Shown in pieces: positions 1 to 64,000 of a stretch of DNA of 64,000 nucleotides. The stretch is taken from contig NC_086380.1 of assembly GCF_036588685.1 (NCBI RefSeq), forward strand, positions 21,638,001 to 21,702,000, read 5' to 3'. The position numbers and the translations under genes are program-made. The DNA is from Mytilus trossulus. Its lineage: Eukaryota. How positions within the stretch are numbered: position 1 is the stretch's first letter; every line of letters begins with the position of its first letter. Below the pieces are notes generated by a model, which saw only the letters and a list, made by a program, of their open reading frames with translations, made no database searches and was not told where the DNA came from.

Positions 1-2
1 AA

Positions 3-203
3 CAACGTGAACGGTCTAAATTTAGAGACAATGGTGCAGCTGTAGCACCAACACTAAGCGAAACAAGTAAAACTTACACAAGTAATTTCTTAAGCAAATA
101 CTTTCTATATCCAATTGGTGTAGTAGAGATAACTGATTTAAATATCCCAGCAGGAATGCTACTTATTGAGCTAGAAGTACACATCCGAGCATTAGCACAA
201 TAA
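3..203 (+). CDS. possible terminal coding exon of an upstream gene, truncated by the window edge
   Basis: 66 stop-free codons from the window start (QRERSKFRDNGAAVAPTLSETSKTY...LEVHIRALAQ*) in very AT-rich DNA; no recognisable domain. Confidence 0.25.
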   Translation, partial: QRERSKFRDNGAAVAPTLSETSKTYTSNFLSKYFLYPIGVVEITDLNIPAGMLLIELEVHIRALAQ

Positions 204-613
204 CATTACCAAGAACATCAATATAGTAATGAATCAAAACATGTTTTACAAAGAGTTATGCAGTGTTAAATATAAAATGTATACAACTCAAAACATTGAC
301 TTTTAATTTTGACAGCATATAAGTTATTATTTACAGAACAGACAGTCATTGAAATACAAATACACCAGGTATGGTGTTCTAAACATCGCCCTTAATGAAT
401 TTGAGGTAAAAGGCTATTTATTAAATTTACTAATGATCAGATAAAACAGACATGTAGATTCAGAATGCTTTCGACTTAGTTTCTAACATGTCTAATGTAG
501 TATAAGATCATTCAAAAACGTTCTAAGTAACTATAACAACTTTTATAATAAACTAATAACGAAAATCATTGCTGCATTATTAATATCATGCCATACAAAA
601 AAGTCAAACTAGA

Positions 614-1563
614 AGCCTCGGTCACACCTTACCGGATATATAGCACGATCGGACGCATAACGGATGAAAATATAAGTTGTCCGTTGACAAAATGATTATC
701 CGTTGGAAGTCCGTTATGTACTGAACGAATAAAACGGACGCGTAACGAATGCATAACGGACACACAACGGATATGCAACGTGCGAGAAACGGAAACGTAA
801 CGAGCAGAACGGATGTGGAACGTACATCTAACGGACGATTACCGCATAAAACCGATAAACAAGATATACGGAAAAATTAAAGGCAACAATTATAATAGAT
901 GTAAATCGAAAATAAATTCAAAATGTTTCTGTGTAACTGGTTTTGGTTTGTTCTTCAAAATGTCGTCAATGGGCAGTGTCTGGCCTGAATAAGAGCTGCT
1001 TGATTGTGAAGACGTGCCCTTACTTTAAAATCTATTATGAATAATAAGAATTCATGAACCTTAAAACATCTAATTGGCATTTCTGACGCGAATTTTTTTA
1101 TTGGCATTTGTCCGTTTCAGATCCGTTCATCATCCGTTTTATCCGTTATACGTCCGGTAGAAGTCCGTTTCATATTCGTTCAACATCCGTTTTATCCGTT
1201 AGACGTCCGTTAGAAGTCCGTTGCTGAATTCATATGCCAGACCTCCAACGGATGTATAACGGACACGTAACGGATGCAAAACGGAAACGAGACGGACGAG
1301 TACCTTACAAAACGGACGCCTATTGGACGTTCAACGGAAATTCTATCCCGTGGGACGTCCGTTCAAAGTTTTGAACATGCTCAAAATTGTACATCGGACA
1401 AAACGGACGTCGTCGGATAAAACTTACGCTTAACGGACATGCAACGGATATGGTTGGACGTCTAACGGATAAAAACGGACGTCTAACGGACATGAACGGA
1501 TAGAAAAAAAAAGTTATCCGTTAGGCATCCGTTCGAGCTATCCGTTAAGGTGTGACCGAGGCT
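614..1563. mobile_element. non-autonomous TIR DNA transposon (MITE), PIF/Harbinger-like, with dense internal AACGGA/TCCGTT motifs
   Basis: TIR AGCCTCGGTCACACCTTA at 614 and TAAGGTGTGACCGAGGCT ending at 1563; dozens of AACGGA motifs in both orientations; no ORF; no clean TSD. Confidence 0.8.
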
Positions 1564-1597
1564 ATAGAAAAAAATAATCTCACTGAAATGAAATTCA

Positions 1598-4500
1598 TCA
1601 TACAACTTTTGCGTAAAACTTTTTGGACATATCAATAGAAGTTTTATAGTCGTATAATGGTTTGTATCCCAGTAACGTGTTGGCTTTATCGTAAGTGACG
1701 TAACACGTGGTGTTCAGAAACGAAATACTTCCGGTTGTGAATCCTAAATTTACTAAATCTACGGGTGTAAAAAATCGTATGACATAAAATACACAATAAA
1801 CAATAAACACAAATGACATTATAAACCAGTATGGTACATGCCATGATGAAGTTTTTACATTAAACTGGTCAAAGAAAGGTCTGATGGTTTCTGGAAATAT
1901 GTTTGGTGGTGTATCGTCTGCTGCAAAAAAGTATTCGCCTCCTACTTCTGGGTTCCGTTGAATTGCTTCCATTGCTTTAATAAACATATAAGCACAGTTA
2001 CCAGCATAACTGTAATGCACACGTGCTGTCATTGGTCCAATCAGAGTGTACGTTTTATCTTTGAAAGGTTGAACACTTGGTGTAATATTGTGGTAGTCCA
2101 GTTCACCATATAGTGGAAGTGGGAGAATGGCTAATGTTCTTAAAGACTTTCCTAAATAAATAAACAAAACCATGACCAATTAATTCATAATCAAATTAAA
2201 TATTTGCACTTGCAATGATGTTGTTATTGAAGTAAGGTGAAAACACAACTTTTACAGAAACCTCATAATTTGCTTGGTTTTGACTGAACACATCTTATAA
2301 TGAGAAAAGGCATGTTTTGATAAGTATGTCGTAATGTTATAATTTGTATTATGTTTTTATAATGGACTGCTATAGTGTCAGAAAAGATTTTGCTGATCAA
2401 TAGAATAGCAGGTTGTGTGTTTCATGAAAATGTATATCGTTTATGTAATCTATTACTGGTGTAACACTGTAGATGTACGTTTGCTGTATTAGTATTTTAT
2501 AAAACAAACTTTATTAGAAAATATAACATTTGTTTTTTTTTTCTTCTTCTAAAACTTAGGATCTAACTACAGTTTGTACTTGATACACATGGGCTTTCAA
2601 TAACACTAAAACCTCGTCTGACCCACCAAACAAGCCCCTGTGCTTGATGTTTCCAAATTACCTCGAACGTTTGGTACTAATGTTTTAGATTTTAAGTTCC
2701 CTAACGTATCAAATGAATGTTTTTAATTTTTTATTTTGTCATAAATTGAATTCTCTTGCTGAAGGTTGAAGTGTTGTTAAGCACATCATCATATGCAGGA
2801 AACTGTTTTTATTGGTAATAATGTAAATTCCCAAGTTAAAGACAAGCAATAGCGTCCACTCAAAATTGGTATTTTGTATAAGGTATGTATTTATCTTAAA
2901 TGAGTAATTTGTCGACTGGATGCTACAAACACATTTTACAAGTATGAATTACCGTTGTTTAGTTTTCTCCCATTTGCTCCTAATACCATTTTCTGGGCTT
3001 TTGACTTTGTCTTAGCATATGCTCCGAAGTACAAGTTAGTCTGTGGTTGCACTGAAGTCTCAGTTCCCGCCTTTATTTCCCGTGGACCATAGAATATGCT
3101 AAGAGAGCTGCAGTAGATTAGGTATGGTACATTTTTGTCCTTACATGCCTTCAGAATAGTTTCAGTTCCTTCAAATAAAATGTGAAAATTACAGTAAGAT
3201 TTAGTACATTTTAAAGATATTTATTTCTATGCAGTTTTGACTGCATTTTTCAAGGAGGTCGAATCGTTGTAACTGACTTCAACCATTATATATTAACTGT
3301 ACAGTTGCGCGATTTGAGCAAGGAATATGGGCCAGAGGTGCCCACTAAAATATAAGGGGCATCATGAAGTTCAAAAATATAATAATGTACTAATAACATA
3401 AATTTTGGCTGATAAGGAGTACACATTCGCTCTTCCCATGGTTGTCTCCCATGCTGCTTAAAAACATTCTAGTTACTTAACCGACTCGGGGGGTCTCATG
3501 GTAGCGTGTTCATTTCAAGTACGGAAGGTTATAGGTTCTAATCCAGACGTCTCAAACGAAAGGCTTAAACATTGTTTTTTTCTGCTTCACCGCTAAACAA
3601 ACGACATACAGGAGCAAAGGCTAGTCGGATCGAAGTCGGAACACTGCACAAGGAATATAACCAGAATAAAGGTAAGATTGCTTTCAACCTCTCGAACAAG
3701 TACGTTGAATATCCGGCTCAGCGTATCGGTCTAGTACGAAGCAGGGTTAATATTTCATGAACATTTTTAGTCCCGGTTGAACATTTAGTAAAGATGTTTT
3801 TTAATGCATGTTTATTTCTTATAAAGTTTTACGGAACTAATTAACGGTTATAGAACATTCCCTATTCCAAGTGTAATTTCCTTTGCATTACATATTTATA
3901 CTAGGATAACTGCAGCCGTGTAGATTCGAATATTTTTTTTTAAATTTGACTTGTTTAACCCGCCACTTTATTTATGTATGTGTTTGTCCCAAGCCAGGAG
4001 CCTGTAATTCAGTGTTTTTTCGTTTGTTTATGTGTTACATATTTGTTTTTCGTTAAATTTTTTTATATAAATAAGGCCGTTACTTTTCTCTTTTGAATTG
4101 TTTTACATTGTCATATCGGGTCTTATATAGCTGACTATACAGTATGGCTTTGCTCATTGTTGAAGGTCGTACGGTGACCTACAGTTGTTACTGTCTGTGT
4201 CATTTTGGTCTCTTGTGGACAGTTGTCTCATTGGCAATCATACCACATCTTTCTTTTTCATATTGAGTACAATACCGAGAATTATACTCAATTTGTACAT
4301 GTTCTCGTTTAAAATGTTTTGTCATTTCGGGGCATTTCAAAGCTGACATGCTATATGGATTTTGTTCATTGTGAAAGGGCACGAGATGTCTCATAGACAA
4401 TCATACAACAACTTCTTATTTCATATATGTATGGTGACTTGTTATCTTGACTGCTGTGCCATTTGGTCTTTTGTAAAGCTTTGTTTCATTTGCATACTAA

Positions 4501-6921
4501 CACATCTTCTAATTTTTATACCAAACTCAGTACTTTTTTTTTCTTTTACCATTTTTTTTTTTAAACTGAAAAATAATTTCGCGGCATTATTTTTGTCTTT
4601 TCACTATTACCTGTGACATTAACCTCATGTAAAGTCTTATGATTAGGAAATAACCGCCAGTCTATCAGCGATGCAATATGAAGAACAACATCCACGCCAT
4701 CACATGCTTCATTGACCACTGATTGGTCAGTGATACTTCCAACAAACGTTTTCATTGGTTTACTTATTTCAAAATCTGAAACAGACATGTACAAGAAGTG
4801 AATCAACGAATGTAGGAACATTATATATTTATGCACGAAACATTGATGCTTTACATTCTTTTGTTAATCTTCATTAGATTTATTCCAGTCACCAATCAAC
4901 ATTATTAGGACTTTTATACATAAAGATTATCTAATATATTTTGGGTGCGCCTCAATTAGCCAAATTAAAGGAGGTTAAAGCGATATTAAAGACAGGCGAT
5001 ATATACGTCCAAAAGGATAGTCAAACACTTATGTCGAAATAAACTAACGAGGCCATGTCTAAAAAAGAATAAGACTAACAGACAAAACCAATAGAACACA
5101 AAACACAACATAAAAATAAGTAAGACTGAGCAACATGAGTTCAACCAAAAACATGATCTAAGATGCTCAAGAAAAGAAAACAACTAGAATATTCTTTTTG
5201 TTTTTCTGTTTTCAAAATGTGTACAGTTTTTTTCTCCGCATTACAACAGACGGTCAGTTTGCGACATTTTGACATTAAATGTGAAGGACAGCTATTGATA
5301 GTAGAAATGATGATAGGATGCAATGGTATCAGAAGGTAAACTACTTTTGTAACTGCGAGCATAATATATGGTACGGCAGTGTGGGTTATTTAAGAAATAA
5401 TTAATTGGGGACTAGAATTGATATTGATTTCAACACGGGCTAGCCCTTTATGCTAAAGGTTTCTCGTTCCTTGCTAAAGTGTGGTTTAGTAGATTATGCC
5501 GGATGTACAAATACGCAGAAACGTACGTTCGTAATGGAGATATTTAATCCGAAGTTTCATGAAATAGGTTGATTACCACGCTCTCTGCAATATTTGTTTA
5601 ACAACTCCTAGGGTGGGGCTTAAGTGGCCTATTGTAAGACAAAATTTATCTTTCTCTTTCAGCTTCTAATCAGTGCTCGGAAAGACCTTATCGGTACCAG
5701 AAACCCAGTAGAAATATAACCGGAAGAAAAGTGACTTTCGGAACTTTTACAATAATTTGGCAAACTCCATACAGCGGTTATCGTTCTGGACATACTTCTC
5801 TTTCTCTGTAAAGAAGCGCGTAGCCAGATGTCACCACTGTTTCGGAGTTTGGCAAAGTGCTTTATATGAACTCTCGTTTAGAATTGAATATTTTTATGAA
5901 CTCTCGTTTTAAATTGAATATTTCACGTTTTAGTTTTAAGTTGAATATTTCTTGCTTTTAACGTTTCTTTATTCTTAAACATAAAATTCCTTTTTTTGAA
6001 ATACCCAAAGAAATTATAGCATGATTTACTATTTTACAGCTTAATCTTATGGCTGTCGCGAAACTTACACTCAACCGTTCAAAAGAAGCAATTATCGCTA
6101 TTTTGCTAAGTTAATCCGGAGGACAATAGTCTGTTTATTAATTTATTATTACATAAGATTAGACAATGAAAGATATATTTCATGAGAACCTTTTATAAAT
6201 TTTGTAAGGTCCTTTTTTTGGGATTAATGATTTTTTGTATGTTTTGTAAACTGTTGCTGGGGCAGTCTTCCCCTAGCTTTCAAGCTGTAAACTTGTGTTA
6301 ATAAATTTGTATGCATTGTATACGGTCTTGCGTTTAAAGCAACCAGTGTAGATTATAGATCAAAAGACATTAATGTAACCCGTGTCGAAATTCACAGAGT
6401 TATACCGAAATTTACGGGGTTATAAACACTTCGATGAACCTTCATGTCTATCTTGTATTAAATTGGGTTGCTGCCACCTTTACCCTTATCTACCCTATAT
6501 TTGCCATCTATGTCAAATCAAGGAGGTTATATGTCAGAGATAAACTCCTTGGTCAGATGAACTCAATGATATACCCCATATCCCCTTATAATCATAAGTT
6601 CTGTTGAAAATCGAAGAAAACATGAGTTTGATATTTGTCATGTGTAAATCGTATGTTATAAGTTTCAAGTTGAACAAACCAAATATTAAAGAGACCCTGC
6701 ATTTCTAAGATAAATCACATGTAACTTTTAATGTTCATGATGCATTTGTCAAAGGAATTATGAAATATAAGTTATGAGGCCATACCTAATTTTTGTTCGT
6801 ATTTCACAACATCTAAAATACGAATTTCTTTGACATCCGTTCCCAGTAGGTGTAAATGTTTGATAATATGTTGTCCTAAACATCCGCTCCCACCAGTTAC
6901 CAAGACAACACCACTAGCCAT
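1598..6921 (-). CDS. 3-beta-hydroxysteroid dehydrogenase/isomerase-like extended SDR, paralogue 1 (356 aa); complement(join(1598..2151,2953..3168,4611..4775,6786..6921))
   Basis: Four GT-AG exons (136/165/216/554 nt, all phase-1 introns) join to 1071 nt. Motifs: VLVTGGSGCLG (Rossmann), ILD, VLHIAS, EVNVTGT, YCSS, catalytic YAKTK; C-terminal hydrophobic segment. Confidence 0.9.
3480..3760 (+). mobile_element. degraded tRNA-derived SINE (Meta-domain-like)
   Basis: A/B-box-like head (TGGTAGCGTG...GGTTCTAATCC) followed by TGCTTCACCGCTAA...GGAGCAAAGGCTAG, resembling molluscan SINE central domains (recalled, not searched). Confidence 0.4.
3945..4260 (-). repeat. high-copy interspersed repeat, family 1 (AAGATGTGGTATGATTGCCAATGAGACAAC...)
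   Basis: The same sequence recurs at about 9455, 9705, 22960, 25310 (-) and 40400 in this window. Confidence 0.75.
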
Positions 6922-9454
6922 CTTTCTTCAGTCTGCTGATTCGCATAATAAAGATTGGGAAAATTTTAACATGTTTAACACAATTTTCTTTTTAAAACGT
7001 GAACTTACATAATAATTATATATAGGCCTATAGCTACTAGCTTGAATCAGAATAACATAAGGGTTCAATGGCCATCTTTTTATTAAAAAAAATTAAGTGT
7101 TTCTCGTCATGCTCGTCTCATTTACGTATTTTCCAAATTCTACTATTATTATAATAATAATTGTTTTTATAAATTCTCAATGATGAATAATCTATTCAAC
7201 CATCATGCTAGATATATTTATATAAAAGAAACTCGGTTCAACAATATCATGAATATGTAAGAAAAACAGGAAGTTAAAAAATAGTTTACATTCTTACCTT
7301 TAATTTGTTATGTATGATATTTTAAAAAGTAGCTTAGTACTATTAAACTAGTGAACTAGTTATAACCCACGTGACCTTGTGTTATCACATTTATCGACAT
7401 TTATCACCCATTGATACTATTTAAATAACAAATGATTAAAGTCCCGGTTGAAATCTTTACAAACTGCGATAGGATTAAATCATTTTCTATAATCATTAAT
7501 TTTGTAACTTATAACTAAAATTGAGATTGGAAAGTTAGTATATATATGATATTATTCATTAATTTGAAGTTTATTAATAAATATCGTCTTTTTCACCTGC
7601 AGTATCCTTGAATGATATGTCTAGAACATGTAGACGGACGCAAATTGCTAGTAATAAAACTTCAGATTTAAAAAAAAAAAAAAGTTATTTGAGTATTAAA
7701 AAAGCAGATATATTTTTCTCAGCAAAAATATCCATTAATGTGGCTAATTTTATAAGGATTCGGTGATTCCTTGTTCTGAAAAAAAAACCAAACTAAATTA
7801 TCAAAATTTACATGAATATATAGCAACCGGTGTTAACCATGGCCAATTATATTGATTTTGATTTCAGTTATGGCAAACCTTTTGTTTATGTATTTTGGTA
7901 CACTTTAACTTTTTCAATTTAACATTATCATGGAGTTATTTATCTGAAAATAAAAATCAGTTTATTTTGAGTTCTCGTTCCTATACATCTTGAAAGACGA
8001 GTTGAGTGTGTGTTTTTTTCAGTTCAGTGCGTGTTGCAAAGTTTTCAGTTTACCACGTTTTCCTTGTTTTTGTTTTTTCCCGTAATATTTGCATTTTCTC
8101 TTCGACTTACGATTTTGTATCTCCCCTTTGGTATCTCCTAAGTATGGCACCATCAATGGAGTTGGGATGACATATTGTTATTCTACGTTTCTTTTTTTCT
8201 TCTTCTTATTTTTTCTCCCACTTTTCTTGTCCAGCTTATATTAGTACAACTGTTATCTGTAAGAAATGTCAAAGAGCTAAACAACCTAGGAAAATATTTA
8301 TTTTCTGCAGAAAAAGCACGTAATGGTTAATTATTCAAATGTTTATTTTCAGTTTAATATGTCTATATGTCATACTCCGCTTAATTCTTTCATTGATTTG
8401 TATAATTCGTGTATAAATGTTATATTATGCTGTATATTATCTATTGGATATTTATATTGTGTAAATCCAATAAGCTGTATTTGCTTACGGAAATAAAGTA
8501 TTAATAGAGATTTCCAATAAAATGACTTTACTCGACCTAACCGACCTAACTCAACGTATGTCGTCCTATTGCATTGAAGCATGACGGAGGGGAGCATACA
8601 CTGCATGCATGTTTTACTTTGTTGCTGGAATATGCCTTCAGTAAAATTCAACCCCAACTATTTTTGTTTACTCTTTAAATATTTTGTCATTAAACTTGAA
8701 TGATTTTATTGACATAAATACTATAATGGAACAAGTAAATTAGCAACTTGTAATCAAACACACCCATCATTTCTTGTCATTTCACTTGACCCATATTTTA
8801 GTTCTTCTCACATTATGAATTTTAAAAACTACCAAGACGACATTTAGCATACTAATATTAAAATAACGAATTCCGAAGCGAGAAGGTTGCCTCTTTATTG
8901 TTTTAAAAAGATTTAACGTTTAAAGTAAATTCCAACACACCCGAATGTAAAAGGTGTCCTCGACTTTTAAAACAAAATAATATTTTTCTATAATTTAATT
9001 GAAGATAATTTGATGTGGGCAGAAATTCATATCAATGATATATTTTTCAAAAGTACTTTCTCGTCTTTACCTATACCAATTTAAGGGGCGTGGCTTTTGT
9101 TTAAGTATACATAAACTTGCATCCGAGGATACAGGGGTAGTGGGCGTACTCCCCCTTTTCGATCGCTAAATAAGTTTTAAAATCTCATGTTTTCCACAAT
9201 ATCATTTTAGCGTATAATTGTCCAAATTCTTTTTTGCATCGCTTCGCTCGTCAGTCACCCTCTTTCAAATATCTTGGATCCGGCCATTATCACGAACTGT
9301 ATTGCACGAAAAAAAACGTAAATGATTGTCGTTTGACTTTGATAAATACTTTAAAAAACAACAATGTCTGAAAATTAGGCATCTCGTATGTGATTTAAAA
9401 GTTTAAGACTACGAACTGTATTAGTCTTTTTTCCCGTGATTTAGTATATATAAA

Positions 9455-9960
9455 AAAAAAGATGTGGTATGACTGCCAATGAGACAACTACCCACAAAAG
9501 ACCAAATTGACACAAACATTAACAACTATAGGTCACCACACGGCCTTCAACCATGAGCAAAGCCCATACCGCTCACTGAATACAGAAATATGATACTGAC
9601 GTGTAATCTAATGGACACATGGGCACTATTTAAAATCTGCTATACAATTTTGACCACTAACGGTATCTTTTTATTCTTAATTTTTGATTTATACAAAAAT
9701 CAAGGTGTGGTATGATTTTCAATGAGACAACTCTTCAAAAGAGAACAAATGACAGAAATTTTAACAACTATAGTCCAACGAAGGGGTTTCAACAATGAGC
9801 AAAGCTTATACAGCATAGTCAGCTATAAGAGGCTCCAAAATGACAAATGTAAAACAACAAAAACTAACAGGGAAATTAATCTTAACAAAAAAAATCAACG
9901 AAAACACAACAACAAACGATAAGCACTGAATTAAAATGTTCTGACTTGGAACAGTCACAT
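9455..9960 (+). repeat. two copies of interspersed repeat family 1
   Basis: GATGTGGTATGA...CAATGAGACAACT...CTTCAAC(C/A)ATGAGCAAAGC at about 9460 and about 9705. Confidence 0.7.
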
Positions 9961-11738
9961 CCGTACTAGGACAATGGTGTAACAGTACGAAATCAAAATT
10001 ATAAACGGGATAATCATTTTTTATTTATTAGTTGTAGTTGTTTTAAAGATAGTGTTCAGTAGCTGTGGATACTATCATTTCGGTAAATGGAGCTTACTAA
10101 TATTTGGAAGTACTAGCTGTTTTTATGCTTCGTTTCAGTCTCACGAGTCAATCCCTATCTATCTGTTTAATTGTGATCATGATCATTTGATAAACATACT
10201 TCTATGATTGGCTATAACTTGGATATTTATAAAAACTATGTATCATAGATATGCATGCGTAAAATAAGTTCTCGACATAAACCGGCTGAAATATAAAACA
10301 AGAATTAAACCTCACGTTATATATATACTTACGACGAAGAAGCCTCAAGCTATATATAATACATGTACTTACGACGAAGATTATGCCTCAAGCTATAGCA
10401 CTTATGATGATGATGATACTGATGTATGTCTTATATCCAGCAACAAATATTACATATATATTGAGGATGATGAAAATTAATTATAATGATAAATACATAT
10501 ACCTTTTTAAACATGCCCGACAATTAAGAGTAGCATTTTCATATGCTAGGTAACAAGAGAGCGTAACCACTATAAAGAAACACTTGTCTTTCTACGAGTA
10601 AACCAATACCTGCTCTTGCTCGTGAATGCATCATGCTTGTTGGAGAAGCCGAAAAATGCAGTCTTAAAGTCATTCGATCAGGGAGTCCAACATAATAATT
10701 GAATTTGTATTCGGGGCTAGCTTGCTACATGTACCAGTCAATTCCATATACAAGTATATAATTATGAATATAAAATGTGTTTTTATTTTCCAGTCGTGTA
10801 ACACCTTCACTGGTGATCCTGTCATTGGATCTGTCGCATAGTTGTCACTTTTATATATATATACCTCCAAAGCGAGACAAAAGTTGAAACTTATTTTTTT
10901 TTGCTAACTCAATCAATATATTCGATAGCTTTAGAATCTACTTCTAATTGAATAAATACGAGTAAAAGAAAATTCCCGTAAAGACTGAAGTGACATTATA
11001 GTTGTCTCAAAAATGTGACAACTATGTAAATTGACATTCTCATCCACTTTTAATTAGAAATACTTGGGGACAGGATATTTTTTAGCAAATTACTATAATA
11101 AGTTGATAGTTTACTATCCACAGTGGTCAATGCAGGTTATCAGTCATCAATTGATAATCAAGTACACCTTCTAAATTACAATCTAACGAATTGGTGTACA
11201 CATTTATTTACACGCATTATTATCAACTACATTTTTCCTTTTATAATGTTCGTTGACTTTCATTTGAAAGAAAAGAATACGTCAACTACTTAAATTTAAA
11301 GAAGTACATGACCTGTAATATATTTTTTTTAATATTCACTTCCCGTTGACGTACATTTTCCCTGTTGAATTTGTTTTTAGCAGATTGTAAATTGAGGAGA
11401 TTAAGTGCAGAGGGAGAGAACGTTTGAAATGATACTTAATAAAGTATGATGCAATCCCAGTTTTCAACTTTAACTGAGACACGTTCTGATTAACATTTTG
11501 AGCTCATTTTTTTCTGAAATTACGACAAAATCTATATAAATTAATACCCACGGAAATTAAATATTGTAAAACATAAAAAATCAAAAAGAAGAATCTATCT
11601 GATAACGACAAACAAAATCAATACAATTAAAATATCAAATAATAGGTTCATTAAATTTTATAATTTTATCTGAAAATCAAAGTCATTGTGAAAACCATGA
11701 AAGACAACTCCAATGAATCGTATGATAGGTAAAGATAT

Positions 11739-11977
11739 ATGTATTTTCCCGCGTTTCGGAGTATAGCGGGAAAATGTTGTCTAAAAGGAACGTTTTTATA
11801 AGAACGGTATATATATTTTTTTTTTGGCGGGTTTTGTTATGTGTAGTTGTACACGTGGATACGTGGACCAATCATTTGGATTGTTTCAATAAGTATTCTT
11901 ATGTTAATGAGGTGAAAGCGGGTTTTAAATGTTCTTGGGTTTGAAAATCATTCTAGCCGCAGACGTTCAACACTAAA
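11739..11977 (+). repeat. split direct repeat A1
   Basis: Matches 15815-16002 except for a ~47-nt segment and T-tract length; ends immediately before the gag ATG. Confidence 0.9.
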
Positions 11978-11978
11978 C

Positions 11979-13949
11979 ATGTCGGAGCCGGCAGAAATAA
12001 ACATGCTCATCGACCGAAAAATTAAAGACGCTATGAGTCAGAACCAGAACGAGATACTGCAGAGCATTGACAGATTAATGTCTAGTCGTTTAGACACGTT
12101 TCAGAGATCCGTCCACGAAACGCAGAGGCAGTTATCAGAAACTCAAATGTCTAAAATCCAGCAGATGAACACTGAGAATTACGTTTTCAAGCGAAAGGGA
12201 AACGAGGAGCAGTTCAAGGTCAACACAAAAATCGCCAACAAGATGAAAGAGGCCAGAAGTATTCTTACAGAATCGCAGGACAACAACGAAAGTACAGAGG
12301 GCGCGATGAGGAACATTTGTGAAGGTTTGGACATTCTTAATCATCGACAAAAATTAATTAAGCTCGCGGATCAGTCCGAGAACGGATGGAGAACAGTTAC
12401 AGAGTATGAAACGCACAACCTTGCAGATGACTCCGAAGACGAAAAACGTATAATACGAGCAGAAAACAAAGCGTCGAGGAAAATGAAGAGCGACAAAAAG
12501 TTTAAGACACGTACAACTCCTTACAGTGCCCCGCAGTCTACTCGATTCAGCTCAGTTAATCAACAGAGTACAGTTAACATTCCTGTGGTGCATCGACCCG
12601 GAAAATGTTATGAGTGTGGTATGTCAGGACATTGGAGGTCAGACCATTATAAACAGGGTTGGCAAACTCAGAAAGAAAAGTCTGATAAGATAAGTACTAG
12701 ATTATTTAGTAATGATTTATCTGTTAATTTTGGTAGAGAAAATGCTATAGTTTCATGTAATTCACCCGTAGGTAAATTAAGAAGTTCAATTGATTATTGG
12801 CGTAATGTTATTTGCGCTAACGAGACAGTTATTGATATCATAGAACATGGATATAAAATACCTTTTCACACAGAGCCAAGTGAGGTATTTTTGAATAATA
12901 ACAAATCGTCTTTAGAAAATTCAGATTTTGTAGAAAATGAGATTTTAAAGTTGATAGAATTAGGATGCATAAAAGAATTTTCATGTAAACCTAAAGTGGT
13001 CAATCCGTTGACGGTAGCTAACAATAAAAACAAATTAAGGTTAGTTTTAGATTGTAGACACATTAACCCACATCTTCATAAATTCAGATTTAAATATGAA
13101 GATGCTAGCGTAGCCAGTCAAATGTTTAAGAAGGGAGATTACTGTTTTACTTACGATTTGAGATCGGCTTACCATCATATAGAGATATTTGAGGCACACA
13201 AGACATATTTAGGTTTTGCTTGGGTCAAAAATCATGAAACAAAATATTATGTCTTTAATGTTTTACCATTTGGTATATCGACTGCTGGTTATATTTTCAC
13301 GAAAGTTGTAAGGTGTATTGTTAAACATTTACGAAATTCAGGTTTGAAGATTATCATGTATTTAGACGATGGCTTAGGCGGGGCTGACGAGATAAGTCAG
13401 GCTCATGAAACTAGCATAGTTGTTCAGAAAGTACTGAAAGCTTCTGGGTTTTTGATAGCAGAAGATAAATGCAATTGGACACCTAGCCAAAATGTGGTAT
13501 GGTTGGGTTTGGTATGGCAATTTGACAAAGGCATGGTTTCAGTCACGGAAAGGCGACTTTCCAAATTGTTAGATACTTTAAATAGAGTTATACACAAAAT
13601 AGGTAAAGGAGAAATACATGTTTCTGCAAGGTTTCTTGCTTCTATAATTGGTCAGATCATATCTATGCAAGGGGCAGTTGGTCCTGTAGTTAGACTACGT
13701 ACACGAAGTATGTATGAATGCATTTTGTATAAAGCAAGCTGGAATGCTAATGTTCTTTTGAACAGTAGATCTCTTGATGAGATAATTTTCTGGAAGGAAA
13801 ATATAGAGAAAATGAATGGCAGAGAATTGCATATTGTTGAGCAATACTCGAGTGTAGTATACACAGATGCCTCGGGCATAGGTTACGGTGGCTATTTGGT
13901 AAAAGCCATAGACGAAGAGATTATGGGTAGTTGGAACGATGGAGAATAA
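11979..13949 (+). CDS. Gag (coiled-coil, zinc knuckle) in frame with reverse transcriptase and the start of RNase H
   Basis: CYECGMSGHWRSDH knuckle; RT motifs KLRLVLDCR, YDLRSAYHHI, VLPFGISTA, MYLDDGL; RNase H VYTDAS; ends at a premature TAA. Confidence 0.9.
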   Translation: MSEPAEINMLIDRKIKDAMSQNQNEILQSIDRLMSSRLDTFQRSVHETQRQLSETQMSKIQQMNTENYVFKRKGNEEQFKVNTKIANKMKEARSILTESQDNNESTEGAMRNICEGLDILNHRQKLIKLADQSENGWRTVTEYETHNLADDSEDEKRIIRAENKASRKMKSDKKFKTRTTPYSAPQSTRFSSVNQQSTVNIPVVHRPGKCYECGMSGHWRSDHYKQGWQTQKEKSDKISTRLFSNDLSVNFGRENAIVSCNSPVGKLRSSIDYWRNVICANETVIDIIEHGYKIPFHTEPSEVFLNNNKSSLENSDFVENEILKLIELGCIKEFSCKPKVVNPLTVANNKNKLRLVLDCRHINPHLHKFRFKYEDASVASQMFKKGDYCFTYDLRSAYHHIEIFEAHKTYLGFAWVKNHETKYYVFNVLPFGISTAGYIFTKVVRCIVKHLRNSGLKIIMYLDDGLGGADEISQAHETSIVVQKVLKASGFLIAEDKCNWTPSQNVVWLGLVWQFDKGMVSVTERRLSKLLDTLNRVIHKIGKGEIHVSARFLASIIGQIISMQGAVGPVVRLRTRSMYECILYKASWNANVLLNSRSLDEIIFWKENIEKMNGRELHIVEQYSSVVYTDASGIGYGGYLVKAIDEEIMGSWNDGE

Positions 13950-14669
13950 TTGAAAAGTTCTACTTGGAGAGAGTTTGAGGCAGTTTATAGAGTACTGCAG
14001 TCTATATCTATGTCATTAAAAGGTCAAACAGTTAAGTGGCACACAGATAATCAAAACGTAGTAAACATAATAAAAAAGGGCAGCAAGAAATCTGATTTAC
14101 AAAATATTACAATTAACATAGCTAATGTATGTAAATTAAACTGCATTAAGATCGTACCAGAGTGGGTACCTAGACAAGAGAACGTTAAAGCAGATAAAAT
14201 TAGTAAGACTATTGATTGTGATGATTGGGAGATAGACGATATTACATTTGAATATTTTAATCAGAATTGGGGTCCACATACCGTAGATAGGTTTGCCACT
14301 GATTACAATGCAAAATGTAGCATATTCAATACCAAACACTGGTGTCCAGGTACACTGGGTATTGATGCCTTTAATAGACATTAGGGTAAAGAAAATAACT
14401 GGATTGTGCCACCACCTTCAGACATATCCCGATGTATACACAAGATTATCCAAGATAAAGCAGATAGCACGTTATTTGTTCCTTTATGGGTTTCAGCACC
14501 ATATTGGCCACTTTTACACAAAGTCAATGGTAATGTTGTAGAATTCGAATCGTTCATTAAAGATAGTAAAATATTACCATCAACAGTTATCAAAAAAGGC
14601 CGAGGTAGAAATGGTATGTTCGGAAAATCCACAGATTTCAGGATGTTGGCTATGAAAATAAGGTTTTAA
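13950..14669 (+). pseudogene. remainder of pol: RNase H plus DIRS-type methyltransferase-like domain, interrupted by TAG at 14382-14384
   Basis: Same frame as 11979. RNase H motifs SSTWRE, WHTDNQ, NVKADKIS; MT-like motifs TVDRFAT, GIDAF, NWIVPPP, APYWPLL. Confidence 0.85.
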
Positions 14670-14711
14670 TTTATTTCATTCTTTCCTACAGGTATCGGTC
14701 TGAAAAGCAGG

Positions 14712-15701
14712 GTGTTGGAGAAAATACAAGATGGAGGGATTCTTTCGGCTGACTTTGACGAATTGGGACATAAGATGTCATCGTATTTACTGCAGTCCAG
14801 AAGTGACAATACTAACAATAAATATTTTTATGCTTATAAACGGTGGGAGAGATTTATATTGAAACAAGGGGGACTATCTTTACCAGCAAAGCCTATACAT
14901 GTAGCCCTATATTTAACCAAACTGATAGACACAGGTTCATCTTATAGTGTAGTTCAGTCAGCTTTTTACGGTATAAAATGGGCACATACTGTTCAAGGTT
15001 TTTCAGATCCCACAGAAAATGCATTTGTGACCAATTTACTGGAGTCTTCTAAACGTCAACCACATAAACCGAAAGTTAAAAAGGAACATATTGATTCTGA
15101 ATCTATTATTGAACTTTGTATAAAATATAAAGACAGTGATGATATAGCTATTTTAAGGGATTTATGTATGATTGTTCTTAGTTTCTCTGGTTTTCTGAGA
15201 TACAACGAGCTTAGTTCTCTTCGATGTAAAGACGTTCATTTCAAAACTAATTATTTAGAGATTGATATTGACAAAAGCAAAACTGATCAGTATAGATTAG
15301 GGGAGAAATTAGTTATTTCAAATGGTGAGTCTGCTGCTTGTCCTTATAGTTTATTGTCCAAATATTTCAGTATTTGTAAAATTGAGTCCAGTTCTGAGCA
15401 ATATTTATTTAAACCTATTTTTAGATCAGGCAAACGGTGTTCGCTAATTTACAAGAACAAAAAACTGAGTTATACCAGAGCTAGAGAGTGTATAGTAGCT
15501 AGACTCAAAGAAGTTTGTGGTGATATAAACATAGGTTTACATTCTTTAAGGGCGGGTGGAGCCACTGTCGCAGCTAACGCTGATGTTAACGAACGCTGCT
15601 GGAAACGGCACGGTCGATGGAAATCTGATACTGCCAAAGATGGGTACGTGGCAGACTCACTTGCACATCGTTTAGAAGTTACTAAGAAGCTAGGTCTTTA
15701 G
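14712..15701 (+). CDS. tyrosine recombinase (YR) of the retrotransposon
   Basis: Catalytic set intact: FSGFLRYNE (R), KSKTDQ (K), HSLRAGGAT (HxxR), HGRWKS, DGYV (Y). The ORF is open from the pol stop at 14669; true start uncertain. Confidence 0.93.
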   Translation: MLEKIQDGGILSADFDELGHKMSSYLLQSRSDNTNNKYFYAYKRWERFILKQGGLSLPAKPIHVALYLTKLIDTGSSYSVVQSAFYGIKWAHTVQGFSDPTENAFVTNLLESSKRQPHKPKVKKEHIDSESIIELCIKYKDSDDIAILRDLCMIVLSFSGFLRYNELSSLRCKDVHFKTNYLEIDIDKSKTDQYRLGEKLVISNGESAACPYSLLSKYFSICKIESSSEQYLFKPIFRSGKRCSLIYKNKKLSYTRARECIVARLKEVCGDINIGLHSLRAGGATVAANADVNERCWKRHGRWKSDTAKDGYVADSLAHRLEVTKKLGL

Positions 15702-15755
15702 CATTTTCATTTTATTGTATATCATTTACGCTTTTCCGCCCTTTCTTTGTGTTTC

Positions 15756-16002
15756 TAGTCTGCACGGCTAAATGCATTGCTTTGTGTTTGTTATTATTGT
15801 AGTGTAGTTAAGACATGTATTTTCCCGCGTTTCGGAGTATAGTATTTTTTGGCGGGTTTTGTTATGTGTAGTTGTACACGTGGATACGTGGACCAATCAT
15901 TTGGATTGTTTCAATAAGTATTCTTATGTTAATGAGGTGAAAGCGGGTTTTAAATGTTCTTGGGTTTGAAAATCATTCTAGCCGCAGACGTTCAACACTA
16001 AA
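15756..16002 (+). repeat. split direct repeats B1 (15756-15814) and A2 (15815-16002); B|A circle-type junction
   Basis: B1 is identical to 16347-16405 and directly abuts the copy of the 5' repeat (GTTAAGAC|ATGTATTTTCCC). Confidence 0.9.
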
Positions 16003-16346
16003 ACTTCAATGTTTCATATTTGATATTGTATATTATTTTGCTGTTTTTTCTTGATGGAGTTTGGCATCAATGTCCCGAGGCGTGCCTTGCACTTGCTCCG
16101 AACACAGGTTTCCAAATCAATTTTCTTTAATAAAGTTTTTTGATGGTTTTTCCTGGGCGGCGAGGTTACGTTAAAGACGGATATATATACATACATACAT
16201 ACATACATAGAGATATGGGCTCTTATTGATACAGAGTAAACTTGTTTCAGATGTTTATTCTTTCTGTGTACCTCCTTTGGAATGTTTTTGTACTTCATAT
16301 ATGTCATGATTTATAATATAAAATATACATTAAACGCCGGCTCTGT

Positions 16347-16405
16347 TAGTCTGCACGGCTAAATGCATTGCTTTGTGTTTGTTATTATTGTAGTGTAGTT
16401 AAGAC
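16347..16405 (+). repeat. split direct repeat B2 (3' terminus of the element)
   Basis: 59-bp exact copy of 15756-15814. Confidence 0.9.
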
Positions 16406-16684
16406 GTATATATACGTGGTCTTATGACAGTGAAGTTTAGGCGGGAATATCAATAATCACGTGATATATAGAAATCATGATTTCTTCCGTTTTTCAGCAT
16501 CTTAGAAATATTTGATATTGATAAAATTTATTATGAATGCGTTTCATTGTTTTAGGAATACTTAGTTAAAACTGGGGTAATGCATTTAACAAAATTAATT
16601 GGTTAGCAATAACCGGTCCCGTTACGTGCGTACGTCGAGTTAGGTACGTATGTCATTTTATTGGAAATCTCTATTATGTCTTAT

Positions 16685-17800
16685 TAGAGATTTCCAATAA
16701 AATGACATACGTACGCACGTAACGGGACCGGTTATTGCTAACCAATTAATTTTGTAAAATGCATTACTTAAGTTTCAACTAAGTATTCATAAACTAGGAA
16801 ACCCATTCATAATAAATTTAATCAATATCAAATATTTCTTAGATGATGAAAAACGAAAGAAATCATGACTTTCATATATCACGTGATTCTTGAGATTCCC
16901 GCCTAAACTTCACTGTCATAAGACCACGTATATATACGTATCTTTACCTATCATACGATTCATTGGAGTTGTCTTTCATGGTTTTGACAATGACTTTGAT
17001 TTTCAGATATAATTGCAAAATTTAATAAACTTATTATTTGATATTTGTATTGATTTTGTGTGTCGTTATCAGATAGATTCTTCTTTTCGATTTTTAATGT
17101 TTTATAATATTTAATTTCTTATTTATCGATCAAAAAGGGGGAGTACGCGCTCTACTTCTGTATCCTCGGATGCAAGTTTAGGTATACTTCAACAAAAACT
17201 TCGCCCCATAATTTGGTATAGTTAAAGTCGAAAAAGTACATTTGAAAAATATATCATTGATATAAATTTCTGCCCACATCAAATTATCTTCAATTAAATT
17301 ATAGAAAAATATTATTTTGTTTTACAAGTCGAGTACACCTTTTACATTCGGGTGTGTTGGAATTTACTTTAAACGTTAAATCTTTTTAAAACAACAAAAA
17401 GGCAAGCTTCTTGCTTCGGAATTCGTTATTTCAATATTTGTATGCTAAATGTCGTCTTGGTAGTTTTTAAAATTCATAATGTGAGAAGAACTAAGATATG
17501 GGTCAAGTGAAATGACAAGAAATGATGGGTGTGTTTGATTACAAGTTGGTAATGTACTTGTTCCATTATAGTATTTATGTTAATAAAATCATTCAAAGTT
17601 TAATGACAAAATATTTAAAGAGTAAAAGAAATAGTTGTGGTTGATTTTTACTGAAGGCATATTCCAGCAACAATGCGTGTTCAAAGAGCAAAACATGCAT
17701 GCAGTGTATACTCCCCTTCGTCATGCTTCAATGCAGTAGGACGAAATACGTTGAGTTAGGTCGGTTATGTCGAGTAAAGTCATTTTATTGGAAATCTCTA
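16685..17800 (-). mobile_element. non-autonomous TIR element, copy 2 (1116 bp), inverted relative to copy 1; possibly Academ-like (TAG...CTA termini, 4-bp TSD)
   Basis: 22-bp TIR TAGAGATTTCCAATAAAATGAC; TTAT on both flanks (16681-16684, 17801-17804). Superfamily assignment is inference. Confidence 0.85.
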
Positions 17801-18851
17801 TTATATCTTAAATTTTATGAACCAATGTTAATGGAACTTAACCATAATGTTAACCACCATGTGCAGATTTACAAAGAAGGGTTGGCATATTCAAGATGGC
17901 TGCCGTTGCCATGGAAACTGGTAAAATGCGGAAAAAAAATTATTTCAAAATGCTCCAATCTTTCTAAAACTTTGCAAAAAAGTTAATTGGCATGTGTAGA
18001 TCCAGTCTGCATATTTTGCATAAAATATGTTTAGATTTCGACGTCATTCAAATCAATCGAGTTCATTTTTTGAGATTATGCAAAATAAGAACGACAATTG
18101 AACAAATATAGTTCACCGGGTTTTTTTTCTTATCCGAGTTTATCCTATTTATTTTCAAATGTTACTTTTTAGAGAAATATATTCTGTTAGTTTTTGAATT
18201 TCTTACAAAAGGGCACAGGGGTTTGAATTTAATATCCATACGTGTAAAATGTTATCTCATATGAATAAAAGCGAATATATTTAAATATTATGACTATTTA
18301 TATTAATTTGATATATTTATACTGAGATAGACAGTTGGACATCGACCGTCTAGCATAGTATTGATATATCCAGTTTGTAAGTAGTAGTTGCATCATAATA
18401 TAATGTATATACATTTTTTTTAATTTAAAAAGGCATGCCTTTAAGCTACAGCTACTTGAAATATTTGTATAGATGAAAAGATAAACGTAGTCTTAAGACT
18501 CAATTAAATATTTGATTAATAAAATAACATAAATGACAGAACTAGAACAAATTTAAAAGGACTTTGATTAAATTGTAATGCAAAAATTATTACTAGGTAT
18601 ATAGTGGATATTGAGATCATGCCAGATTGCCTATAGCAACGAGGATGGGTGGAGTTGGAGGGGGGGGCGGGTGTTCTCGGAGTAGTCCATCTTCAGTCAT
18701 TACTGGTCTGCCAACACTTCTGTTATGATGTCGAACCCGAATCCGGGCAAGATGCTCTCGATTTCGATCTCAGTTAACTAGGATTGCCACTTTTCCTGTT
18801 ATAGGTCGGTTGTTTTCTCATGCTACTGCTCACTCAACAAATTGACCGCTA

Positions 18852-18973
18852 CATTGGCGGACGCAAGGAGAGGGGGTTCCGGGGGTTGGACCCCCCTTTT
18901 TTGCACGATCAATGCATTTGAATGGTAGCATATAGTTGGACTCCCCCTTTTTAAATAGCTGGATCCGCGCCTG
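18852..18973. mobile_element. short GC-rich MITE with 5-bp TSD, inserted in a degraded SINE-like repeat
   Basis: CATTGGCGGA...TCCGCGCCTG flanked by CGCTA on both sides. Confidence 0.7.
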
Positions 18974-19040
18974 CGCTATGATTTAGTCATGAGTACTGAT
19001 GGTGGTGTTTAGCACTAACCATCAAATATCAACCACTAGC

Positions 19041-19425
19041 AAAAGAGGGACGAAAGATACCAAAGGGACAGTCAAACTCATATATCTAAAACAAACTGAC
19101 AACGCCAGGGATAAAAATGAAAAAGACAATCAGAAAAAACAATAGTACACATGATACAACATAGAAAACTAAAGAATAAACAACACGAACCCCACCAAAA
19201 ACTAGGGGTGATCTCAGGTGCTCCGGAAGGGTAAGCAGATCCTGCTCCACATGTGGCACTCGTCGTGTTGCTTATGTGATTACAAATCCTGTATATAGTC
19301 TAATTCGGTAGGTCACATTCATGAAAGGGAAGGGGATTGTAGTTACGACGTAAGGAACGTATCCGATATCATTTGTGAAACGGTTATTCCATAACGGTCA
19401 ACCAACTCGTGATGGCGTCCGTAAC
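19041..19425 (-). mobile_element. interspersed repeat family 3; probable 3' remnant of a retroelement (Penelope-like?)
   Basis: Second copy at about 59020-59340 and a partial copy at about 5000-5170. The minus strand encodes YGRHHELVDRYGITVSQM, resembling an RT C-terminus (recalled). Confidence 0.55.
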
Positions 19426-19520
19426 AATTTTTCCAAGTATTATGACTACGTTTGTCACACCTTTCAGAAACAGATGACATACATTTTATTACACTTTTCT
19501 TACAGAATCAATTATGCAAG

Positions 19521-22500
19521 ATGAGCAAGTATGTTGTCTTGGTAACGGGCGGAAGTGGATTTCTTGGACAACATGTAGTTAAACATTTACAGCTGTATGG
19601 TGTAAGCGTCAAAGAAATACGAGTTTTAGACAAGGTTCCATATGAACAAAAGCTAGGTAATGGTTTTTATAATTAACAAAAATAAATTTAAGTTCGAAAA
19701 ATTATGTAAAAACTGAGGTTACAATTACCTCAGGCAAATATGACCGTAGACAATTCTGGCATTCATGATAATGTTTTCACTCATGCAATATGAATTCAGT
19801 TGCAAAAACTCGTTTGAAACTATCAGCTTTCTACATTAAAATGGAGACCTCAAAATGCTTATTTTTTAAGTATATTTCATGATTGTAATTCAGTACCTTA
19901 TGGAATTATTTGATTTGAAAGAAAACGGATGCAAATGATACCGGATTCGGATATATTTGTAGAATTTGAAGCAAAGCAAAGCATACTATCGTATACAGGG
20001 AGTATAACCGATAGGGCACTTGTCCAGCAAGCTTGTCGTGATGTCGACATTGTTCTACATATTGCCTCTATGATTGACTGGTCATTATTTCCGAATAGAA
20101 AGATTCTACATGAAGTAAATATATTAGGTAAAATAACTATTTTGGTAAGTTTAATTCCAGAATGCTTTTTTTTTGTTATTTGTAAATATTATACCATGAC
20201 ATGTTTTATGGTTGTAAATAAAATTGAAATACAACTGAAATAGTTCAAAGTACTATTTTGTGTCCTTTAAATAATATCTAAAATAGTTTATTTCGCCTTT
20301 TATTGAAACAATTGCTATGCGTATAAGCATAAATACTACATACTTGCGCGACGCCTTTTAGTTTGACTGAAAACTACGCAGACTATGAAATGTGTTTACA
20401 GGGGGGAAATGCTCTACAATAGATACCATTTTGTCAGACACTTTTCTTTTTTTGATTTGGTTCTAATAATATGCCAAAAATCGGTATATTTAATAGAGTT
20501 TAAGATTAAATTGTGTGTTATACTCGTAACAGACGTATATAACCAACCCGATCAACAGACCAATCGCCAATATAGCCGCATACTCAATATAGATTAACCG
20601 ACCAACCGCCTGGTTAGCCGAGTGTCGGCCGTGAAGTTGGAATCTATGTTTGTGGACATTTAAAGTGTGTGTGTGTTCATAATTGGGTTGACTTTCGAAT
20701 GTGTGACATTATTGTCCTTCGACACTTAATAAGGCATAATGATATAACACAAGCCAGGCATGAAACTTACGGAAGACACGACAATTAAAAAAATACCGTT
20801 GCAAAACATGATACGAAAAATGAATCTCACAAAAATCAGCCTTTAAAAAGTCATTACACATAATCAAACTCGCTGTAAATCGAAAAAAACCCGAAACGAC
20901 ATTTAGAATGATACACACATTAACAATCAATTCAAACATAAACACACCTGTAGAGTAATTCACCCACGAACAAAAATACATTTTGCCTAAAAGAAACTGA
21001 AAGAAACAAAATGCTCTTTAGTATCATAGTATGTAACACTAGCAATTCATTCATTGTATCTCATATAAATCTCATATAAAATATAATATTAATGATTTAC
21101 TGTTCAACTCATACTTTATAAAGGTACACAGACTATTATTGAAACGTGTAAAGAAGAGAATGTTCCTTATTTAATATATTGTGGTTCCAGTGGTATCTTT
21201 GCCGGACCGGAGGAGTCACGTGGAGGAACGGAAACGACAGTCAAACACCCATCAACATTATACTTTGATGCATATGCGTATTCAAAACTTACAGCACAAG
21301 AAATAGTCATATCTGCAAACGGAACAACACTAAGCAATGGTATTCATTCGTTATTATATTTTTTACTTTAAATTGGTTGCATACAATTTAGCATATTTTT
21401 GTTTAAAGCCTAGAAATGCAGGGGCGGATGCAGGAATTTTCGAAAGGGGGGGTGCTAACCCAGGGCAAAGGGGGGGTGCAAAACATATGTCCCGATACAA
21501 ATGCATTGATCGGCAAAAATAAAGGGGGGTGCGCACCCCCGGAACCCCCCCTCTGGATCCGCCACTGAAATGGATCAGATACAAGTACTTTGAACTTGGA
21601 AATCTTCTCTTTGAAACTGTTACAAAAAAAAACCTAAAAAGTAAAATCACAAAAATAACAAACTCCTAGGAAAATTCAAAACGGAAAGTCCCTAATCAAC
21701 AGGCAAAATCAAATGATAAAACACATCAAACGGATTAACAACAACTGTCATTTTCCTGACTTGGAAAAGGTATTTTTAAACACACATTCTTGTACAATTC
21801 ATAGAAATTTGCTTAAATGCGATTGGTGTAGTTTTAGACATAGAGATATAAATATGAAAAGAAAAAGAGAGTTAAAACAGTATTGAAAGTGTATGTGTGT
21901 TTGTGTTTTTTTCTTCAGAAATACGCAGTATGATTTTTTTTTTTAGAAACCTTGAGTTATATTCTAGTAAAATGTCTAGAACATGTAAACTTTAACATTC
22001 TACACATACTTTCAAGCAATTATATCAATTTCTTTTCAAAATAAAAAATCAGTTTATTTTATCATTTTAGGAAAACAGCTACGAACAATTGCCATTCTAC
22101 CGTTACCAATGTACGGCGAATTGGACTATATGGCTATTCCACTTTCAATAAGGCCTTTCAAAGGAAAAACTTATCCACTTGTCGGTCGTATGACAGCCAT
22201 TTTACAATATAGCTATGTTGGAAATACGGCAATGATGTTTGTGAAAGCAGCAGAATCAATACCGAACAATCCAGCTCTTGGTGGCCATTTTTTCTTTGCT
22301 GCAGACGACACTCCACCAGATACATTGCCCGGTGTAATGAAACCATTTTTAGATCTAGTAGGTTCCAGACCATCAACATGGTATATACCCTACTGGTTTA
22401 CGATGATTATGATGTTTTTATTTTATTGTTTACTTTATATAGTTCGTCTGTTTAAAACAGTCAACTTGCCAAATTTGCATTTCACATTCGGGAGCATAGC

Positions 22501-22624
22501 ATTTTTAAATACAACCTTTTATGTCACTTACGACAAAGCCAAGACATTGCTAGGATACGAACCCATCTATGACTATGATACTGCAGTCAGACGATCAAAT
22601 ATTTTCTATTCGAAGATAATTTGA
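19521..22624 (+). CDS. 3-beta-HSD-like extended SDR, paralogue 2 (356 aa); join(19521..19656,19963..20127,21124..21339,22071..22624)
   Basis: Exon lengths 136/165/216/554, as in paralogue 1. Motifs: TGGSGFLG, VLD, VLHIAS, EVNILGT, YCGSS, catalytic YAYSK. Confidence 0.92.
21419..21567. mobile_element. short GC-rich MITE with 5-bp TSD, in intron 3 of paralogue 2
   Basis: CAGGGGCGGAT...ATCCGCCACTG flanked by AAATG on both sides. Confidence 0.8.
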
Positions 22625-22959
22625 AATAAAATACTTTTTACAACAGATTTCAGTGAGTATGTAGCTACAGGTAATATCTTTGGTTAGCTTGCTTGTTAGC
22701 TGAACCGTGAAGTAATTGTGCTGTGATACTTTTTGCTGAAGACTTAAAATTCAAACACTCATCTTTCCATGTATACTTTTGTCTCGCAATGATTTAACGA
22801 CGACTATACTGTAATTCTGTCATTTGTTACATTTGTTTAACTGTCAAAAGAATTCAAGTGCTAGTCATTTTAAATCCTACTGTGCATAAATCTTTCTTTG
22901 TGGGTTATACTAAAAATATTATACTATATTTACATTTTTGATAAATATACAAGTAAATA

Positions 22960-23155
22960 TAAAAAAAGAAGATGTGGTATGATTGCCAATGAGACAACTC
23001 TCCACAAGAGACCAAAATGACACAGAAATTGTAACAACTATAAATCACCATAAGGCCTTCAACAATGAGCAAAGCCCATACCACATAGTCAGCTATAAAA
23101 GGTCACGAAATGACACTGTAAAACAATTCAAACAAGTAAACTAACGGATTTATCA
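22960..23155 (+). repeat. interspersed repeat family 1 copy
   Basis: AAAAAAGAAGATGTGGTATGATTGCCAATGAGACAACTCTCCACAAGAGACC... Confidence 0.75.
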
Positions 23156-23559
23156 ATAAACATAACAAAAAAAAAAAATAAAAAAAAAATGTATCCTTGA
23201 CATTGGTCACTTGTTCACCACACCCACAATGAATTATAGACGCTATTTTTAAATATTTTCCATGATTTCCTACATTAATGCATTACTTGGGTGACAAAAA
23301 AAATCACACATCATTTTTATCGTTTCTGTTGTTAGTTATGTTATAAAAGTTGAATTATAATTTGTGTTGCGTAATATATATGCATGATGTTAGTCCTTAT
23401 GATGTTAAATCATGCAATATGCCACCAGTTCCAGTTTTCCCACTATTGGTCGGCGATTCATGCAGGTCACTCCGGCTTCATCACCAACAACAACTGACCG
23501 TCTTCTATAACGGAAAATTTTTAAAAACTCAAAAACAATAAGCTGAGCAACCAGGAAAG

Positions 23560-24620
23560 CTGTATTTGCCTTGAAATCAAAAGTGTTATCCTTATATTTG
23601 AATGTTTTCACATACCTTAATTTGTTTGATACATATATAAGTAGTATTTTATGCTATGACAGTGAGATATATGGGGCTTTCGTAAAGCTCCAAATATTGA
23701 AAAAGTTCAGTTAGATTTTTGCAAAAATATTTTAGGTGTCAAACAATGTACAACGAATGTAATGGTGTATTATGAGCTTAGTAGATATCCTTTGATATAT
23801 TCTAGATTGTATAATATTATAAGATACTGGTTTTAACTTCTATCAACGAATAATTGTATTCTTGAAAATTGTTACAAAGACCAGGTACAGAACCAATGTA
23901 ATAACAGAAATAGTTGGATTTATCAACTGAAGTATTTATTGGTTAATTTGGGTTTGAATGATTTCGGTATAACCAAGATAAATTAGTTGTAAAAGACACT
24001 CTTAAGTATTTTATCAAAACTAGAATATTTGATCAAGCTAATCAATATTTGAATCAACTATTGGATGACTCGCCAAAGTGTTTTTTATATAAATACTGTG
24101 TAAATAATGTTCGTTTACAATTTTACCTCACTAAACATGTCAATTTTAGAGTGTATCTAACGAGAATAAGATTGTCTTCACATAACTTATTTGTTGAAAC
24201 AGGACGATATCACGGTGTTAATAGATCAGAACGAAAATGCACTCTCTGTACTTTAAATACAATAGAAGACGAGTTTCATTTAATTTTACAGTGTGATTGT
24301 TATAATGCAATTAGGAGACAGTATATTAAGCCATATAATTATAAGCGTCCATCGTCATTTAAGCTTATACAGTTGTTGAGCACAGAAAATGTAAAAGACA
24401 TGTGTTACCTTAAAAGTTTGTAAATTTCTTTTCCATGCATTTAAACGTAGAACAGACATGTTATAAGTTAACAATACTTACTACAGATTATCATTCTTCT
24501 CGGATGTATTCATTTATCAGTTATATATGTTTTATGTATTTATTTATGATATATTGTATTTGCATATATATCATATTTGTACTAATGAGCATCATTTGCT
24601 CAAAGTAATAAAGAATTGAA
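23560..24620 (+). mobile_element. 5'-truncated, degenerate non-LTR retrotransposon (ORF2 C-terminus and 3' UTR; clade unresolved, RTE-X/CR1-like)
   Basis: ORF 24049-24423: RIRLSSHNLFVETGRY...KCTLCTLNTIEDEFHLILQC (CCHC-type C-terminal motif of LINE ORF2). Upstream part frameshifted; ends AATAAAGAATTGAAT. Confidence 0.75.
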
Positions 24621-24809
24621 TATAACCAATTATCCTGAAAGTGGCGTTAAACACCAAAACAGAATTCATCATTCTTCAATTTCATTGTTACCCTTGAGAT
24701 TAAAACGTTCAGATATTTTTCTTCTGTAGAAATTTAACATTAATTAAAAGAGAAAATTACTATTGTACCCCTATTTTTCTGTTTTGCTCAAACATTGTTG
24801 TGAACATAA

Positions 24810-25027
24810 GGGACGACATCAAAAGTTCAATGAAGGATAAAAAAAACTTAATTCACATAGTTTTTTCACTGACCCCCCCTTCTTAACTTAATTTTAGAAA
24901 AATTGATTGACCCATATGGATATAAGTAAAAATCAATGTCAGATAACCAAATCTTGCAGCAGTTCACTCCCCCCCAAACTATTTGAATTAAGTTTGTTAT
25001 CTTACATTGATCTTTTGATGCCGTCCC
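24810..25027. mobile_element. PIF/Harbinger (Tourist-like) MITE, 218 bp
   Basis: TIR GGGACGACATCAAAAGTTCAATG / CATTGATCTTTTGATGCCGTCCC; TAA on both flanks. Confidence 0.85.
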
Positions 25028-26990
25028 TAATAGAATTATTTATAGATTTTCGTTGATCATCTCAACGAGATTAATTTTCTCGCTTGAGCCGGGAAGGCAA
25101 TCGAGTTGACATGACCAATGCTAATCTTTTTATCGCTATTTTACCTATGACGACGTTGTCAATTTCGTTAGCACAGCCACGTGACTCCTTAGTTTCTAGC
25201 GACAATTTTCCAACTCAAGCAAGTAGAATGATATGAAAAATATCACAAATGATATAAGGAAAAATGAAGATAATACCGATAAAGACTGTTTTAAAATAGA
25301 GACGAATACTTGCTCATTGTTGAAGGTCGTACGGTGACCTATAGTTGTTAATGTCTGTGTCATTTTGGTCTTTTGTGGATAGTTGTCTCTTACACAGCTA
25401 GCTGTAAAATACGGTTTAATCCACCATTTCAGTCTACACAAGGAAATACCTGTACAAAGTTCAGAATATGACAGGTGTTTCCTTTCGTCCTTGGAGCTCG
25501 GTATTTTTTTTTATATTCTTGCAGAGTCACTACTAAGTTGAATAAATCGTACGGTCTCTGTCGGCATGAATGTGGTATACTTGCCAGTGAGACACCTATC
25601 CACAAAAAATCAAATGAAGTTGATTGGGGTGGGGTGGGGGGGGGATGATTTAAGCAATTATAGCCAACACTACGGTTTTCAGAAATGGAAGAACCCATAC
25701 CATATAGTTAGCTATGTCCATTATTGAATTTTGAATAATAAAAATAAATAAATGACGTACTTCAGCGCGGTATAATCTTTTACTTTTTGAGGTAATTATT
25801 ACGCCTTCGAAGTTGTGGACTGCACTTTTATGTACACAAAGTCGATAATAAGATATACTTATAGGATTCGAGCTATTATTAGCCTAATTCATTGACATTG
25901 CAGATCTATATAATGAACCTGTCGGTGATATTCACATAAAAATTATGATACTAACATTGAAAGTTCATTTGCACCACAATTTTTTTCAAAGGTCAAAATA
26001 TAGGGCTGTCCGGCATATTTTCAACGTTTATATGCCCTGAACTTCTCAGAGTTTAAACTTACACTAATTTTCTTAACTACCCCTTCCTCGAATGAAAGGT
26101 TACCACAGATTTCAATGTAAACAATATGCACGTGTTTATTTACTGGTAACATTCTCAAGTTCTGTCTCTGCGATATGGAACACAGAGAGCATAACTGGGA
26201 ACCAGTATGTTAACAAAATTTTCTATGAATATTCAAATTCTCCCCAAAAGAGGCGTGTTCTCAGAAACAACTGTATTTACAAAGTGCAACCTATAAACGA
26301 AAACAACCCGAAATATTATGACAGTGGTGATAATAATGAAACATTTTTTATCTCAATTTATTTCATTCAACTGGATAATGTCATTTTATGTTTGATTTTA
26401 TGTCCGTGTGTTGTAACATTATGCATTTCTTTTGCTGGTTATTATTCAAGTCCAAAATTTCGTCAAATCAGATTCGAGATTTGTGACATCATGCATGCTG
26501 TACCACAGTTATGTTTCCTTTAAAAATAGGCCACAAACAGAAATCATGTCTTAATGCATCACCCAAAATAAAACTTTTGTTAAAGCTTTACAATACAATC
26601 CATTTAAAAATGACCGTTATGAATTATAGCCAATTAAAGAATATTTTTTTGTTGCCCGATCGATCGTAAAAAGAACTTCAAACGCAAAATGGTTTATAAC
26701 GTTAAAATGATTTTTTTTCATTATTGCAATTTTTCAATTAAAAGTTTTCGACTACTTTAATGTTTGTTATCAAATTATTTATTTTCAATTTAGTTTCTGC
26801 GCACAATTTGTTTATTGGCCATACCACAAACAGGGATGCAAATAACTGATAACAACTGCAAGGTCTAGACTGATTAATAGTATGCTGATAACCTGATTGA
26901 CAATTGATAAAAGTGAAGTGCAGCAAGTTAGCATAGTTATACGAAAACGGAGAGAAGGAGTACATGAAATCTGTTGGGTAAGTAGTTACA

Positions 26991-27200
26991 ATAGTTATCA
27001 AAGGTATCAGGATTATAATTTAGTACGCCAGACGCGCGTTTCGTCTACATAAGACTCATCTATGACGCTCAAATCGAAATATTATAAAGCCAAACAAGTA
27101 CAAAGTTGAAGAGCATTGTGGATCCAAAATTCCCAAAACTTGTGCCAAATACAGCTAAGGTAATATTTGCATGGAATAAAAAAATCCTTAGTTTTACAAA
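26991..27200 (+). repeat. interspersed repeat family 4 (ATAGTTATCAAAGGTA..AGGATTATAATTTAGTACGCCAGACG)
   Basis: Further copies at 59337-59645 (+) and about 45745-46020 (-). Confidence 0.75.
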
Positions 27201-27635
27201 GTGGAGAAAGTTAATTAGAGGCCATTGAGAAAAAGAGTTGACGAAAGAGAGCAAAACACCGTGGATAATAAAAAGGCAAACATACATTTCAATGCCCACA
27301 CAACAACTAATACAGAAACCAAAAGTATAGTCAACATGAAACTCACGAAATACCGAGGGTGAACTCTTTTGCATTGATAAGATCAGTAATTTCTATTCCT
27401 GAAATAATACCAGTCGTGTTGCTCATGTGGAAATCCGATATTCTTTATTCAATAACCATGGTTCTTCAAACCTTGGAAGATTAACAAATGTCTCTTTTTG
27501 AACCCGATTTTTTTCTAACATGAACACACGAGAAGTAGTTTTTATGATTTTTTTTGTGCAGACGCAACTTTTAAAATGGGACGTTTTCGAAAATGTATGC
27601 AAATGTTTTGTTTTGTTTTCGCACAGGAAACAACA

Positions 27636-30600
27636 ATGAAACACGTTGTCTTGGTAACAGGCGGTAGTGGATTTCTTGGTCAGCATGTGGTGAAACACTT
27701 ACAACTCTATGGAGAAAATGTTAAAGAAATTAGAGTTTTAGATATGATCGACTATAAGCAAAAGCTAGGTATATATATATACTGATACTTTTAACAATGT
27801 TATTTTTATTAAAATGAGACAACAGTAGTCCATCGGTTTGATATGTAAAAACTGACTAAACAGTTAATATTGTTCCTTTTAAAATTTTTATACGATGATG
27901 ACTGATGTACCCATATTTTGACTATTTCATTTATTGTGTCTGTTTATTTAACGCATCAATGTAAATATAACGGAATTTGATGAGACTGTCATTAAAGTGA
28001 GAGGGTTAGCCCTATAGAACCAGGTTTAATCCACCATTTTCTACATTTGAAAATGCCTGTACTAAGTCAGGAATATGACAGTTCTTGTCCATTCGTTTTT
28101 GATGCGTTTTGTTATTTGATTTTGCCATGTGATTATGGACTTTCCGAATTGATTTTCCTCTAAGTTCAGTATTTTTGTGATTTTACTTTTTACAGATTTA
28201 TTTAAGAAATTGTAAATCAACCACGCACTGTAATATAAAAAGTAGGAAGAACTAGTATGATTGTCAACGTGAGAACTCGCCATATGAGATCAATTGACTG
28301 AGAAATGTAGGTCACCATATGACTTTCAACAATGAACAAAACATATAATGCAGAAAAAGCTTTAAAAGTCACCGAGAGGACAGATTAAACAGTTTAAATC
28401 CCTTTATAACTTGCTGTTCTTTTTATATCTATTGAGAGAAACTAACGACCTGATTGATTTACAAACCAATAAACGAAAAAACAATATTATGAGCAAAAAC
28501 AAACGATTACTCCTGAGTTACATATTAGAAAAGGCATCACAGAAAACTACAGTATTATATATGGATGCAGGCATCAAATCCCCTCTCCTAATCTGGGACA
28601 TTTGCGTAAGAGCACAACATCACATAAGTATATTCTCTTCAGAACGATACAAAACATCAAAAATAAATTATCAAACCTTAAGTACACAAATCTGAGATTA
28701 ATTGTAGTTACCGAAAGCTTGTCCAAAGCCGTTCAGATGATGACAATAATCAAAAGGATGCACGTGTATGTATCACCAACGAAAAATATGTACAGCTGTT
28801 ATGTGTTTAATTGTGTTTAATTCAATTTTTAGAATTTGAGATTAAGAAGCCAATGCAAACATTTACCGGGAGTATAACAGACAAAGATTTAGTAGAACGA
28901 GCTTGCCATCGGGTTGATATTGTTTTACATGTTGCGTCCATTATTGACTACAACCAGTTCCCTAACCAAGCCATTCTAAATGAAGTTAATGTCAAAGGTA
29001 GCCTTCAATTATAAGACTAACTAAATTTGATAATGGTAATTGGGAATATGTCAAAAAGACAAGAACCAGACCAAAATGAAAACAGCCGAAGGCCACCAAT
29101 GGGTCATCAATACAGCGAGAAAATCCTGCACCCGGAGGCGTGCTCCAGCTGGCCCTTAAACAAAAATGTGTACTAGTTCAGTGATATGAATGGACGTCTC
29201 ACTAAATAAGAAATATATAAATGAACAGAAAAAAATTATGAAGACCTAACAAATCTATTTTTAGCTAGCTTAACATTTAGTTAAAGTCATTCAATGTTTT
29301 CTTTTTTGACAGTATACCATTTTTTGTGATGATGTTCTTAATTGCCTCAATATTGTAAAAAATCTTTATGGGTACAAATTGGACAATAAGCATGTAGTTG
29401 TCTTAGTCATACCTTGTCATTGGCTTTGTATACAAATTAAAGAGAAAAATTGATGGAATGGCATGAACTAAAAATGAAGAGAGATCGGATGCGTGTTCAT
29501 CGTGAAAACTATCAAAAACACCAAATTAGGAATCATTACACAGGACGCATATTTGATGCTCGTAATAAGCATAACTCCATGACGAATTAATTTAAAAATT
29601 ATTGCCGAATGACGTTAACGGTAATCTATGGTTCACGGCAATAAAATGTATGTACAGGTTCTATATTCTATGCGATAAATTTTTTTAGATTTTTCCAATA
29701 AAAACCGCAACGATAATTTTTTGAGCCCTCTGACGAATCACAATACGGATATTATGACGAATCAGTGTAACATTTCAATCAATTTGACGCTAACTGTAGC
29801 TGGACATGATAGTTTGACGATTGATGGTAAAGGTAATTTCGACCCTCAAGATTGCTAATATAAGTGGCGTTTTAAAAAGACAAATTAAACTCGAGGTGAA
29901 GAGCATTTCTAGCGAAAAAAGCATCTTCTGCTATGCATTGTATCCCAGTAAAACTTTTTAATGCTTCGAAACCCATCTAATTCATATTATTAACATTTCC
30001 ACAACAGGTACAGAGGTCGTATTGAATGCATGTCGGGAGGAGAATGTACCGTACCTTATTTACTGTAGTTCTAGTTCAGTATATCTTGGTCCGGAGGCTG
30101 TGATGGACGGAACAGAAACATCTGTTTCACAGCCATCTAGATTCTATTATAAAGCCTATGCCTCGTCTAAAGCTAAAGCACAAGATATGGTCTTATCTGC
30201 AAATGGTTCTAAATTGAATAATGGTAAGTACTTATGCCATGTTTAAAACAATGGCCGAATAGTAGTGATATATGTATTATGTTCAACAATTAAGTAGAAA
30301 AAGTAACAACTCAAATTGAGAATGAAAATGGGGAAGATGTCAAAGAGACAACAACCCGACCAAGGAGCAGTTGAGAGCCAATGCAACAGGAAAATCCTAA
30401 ACGCGAAGGTAGTCCTCAGTAGCCCCAAAATTAAATTTTATACTACACTATAGCTTGATGCAATTTGCAATTGAATTGCATTACATTGTGTCGTTTGAGA
30501 TATTACACTTTATTTTACTTAGTGAGACATGTATGCATTTTAACAACATGAATCCACAGAAATAAATGTAATATCCGAGACAACAGAATTCCAATTTTAG

Positions 30601-31863
30601 ACATCAGAATTTGATTGACACATGTTTCTTTTAACAGACGTCACGAGCACGATATGTATTAGATAAATCAATCCTCACATATTTTAGGAGGCTCGCGTGT
30701 AAAAGATTTTCACAGAAAAAAAACCCATTTTTTTTCATTACACATTTCATTTATTACCTTAAGTAGTTGTTACTTTATCATATGACACAAAAATCATTCC
30801 AAAAAATCAATTCGTGTTGGCCCCAGATGACTTTTTAAATGTAGATATCAAGGAAAAAGCTCCAAATTATTTCCGTTTTGTGAAAAAATGCCATTTTTTG
30901 GCATTAAAACTGAAATATCTTTTTTTTTAGCTCATCGGTGATCTATATTTTTCATTATTGTTTTTGAATAAGTTTTACATAAACTAAATAATTGTTAAAT
31001 ATTAGCGATTTCTTCTGTAATTCATTTTTTTTAAATCGATATTACCGCTATATCTCCTATTAGTTTAACAGAAAAAAAGACATTAAGAAAAATGTATGCT
31101 TCTTTCGAAAAAAGATTGTCATCGTAAATGAACGGTGACCCCATTTTTTTATAAAAGAAAACGCAATGTTTTTAATAATGAAATATATCATGATATTGTT
31201 AAGGAATAAGACTGACAGATTTAAAACTTTGGTTAATCCCAAATAAATTAATATGACATTTAACATATATTTTATTATCTATATTATTTACTTTGTTTAT
31301 TATGTATGGCAGGAACTGTTCTGAGAACTCTTGCAATTTTACCTTTGCCTATGTTTGGGGAATTGGACAACGTACAAATACCACTTGCCGTTCGCCCATT
31401 CAAGGGTAAAACATTCCCAGTGGTTGGACCTATGGACGCTACAGTACAGTTCAGTTATGTTGGAAACACTGCAATGATGTTCGTCATAGCAGCAGAAGCT
31501 TTACCTAATAATTCGTCGCTTGGAGGACATTTTTTCTTTGCCGCCGACGATACGCCTCCAGCCTCATATCCCGAAACAATGAAACCTTTTTTTAACCATT
31601 TTGGTACTACGACTTCTAAATGGCATGTTCCGTATTGGATTGCGATGTTTCTGATGTTTCTGTTTTTCTGTGTACTGTTTATCTTGCGGTTCATGAGAGT
31701 TACTTTACCGACAGTACATTTTTCGTTTGGTAGTTTAGCCTTTCTTAATACGACATTTTATGTTACTTACGACAAAGCTAAAACTATGCTTGGATATAAA
31801 CCTCTTTATGAATATGGGTCATGCATCGAAAGAGCCAAAGCGTTTTATGAAAGTATAATTTAA
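27636..31863 (+). CDS. 3-beta-HSD-like extended SDR, paralogue 3 (354 aa); join(27636..27768,28833..28997,30008..30223,31313..31863)
   Basis: Exon lengths 133/165/216/551, all phase-1 introns. Motifs: TGGSGFLG, VLD, VLHVAS, EVNVKGT, YCSSSS, catalytic YASSK. Confidence 0.92.
27890..28192 (+). repeat. interspersed repeat family 2 (GTGAGAGGGTTAGC.CTATAGAACCAGGTTTAAT.CACCATTTTCTAC)
   Basis: Near-identical copy at 40050-40245; others at about 21630 (-), 33225 and 63440. Confidence 0.75.
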
Positions 31864-32269
31864 AAAAGATTGAATGTGACCTTTTTATTTTATTTTTTAA
31901 TTGTTTCGTATGTACAAGTTTTTGGTAAATGTGTATTTTTTTTTCGAATAATTGTTCTTGTAAAACAATATTGATATTCTTTTATGTTCAATGTTATAAA
32001 TATAGTATACATATTTTAAGAATGGAGAACCAATGCTTTATCCTGTGTTTATTCAAAATATTTGCCTACTTCATACTAATAATACTGTTCATGTCTGGAA
32101 AATTTTATATTCAAAAGCAGTCTTTTTAAGATGATCGGCTAATCATGCAGTTATTAATATTTCTTTTTGTTTTGTTCAACATAAACGGTCAGAAACGGTC
32201 AACTATTCAAAAACTGAGATTTGATATTTGCGTTTCGAATTGCAAATACAAATCAAATTATAACTTTAG

Positions 32270-33220
32270 TCGTTTGGTAGTTTAGCCTATCGTAACAGAA
32301 ACCCCGGGCCAATTTCAGCACAACTTTTTTGATCTTTTGGTCCTCGATGCTGTTCAACTTTGTACTTGTTGTCATTTTGATGTTATATTTCACATGGCCA
32401 TAAAAGAGGGAGGTTTGGCATGCCAAAAAAACAGTTTCAACCCACCATTTTTTCCTTTAAAAATGTCCTGTACCAAGTTAGGAATATGGCCATTGTTATA
32501 TTATAATAGTTCGTTTCTGTGTGTGTTACATTTTAACGTTGCGTCGTTTGTTTTCCCATATTTTTTAGTGTAAATTCACATTGCGATAAGACGTGTCACG
32601 GTACTTGTCTATCCCAAATTCATGTATTTGGTTTTGATGTTATATTTGTTATCCTCGTGGGATTTTGTCTGATGATTGGTCCGTTTCTGTGTGTGTTACA
32701 TTTTAGTGTTGTGTCGTTGTTCTCCTCTTATATTCAATGCGTTTGCCTCGGTTTTAGTTTGTTACCACGATTTTGTTTTTTGTCTATGGATTTATGAGTT
32801 TTGAACAGCGGTATACTACTGTTGCCTTTATCTATCTTAATACCAACTTCTATGTTACTTATGACAAAGATTTAATTATGCTTAGATATAAAGCTATTTA
32901 TGACTATGTGTCATGCATCAAAAAAGCTAAAATGTTTTATGAAAGTAAGATTTAAGAAAGATTGAATTTGAATTATTTAAATAAAAAAATATTTCGTGTT
33001 TAAAATTTAACTGTAAATGTGTTTTCTATTCGAATAATGTCTTGTTTAACGATATTAATATTCAATTATGTTCAGTCTTATAAATGTAGTATACATTTTT
33101 TTAAAGACTGATAAGAATGAAGAATCAATGGTTTTCTCCACAAGTATAATTGCAGCGATCAGAAATAAATTATTGCATGTTATTAATACAACAACTCATT
33201 TGTTTATTCGAAATATTTCT
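32270..33220 (+). pseudogene. duplicated 3' end of a 3-beta-HSD paralogue (end of the last exon plus 3' UTR), split by a repeat insertion
   Basis: TCGTTTGGTAGTTTAGCCTATC (32270) then LNTNFYVTYDKDLIMLRYKAIYDYVSCIKKAKMFYESKI* (about 32835-32955) match 31723-31863; downstream UTR similarity continues. Confidence 0.8.
32375..32832 (-). repeat. interspersed repeat family 5 (TAAAGGCAACAGTAGTATACCGC...)
   Basis: Copies at 53348-53680, 54630-54820 and 56336-56412. Confidence 0.65.
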
Positions 33221-33872
33221 ATTCTCAATCCACCATTTTCTACATTAGAAAATGCCTGTTCCAAGTCAGAAATATGACAGTTGTTATCCATTTGTTTGAT
33301 GTGTTTAGACTTCTGATTTTGCCTTTTGATTTTTGATTTTATTTTTTGAATTTTCTTCGGAGTTCAGTATTTTTGTGTTTTTACTTATTTCATATGAGTT
33401 GTACGTAGAATAAAGGCGGATACGAAGCTAACATCAAAGAATGAAAGCTAAAGAAAAAAACATAATATCCAAAAGGAAAAAAAAACCCAAAATAGTCCAT
33501 AAAATGCGACACAGAAAATTAGGATTGCGTACTATACAAAAACCAGATGTAAACTTAAGTGCTTCAAATAAACCAGTTATTGCGGTTTGAGTAAGCGACA
33601 CTCGTAATTGGAAAGCATTTAGAACATAAGAAAAGTCTGGGAATTTCGGTCTACAGACTTATATAATTCTCATAGCCTACAAAAACTACTAATCTAAACC
33701 CGAATAAAAAAGAATTATAAATATTACAAATATTGTCAGGACACAATCATTCCATAACTTTTACATCATTCCATGTTCACTATGAAATAAAAAGCGTTTA
33801 ATGAAATACATAAAAAGATCATAAAAATGTTTTAAAACACCTCACTGTGACATTTTATCCAATATGAATATA

Positions 33873-34257
33873 AAAACATGATATAAATCATATGTTCATC
33901 TTATCATTTTGCGTTTCACACTGAAATGAATAAAATCTTGATGTACAAGGTATATAGAACGATCGTGTTCCGGTAACATTGTGTTACAATCGATGACCAA
34001 GGTAACATCAATCGACATAGGTAACAAAAAACTAGTTCAACATGTTCAAACTTACAATCAAATTAACAGGTACAAATTAAACATGATAATAAAAATATAT
34101 AACTTATGTTTTAGCATGTTTCTTTTTTACGAATTGTTAAAATTTAATTTACTGCTTCCTGCGGCAAATCCGTATAAAAGATTTCCAGCTTCTGATTTTA
34201 GTCACAACTCGTCTTGTCCTCCTTGTATACTATACCCTCTCACTGCTACAGTTAAAG
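33873..34257 (+). promoter_or_regulatory. promoter (TATAAAA 34173-34179) and non-coding exon 1 (about 34200-34257) of Gly/Met-rich gene A
   Basis: TATA box about 25 nt before an Inr-like TTAGTC; donor AAAG|GTATGT; block conserved at about 46.9 kb and about 62.1 kb. Confidence 0.75.
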
Positions 34258-34892
34258 GTATGTTGTTTTATAGTAAATTATGATTTGCAGTTTACTTTTA
34301 ACGAAGGTTTGGATGACTTTAGAAAGATCTGGCTTCTATTATTAGGTCATATCGCTTTTTATGTGTTTTGTTTCTTAAACTTTTATGAGTTTGAGGATTT
34401 CATTATGAATAATTATTTTCCTGTTTGGTCAACAGAAACGTACTAGACAGAGAATTATTTTATCGTTTTGAATTGCAAATACAAAGTCAGAATCATTACC
34501 AATTAAACTTGTAAACTCGATTAAGGTTTTACTTATTTTTTTTTTAAATGTTTGATCTGATATTACGAAACATAGAAAACAATCAATATAATCTACTTAA
34601 AAAATGCTCGTTAAAAGTTTTTATAAGTACGACACAATCCTATTATTAACAAAACAAGGATTGAAATACGAAACATACCCAAATAGACAAGCAATAATTA
34701 AGCGAATTTCTAAAACGGAAGATATGAATTAAAAAAAATAGGTTGTTATTAATAGCTGCTTCCTTTGTGACTTAATAGTTTCTCTCGATTAAAAAATATA
34801 TAAAAAATATTGGTGAATATTGTCTACATTGAAAAAAGTTTAGAAACTGACACTTGCAAATTTAGACTTTGTAAATTCGATCTGGGTCTGGT

Positions 34893-35470
34893 TTTTCCAT
34901 TTATCCTTATCAATATTACTAGACCACTAAATCTCAAAACCAAGGAAAGTTTCTCCATTTATCCTTATCAATATTACTCGACCACTAAATCTCAAAACCA
35001 AGGAAAGTTTCTCAATTTATCCTTATCAATATTTCTAGACCACTAAATCTCAAAACAAAGGAAAGTTTCTCCATTTATCCTTATCAATATTACTCGACCA
35101 CTAAATCTCAAAACCAAGGACAGTTTCTCCATTTATCCTTATCAATATTACTCGACCACTAAATCTCAAAACCAAGGAAAGTTTATCCATTTATCCTTAT
35201 CAATATTACTCGACCACTAAATCTCAAAACCAAGGAAAGTTTCTCCATTTATCCTTATCAATATTACTCGACCACTAAATCTCAAAACCAAGTAAAGTTT
35301 CTTCATTTATCCTTATCAATATTACTCGACCACTAAATCTCAAAACCAAGGAATGTTTATCCATTTATCCTTATCAATATTACTCGACCACTAAATCTCA
35401 AAACCAAGGAAAGTTTATCCATTTATCCTTATCAATATTACTCGACCACTAAATCTCAAAACTAAGGAAA
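34893..35470. repeat. 58-bp minisatellite, about 10 copies, in intron 1 of gene A
   Basis: Unit CCATTTATCCTTATCAATATTACTCGACCACTAAATCTCAAAACCAAGGAAAGTTTCT, head-to-tail. Confidence 0.95.
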
Positions 35471-36683
35471 TGTAAGCGGTAATACAGTTTAGGAGGGAAA
35501 TCACTTAAAGGATACTTCTATTCAATAGACAAACAGTTCAAATATTACATTTATATGTTTATTATATTATACATTATAACACAGCTGAAAAGCAGTAACA
35601 AAACAAAAAGCTGTCGGAGTAGAATTTGATTGTCTAATGAATATTGTCATTACTAATAATTATTTTTATTTATTTTTTTAAACAATACTGAATTGAAATA
35701 TTTAAAAAATATGTCTGAACAGTTTAATGAATTGAAAAAAAGGAAAATAATACCATTCATTGACGGAAGGAAATAATAAAAAAATAATAAGATTAGTACA
35801 TAATTTTACTAAATTGATTGACATATGAATCAAAAGAAGTGTTGGATTCAATGTGGTAATTAAAACCGACAACACAAAAATATCATCCACACAGACTTCT
35901 AAATATCAATCATTTATGTTTGTCTTAAGTTGCTGCCCTTTTGATCTTATTTACAAAATTCTGCAAAATTGTTTTAAAAGAAGAGTTAATCAAGTTTGAA
36001 CATCCATGCGATTATGATTCCATTTACGCTAGCAAATGTACAGCACCAATATGTACGCCTATCTCTCATATAGTCGCTAGAAAGAGAAAGAGTCAATATA
36101 TTTGCATTTGTGAAATGACTTTGAAGTGTTTACATAAAAAAGTGAAACTACATTTTGAAAATAGAATAAATTAAACAACTATTTTTGTATGACATTTAGA
36201 CTTAATTTTAATGTTGTAATCGTTTTTTGTATTAAGTAGAACGCTTTGTGAACACTTTTCCTCTCCTACTGTGCGAGATAATTTCAGTTTCCTTAATATA
36301 AATTATTTTCATTATAAATGTCATCTAATAAACAACAAATACATTTAGAAAATAATATTTACGTGACATATATTGCCTTATAGTGAATATTATAGGTTTT
36401 ATATCATATTGTTATAAAGATTATTGTTAAGAAACGTTTTGCCAATTTATAATTGTTAATAAATTATACAAAAACCGATGGAATCTATAGATTAACACTT
36501 CTTTTTATGATGTTACTACATATCGTTATTACAAAAAAAAAATCAGCTTTGTTTGATTATGTAGAGAACAGATCTAAAATATCATAATGGCCTTGAATGA
36601 CATACTTTTCGGAACCACACAAAAAGAATGTTACTGATTGTTTGTTTTACTGACATTCTCTTGTTATGTTTCAGTCTTTCATT

Positions 36684-38813
36684 ATGAATCCAATTCAGAC
36701 CGTTGTCACATTCATTGCTGTCTTCGCCACAGTTAATGGTGCTGGTTATGGAAAAGGTGGCGGTATGGGCGGCGGTATGGGAGGTGGTATGATGGGAGGA
36801 GGAATGGGTGGCGGTATGGGCGGGGGAATGATGGGTGGTGGTATGGGAGGTGGTATGATGGGAGGCGGTATGGGAGGTGGTATGATGGGTGGTGGCATGG
36901 GAGGCGGTATGGGTAAGATGATGGGCGGTGGAATGATGGGAGGTATGGGAGGTGGTATGATGGGCGGTATGGGCGGTGGTATGATGGGTGGTATGGGTAT
37001 GGGTAAGATGATGGGCGGCGGTGGTATGGGCGGAGGAATGGGAGGTGGTATGATGGGAGGTATGATGGGTGGTATGGAGGGCGGTATGGGTGGTATGGGA
37101 GGTGGTATGGGTAAGATGATGATGCCAATGCCAATGCCAATGCCAATGCCAATGCCGATGCCAATGCCAATGCCAATGCCAATGCCAATGCCAATGCCAA
37201 TGCCAAAATCTATGCCAATGCCAATGCCAATGCCAATGCCAAAAATGGGAGGTGGTATGATGGGAGGCATGATGGGAGGTAAGTTGAACTAATATTGTTT
37301 TCTTTCTTTTAACTATTTATGTATTCCATTCAATGTTTTGCATGATGAACTTGGGGAACACACAGCTACCGCTAACATAAAAACAAACACCAAATACACG
37401 TGGCTATATTGATGACTCACAAATATGTCTAGCACGCTCTTGGTGTGAAATTCAAAATTTAAACTGAATTTTATTAATGCCTCAAAATTTAAGCTGAACC
37501 ATTATGTTTTCTCTTCTGAATAAACTGATATCATTAATAAAGAACAAGGTTTGGTCACTTTTATTTATGAACATTCAAATGTAAATTGTGTAATACTATT
37601 GAAATCACCCATAACTATTTGTTACATGTGTATATATAGTACATGAATGTAGTTTGAATTCAAATTCAAACATCGAAAGTTATATATTGATATGTTTCAT
37701 GTTTAAGAAAAAGAAATACACTTATTACTATAATATCATAAAAAACATCTTTATTGTTAATATTATTTATTTACTTGTTATGATATTTGATTTATGTCTC
37801 TTTTTTCATATAGGTATGGGCGGAGGAATGATGGGCGGTATGGGCGGTATGGGCGGAGGAATGATGGGAGGTATGGGCGGAGGAATGGGAGGAGGAATGG
37901 GAGGAGGAATGGGCGGAGGAATGGGCGGTAAAATGGGAGGTGGCAAAAGTAAGTGTTTGTTTATTGTAGCTTTATTTTGTAAGAATGCTCTATATATTTG
38001 CTTACATTCATTTTATTTGAACTTTGGCGAAGTTGTGTCATTGGCAATCATACCACATCTCCTTTTTATGTTGAATGTTTTGATACAAACAAACAAACCT
38101 AAGTATTACATTTATAAATATATTTTTTAATTGCAGGATACAGAAGAGCCACCGGTACGTATAACTCGCCCTCTATTTTTATATTAAAGAATATCATAAT
38201 TTCTTAAATTCTGCAAATTAAAGTACTGTGAATTCATTAATGTTCGTTGGGTACCAATTTTCGGGGATTTTCTCGGTCGAGTGAACTATGGAACTAACAG
38301 TTCAACGAACATCATTTTTTTATACTTTGACAATCCGCGAAACTAAATATCTACAAACATTCAAGTTTCCTTAATCCCAGAAAATTGGTACCCACGAAAA
38401 TAAAAAGAATCCACAGTAATTCAAACGTTCGTTGTCGTGTAATAGTCAGTGCTATTTGAATACTTTGCATCTTAATAAGATTGATTGAGTGATTAAATGA
38501 CTGAAGGGTTTGTTGACTGATTGATTGATTACTAAACGTGACATCTTCACAAATGCATTGTAGCAAATAGTGGACATCACATACATTTTTAGCCTCTCAT
38601 TTAAGAATCGAAATGAAATCATTGTTATATTCTATTAAATCAATTACATTGTACATGAAATTATTTGAAACTTTTATTTTCCTCGATTAACTTTTATCTC
38701 AAAAGTACATATCAAAGGGAAATAACCTGATATACACCTTTCGTTATTTTTTTTGGTCGTCTACTTATGTTGCTTTTTTCTTTCTTTCAGATTCTTATTC
38801 ATACGACTATTGA
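36684..38813 (+). CDS. secreted Gly/Met/Pro-rich structural protein A (256 aa); join(36684..37278,37814..37948,38137..38154,38791..38813)
   Basis: Signal peptide MNPIQTVVTFIAVFATVNG; (GGGM/GGMM)n; (MP)14-KS-(MP)5; phase-1 exons join to 771 nt ending GGKRYRRATDSYSYDY*; AATAAA at 38866. Confidence 0.88.
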
Positions 38814-40049
38814 ACAACGTCATTTAGATTGGATTAGTCAGAAACATTTCATCATTGTAATATATAATAAATGTTCATACATTCCTTGATTGTTTTTTCA
38901 TGATATTAATCACCAATATCGATTATTTTATATAAGAGTTTTGATTGTTGTAAATATGATAACATGTCATTCTCTACAGTAGAACATTTGCCATTATAAG
39001 AACTTTAGACCTGTAGAGGGTTGCAGCTAATTAAAACAAGTTTAACCCTGCTACATTCTGTATTTGTCTGTCCTATCGTTTGTAATTCAGTAGTTTCTTA
39101 ATGCCTGTATAACATATTTGTTTTTTCTGTTCTTTTTTTTGTTCATAAATCAGGCCGTTAGTTTATTCGTTTGAATTGTTTTACAATTGTCATTTTGGCC
39201 CATGAAAACATTAATCAAAATAGAAAACAAACAGGCTGTAAGAGCAGCAGCTTCTAAATTGCTCGATCGTGATTAAGGGAAGACGATATTGTTGGACGTT
39301 ATGTGTTTGTGAGTTCTCATTTCACCAATACAAGAGTGACACGACAACACTATTTTCTAACAAGGGAATTGTATTTATAAAAAAAAAGAAAATTGGGAAA
39401 ACGTCAATGAAATAAATTCTCAAAAGCACGAAGACGTCTTTTTGGTCAGTTTACCATCTCCTACGATTGACAAATGACATAATCGTATAACAAGCTTTCA
39501 TTTGCCTTCAGTTTAGATAAACAAACAAATTAACCCAAAGGACAGCAAATAATTAACATCCAAAAAATACACACCACATGAAAAACTGAAATGAAGTATC
39601 ATGAACCCTGATCACAACTAAGCGGAGTCATGTGTCAAATAAACGTAGACATATCCGTCTAAGTATTATGATGAGTCGTGTCCGATTATTAATCACCAAA
39701 AAAGAAAAGAGGAGGGCATGTTTGCTCTACGATACATAGACTATTGCTATGGTCATCCGTACAACAATATTCAGTTACTATCAACGATACAAGTCATGGT
39801 GTCAAATATAACACGTTCTATATCATGATTCATGTTTTCTATCACAAACTATTGGTGTAGTTCCTTTTAAAAAAAATAATAAATCATCTTATTTAAAATC
39901 CTGATAGAAATCTCAAGCCATTGTATCAAGAAATATATAAAAATACCGAACTCCAGTGTTACTTAAAAGAGGGGGAGTCTATCTAAACAGATTACATCAA
40001 ACGTAATCAATCAACAGAACGAGTGAAAAACAATTAACTGACTGTCGTA

Positions 40050-40790
40050 CAAGTGAGAGGGTTAGCGCTATAGAACCAGGTTTAATGCACCATTTTCTAC
40101 ATTTGAAAATGCCTGTACCAAGTCAGGAATATGACAGTTCTTGTCCATTCGTTTTTGATGCGTTTTGTTTTTTGATTTTGCCATGTGATTATGGACTTTC
40201 CAAATTGATTTTCCTCTGAGTTCAGTATTTTTTGTGATTTTCTTTTTGTCATATTTCCGACTTCGAATATGCCTTTTCAGATCAAAATGGTGAGTTAAAA
40301 ATAAGAAAATGATATGAACGCCAATGAAACAACTCTCCAAAAGAGATCAGGTGACACAAAAATTAACACTGTACGGTTTTCCTCAATGAATAATTGAATA
40401 TAAGAAGATGTGGTAGAGTGCCAATGCGACATGTCTTCATCAAAGTAACAATTTGTAAAAGTAAACCATTATGGATCAAAGAACGTGCTTCAACATGGGG
40501 CATTGGCTCACACGGAACAGTAAGCTAAAAAAAGACCCCACAAATGACTAATGTAAAACCATTCATACAGGAATACTTACGGTCTAATCTATATTTCATG
40601 GTCAGCGATAGAAGAACCCAAAATTATAAACTTAAATCAGTTCGAATGAGACAACGAATAGCATAATTTATGTGAAAATCTATGAACGAAAAACATATAT
40701 GTTATACAGCAATAAACTTCAACCACTGCAATACAAGATCCTGATTTGGAACAGGAACATACAAAATAAGGCAGGTTATACTCGGTTAAT
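40050..40790 (+). repeat. cluster of interspersed repeats (family 2, then family 1-like)
   Basis: Sequence identity to 27990-28190 and to 22960-23150. Confidence 0.7.
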
Positions 40791-43700
40791 GGCCCCTTAC
40801 CTCCGACGGTGGTGTGATAGTTCAACATATGAACAAACTATGAAAATCAGTTGAAAAGGGCTGAACTAATCATATAGATACAAATATTAAAACAGCTTAC
40901 AAAAACACAGAGCGGTCGTAGACTAGTACTTATACGCCCCTTAGTTCAAAGACTCCACATATAGATCTGAGAGTACTTGCAGGAACTAACAGCTAGTTCA
41001 AAGCCATTAACGACTAATAAATAAAAATCATGCATCTAAGATTAAAAGTATTAATAAGTACACATGCAACATCAAATGAATTTAGCATAAAGACGTCAAA
41101 AACAGTCATAAAAAAGATGCCATTGTGCAATGCCACGATACAATTATCGAAAGATTCAAGAACCAGGAATTTGCCTCTTATATCTTTATCTAAATAAAAG
41201 TAATATCTAGTTTTATTTAAATCAACTGATAAAATAATCTTTGTTAATTGCAATAAAATATTAAATATTTATAATATAAAATAAATAGTTCAAGGATTTC
41301 AGTGTTGAACTGGTCACCTTTCAGAAAAAAATTATTTAAAGGCTCGATCACTTTTCCTGGATCTTTTTAAAATTTCATAGTTCTGTAAATAATATAATCG
41401 TAAAATTATGATGTGCAATTTTGTTTGAATCAAGAACAACCGAACTTCAAACCAAATCTGTATTTCAATGGAAAAATTAAGTAAAGGTTAGAAGTAATCT
41501 GTAGAAACGAAATCCTTGACTTAATATTTAACCAGAACTACGCAGATTACGTTAATTGAATTCCGAAACGTCACAACAAACACGGACATAGCGAACAGTT
41601 TGGATTATATATACTGTACGCTTGTGCCAAAGGAACATCTCCGTCGTCCTAAAAAATGAAATTAACAATAGGAAACAAACACCACTCATTTTGTCGTATG
41701 TTTTAGTTTACATTTCCTCGTGTATAACCGAAATATCTAAACTAAAAAAGGATAGTTATTAGCGTTTATTTTTAGAAAATTCTTTATCATTTAACGACAA
41801 ATAAAGAAAAGTGTTGCAGAATTTATCAATTGAATGCAATTCAAACGGATCTGTTCTGAGTTTGGTCATAAACTGTGATTCATAACAGAACAAGTCTGCC
41901 ATTGATGGGGCGCACTTGATGCCCATGGAAAACATATAACCTGATTAAAAGCTGTCTAAAATTTCCACATGAATGACAGTTGTCTATAGTTCTGTTACAT
42001 TGACAAAATTGAGAGACCAATCGATTAAGTCATGTACATTTAGCGATAATTAGGATACGTCAAAATCATATTACCAAGCATCACAACTGACAAAAAATGT
42101 AAATACACATACAATTAAATCTTAGAAAGACACAAAGAAAAGGTTTTGTAGTGGTATAGAATGATGACAAGGATGCAGAAAAAAATCTTTTGTCGTTAAA
42201 AGTATTATAAAGTACAAATATAGTCAAATAAAATTACATGTGTAAAACAAATGGAAACGACACTGTAAAAAACTAAACAAAAAAAAAAAAAATTTTTTTT
42301 CCTCATCGTGCATCAGTACCCACCTGAACCGGACTTTCCTTATAAAAAGAAAACCATAACAGAATAATGCATAGATACCGTAATTAATCATTAAATAATA
42401 AAAACTCTACCTCAATAACACAAAAAGACAAACAAAGAAAAAACTGTAAAGCCAAAAAGAAACCGAACCTCAACAGTAATAATCAATAAGTATAGACCAA
42501 CTCAATCATTTGTGAAGAAGACACTGAATATTTATATATTTAGTCTTAGTATTTTGTGTTAAGTATTTTAGAAAAAAGAAAAAATGTCTTTTACAAATCC
42601 CTTGCTCATTATATATTTTAAAAATAAAGCCAATATGTAGATGGTTCTAACGCAGATTTTTACAAACAAAAGTTCATTTGAGAAAGGGAATATTATGGTC
42701 TAAAGTTTTGTTATCAACTGGTGCTCACTGTCGATTTATCGATACATTATGTTTCAATCTGCCAAACAACAATGCAAAAGCGACGGTATGTCACTTTTAC
42801 CAAATTAGTTCATATGTGACACATTGGTGCACCTTAGTAATGTAAGTAACCGCACAATTTTTTAACAGATGAAATTGCACGAAAACAGCAGAAATAAGCC
42901 TTTTATGCATATTTCGCTAGTTATATGGCAACACTAATGATAGACCTAGCAGTGAGTTTGATATATTTTATAGTCGGATCTATAGAATAAATATCAATTT
43001 TATTTATTTATATTTAATCAGGTTGTTGTATCTTCGTTTGAATTGTTCAACCTTTTTAATACTAGTACATAATTGCTTTATTTAATGAGTTTGTCTTTAT
43101 AGAAAGCTGTTACGAATGAAAACAGCACTTTATTGTTTTTATGATTCTTACGGACAAATAATGCCAGATATCTCAAAGTCAACGGTGTATATGATATACA
43201 AAAACAGACGAAGATCTTTGTAATAAAAAAAACCTAACAAATAGTAAAATACATCTAATGCGAATTTGCTTGAAAAAGTTGAAACCTTAGTTGATTTTTT
43301 TATGATAAAAATTAAAAAAAAAATGACAATTGAAGGAAGTTTATTATGTAAATAGTATCAATACAGGGGTACTGAGTACTGGGCTGATGGTCGAAGACTT
43401 GGTATTCCTCTATTAGAGATGTCAACAGAGTGCTTTACAAATGAAAACAACACGTTACAAATTTCATGCCTTCGAATGTGACATATAATTGCAAATTATG
43501 CTATTTCGACCCTAATGGATAGTTATCTCAATCGCAATCAAATTAGATATCCTTAAAACAGGAGATCAACAAACAACAAACCAAACATAGATATTGCCAT
43601 TTACATACACTAAAATATAAATTAACAAAAACACTGAAATCCGAGGACAATTCTATACTGAAGGTCCGTTAGCAAATAGCAAAGCCAAATGCTCAAACAC

Positions 43701-43879
43701 ATCAAACAATAGATGACAATGCAACTGTTATTCCTGATTTGGCACTGGTACTTGGTGCCTGGTACTTAAAGATATGTAAAATAAGAAAAACAAAAATATA
43801 TTGAAACATAAAAATTGCCTTTACCCTTTTTCAATATGGAAACGTAACAGTAAATATAGGATTATTGTGTAATAATATC

Positions 43880-44525
43880 CTGCATGTCATAGTGCATTAT
43901 TTCCATGTGTCAAATGGTGTATTGATTCCTCTCAATTGATGGTATATAAATTGCGTATATTCAATCATGTATTTATTCTATCCATCCAATCGTGTATGAT
44001 TTCCCTGCGTCTAATGTTGTTGTTATACCTTATGCCCAGTGGTGTATTTATTGTATACATTTAGTGATGTATAATTAAGCCCCCTACATCCAATTGTGTA
44101 TTATAGATTAAATGTATGCATCAAGATTTGTCTTTATTCCCTACATGAAATTGTGTATAAATTCCAAATATGCAATGGTGTAAAAGTTCCCTTCACCCAA
44201 TTTGTGTATTAAGTCACTTCATCTAAAGTTGAATTACTACATACCATCTAATGGTGTTTACATTCCCTACACGCTATGGTTTATTAATTCACTACACTTA
44301 AAGTTGAATTAATACATAACATCCAGCTAAACTTATGTTCACTATTGTTAAAATTTCTCTGCATCCAATGGTGTTTTAATTCCCTATATACATGGTGTTT
44401 AACTTCCAAACATAAAATGCCGTAAATGTTCCCTACATCCAATGTGTATATTATTACACTACACCTAAAGTTGAATTTAAATAATGGTGTTTTAATTCCC
44501 TACACGCAATGGTGTATTAGTTCAG
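43880..44525. repeat. highly degenerate ~24-25-bp minisatellite
   Basis: Recurrent ATCCAATGGTGTATTAATTCCCTAC-like unit. Confidence 0.6.
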
Positions 44526-46789
44526 TAAATTCAATACAATACAGTTTCGATCCCACGTTGATATTTTAATAAAACTTTTATACTAGCTTTTTTCACCTAA
44601 GACTGTGTCAAATATGTCATAAAATATACCTTCATGTGCTACTTAAAGAGATAATTGGGATCGAAATTGAGACCTTTATTGAAAATTAAATTACAAAAGA
44701 CATACATAACTTTTTTAATTCAAAAGATGAACACAGGCAGATTTTTGTTTGTTTTGGATACAAGTAATTCAAAGTATCAGGATTTAACAAAAGAGTCCAT
44801 ATTTTATATCTGTATATTTATCTAATTTAAAAACAAAATCATCGTTTACATCCCTTACAAATTGGTACAAATAATCAACATACGTAATCAAACCAAAATA
44901 AGTTAAAAAAGGGTTCATTGAACTCATTTTCTCAAGTGTTCAATCCCTTCGAATGATAAAAATGTATCTTTTCCCGATATGCCACAGTTCGAAATCACTT
45001 AAACAACATTTTTTTCTTTAGCAACATCTTTACCTCTCCTTTGACTGTATCAAATGCCCTAAATACATACTACCAAATGATGTTTTTATTCCTTATGTTC
45101 AATGGTATATATACATTCCTGATAACCAATAGTGAGATAATTCTAAAAATCCAATGATGCAATATATCCGGAGATCGATATGTTAGAAACACCTTTCTAT
45201 GACATATACTCCCATTTGAATCATTTAAACATGATATGAATCATAAGTTCATTTTTTCATTTTTTCATTTCATTTTCAAGTCTAATTAAGGAATATAATG
45301 ATCTTGATGTACATTGTATGTTGTAACAGTCGTGTCCCAGTAACATTGTATCAGACGTGTACTAATAAAGGTATATACCAGACGCTAAGGTTGACTAATT
45401 ATATTTTTAATTTGGGGACTATGTCAAAACATTGATTATCGATTTAACAATTAAAATCCTATTCGTGTTGTTGACCGGCTATGTATCTCAAATACTTTTT
45501 GCTTTACAATTGCAATCTAAAACTTCTTCATCTCGCAATAGTATTTGAACCAATACATACCAAAAAACAAATTAAAAGAGTTGGTCCTGATTTGTTTCAT
45601 GAAAAAAGTAACCAACGTAGATACAAGTACGGAGTCATAAATAGTACTACGTAAATAATCACTCTGATTCAAACAAAAAAATGCTGACATTATAAAGATG
45701 CAAGATTACTTGATGGACACCATATTTTATACGTTTTGAGGACGACATGAATTGTCATTAATATGGTCAAATTTATAAATTCACTGTTTACAAATTTTTG
45801 AATTGAATTAAATACTAAGGCTTTTCTACCTCAGACATAGATTACCTTAGCTGTATTTGGCAAATTCTGTAGGAATTTTGGTCCTCAATGCTCTTCAACT
45901 TCGTAATTTATTTGGCCTTTTTAACTTTTTTGGATTGGAGCGTCACTGATGAGTCTATTGTAGACGAAAGTCGCGTCAGGCGTATATACTAAATTTAGTC
46001 CTGTTATTTATGATGAGTTTATTTCCAACAACCAATAAACAACAATGACCGAACATCGATTAAACGAGTTAGTGTCAATGCAAATGTCAGAAATAAACCC
46101 CAAAATACCCATCCTGTTGGTAATTCAAAACCACAAATTATTAGTATTCAGTATCGTACAAATATAAAAAAAAATATGGTAACTTTTGAGCTTGAGAGAC
46201 TAAGCACATACATATTTTGTGTGAAACCGTATGTAGACAACAAAAGGACGTTTGATATTATTGAAATGATGAACTACTGTCTCATTAAAAAATATATCAT
46301 ATCTGTCTCCTTTTATTTGAAAAGATTTCAAAATCATGAAAGTGCTTTGAAAAGTTTTAATTTGAAATATGCTAGGCTAAATGTATTTTACATTTAAAAT
46401 TACGTAGGTGCCAGTATTCAACTTTTAAATATATCATATCTATAATAAAAGATTTTGTAGTGTAAGGCATACAAAAACAATTATGAGGAAGTTAATGAAA
46501 CATTTTCTTGAAATTGCAATACCTTAACAGCTTAAAGTTTTAGTGTTATAAAAGGAACATATAAAAGAAATTCATGAAAGCGTAATCTTCACAAAAAATA
46601 TACTATGAATTATTCGAATTTAAAAACTAATATCTATAAGGAAATTGTTATAATTATGTTCGCAAAGAGTAATAAGAAACAGAATCAGTCTGTAACAGTT
46701 GAAACCCAAAATTCAACTAACACACACGTACATATAGTTCAAATCTGAAAATCACTTATGTGTTTTGAGCTGTTCCCAAACTAAACGTG

Positions 46790-47098
46790 TGATTTGTCAA
46801 CCTCAGCATCGAGTGTACACTATTTCGTAACATATCAATTACAATCGATTACATACGTTACATCTATCGTACACTAGTTTGACATGCTAAAACTTATAAT
46901 TAATCTAACAGGTTCAAATCAAACATGATAATAAAGAGATATGACTGATGTTTTAGCATGTTTCTATTTTACAAGGCGTTAAAGTTGAATGCACTGTTTC
47001 CTGTAGTAGATTATTATAAAAGGGGTCCAGTCTCTGAATATGGTCACAACTTGATTGTCCTCCCTGATTACCATAGCATCTCACTGCTACAACTAAAG
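46790..47098 (+). promoter_or_regulatory. promoter (TATAAAA 47015-47021) and non-coding exon 1 (about 47042-47098) of Gly/Met-rich gene B
   Basis: Paralogous to 34000-34257; donor AAAG|GTAGGT. Confidence 0.75.
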
Positions 47099-48848
47099 GT
47101 AGGTTGTTTTAATAGAAATTTACTATTTGGTGATTTCACAATTTAACTAAGGTTTTGCCTCCATCAGATATTAATGACCCTAGATTGCTTGAGTTATTAT
47201 TTTAAAGTTATATGATTTTCCCCGATATTCATTTTTCATACATTTGTAGGTTTTAAATATCTAACTTTGAGTGTCCTAAATAAAGATTATTCCATAATAG
47301 CGCATCCGGCCAATACAATCTATAAAGTGGTCTTTTCATTTGTTTTCCATTCAGTATATGTTTATTAAATCAATAATCGAGGCTGCCAATTATTTCATTT
47401 CAAATTACATAAAACCTAATTTCATTAACTGCATAATTATTTTGAACACGGACATCTTTTTAGCTGCCACAAAAACCAAACAATATCTTTTTCAACTTAT
47501 ACTATACATTAATAGTAGTGAACAGTCTGGTAGATGCCATATTCAAAAACTATATTTAGTAGTATCTTTCTAAACACCAATATTTAATTTTCGTTTTCCT
47601 GAACAGAATTTACAAGGAAAATATAGAACCTTTATTCGATATATTTTAAATAAAAATATGAGGTCTGAATTACCACACATTTAACTTGGAAAATTCAATA
47701 ACTAGGCATTTTTCCTTGTTTTTATGAATTATGATCTGATTTTGCATACTAAGAATATGTTTAATATGCATCAAACTTTACTTCAACGTTAAGATGATAA
47801 AACCTCTGTTGAAAACATACATTTTATAACGAAAGGAAATAAGGCTGTTCATAACTTGATTAATATCTTTTTAACATATTTACAATAACCATTACATATT
47901 AGAAATGCAAATTACTTTCTTGAATCTGTTGTTACTATTCTAATGTAGGTTTAAAAAACATCAATTAAAACCAAAACATTATCATTAATTGTCTCTTCTA
48001 TATTTTACATATATTTATAGACATTCATATATCGCTACAATAAAAATGAATGTTGAACGTTATATATATGATTCGTCTGAAAACGTTATGAGGATAAACC
48101 AGGAGTGCTCAAACCAAACAAAGAAGTATTAAAAAGCAAGGAGGTTTAAGTATTTGAAGACATAAAAGTATATCACTAAATGTAGCTGAACTGTATCCTG
48201 TTATCTTTGGTTGTTGAATAGCAGTACAATATTAGAATAATTTATTGCAAACATTTTGAGACACATAGTAATGTGTAGATATATTCCATATTTTCGACAA
48301 AACCCATCTTCTGATATCATATTTCAAAATTCTTACTTTTTTCTTCTTACATAATTGTGGTTTTTTTTTCATTAAAAATCTATGCACATTTTAGAATTTT
48401 TGCATGACTTGTAGCTTGAAATATAACATGGTTACCCATAGAGATTTTATTAATAAGAATTATACATAAAAACAAAATTGGTTGGTCTTATCATTTATTT
48501 TTATTCTATCATGTCTATAGATCACTAAAATATATTTCATGAATATTCTTATTGCCTAAAACTGTTTCAATAATAATAGATACAAGGAATGAGTTTAAAT
48601 TCCCTTTTTTGTTTCTTGCCTCTTGCGCAAAAATTAATCAGTGTTAATATATTACACATGTTACACGATGTCAGGAAAGCAAAACACTATCTTCTATAGT
48701 TTAATATCTTTTGACTTACACATAAACAGTTCACAAATCTAATAAAATTATTTTCAATATTATCAGACAATCAATAAAAAACAAATGAATTGCAAATATT
48801 TGTTTCTTTTACTAACAATCATTTCGTCTTTTATTTCAGTCTTTCATA

Positions 48849-50064
48849 ATGAATCCAATTCAGATCGTTATCACATTTATGGCTGTCTTCGTCACAGTTA
48901 ATGGTTTTCCCTACGGTGGCGGTATGGGCGGCGGTATGATGGGTGGTGGTATGATGGGTGGTGGTATGATGGGTGGTATGGGTATGGGTAAGATGATGGG
49001 CGGTGGAATGGGAGGTGGAATGGCCGGTGGTATGGGCGGTGGAATGGGAGGTGGAATGGGCGGTGGAAAAGGTATGCAGATGGAAATGGAAGCCGCTCCG
49101 GGTGGAATGGGAGGCGGTATGGGTGGAATGGGTATGGAGGTTGAAATGAAACCCGCTCCAGCTGCTGGTAACAAGATGGGCGGTGGAATGGGCGGTATGG
49201 GTGGTGGTATGGGAGGCGGTATGGGAGGAATGGGTATGGAGGTTGAAATGAAACCTGCTCCAGCTGCTGGAAGCAAGATGGGCGGTGGAATGGGCGGCGG
49301 TATGGGAGGTGGTATGGGAGGAATGGGCGGTGGAATGGGTATGGAGGTTGAAATGAAACCCGCTCCAGCTGCTGGTAACAAGATGGGCGGTGGAATGGGA
49401 GGCGGTATGGGAGGTGGTATGGGAGGAATGGGCGGTGGAATGGGTATGGAGGTTGAAATGAAACCCGCTCCAGCTGCTGGTAACAAGATGGGCGGTGGAA
49501 TGGGCGGTGGAATGAGCGGTGGAATGGGTCAGATGATGATGATGCCGATGCCAATGCAAATGGCAATGCCACAACAAATGCCAATGCCAATGTCAATGAT
49601 GGGAGGTAATCAGAATTATTTTCTAAATTTAAATTACATTTTTCTTTTGTTTGTTTGCTGTACGGTCAAGAAACACAAAAGTCACCCTATTGTATAATCC
49701 ATTCATCGCTCGGAGATAATACAAATATATGTTAAGCATGATACCTCATACAAAAATAATTCACTTGTCATTTAAAATTAGTAAATTAAAAACGATCAAA
49801 TACGAATTGAATAAAAAAAAAACCAATGTAAATCGTGTCGAAAGTTTGTCATTACCTGTAATATATATCATGTCGTAAGTTTGACATTAAATGTAATATA
49901 TTTGAAAAAAAAATTAAATATATATTTCATGTTGAAGTTAAGGAAAGTAAAAACGTAAGATACCTACATAAACAAATCCACTTTGTATTGTGTTGAATAT
50001 TAATGTAAATCATTTTTTTATTTTAATTTGGTGGATATTGATAATCATAACACATCTCCTTATT

Positions 50065-50100
<36 letters not shown>

Positions 50101-52351
50101 GTTTATAACTATGTAAAGTGTTAATGGTATTATTTATTATTTTCCCTGTCATATAGGTATGGGCGGTGGAATGGGCGGAGGAATGGGAGGAATGGGCGGA
50201 GGTATGGGTAAGATGATGATGCCTATGCAAATGCAAATGCCAATGTCAATGCCAGAACCTATGCCAATGCCAATGCCAAATATGGAAATTGAAATGCCAA
50301 TGCCAAAGATGGGAGGTGGAATGGGCGGTGGTATGATGGGCGCCGGCATGGGTGGTGGTATGATGGGCGCTGGAATGGGCGCAGGAATGGGCGCTGGAAT
50401 GGAAATGGAAGGCGGTATGGGTGGAATGGGAGGAGGTATGGGCGGTGGAATGGGAGGTGGTATGGGAGGAATGGGCGCAGCTATGGCTAAAATGATGATG
50501 ATGCCACAACCTATGCCAATGCAAAAGCCAATGCCAAAAATGGAAATTGAAATGCCACCAGGAATGTCAAAAATGATGGGAGCTAAAATGATGGCTGCCA
50601 TGATGGGAGGTAAATACAATTGATTTTATTTTTTTCTCCTACTTTTCAATTAATTATTGCGCAAGCCGTATAGGAGAAAACACTAAATTCACCTTTTTGT
50701 ATCATCCATTCATTGATGTGACATAATATATATGTTTAAAGTATATACCTTTCACAAAAGATACAAAAACAGATTCATGCCGGTATATGAAGAACCTACA
50801 AATTAATACGAATATGAATACGAAAAAGAGTTACACAAAAATAAAAGTCATATTACTCTACTGTACATTTTATGATAATAAAATACATGTATATATTTAG
50901 ACACGAATATAAGCTAAGATAAAATTCATATATTTTAACGTTATACATGCATAAAAGTAAGATAAACATTATCATATTGACAAATGAAACGTTTATATTG
51001 TACAAATTATTTATCTACTTTTATTGATTATGTTGATGTGTATATGATGTTCAATATAAGTCTTGTTTATACATAGGTATGAGCGGCGGAATGGGCGGAG
51101 GAATGGGAGGAGCAATGGGCGGAGCAATGGGAGGAATGGGCGGAGGAATGGGAGGAGGAATGGCCGGTGGAATGGGAGGAATGGGCGGAGGAATGGGAGG
51201 AGGAATGGGAGGAGCAATGGGAGGAGCAATGGGAGGAATGGGAATGGGAGGCAAAAGTAAGTCATAGTTCAATCAAGATTTAATAAGGGAATACATGCCT
51301 TTTTTTCAGAGTATAAAGGATTTTATGATATGTTGATGAGTGACATGGTTCGGTTAAAAAAAAACAAATAATATCCGTTATAAAGTCGTTTGACCCTTTA
51401 TTTTGTTTGTGTCACTGAATTGGCATGGCTCATTTATATATTTTTTGGTTTTTGGTTCAAATAAATGTTTTGTGCCTACGTTTTATTTAACAATTTACGC
51501 GAAGTGAAACTAAATATGTGAAACGTCGAACCAGTGTGTTTAATTATCATAACTATCTTGTTTACGTTGTTAAGGAAAACTAATTCCGTCAACGTCGTCA
51601 ACTAATTAATGACTTCCAGATCCTCTACAAAATACCCTTTCAATCAATTATATTGACTTATTCTCTGATATGCAAATCATATCAGAATATTTTTTGTTAA
51701 TAATAAAGAACTATGGAATTGCTTATATCAACATTATTTGAACTGTTGTTGATGGTTACCTATTTGGCATTTATACAAAGTCTTTTTTATAATTTAAAAT
51801 AGAATGTGTTAATATTTATAATTCTTGTATCAGAATAAAAGTCAATAAATTGATAAACATGTATTATTTTTAAATTGCAGGATATAGAAGAGCTACTGGT
51901 ATGTAGAACCATCATTTACATTTATTTAGCAGGCTATAATTATTTCTTAAAAGGGCATTACACGATTTTGTTTCAGATTCAAGTTTTATTATCCTCAGAC
52001 ACTAGCATTGTACAAATGGTCAATATACATACATCAATACATAAATGAATAAATGATCTATACCTGTATACAGTAACTACAATATAATGAAATAAACATA
52101 AGAGGTACGACAATAGAAGCTAACACACTTTTAACAAACACGTGGTAGTGGTAGTCAAATCAAATATCTTGTCAAAGATTTTTGTAAAATAAACAAGCCA
52201 AATCTATTTTAGTCGAAGAGTTGTGTACCCCTTAGTAAGAAAAAGGATACATATACTAAAGTAGAAAAAAAGTGGAAATAAATTTAATATTTGATGTTTA
52301 CTTATGTGGACCTTTTCTTTTCTTTCAGATTCTTATTCATATGATTATTGA
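48849..52351 (+). CDS. secreted Gly/Met/Pro-rich structural protein B (476 aa); join(48849..49605,50157..50609,51077..51256,51881..51898,52329..52351)
   Basis: Signal peptide MNPIQIVITFMAVFVTVNG; GGM repeats; 4 x GMEVEMKPAPAAG(N/S)K; MP tracts; joins to 1431 nt ending GGKRYRRATDSYSYDY*; AATAAA at 52404. Confidence 0.88.
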
Positions 52352-55300
52352 GCAACACCACAGAAGTCGTATTAGTCCGAAACTTACCATTGTTGTACAT
52401 TATAATAAATGTTTATACATGTTTCTAAATTGTTTGCTTATGATGTTCACCCCTTATATGAATTACTTATAAGTCGATACAGCATCTTCATTCATTGGCA
52501 GAAACATTGTCATGTGTTATTCCTTACTGTTTAGCAAATGCATCAGCCTTTACCATGACACTGTTGGTAAATAAGGAGTCAGTAAAAATTTTGTCGACAA
52601 TATTCTTGGTTTCTTCATTGTAATAAGTATATTGATAATTGTTCATGAAGACATTATTAGTATCTAAATAAATAAACAATTGAAAAAAAAACCCCAACAT
52701 CATGATTTGATCTAAAGCAATAAAGTTAAAGCAATCTTGTTAAGCAGTAGCTAACAAAATCCACTGAGTTACTTTATCTGGGTTTAGAACAGTCTTATCG
52801 TATAAAGAATATCGCTTGGTGTGTGACTGCACAATTATCCCTTTCAACAGTGATACGGCAATCATATTTCAATATAATTTAAATTTAATGATTCAAAATA
52901 AATGTTTTGGAAAATGTTATAAAAAAACGGCCCAACAAAAAAAACCAAAAAAACAAGGAGCATGTTTGTCATGATAAACACACCTTAAATACAATGTCCA
53001 GAACATAATCAAACGTAGCAGAAATACACATATTACGCCACAAACATAACATCCGTTTATTATACATCACACGAAATGAAGAAACATACATCCTATTTAA
53101 ATCTAGATGAACTCATGTATCATGTTTTTCGACACATAAAACGTGACATAAATACTATGCAAGTCAAGTTGTAGACTATAACAATTTCTATGTAATGCTC
53201 CATATGTACAATGAGGGACTTTTGTTTAGGAGCTTCTTTGTCAATATAAAAATCATCTTATCAAACATTCTGTTAGAAAACAATAGCCATGGTATCAACA
53301 TTGCATAAAAAATAACTGCAATGTTGATTAAAAAAGGGCAAGTGCTTAAATAAAGGCAACAGTAGTATACCGCCATTCGAAATTCTTAATCGATTGAGAA
53401 AAAGCGAAACAATTCCGGCTTACAAACTGAAACTGAGGGAAACGCATCAAATGTAAGAGAACTACGACACAATAGAAACACAAAACAGAAACAAACTATA
53501 ATAAAAGTAAAGGCAACAGTAGTATATCGCTGTTCAAAAAACTCGTAAATCGATGGACAAAAAACAAAATCGGGGTAACAAACTAAAACTGAGGGAAGCG
53601 CATTAAATATAATATAACGATGGTAATTTTCCTGACTTGGTACAGGACATTTTAAGAAAAAAATGGTGGGTTGAACATGTCAAAATCAAACATTGTCAAT
53701 CAACAGAACAAATGAACATAACTGCCATTATCCTGAATACAGACATTATCTGAAGAGAATGGTGAGTTAAAACAAGATTAATATCTTAATAACCATCTTA
53801 CTTGTATGACGGGTATAATTCCGTGAAATTGACAAAATTGAATGCAAAACTCAAACAGAAATCGTGGATATTATAGTAGAAGTCGCAAGTAAACATTCAT
53901 CACAAATGACAAAAAAATTCAAACAGACATACAAGTTGTCATTTGCTGATGATGTTATATCGACAAAGACGACAATAACAATGGTTTCGCATTTGAAAGT
54001 ACTTACCATATCATCCCACACCTTCTCGATGCAGTACAAATTAGTATAATATTAGAAACAATAAATGATAAACAAAAACATAAGCACAAAGGTAACGAAT
54101 GGATACAACGTTATTAAAAACAAAACCCTTTTTTATCTGAATCACTCATCAGTACTAACCTGCATCTATAGTTGGTCGGGTTTTACCAATTTATGAAAGC
54201 AGTAAAATAAAAACAACACGTTATAAAATACATGCGTCTACAGCCAATTTCGGGATTTACCGTCATTAGGAAAACAGAAAACTTAAAAACTAATATTTGA
54301 TAGCCAAAGATGGACAAGAACTGTCATATTGACGAGTAACTTGAGGGTTATCAACTTTGTAATACTTGTGGAAGAACATGACTTCTTCCTAGTTAAGATG
54401 CTTGATGATCGTAAGATAAAAAGAAAAGTAACAATAAAGTTACGTTACATACAAAAGTGTACAAGAAAGTACTGGAAACCATTACATAACATAACGTTCT
54501 AAAGTCTCTTGACCTATATAAACGACAACAAACTTTACACAAAAAAAAGACAAAATTAAACAAATCCATTTATGATCAAATTAGCCCGAGGGAGTTGAAA
54601 CCCAAGTTTCTTTGTAATTTTGACATCTAAAAACGGACAATATAAGAGAACTACGACACAACAAAGACACAACACCGAAATATCACACACACAGAAACGA
54701 AGTAAAATGTAACAATGACCATTTTCCTGACGTGGTACAGGGCATTTTCTGCAAAAAAAACCCGGTGGGTTGAACCTGGTTTGTGGCATGCTAAACCTCC
54801 TGTTTTAATGGCAGTGTTAATTATAACATCAGCATGACATCATTACACGACAGGGTTACAATAAATAAACAACTAAATGGGAGAAAATATAGGACAGAGA
54901 AACGAACGAATAAGAGCCATCACAAGGTAAAAGGTTAAAAAAAATTTTTTATACGCCAGTCAAGCGCTACACCCACACAAAACCATGTTCACAAAAAATT
55001 GGAGATCGCCGAGGACCAAAAGTTCCAAAAAGTTGTGAGGCCAGGGTTATACGCCTGGGACAAAAACATCATTATTATCAAGAATAATACATAGTTTTGC
55101 AAACACTAATTTTATAAAATTACTATATAATAGATATATATGATTAAACTGAATTGATGACTAGCTAATTAAAGAATTAAAACGAATACATTACAAAATC
55201 ACAGCCCTGTTAGCCATAGTCAATGCAACACCCAAAGTGATGTCACATTTAAATTTCTAAAACGTGTACCGAAAATTGAGAAAGAATTAGGATGAAACTA

Positions 55301-56679
55301 AAGATTAGACTTATATGACTTATCTTTCTTACATAAATAACAGTGACAATTATAATACTGAATAATACTTAATTGTAGTAGTAAATTGATAATTAATTGT
55401 ATTATCTAGCTTTGTGTGTGCTTCTTCTGATCAAACTGTAAACCAAATATACCGTGGAAATTTCGTTGATCCAAAATTAAATCTACCAATGAACTGGATG
55501 AGTAGTTATCCCCAACACAACACACAAATACAACAGAAAAAAATACGATTTACAACTACAAACGTTAAGATATTTGACAAAATCCGATGACAACAACAAA
55601 CACAACATCAAAACCCAACAAATTAATTTAGGATGGAAAAGTACCGTGCCACGTCGTAAAGCAAAACGAATTCACAATCAGCAAAACAGTCAAATTCGGG
55701 AGTAAGTCACGTTCGGTAATAAAAAGATCAGACGACGTAATGACAAACCATAATCTAACACTTTTTAAAAATGTCCATAAAGTCAATAATAGTAAATTGC
55801 TAAATAGTAGACATAAATAGATTGGGAGAAAACAAATTCGGGTTACAAATTAAAATCGAGAGAGACAAATCAATTAAACAACAGAACAATAGAATTACAG
55901 AAGTGGAACTAAAACAAACGCAATCGCACATAGACGTCGGATCTAGTAGTCCACCAGGAGAAGTATTGACCCTTTCCTCAAAATAGTTGTATACCCCTAA
56001 TGTGACATATACAGGTAGTTGCAATGATGTCATTTGGACTTTATTGGATAGCTGTTTCTGTGGCAATCATTTAGCAATCCTTATTCTTTATCAAAAGCGA
56101 TAAAAAAAAAATACAAACAAAATACAAACAGTTTCAATTGCATACAGTTAACGTAAAAACATGCAATTAAACGAGACAAACAAATATATTGTAACGCAAA
56201 CATAATCTTCACTTTTTGTCAACAAGTAAACACAAAAGCAAAAATCGGGCATGGTGTAATGAATCCTTACATCTACTGATGTATGAATTCCGTGCATCTA
56301 GTGATATATAAATTACTTAAAGTCAAATGGGTATATAAAGGCAACAGTACTATGCCGCTGTTCGAAAGTCATAAATCGATTGAGAGAAAACAAATCCTGG
56401 TTACAAACTAAAGGTCAAATTTTAAAGAATATAATCTTGATGTAGATCATGATTCATTAACATTTTATCAGACGATTTATAAACTAGACGCTGATCAGGT
56501 TGACAAAATGATTATGGGCAACGTAGATACAAGTATCGTCTTAGAGAGATAAAATCCCACTTTGTAAAAAACAACTCTGATTCTAAAAATATTTGTTTTG
56601 AAACTGACATTTCAATATCATTGATTTCGGGATTGAAAACATATTTCTTAAGTTTCGAGGACGTTTTTTTCAACTAACA

Positions 56680-58200
56680 ATCGGCATTAGGAGAATGTAT
56701 CAGGCTTATTTTTGACATTATGGAAAAGGCAGAAGATGATAATCTACCAGGTCTTTTACTTTTATTAGACTTTGAGAAAGCTTTTGATACTCTTCAGTGG
56801 TCATTTATAGACTTGGCTTTGTCTTTTCTGGGATTTGGTCCTATTTTTTGTAGATGGGTCAAGACCTTATATTCAGAATCTCAGAGCTGTATTATAAATA
56901 ATGGACATTGCTCTCAATTTTTTAATATTGGGCGGGGTGTTAGACAAGGTGATCCTCTATCTCCATAACTCTTTATATTATCTTTAGAACTTATGAGTGC
57001 TGCACTTAAAAATAACCCAGATATAAATGGTATGAAAAAAAATGATTCTGAGTATCTACTAAGCCAGTATGCAGATGACTCATGTCTCTTATTAGATGAA
57101 GATGAGCAATCTTTAGAAAATTTCTGAGTGTGCGGGACTTAGGGCTAATTTTGATAAAACTGAAGCCATATGGATTGGGTCAAAGATTCACTCAAGGGAT
57201 AAACTAACAACTACAAGAAATTCAAACTGGAATCATTGAGAAAAATTTTAACTTTAAGAATAAAATTTGATCTGTTCAGTGAAAATAAAACGCTTGTAAA
57301 TTTTGAAGAAAAAATAAAAAAAATGTAGAGCCTGCTAAATTCCTGGGTTTATAGAGATTTAACATATATGGGAAAGATCACTGTCATTAAATCACTTGCT
57401 CTACCTATTCTAATTCAATCATTGACAGTTTTGCCAAACCCGCCGGATGATAAAATAAAAGAAATCCAAAATATTTTTTTTAGTTTCTTGTGGTCAGGAA
57501 AACCAGACAAGATTAAAAGAAAAGTTATGATAGGGTTATTTGAAAATGGGGGGGGGGGGGTTGAAAATGCCAGATATATGATCCTTTTGTTATTCATTAA
57601 AGATGACATGGATAAATAAACTTTTAGACTCCTTGAATATATCCCCATGGAAAACATTGTTAATAGATCCATACAACAGATTAGGAACAGACAAAATATG
57701 GTTGATGACCCCTGGTGGTATCCAAAAGATTTCTTCAAATTTTAATAATTTCTGGAAAGATATTTTACTAAACTGGAATATCCTAAACACTGTCACTAAT
57801 GACACTGCTGAAGGGATCATGAAACAATCCATATGGCTAAACAAGAGTTTGGAAATTAATAATAAAACTATATTTTACCAGAGGTGGGTTGAATCAGGAG
57901 TTTTCTTTATAGGTGATTTACTTGATGAAAACAGCAATTTTTTTACTTTAAAGGAATTCTGCGAAAAATATAATCTTAATATTAATTTCTTGGAATACCA
58001 CTCTTTGCTGCATATGATACCAAAAGACTGGAAAACTTTAATAACTACTTTAGAGAAAATTACGCTCATATCTAACGATAAATTTGAATTGATAAAAAAA
58101 CAATAAAAAGTAATGTCAGTTCTTTTATAAAAAAATTCTTGTCAATGTATACAAAAAAAGTGTCTGCTGATAATGAAGAAAAATAATAAAATGGCATCAT
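56680..58200 (+). mobile_element. degenerate L1/Tx1-like LINE fragment (RT domain and downstream ORF2)
   Basis: LLLLDFEKAFD, RGVRQGDPLSP*, SQYADD (about 57062), GKITVIKSLALP, FLWSGKPDKIKR; multiple stops and frameshifts. Confidence 0.85.
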
Positions 58201-58399
58201 CTTCTTTGATAGATGCTGATGTAATTCTTTTTTTTTTACATGGAATAGAATAGAAACTGAATGCTGGCTTCCTAATTTTTTTTATTCCGGCATCCCACAA
58301 GACTAAAATGATGTCATTACATGAGTTTGGATGCTACCATCCAAAAAACTGAGGATTTTGGTATCCCTATGTAAAGAGTTGCTGGTAACCCTACATAAT

Positions 58400-58680
58400 G
58401 GAATGCTGGCATCCCAAAATATCTAGATGCTGGTATCCGAAAAATGTCTGGATGCTGGCATCCAAAAATATCCGGATGCTGGCATCCCCAAATATCCGGA
58501 TGCTGGCATCCCTAAATATCCGCATGCTAGCATCCCCAAATATCCGGAGGCTAACATCCTGAAATGTCTGGATACTGGCATCCCATAATATTCGGATGCC
58601 GGCATCCAAAAATGTCTGCATGCTGTCATCCCAAAATGTATAGATGCTAAAATATTCGGATTCTAGCATTCCAAAATATT
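58400..58680. repeat. 24-bp minisatellite with an internal palindrome, about 11 copies
   Basis: Unit GGATGCTGGCATCCCAAAATATCC; GGATGC-TG-GCATCC is self-complementary. Confidence 0.85.
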
Positions 58681-59019
58681 TTGGTTCTGATTTCACAACT
58701 ATTCAAACATATTTTTTTTCATGATGGCTTACAATTTTAAATGCTGCTTTATTATCAACTGTCTTTTAGTATCAGTCCACCAAGACAGCACCAAGTACAT
58801 TTCCTAGGCAATGCATGCACACGAAAACAAACCAGTAAAACAAGATATGTAAGAAACTACTGATGAATGCCTCTAGAGAATCAGAAATCATTGGTAACAA
58901 AGGTCGTCGAGGAAAACAGAAGAGTGTTCCGGATTTTTGAGACAATATTAATTTCTATGGTCATACGGTACACAGATTTTCCATAACTTTTAACAATGCA
59001 GGTCATGATGTCGATCATA

Positions 59020-59645
59020 ATAGAGGAACGAAAGAAACAAGAAGGAGAGTCAAACTCATAAATTGAAAATAAACTGACAACGCCATGAATAAAAACAAAA
59101 GACAAACAGACAAATAATAGTACATAAGACACAGCATAGAAAACTAAAGACTAAGCAACATGAACTCCAGTAACAACGGAGGGTAATCTCTGGTGTTCCA
59201 GAAAGGTAAGCAGATCCTGCTCCAAATGTGGCACCCGTCGTGTTGCTTATGTTATTACAAATCCGGTAAATAGTCTGATTCGGTAGGTCACATTCGTGAA
59301 AAGGAAAGGGTTTTGTAGTAACGAAGTAAGGAATATATAGTTATCAAAGGTACCAGGATTATAATTTAGTACGCCAGACGTGCGTTTCGTCTACATAAGA
59401 CTCATCAGTGACGCTCATATCAAAATATTTATAGAGCCAAATAAGTACAAAGTTAAAGAGCACTGAGGATCCAAAATTCTTAAAAGTTGTGCCAAATACG
59501 GCTAAGTTAATGTTTGCTTGGGATAAGAAAATCTTTAGTTTTCGCAAAATTCAACGTTTTGTAAACAGGAAATTTATAAAAATGACCACATTATTGATAT
59601 TCATGTCAACACCGAAGTGTTGACTACTGGGCTGGTGATACCCTA
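59020..59645. repeat. interspersed repeat family 3 copy abutting a family 4 copy
   Basis: Matches 19041-19360 and 26991-27200. Confidence 0.75.
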
Positions 59646-59649
59646 GTAT

Positions 59650-59892
59650 GAGGGGGAGGACAGGGTTGTACCCTTCTCCCTTCTCCCATCCCTCTTCTCC
59701 TTTCTCCTATCCCTCTTCTCCTTTCTCATACCCCTCTTCTTCTTATTTTATGTTTTTAATTTACCGGAAAAAAGAGATATTTTATTTTTTCATATTTTAT
59801 TTTTTTCTCCAACTTTTTCTCCCTTTTCCCAGCCTTCCTCTCCTTTCTCCTACCCCTTTCTCCCTGTCTCCCTTACCCCTGTCCTCCCCCTC
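59650..59892. mobile_element. 243-bp MITE with perfect 16-bp TIR and 6-bp TSD
   Basis: GAGGGGGAGGACAGGG...CCCTGTCCTCCCCCTC; TAGTAT on both flanks. Confidence 0.85.
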
Positions 59893-61934
59893 TAGTATTC
59901 CATATTATACTTTCATATAATTTTCTATATGTACTATTTGGAACTTTTTGTTCAGTAACTTCCTTGTAATCAGAAAACATCTTATCAAAAATCAAATTAG
60001 AAAATCAATAATCATGGTTTAAAAATCGTATAAAAAAACCCGAACTCTAATGTAAATTCCACAAAAACTAAAAAAAACCAATGTTATCGATCAACAGAAC
60101 AATTAACAACTAATGCCATGTTCCTGACTTTGTAAAGGCATTGCGATGAGGAAATGGTGAGTTAAACCTCGTTTCAAAGCTACATAAAATCCTATTTGTA
60201 TGACAGTTGTTTATAGTTCCTTGATATTGACGCACACACTTTGGTATGCATACTAAATTGATCATGACGCCAACAAAGAAAGTTTTACTATTGATAGTAT
60301 ATAATTAAATAATACAGTAGATACTGTTTTTAAACTGTCTTCGTGCTATAATGTATATTTTCGATCGTATGACATGCAAAGTGACTTAGTTTTAATGCAT
60401 ACCACCGTTTTGTTTTGAAAATGTTTTTAATGCGTACGTTTGGTCCAAAATTGCTAATTCAGATTGAACGCACAAGACGAATAGATAGCATAACATAGCG
60501 TCATTAATTAAAAAAACAAACTTTTAAGCAAACACGAAGAAACACAAAAAACAAACTTGGAAAATTCCATACGGTAACAAGAGAAAAACGAGAAACACAT
60601 ATTCTATACAAATTAAAACAGAAATTCAAAACAAAATGCATACTATGATATATTAAATTTACATGTAGAATCTTTTATTTCTTGTTACCATTACAAATGT
60701 CGAGCACAGACAAACGTATCCAAAGGTATATAAATGGGGTGCTCTTTTTCTCTATCATATCCCATGTTTTCTGCAGTTTATGTTCAGGTCTTATTTTTTT
60801 TTTAAGTATACTGTTATTTCTATATGAAAATTACATCAAAAGTAAAATAATTTTAGCGTGGAAATGGCGTCTTTGAAAAAAATCATCTGGAAAGATAGCT
60901 AAAAGGCTATTCGAATTTTTCTGATGTTTTTTTTTATCAAAGGGGGACACACATTCACCGATTTACACATCTATTTAAAACCAGATGTGTTAATTACCGC
61001 AGCTATAAACAATATTAATCAAATCCATTTCATGTTAGATGAATGTCAGAAATTTCAAAGGTGTAAGAACTGAAATTAAGGACAATCAGTCAAAGAAATA
61101 CTAAGAAATACTTCTTTGAAGTCGTGTTTTTAATTCAGGAAAGTTGCCGAAAATTGATGTCCGTTTTTCGGTCCTTTGCAGAAAGTGTTCTTAGTTTAAA
61201 AAATAATCATTTATGTTATAATAATATAATTTACAGGCATATTTCTTTCATTTCAGTCACCTTTTGACGTTTTTACACCACACAATCATAAAACGACGAA
61301 ATTGTGTCTATGAATGTACATAAGTTTATTTGCAAATTGTAATAAGAGCTCGTTAAAAATCACTGATGTTCCTTTATTTTCAAGTATATAAGTATATTTC
61401 ACGAAATGTATCCATAAAGGGATTTATTGTGTACATACTACATACCTAGTGCAAAGTTCAATAGCCCTAGGTTAATAATGTCAGATGAGTAAATTACACA
61501 AATTAAAGAGATAATCTTCATCCAGCCCAACCTATATATCATTTTAATTAAATGATAAGACGGGTTTACATTGTGTGTAAATATTTCAAAGGAGCTGACC
61601 TTGATTATGTTAAAATGCCCTTCACAAATGATATTGAAAACTCAAGATAAAAAAAACCACCAAGATATAAAGCTTTTTTTCAAGGTTGACAGGTTATTTG
61701 TGTTTATCTCCCCAACATAATTTCTCTTGGCTTCGTTACACATATTATGAATTATTCGAATCTTGAATAATCACAACAGCATTATCTTAAGTAATATTTA
61801 AAACAAAACGTCTGTTATATAAACAAACATACGTTGGTGTCAGTACATCCAGTTTAATTTAAATTTTAATTGATGCATATCAGATTGAATCTTTTAATCT
61901 TTTGTGTTTGGATACGACACTTACATTCAAAGTC

Positions 61935-62233
61935 AAATTTGTCAACCTCAGCGTCAAGTATATACTATTTTGTAACACGTATATTACTATCGAATACCAA
62001 CATAACATCAATCATACCGTGTAACAAGAAATAGTTTGACATGTTAAAACATACAATAAAACTAACAGGTACAAGTTAAACATGATCACATAAAACTACT
62101 ACTTATGTTTTAGCATGTTTATATTTTACAAGTTGTTAAAGTTGAATTTACTATTTCCTGTGTTAAATTCTTATAAAAGATGTCAAATTTCTGATTATGG
62201 TCACAATTGAACTTGTCCTCCCTACAGCTAAAG
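61935..62233 (+). promoter_or_regulatory. promoter (TATAAAA 62172-62178) and non-coding exon 1 (about 62199-62233) of a predicted third Gly/Met-rich gene
   Basis: Collinear similarity to both other promoters; donor CTAAAG|GTATGT. Confidence 0.7.
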
Positions 62234-63745
62234 GTATGTTGTTTGTATTTGAATTTAAGATATGGATTTTAACAGATAATTTTTGTGTATCCTCCATTAG
62301 GCGACAATGTCCTTAATGTTTGGCTATACATTTTTGTCAATTTGTTCATACGGCTAGATGTTCATGGGATTTGTATTTCTAACACACCCTTAGTTTCGCT
62401 TTAAAGGTTCAAGACGAAAAAAAAACCCAAAAAAACAAAAAAAACAAAAAAACCTAGTGTAATCATAAAAGTGAAAAGGGATAGAAGTAAATATCATTGT
62501 AAAATATATTTTGTGTCTTTCAATTCATTCGGTACATACCTTCAGTGAATAAATAAATTATGGAACCATATACCAATGAAATGTAAATGATCAAGTGATT
62601 GAAATCTTTTTGTTAACCAAATATATTAACAATAAGCATGAATCGTAATTAATACTTATTTATCTTGTGAATGTGTGATTATTTATATCATGAATATTAA
62701 TGTTAGTTAATTTATCTCCTGTAGGATTCAAAACCTTTCTATTTGAATTTCATTTTAAAACACCCAAAAAAACAATGTTAGATTTAGATTTAAAGTGTCG
62801 TGTATATTGTACTTTACTTTATAGAAGCTAACATTTACAAATAGCTAAAATCAAAATGACATACACACTTTAAAAATATGATGCGTCCGATGGAATATGT
62901 TAAAGTTATCACTAAGAGACCTACCATTGTACTTGCTGACTTTTTTAAAAACTAACTACATTGAATTATTGATCTTTTGTCATTCCTTCGATTTTGCTTT
63001 GCTTTTTGTTATATTTTAATCAACTGTTTAATGGTTGTTGTAATACATTTTGTGTTTTAAAAACTTTTGCCCTAGAGACTAAACTAAGACATATAATCAT
63101 TAAGATGTGCCCCTTATGCAGTAAAAGCAGAACCGTTTGGATATTGTAAAAAATGTCATAAAATCGCAATAAAGAAGAAGAAAATGCCGTCGAAGTAGAA
63201 TTAAATTGCCTTTTAGACATTTGTAAAGGAGATATTAATTTTTTCTAAAACATTCTACTAAGTTTTTAAATGTATTCTGTAAAATGTTGAGCAAATGCAA
63301 AATTTTGAAAGTTTATAAAATCTAATATGAAACATATACCTATTTTCAATTCCTTTGAAGCTAACATATTTACAGTGATACTATACATATATACAATAAA
63401 AAATAAAGTAAACAGACTTCTTTTTTCGTATAAAAGTTGCCTTTATTTCTTTATATCTATTGTTCCTGTTTGTTTTGTTAACGCATCATTGTCAAATTGA
63501 GAAATTAGATGCGACTGTCATACAAACGAGAGGTTAAGCTTGCTATACAACGAGGTTTAATCCACATTTATTCTACATAAGGACATAACTGTACCGAGTC
63601 TGGAATATGACACACTCTATTCATTTGTTTGATGTGTTTGTGATTGAGCTTTTGATTTTGCATTTAGATTATGGTCTTATCTTTATATATTTCTTCTGAG
63701 TTCAGTTTTTTGTGATATTACTTTAAACAACGTTACAGTTCACTG

Positions 63746-64000
63746 TTTCAGTCTTAAACTCCCTAACATGAAATCAATTTCCTTATAAGAAATTCTTCTC
63801 ATCATAAGTGCAATCTGAGTATTATCCAAGACTTTTTCAGTCTTAAACTCCCTAACATGAAATCAATTTCCTTATTAGAAATTCTTCTCATCATAAGTGC
63901 AATCTGAGTATTATCCAAGACTTTTTCAGTCTTAAACTCCCTAACATGAAATCAATTTCCTTATTAGAAATTCTTCTCATCATAAATGCAATCTGAGTAT
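63746..64000. repeat. 89-bp tandem repeat, about 2.9 copies, running off the window end
   Basis: TTCAGTCTTAAACTCCCTAACATGAAATC... repeats with period 89 (G at 63751, 63840, 63929). Confidence 0.93.

What the first reader, a model, noticed from the sequence alone, without database searches (positions are those of the whole stretch)
11979..15701. gag, pol and YR all lie in one reading frame, with a strong splice acceptor just before YR: possible spliced Gag-YR fusion
Seen: gag runs into RT with no stop or frameshift, and YR continues in the same frame directly after the pol TAA (14667-14669). TTATTTCATTCTTTCCTACAG|G at 14691 is a canonical phase-1 acceptor. Phase-1 donors follow the zinc knuckle (TAG|GTAAAT after 12771; weaker ones after 12657 and 12732). 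Established: many DIRS-group elements use separate or overlapping frames. Inference: pol may be removed as an intron to give Gag-YR, with unspliced RNA giving Gag-Pol; stop read-through is an alternative.
Basis: partly seen in the sequence, partly recalled or inferred. Interest (0 to 1): 0.7.

Follow-up and report, generated by a model that had tools for sequence, protein, structure and literature searches.

The report
Retrotransposon splices at a G-less donor
In a mussel jumping gene, sequencing contigs and two related genomic copies lack exactly the reverse-transcriptase gene, likely removed as an intron that begins with AT or TT instead of the near-universal GT; this would release the structural protein Gag alone, while a second, ordinary splice signal in mid-gag likely attaches the DNA-inserting recombinase to the front half of Gag.

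Summary
PAT-like tyrosine-recombinase (YR) retrotransposon of a Mytilus mussel. The acceptor at 14691 is real and conserved (11 of 11 families tested). Two genomic copies of other families lack exactly the homologous AT..AG or TT..AG stretch. The donor, AAG|[AT]TAAGTA, has no G at +1 in 84 of 84 motifs. It is phase 0, so the product is Gag plus an immediate stop, not Gag-YR. YR is nonetheless coding from the acceptor onward. A canonical phase-1 donor in mid-gag (12324|12325) is kept in 11 of 11 families, and two ENA records of relatives hold that exact Gag-N::YR join; it was not seen in this family's contigs (0 of 8). Likely three products from one RNA: Gag-Pol, Gag, Gag-N::YR. Not found in print (six searches). 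This scan noted the same two-donor plan in another genome (e1-8792463, which gave me the mid-gag lead); the contig evidence here is additional.

The parts
11739..11978 (+). Split direct repeat A1 (5' end of the element)
11979..12689 (+). gag exon, 237 codons, up to the G-less donor
   Evidence: (contigs 11949-12689 in X4 and X7)
12322..12332 (+). Canonical phase-1 donor in mid-gag (AAG|GTTTGG, cut 12324|12325), predicted to give Gag-N(115 aa)::YR, 451 aa
   Evidence: GAA GGT in 11 of 11 families; natural joins in relatives; not seen in this family's contigs
12606..12647 (+). Gag zinc knuckle (last ligand His in this family)
   Evidence: (zf-CCHC E=0.06, weak); E=4e-5 in relative L016
12687..12696 (+). 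Non-canonical phase-0 donor AAG|ATAAGTA (cut 12689|12690); its +5 GT (12694-95) is phase 1
12690..14691 (+). 2002-nt AT..AG intron that holds all of pol
   Evidence: joint 12687->14690 with 2 shared letters
13074..13511 (+). Reverse transcriptase core (RVT_1)
   Evidence: E=1.9e-17
13854..14207 (+). RNase H-like domain; premature stop at 13947-13949 in this copy
14214..14468 (+). Dam-like methyltransferase domain; premature stop at 14382-14384 in this copy
   Evidence: (PF05869 E=5.8e-7, above the curated cut-off in sibling L001)
14666..14691 (+). pol stop (14667-69), branch-point-like TTAAT, pyrimidine tract and acceptor CAG
14692..14703 (+). Three codons and a stop that end Gag on the AT-spliced RNA
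   Evidence: stop within 4 codons in 11 of 11 families; background 0.28 per site
14692..15701 (+). Tyrosine recombinase exon; 27 conserved codons precede the first Met (14775)
   Evidence: (PF00589 E=4.2e-6)
15756..15820 (+). Repeat B1
15815..16002 (+). Repeat A2 (about 50 nt shorter than A1 in this copy)
16347..16411 (+). Repeat B2 (3' end of the element, about 16405)

Best explanation
This PAT-like retrotransposon likely makes three proteins from one RNA using one acceptor (14691) and two donors: unspliced RNA would give Gag-Pol, the join at a G-less AT donor (12689^14692, present in contigs) would give Gag alone, and a canonical mid-gag donor (12324) likely gives a Gag-N::recombinase fusion. 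Shown: the 12689^14692 join exists; the homologous joins exist in two genomic copies; both donors and the acceptor are conserved across families; the mid-gag join exists in records of relatives. Inferred: that the spliceosome makes the joins, that the proteins are made, that the mid-gag donor is used in this family, and that the missing G keeps splicing partial so that full-length genomic RNA survives.
For: Joint 12687->14690 (2 shared letters, equal to 12689^14692) in X4 (depth 23.7 against 37 unspliced), X7 (9 against 30.1) and X14: 3 of 7 RNA-guess runs, three studies. X15, of unknown kind, reads through both sites. L012 and L013 lack exactly the AT..AG and TT..AG stretch of their families, with a stop one codon later; the other internal deletions listed fall at unrelated places. 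Motif count: 84 of 121 knuckles carry it in frame; +1 is A in 65, T in 19, G in 0; AAG in 78 of 84 (AAG is 245 of 705 other Lys codons); +7 A in 84 of 84. Gag-frame stop within 4 codons of the acceptor in 11 of 11 families. Acceptor-to-Met segment: no stops in the YR frame in 11 of 11; identity by codon position 0.50/0.54/0.33 and 0.48/0.59/0.22. Mid-gag GAA GGT in 11 of 11 families against 2 of 11 other Glu-Gly pairs. Gag-N::YR joins at that Gly in 4 of 195 Gag hits: P0290 (ENA, 735-nt contig, too short to hold pol), P0160 (ENA), and gene models P0246 (Pinctada) and P0330, whose cluster mate P0338 (Ptychodera, 460 aa) is the full fusion. In human cells TT and AT are the best-used non-GT/GC donors (PMC6280755, abstract and passages).
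Against: No raw reads. All 8 runs are contigs and RNA status is a guess, so the joint could come from spliced copies present as DNA. 4 of 7 RNA-guess runs lack it. The 12324 join was seen in 0 of 8 runs and 0 of 160 fetched loci. Its U1 match is modest (6 of 11). Families share ancestry, so the counts are not independent. 8 decayed clade-A knuckles without the motif were not inspected. No protein-level evidence.
Confidence: 0.72

Rival explanations
1. YR is fused to full-length Gag through a phase-1 GT after the zinc knuckle: the reader's 12771, or the +5 GT of the G-less motif at 12693|12694.
For: Both are phase 1; 12771 has 7 of 11 U1 matches and its GT is kept in 10 of 14 families; the +5 GT is in all 84 motifs; gene models P0159 and P0203 use these sites; AT donors can shift to +5 in reporters (PMC6280755 passages). 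A 4-nt variant could be collapsed by the assembler (inference).
Against: Not seen in 8 runs or 160 loci; absent in 4 of 14 families; among 195 Gag hits only gene models show it; the same paper saw no +5 use for TT donors.
Confidence: 0.13
2. YR starts at Met 14775, by re-initiation after the Gag stop on the AT-spliced RNA or from its own promoter.
For: 8 of 11 representatives have their first Met at this position; the AT-spliced RNA places YR 71 nt after the Gag stop; many database models start there.
Against: The 27-28 codons before the Met are under coding constraint in the YR frame; one family has no Met for 63 codons; natural Gag-N::YR joins exist.
Confidence: 0.08
3. The joins are not spliceosomal at a G-less site: they are DNA or template-switch deletions between two AG pairs, or a rare G allele or A-to-I editing supplies a normal GT.
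For: Two letters are shared at the joint; internal deletions are common in these elements; no matched DNA run.
Against: The same two sites are hit in three families; the site is a U1-complementary motif paired with a pyrimidine-tract acceptor; no G allele in 84 motifs; TT sites (19 of 84, used in L013) cannot become GT by A-to-I editing.
Confidence: 0.06
4. YR is reached by read-through of the pol stop (Gag-Pol-YR).
For: Same frame in this family.
Against: Frame offset is 0 in only 4 of 11 families; in L008 the pol stop lies 103 nt upstream and the YR open frame begins after a further stop.
Confidence: 0.01

Closest known systems
PAT-like (Pat1-type) tyrosine-recombinase retrotransposons, order DIRS (PMC4157794 section 7 read; PMC3266345, PMC9210276, PMC6681497 passages)
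   Same: gag with zinc knuckle, RT, RNase H, MT, same-strand YR, split direct repeats A1-B1-A2-B2.
   Different: One fused gag-pol frame, no pol/YR overlap, and splice-based expression with a G-less donor; term searches in those four papers showed no splicing of the elements' own genes.
Drosophila copia and plant Ty1/Copia spliced Gag RNAs (PMC5580714, abstract and passages)
   Same: Single gag-pol frame; splicing removes pol sequence and creates a stop just after the junction, giving excess Gag.
   Different: Here the donor is AT or TT, the acceptor is shared with a second donor, and the integrating enzyme is a YR likely made as a spliced Gag-N fusion.
Human non-canonical TT and AT 5' splice sites, e.g. 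FANCC c.165+1G>T, FBXO9, ETV1 (PMC6280755 passages)
   Same: Same ..G|TTAAGT pattern with a second GT at +5/+6.
   Different: There mostly weakly used junctions; here fixed across about 14 diverged families and apparently a main isoform.

Membership tests
PAT-like YR retrotransposon | RT, RNase H and YR domains on one strand | tested here: met
PAT-like YR retrotransposon | Methyltransferase domain after RNase H | tested here: met
   PF05869 29.8 bits, cut-off 28.1, in sibling L001; weak in the broken window copy
PAT-like YR retrotransposon | Split direct repeats A1-B1-A2-B2 | tested here: met
   internal repeats lie after YR
Pat1-type subgroup | Zinc finger in Gag, YR not inverted | tested here: met
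PAT-like YR retrotransposon | RT phylogeny with named PAT references | not tested
   no reference sequences were fetched
Ngaro-like | No MT domain | tested here: not met
   MT present; definition
DIRS1-like | Inverted terminal repeats with internal complementary region | tested here: not met
   element ends are direct repeats; the inverted repeats lie in the flanking host repeat
U2-type intron with non-canonical donor | U1-complementary 5' site, pyrimidine tract, YAG acceptor | tested here: met
   8 of 11 U1 matches (U1 motif recalled)
U2-type intron with non-canonical donor | Removal by the spliceosome from RNA | tested here: inconclusive
   exact join in contigs and genomic copies; no raw reads or matched DNA
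U12-type AT-AC/AT-AG intron | ATATCCT 5' motif (recalled) | tested here: not met
   5' site reads ATAAGT or TTAAGT

The most novel reading that the evidence does not exclude
A whole lineage of animal YR retrotransposons uses a G-less (AT/TT) U2 donor as a fixed, selected throttle: it makes Gag as a main spliced product while sparing genomic RNA, and shares one acceptor with a mid-gag donor that makes a Gag-N::recombinase fusion. This would be a natural, conserved, high-use AT-AG/TT-AG intron system and would explain how start-less DIRS-order recombinases are expressed.
Probability: 0.6. Interest if true: 0.8.

Novelty: new variant of a known kind. Interest (0 to 1): 0.68.

Why it matters
How DIRS-order elements balance Gag, Pol and recombinase is open in the papers I could read. 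This gives exact, testable junctions. It also offers a natural series of non-GT donors, kept across about 14 families and used at apparently high rate, for studying how the spliceosome tolerates A or T at +1. Gene predictors that demand GT miss the Gag junction and pick varied donors for this acceptor. Pol-less copies show that spliced RNA can be copied back into the genome.

Tried and rejected
No run was on record as RNA: 'no RNA holder listed'; no raw reads were offered. Contigs without a joint (X1, X6, X8, X9) say nothing on absence. A -1 ribosome slip at the AT junction was rejected for this family: the YR frame has stops directly before the junction and no slippery run (sequence). No spliced copy of the window's own family among 21 and 40 scored candidates. 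No Gag-N::YR genomic copy in 160 loci, including 40 picked from gag hits. P0145 diverges near the mid-gag Gly but returns to gag, so it was not counted. P0156 uses that donor to another gag site and is a gene model. Short Gag models ending in Lys-Ala (P0229, P0276) fit the G-less product but were not checked against DNA. My pyrimidine-tract score is a heuristic; the conserved site was not always its top hit. Look-up of earlier findings by sequence found nothing. No structure prediction was run.

Full report
Observation. The coordinates hold. Six close siblings were fetched; L001 has an open 917-codon gag-pol frame, a stop and a 343-codon YR frame in the same phase. Gag and YR are open in the window copy. 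Named homologues at 97-100% identity are from Mytilus.

What the element is. Pfam finds RT, RNase H, Dam-like MT and phage-integrase YR. The ends are split direct repeats A1...B1-A2-B2. By the definitions in PMC4157794 section 7 this is PAT-like, Pat1-type. MT excludes Ngaro; direct repeats exclude DIRS1-like. No RT tree was made.

Comparison set. A YR search gave 128 scored matches of 1197 candidates. I fetched 160 loci in all. The first 100 plus the window fell into 30 DNA clusters and two groups: clade A with fused gag-pol, like the window (about 14 families), and clade B with separate gag and pol frames. Most tests used 11 clade-A representatives, one per family.

Acceptor. It lies 84 or 87 nt before the YR anchor, in phase 1, in 11 of 11. 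In 54 of the 120 listed YR homologues that extend far enough, the residues at the site show the same YAG|G signature. The pol/YR frame offset is 0, 1, 2 in 4, 4, 3 families, so the shared frame and read-through are not the mechanism.

The donor that is used. Contigs of runs X4, X7 and X14 hold a joint from 12687 to 14690 with two shared letters, equal to 12689^14692 with AT..AG ends. In X4 and X7 the contigs break at 12689 and 14690; depths are 23.7 against 37 and 9 against 30.1. X1, X6, X8 and X9 show no joint; X15 (kind unknown) reads through both sites. RNA status is a guess and these are contigs, not reads. No joint at 12771, 12732, 12657, 12693 or 12324 was listed. Independently, L012 (family of L027) and L013 (family of L016) lack exactly the stretch from AAG|ATAAGT or AAG|TTAAGT to the acceptor.

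The motif is selected. 84 of 121 knuckles are followed in frame by it: +1 A in 65, T in 19, G in none, although the pattern allowed any base (one locus counts twice). Ile and Leu interchange by the first base only, while Val, which would make a GT donor, never occurs. Of the 37 without, 2 are the spliced copies, 27 are clade B and 8 are decayed copies that I did not inspect. The donor is phase 0 and the acceptor phase 1, so the product is Gag with a stop within four codons in 11 of 11 families, against a background of 0.28 per site. This matches the copia strategy (PMC5580714, abstract and passages). TT and AT rank next after GC among human non-canonical donors, and accurate TT use needed a second GT at +5/+6 (PMC6280755, abstract and passages).

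How YR is made. The 27-28 codons between acceptor and Met are free of stops only in the YR frame and vary most at third positions; one family has no Met for 63 codons. YR therefore needs an upstream phase-1 partner. After an earlier scan note (e1-8792463) I looked inside gag. A phase-1 AAG|GT site at a conserved Glu-Gly was present in 13 of 13 sequences covering it, coded GAA GGT in 11 of 11 families against 2 of 11 other Glu-Gly pairs; in the window it is 12324|12325. Of 195 Gag hits, 4 join this Gly directly to the YR N-terminus. P0290 lies on a 735-nt ENA contig, too short to hold pol, and P0160 on a 3778-nt ENA contig; ENA calls appear intron-unaware because others start inside the pyrimidine tract (inference). 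P0246 and P0330/P0338 are gene models from a pearl oyster and an acorn worm.

Mechanism. Unspliced RNA would serve as genome and Gag-Pol message; the G-less splice would give a 240-aa Gag; the mid-gag splice would give a 451-aa Gag-N::YR. Weak donors would keep splicing partial. The joins and the conservation are shown; translation and the throttle role are inferred.

Clade B. Nine of 14 representatives carry AT- or TT-type motifs after the gag stop, in phase 1 of pol, and five carry a weak GT in phase 0. Acceptor phase matches in ten; L081, L085, L100 and L096 do not match at the best AG. CCC TTT C[GC] stands in the gag frame in 11 of 13, resembling a +1 slip motif (recalled, not tested).

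Novelty. Searches (listings) and term look-ups in PMC6681497, PMC7192593, PMC4157794, PMC9210276 and PMC3266345 (passages) showed no splicing-based expression or non-GT donor in DIRS-order elements. Subscription papers, Repbase reports and supplements were not seen and may bear on this. The scan noted the same plan in another genome and related plans elsewhere; these are unchecked notes, not support. Verdict: new variant of a known kind, interest 0.68.

Noticed in passing
L065-L100 (clade B), about 130-180 nt before the gag stop: CCC TTT C[GC] in the gag frame in 11 of 13 representatives and in 0 of 11 clade-A ones; a candidate +1 ribosome slip from gag into pol.
   Followed up: partly
L081, L085, L100, L096, before YR: AT/TT donor motif is phase 1 but the best AG acceptor is phase 0; L085 and L100 have an AC in phase 1 a few bases upstream, which would fit an AT-AC intron as in note e1-9103881.
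   Followed up: partly
window 11553-11744 and 16404-17118, also 8491-9188 / 17104-17814: The element sits inside a palindromic host repeat; contigs in X4 and X7 join 11736 to 16404, the empty form of the site.
   Followed up: partly
G000, nine hits to window about 15837-16405: Stand-alone A2-spacer-B2 units, like solo LTRs, 88-98% identical.
   Followed up: no
window 15815-16002: A2 lacks about 50 nt present in A1 and in siblings' A2.
   Followed up: no
window 12606-12647; L008 and L022 families: Zinc knuckle ends in His instead of Cys in three related families.
   Followed up: no
P0069, P0125, P0126, P0128 (family of L027): Four RefSeq models join a site inside RT to the conserved YR acceptor; RNA support unknown.
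   Followed up: no
P0178, P0191, P0229, P0276: Sea-urchin relatives keep Lys-Leu-Ser after the knuckle, and two scallop Gag models end in Lys-Ala, as the G-less splice would give.
   Followed up: partly
window 36582-37940 and 48816-51251: Gly/Met-rich tandem-repeat open frames on the + strand, possibly exons of a structural matrix protein.
   Followed up: no
window 34891-35470: Ten copies of a 58-nt tandem repeat, 95% matches.
   Followed up: no

Follow-up and report, generated by a model that had tools for sequence, protein, structure and literature searches.

A conserved C-terminal tail on two very short exons in tandem Gly/Met-rich mussel proteins, and its possible release as a LICP-like peptide

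Methionine-rich matrix proteins of bivalves

Proteins rich in methionine and glycine occur in the ligament and the nacre of bivalves, both of which are aragonitic (PMC9999432, PMC7591529, PMC5105077). Several such matrix proteins, among them abductin, MRNP34 and LMP, are already known, and in the literature their cross-linking and function are described as unknown or enigmatic. Abductin is the elastomer of the Argopecten hinge ligament (Cao, Wang & Bayley, 1997, described in PMC9999432 and PMC13052691); its cross-links are unknown, with dityrosine between terminal Tyr residues or methylene-bistyrosine being suspected (PMC9999432, PMC13052691). For MRNP34, LMP and NU-5, the term used of their function is again enigmatic (PMC5105077, PMC7591529). 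Shematrins and KRMPs carry conserved C-terminal signatures of the RKKKY/RRKY type beside Gly-Tyr cross-linking domains (PMC3896809). Additionally, the ligament of Pinctada fucata contains an acidic ligament intracrystalline peptide of 10 residues, LICP (pQPDHEGTYDY), which binds to aragonite {110} through D3, D9, Y8, Y10 and its terminal carboxylate, and which acts jointly with a Met-rich matrix protein (PMC13080008).

Here we describe three tandem genes of a mussel, referred to as A, B and C, the products of which find their closest known counterparts among the Met-rich matrix proteins of bivalves, such as abductin and MRNP34, the likeness being one of composition. The three encoded proteins are 227–476 aa long, consist of 39–45 % Gly and 29–31 % Met, and contain no Cys. 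Each begins with 19 hydrophobic residues that end in V-N-G before the predicted signal-peptide cut (as judged by inspection), and continues with Phe-free repeats of GGM, GGGM and GGMM, to which (MP)n and MEVEMKPAPAAG modules are added. In all three proteins the only Tyr outside the last 12 residues is at position 22, the third of the predicted mature chain, and neither Arg nor Asp occurs outside the tail.

When exon 2 of gene A and that of gene B were used as queries in word-indexed searches, and that of gene B in a full HMMER scan against 1.84 billion representatives, the only matches were bacterial proteins that are unrelated and contain short runs of GGM; as the queries are of low complexity and the libraries possibly hold no mollusc proteins, these blanks say nothing on absence. 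A literature search for SYSYDY likewise returned nothing relevant.

Gene structure and transcript support

The window, by which we mean the whole stretch of 64 000 nucleotides that was analysed, contains genes A and B and the upstream block of gene C (Table 1). When their exons were joined, genes A and B gave open frames of 256 and 476 aa, respectively, both with the C-terminus GGKRYRRATDSYSYDY, and the tail of gene B was found to have the same layout as that of gene A, with an exon ending in ...GGK followed by a micro-exon and a last coding exon. Gene C is a third tandem paralogue, the body of which lies just past the window end (G000:C8:21702372-21704458); its micro-exon (G000:C8:21703878-21703895) encodes (R)YKRAT, and its last exon (21704436-21704458) is identical to that of gene A. 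The upstream block of gene A shares 77–80 % identity with the blocks of B and C, whilst flanking sequence cannot be aligned, and a poly(A) context of TATAATAAATG is common to all three genes.

Table 1. Features of the three tandem genes, numbered from the first nucleotide of the window
Feature	Gene	Position	Strand	Remarks
Conserved upstream block	A	33984..34310	+	Promoter and non-coding exon 1; basis, alignment to B/C
Exon 2	A	36675..37278	+	Acceptor TTTCAG, donor GGAG/GTAAGT; ATG at 36684, 19-aa signal peptide, AGYGK, Gly/Met repeats, (MP)n block
Exon 3 (last Gly/Met repeat exon)	A	37814..37948	+	Acceptor ATATAG, donor AAAA/GTAAGT; ends ...GGK plus first base of Arg codon; covered by transcript contigs
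Micro-exon, 18 nt	A	38137..38154	+	Flanked by TTGCAG and GTACGT; rest of Arg, Y-R-R-A-T, first base of Asp codon; frame-neutral; X1 contig
Last coding exon segment, 23 nt	A	38791..38813	+	Acceptor TTTCTTTCAG (TTTCAG); rest of Asp, S-Y-S-Y-D-Y, TGA; X1 contigs cover 38790-38871
3' UTR to poly(A) signal	A	38814..38871	+	AATAAA at 38866-38871; X1 contigs stop at 38871
Conserved upstream block	B	46792..47155	+	Promoter and non-coding exon 1; basis, alignment
Exon 2	B	48840..49605	+	Start codon (ATG) at 48849; signal peptide followed by FPYGGG and by Gly/Met repeats that include MEVEMKPAPAAG modules
Exon 3	B	50157..50609	+	Additional Gly/Met/Pro exon, absent from gene A; both boundaries in phase 1
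Exon 4 (last Gly/Met repeat exon)	B	51077..51256	+	Ends ...GGK
Micro-exon, 18 nt	B	51881..51898	+	(R)YRRAT; exon/splice pattern
Last coding exon segment	B	52329..52351	+	(D)SYSYDY-stop; poly(A) signal 52404-52409
Conserved upstream block	C	61937..62271	+	Alignment to A/B; remainder of gene C outside the window

The preliminary description of this locus had held that the exons encoding the tail are hidden in the track of ORFs, and they are indeed too short for ORF lists. It had also proposed a search for junctions across the micro-exon, and in a contig of public run X1 exon 3 of gene A runs into the micro-exon, and this into the last exon, exactly at the predicted junctions. The tiny exons of gene A are real coding exons that are spliced into RNA; for the tail, the RNA support is this single contig of 132 nt, at depth 5, from one run the RNA status of which was guessed. 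The contig carries a synonymous micro-exon variant (ACC>ACT), and as such represents a fourth nucleotide version of the tail. As the micro-exon is frame-neutral, a transcript that skipped it would encode ...GGK-NSYSYDY, with the basic site lost. Further upstream, a loose contig end in run X11 joins the end of gene A exon 2 to 37814, the junction of exons 2 and 3. Runs X6, X11 and X15 gave no tail contig at ≥ 90 % likeness, although contigs of this kind show presence and not absence.

As exons of this size do not appear in ORF lists, they might be regarded as an annotation artefact or as chance ORF fragments that are never used, with transcripts ending instead at the read-through stops. We find this scarcely credible, as it is contradicted by the spliced contig and by the three copies, found nowhere else in the genome, that lie at matching relative positions, whilst the canonical splice sites and the synonymous-only divergence described below also stand against it.

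Conservation and possible fate of the tail

The tail GKRYRRATDSYSYDY-stop, said in the preliminary description to be identical in genes A and B, proved to be so upon exon joining and translation, and a comparison codon by codon returned the five synonymous differences that had been listed (TAC/TAT twice, GCC/GCT, ACC/ACT and GAC/GAT) and no non-synonymous one. For the two tails dS is 0.94 and dN is 0, and the probability of five synonymous changes out of five arising at random is ∼2 × 10−4. The introns had been described as diverged, and those flanking the micro-exon align between A and B at 0.62–0.69, against 0.62–0.66 for shuffled sequence; because these introns are saturated, recent gene conversion is not the cause of the tail identity. 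The tail peptide is under strong purifying selection. The module had also been called invariant, which holds for genes A and B but not for gene C, where RYKR replaces RYRR, so that nearly, rather than strictly, invariant is the better term. This change of Arg to Lys at P2 is the sole replacement among the three paralogues, and it keeps both R-X-[K/R]-R and the Lys at P5.

The patterns of the two tail exons each occur twice in the window, where shuffled sequences lead one to expect none. Across the 1.3-Gb genome, a degenerate DSYSYDY-stop pattern gave three matches, all in this tandem cluster, and its reversed control gave 0. A match to the micro-exon pattern with two mismatches on contig C4 was dismissed as chance, there being no Gly/Met exons or tail exon near it, and matches to the last-exon pattern with three mismatches elsewhere in the genome were dismissed as AT-rich noise, their frequency being about that of the reversed control.

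The tail contains a basic site, K-R-Y-R-R in genes A and B and K-R-Y-K-R in gene C, in which R-X-[K/R]-R is preceded by Lys and followed by Ala in all three genes. Judged from this motif, the tail is predicted to be cleaved, and would consist of a convertase-type site and an acidic, Tyr-rich nonapeptide, ATDSYSYDY, with a calculated monoisotopic mass of 1083.403 ([M+H]+ 1084.411). The explanation that we tentatively prefer, with confidence a little short of even, is that the tail is the conserved end module of a three-gene family of secreted, disordered Gly/Met matrix proteins, from which a convertase releases a LICP-like, aragonite-binding nonapeptide. A furin-like convertase would cut the exposed K-R-Y-[R/K]-R in the secretory pathway, and the freed ATDSYSYDY would bind aragonite or amorphous calcium carbonate through the carboxylates of its Asp residues and C-terminus and through its Tyr rings, as LICP does, thereby coupling mineral growth to the Met-rich organic matrix, presumably of ligament or nacre. 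Trimming of the basic residues would leave a polymer with one Tyr per end (and nearby Lys in A and C), free for end-linking. LICP itself was reportedly found by Suzuki et al. in 2015 to be the C-terminus of a larger precursor. The preliminary description had read the tail as being processed to release this peptide for one of several roles; that reading is partly supported, and its mineral-binding option gains, by analogy, a published precedent in Pinctada LICP (PMC13080008).

The main alternative, which we regard as possible but lean against, is that the tail is kept and the mature protein ends in ...KRYRRATDSYSYDY. Its four Tyr and its Lys would then, together with the Tyr-Gly-Lys of the mature N-terminus, be the sole reactive side chains, and their oxidation would link the chains end to end, tyrosinase or peroxidase giving rise to dityrosine, DOPA-quinone coupled to Lys, and methylene-bistyrosine, and so to an elastic network. 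A retained Tyr/Lys tail accounts for the same sequence facts as a released peptide, and the limitation of Tyr to residue 22 and the last 12 residues in three of three proteins that have no Cys speaks for it. There has been speculation about the same role for abductin, at the terminal Tyr of which cross-links are suspected (PMC9999432, PMC13052691), and for the basic-Tyr signatures of shematrins and KRMPs, which adjoin Gly-Tyr cross-linking domains (PMC3896809); moreover, one of the main constituents of the insoluble Met-rich matrix fraction of Pinctada is tyrosinase (PMC7591529). In disagreement with an intact tail, however, is the exposure of K-R-Y-R-R or K-R-Y-K-R in a disordered secreted protein, which by textbook consensus would make a near-optimal convertase substrate. 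Furthermore, cross-linking alone does not explain why Ala, Thr, Ser and Asp, as well as the exact residue order, are strictly conserved. Release and cross-linking are themselves compatible, the polymer retaining Tyr245 after cleavage.

The logic of stickers and spacers is general to low-complexity proteins, and the tail has a computed charge of ∼+4 in GGKRYRR and ∼−2 in ATDSYSYDY, with Arg confined to it, as is Tyr apart from residue 22. Zwitterionic tails of this kind might act as electrostatic or cation-π stickers that pair head to tail, or that bind chitin or matrix proteins, so that the Gly/Met spacer chains coacervate or assemble in an ordered manner, or they might act as a signal for sorting or packaging within the secretory cell. 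We consider this improbable, as a sticker requires neither the exact spacing of R-X-[K/R]-R nor a terminal YDY.

By textbook criteria, G-K-R and R-X-R-R are also classical signals for processing, and a Tyr beside Asp agrees with motifs for sulfation, all of which would suit a neuropeptide-type precursor in which cleavage at GKR leaves the upstream chain amidated and sets free a sulfated signalling nonapeptide. On gene architecture, this reading, amidation included, was judged very unlikely: the 'precursor' is a Gly/Met polymer of 227–476 aa with variable repeats, encoded in a tandem array of structural-protein-like genes, and holds one copy of the peptide, whilst the Gly ahead of K-R is merely the end of a GGM repeat.

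The architecture of these proteins is unusually clean, with an inert Gly/Met chain that bears reactive or charged residues only at its two ends, and with a C-terminal end that is under strict selection and has two exons of its own. The question of how elastomer is linked to elastomer, and elastomer to aragonite, can here be reduced to a module of 15 residues. Should the nonapeptide be released and bind aragonite in the manner of LICP, a framework protein and an intracrystalline peptide would derive from a single gene, and materials scientists would obtain a second, naturally varied YDY-COOH peptide to set beside LICP.

Comparison with known systems

Like abductin, the mussel proteins appear to be secreted, Gly/Met-rich, low-complexity chains, supposed to form a random-coil/PPII elastomer, with Tyr at the chain ends and few Lys (PMC9999432, PMC13052691). 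Abductin, which was compared by its published description, is distinguished by its length of 136 aa, its decapeptide GGFGGMGGGX, its Gly content of ∼58 %, an Ala-rich N-terminal domain and two Cys, whereas the mussel proteins are 227–476 aa long with ∼30 % Met, and have repeats without Phe, no Cys, and blocks of (MP)n and MEVEMKPAPAAG, whilst their Tyr-containing tail, basic and then acidic, has two exons to itself. In short, a predicted signal peptide and Tyr at the ends are found in them, but neither the decapeptide nor ∼58 % Gly.

A similar likeness exists to MRNP34, LMP and the Met-rich region of NU-5, which are M/G- or M/P/K-rich, low-complexity, secreted and insoluble proteins of nacre or ligament (PMC5105077, PMC7591529). 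As far as a comparison by description allows, the mussel proteins share with MRNP34 a predicted secretion, richness in M and G, and low complexity (PMC5105077). Pinctada LMP was rejected as a relative, given that it has MMMKPD repeats, ends in ...TPYNLYQG and is without a comparable tail.

Shematrins and KRMPs resemble the mussel family as secreted, Gly-rich shell proteins in which repeats diverge whilst the signal peptide and a short basic and Tyr-containing C-terminal motif are kept. In shematrins and KRMPs, however, the protein terminates in the basic-Tyr motif (RKKKY, RRKKY and RKYKY are listed; PMC3896809) and has repeats of the Gly-Tyr (GnY) type, whereas in the mussel proteins the Gly-Met repeats contain no Tyr, and a further nine residues, acidic in character and ending in D-Y, follow the basic cluster. 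As such, the mussel proteins have neither a GnY repeat domain nor a terminal basic-Tyr signature. With furin/proprotein-convertase substrates, they share a basic site that is presumably exposed on a secretory protein: by motif match alone, K-R-Y-R-R/A and K-R-Y-K-R/A fit R-X-[K/R]-R, with an extra basic residue at P5.

The comparison with LICP concerns the predicted peptide. Both are short (nine residues against 10), acidic and Tyr-rich, with a free C-terminal Y-D-Y and Asp at position 3; ATDSYSYDY has a computed net charge of ∼−2 and ends in YDY-stop, giving it the acidic YDY end of the LICP type. LICP is associated with a Met-rich matrix in aragonitic tissue, and for the mussel proteins we infer ligament or nacre. 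LICP differs in its N-terminal pyroglutamate and its His, Glu and Gly, the predicted mussel peptide starting with Ala in all three genes; four of the nine positions match, with one gap needed. A degenerate LICP-coding pattern with ≤ 3 mismatches had no match in the whole genome. The likeness, which came from a post hoc comparison with the literature and comprises the three terminal residues, one Asp and the general character of the peptides, may have arisen by convergence or by chance. In its fullest form, which we think rather unlikely, the comparison would have one precursor supply both a Tyr-ended elastomer and a LICP-like, aragonite-shaping nonapeptide, secreted at a fixed ratio of 1:1, with the YDY-COOH device being shared by mussels and pearl oysters, distant pteriomorphs, on unrelated carriers.

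Structure and copy number of the gene family

Two members of a eukaryotic gene family (A and B) lie entirely within the window, which also takes in the beginning of a third (C); their introns are canonical GT-AG, and they encode Gly/Met-rich proteins predicted to be secreted. Concatenation of the exons listed in the table yields uninterrupted frames of 256 aa for gene A and 476 aa for gene B, both proteins ending in GGKRYRRATDSYSYDY-stop. Gene B follows the plan of gene A with one additional repeat exon, and its exon 2 carries four 105-bp repeats containing MEVEMKPAPAAG (49122-49528, 91% identity). Repeat exons come and go, and both protein ends remain fixed. The micro-exon finishes an Arg codon and opens an Asp codon, and therefore both tiny exons are invisible in ORF lists; it is frame-neutral, with skipping predicted to give the ending ...GGK-NSYSYDY.

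Coding exons of genes A and B, and upstream block of gene A
Feature	Position	Remark
Gene A, conserved non-coding upstream block	33984-34310	
Gene A, first coding exon	36675-37278	ATG at 36684
Gene A, second repeat exon (exon 3)	37814-37948	
Gene A, micro-exon	38137-38154	18 nt
Gene A, last exon, coding part	38791-38813	
Gene B, coding exons	48840-49605, 50157-50609, 51077-51256, 51881-51898, 52329-52351	50157-50609, extra repeat exon, phase-1/phase-1, no counterpart in A or C

An assembly-wide search with the exon patterns (541 contigs, 1.3 Gb) placed gene C, the third copy, 14 kb downstream of B and immediately past the window, with the exon plan of A and a protein of 227 aa ending in GGKRYKRATDSYSYDY-stop. 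A fully degenerate pattern for DSYSYDY-stop matched genome-wide at genes A, B and C only (three matches; reversed control, 0), and the signal-peptide exon is present in exactly three copies; taken together, these counts define a three-gene tandem family. A large tail-sharing superfamily, with these genes as one branch, was rejected, given that DSYSYDY-stop occurs at three genome sites only. A two-mismatch match on another contig, where no related exons are found, was attributed to chance.

In the three proteins Gly accounts for ∼39-45% and Met for 29-31% of residues; Pro is found in (MP)n or MEVEMKPAPAAG blocks, and Cys, Trp and His are absent. The first 19 residues of each are hydrophobic and signal-like, closing with V-N-G, and lead into AGYGK in A and C and FPYGG in B. 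Besides the Tyr at residue 22, which would be residue 3 of the mature chain, the only others are four among the last 12 residues; Arg and Asp are confined to the tail. The latter is zwitterionic at pH 8 by computed charge (GGKRYRR ∼ +4, ATDSYSYDY ∼ -2).

Several repeats lie among the genes: a 58-bp tandem repeat in gene A intron 1 (34891-35470, ×10, 95% identity), downstream of the conserved promoter block and ahead of the ATG exon; an 89-bp tandem repeat in gene C intron 1 (63742-64000, at least 2.9 copies, 98% identity), running past the window end; a 24-bp tandem repeat between B and C (58403-58637, 9.8 copies); and a run of ∼40 T in gene B intron 2 (50060-50098), directly upstream of the exon 3 acceptor. 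Large ORFs of 656, 144 and 329 aa (11979-15701, within 11725-16950) are unrelated to the tail module.

Splicing and conservation of the C-terminal tail

Contigs from four public sequencing runs (X1, X6, X11 and X15) were placed on 37300-39100, a stretch that includes exon 3 and the tail exons of gene A. One 132-nt contig of X1 matches 37863-37949, continues with 16 letters of the micro-exon and resumes at 38790, which, once the G common to both sides of each boundary is allowed for, corresponds exactly to exon 3, micro-exon and last exon; it thereby confirms the tiny coding exons proposed in the preliminary description. Its difference from the genome within the micro-exon, ACT for ACC, is synonymous. 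This support for tail splicing is a single contig at depth 5 from a run whose RNA status is a guess, and its being spliced implies RNA. Two more X1 contigs span 38790-38871, stopping at AATAAA, and a loose end in X11 before 37812 matches the 30 bases with which exon 2 ends, supporting the exon 2/exon 3 junction; X6, X11 and X15 gave no contig over the gene A tail region. Intron pieces upstream (38031-38069) and downstream (38223-38270, 38366-38425) of the gene A micro-exon show very high summed contig depth in all four runs (maximum ∼63,000, in X6), in contigs that extend beyond them into unrelated sequence. They look like parts of a SINE/MITE-like repeat, dispersed, abundant and transcribed elsewhere, not like expressed introns.

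The 15 tail codons of genes A and B show the five differences counted previously, none of which alters a residue (dS 0.94, dN 0). For five substitutions made at random, the chance that every one is synonymous is P ∼2e-4, or 2e-3 with transitions only. Gene C adds further synonymous differences (two against A, four against B) and one replacement, Arg to Lys, such that a module first described as invariant is identical in A and B but not in C. The introns flanking the micro-exon align among copies no better than shuffled sequence, in keeping with their earlier description as diverged, and the 3' UTRs align weakly. This makes the copies old, so that the identical tails are not explained by gene conversion in recent time. 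Residue changes between A and B number 0/15 in the tail and 4/19 in the less conserved signal peptide, whose codons (A, 36684-36740; B, 48849-48905) show the reverse pattern (dS 0.08, dN 0.10; one synonymous change, four replacements). This suggests that nucleotides near the 5' end are constrained, or else that this part was exchanged more recently, and that change in the signal peptide may be relaxed or diversifying. The tail module is thus real, expressed (one gene A contig) and under strong purifying selection.

Predicted processing of the tail

Furin-type convertases recognize the consensus R-X-[K/R]-R. The basic site, K-R-Y-R-R/A in A and B and K-R-Y-K-R/A in C, fits it with an additional basic residue at P5, and the sole tail replacement sits at the one consensus position where Lys or Arg is allowed. 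As the site should also be accessible in a disordered secreted chain, we rank first a predicted bipartite processing module. A convertase-type cut would release a mineral-binding nonapeptide, ATDSYSYDY, and removal of the basic residues would leave a Gly/Met chain with one Tyr per end for end-linking. In the main rival the tail would stay on the chain and itself be the handle for anchoring or for cross-linking through Tyr and Lys. There is overlap between the two, which differ solely in cut or no cut, and sequence cannot decide between them.

Among known molecules, the one that the predicted released peptide resembles most specifically is LICP, the ligament intracrystalline peptide of Pinctada fucata; the match is short and post hoc, and offers a lead, not proof. 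Both are acidic, with Asp at position 3 and a free Y-D-Y end, but ATDSYSYDY is one residue shorter and the N-termini are unlike. LICP reportedly forms the C-terminus of a longer precursor protein; a genome-wide pattern search found no match to its coding sequence elsewhere in the genome. A peptide of 10 residues (pQPDHEGTYDY), LICP uses the side chains of its Asp residues, Y8, Y10 and the carboxylate of its free C-terminus to bind aragonite {110} and to shape nanofibres together with the Met-rich matrix (PMC13080008). The processing originally proposed for the tail is partly supported, in that it keeps its motif logic and gains a published precedent, whereas the accompanying amidation and signalling-peptide ideas are a poor fit to the gene architecture.

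Comparison with known matrix proteins

Homology searches with exon 2 of genes A and B matched only bacterial proteins with GGM stretches. Bivalves are known for matrix proteins rich in Met and Gly: abductin, from the hinge ligament of scallops, is built of GGFGGMGGGX repeats with terminal Tyr, its cross-links being described as unknown (PMC9999432, PMC13052691); the nacre protein MRNP34 is rich in M and G, its function being termed enigmatic (PMC5105077); the ligament, nacre and prisms of Pinctada contain LMP and further insoluble proteins rich in Met (PMC7591529); and the Gly-rich shematrins and KRMPs retain short basic-Tyr C-terminal signatures despite repeat divergence (PMC3896809). In composition and logic the genes described here resemble these proteins, but the family lacks the abductin decapeptide, the GnY repeats and the terminal RKKKY of shematrins and KRMPs, and by sequence appears to lie outside the strict definition of each. 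We class its members as a variant within a known group, the Met/Gly-rich matrix proteins of bivalves in which a C-terminal signature is conserved; the tail provides a precise, testable handle on how such elastomers link to one another and to aragonite.
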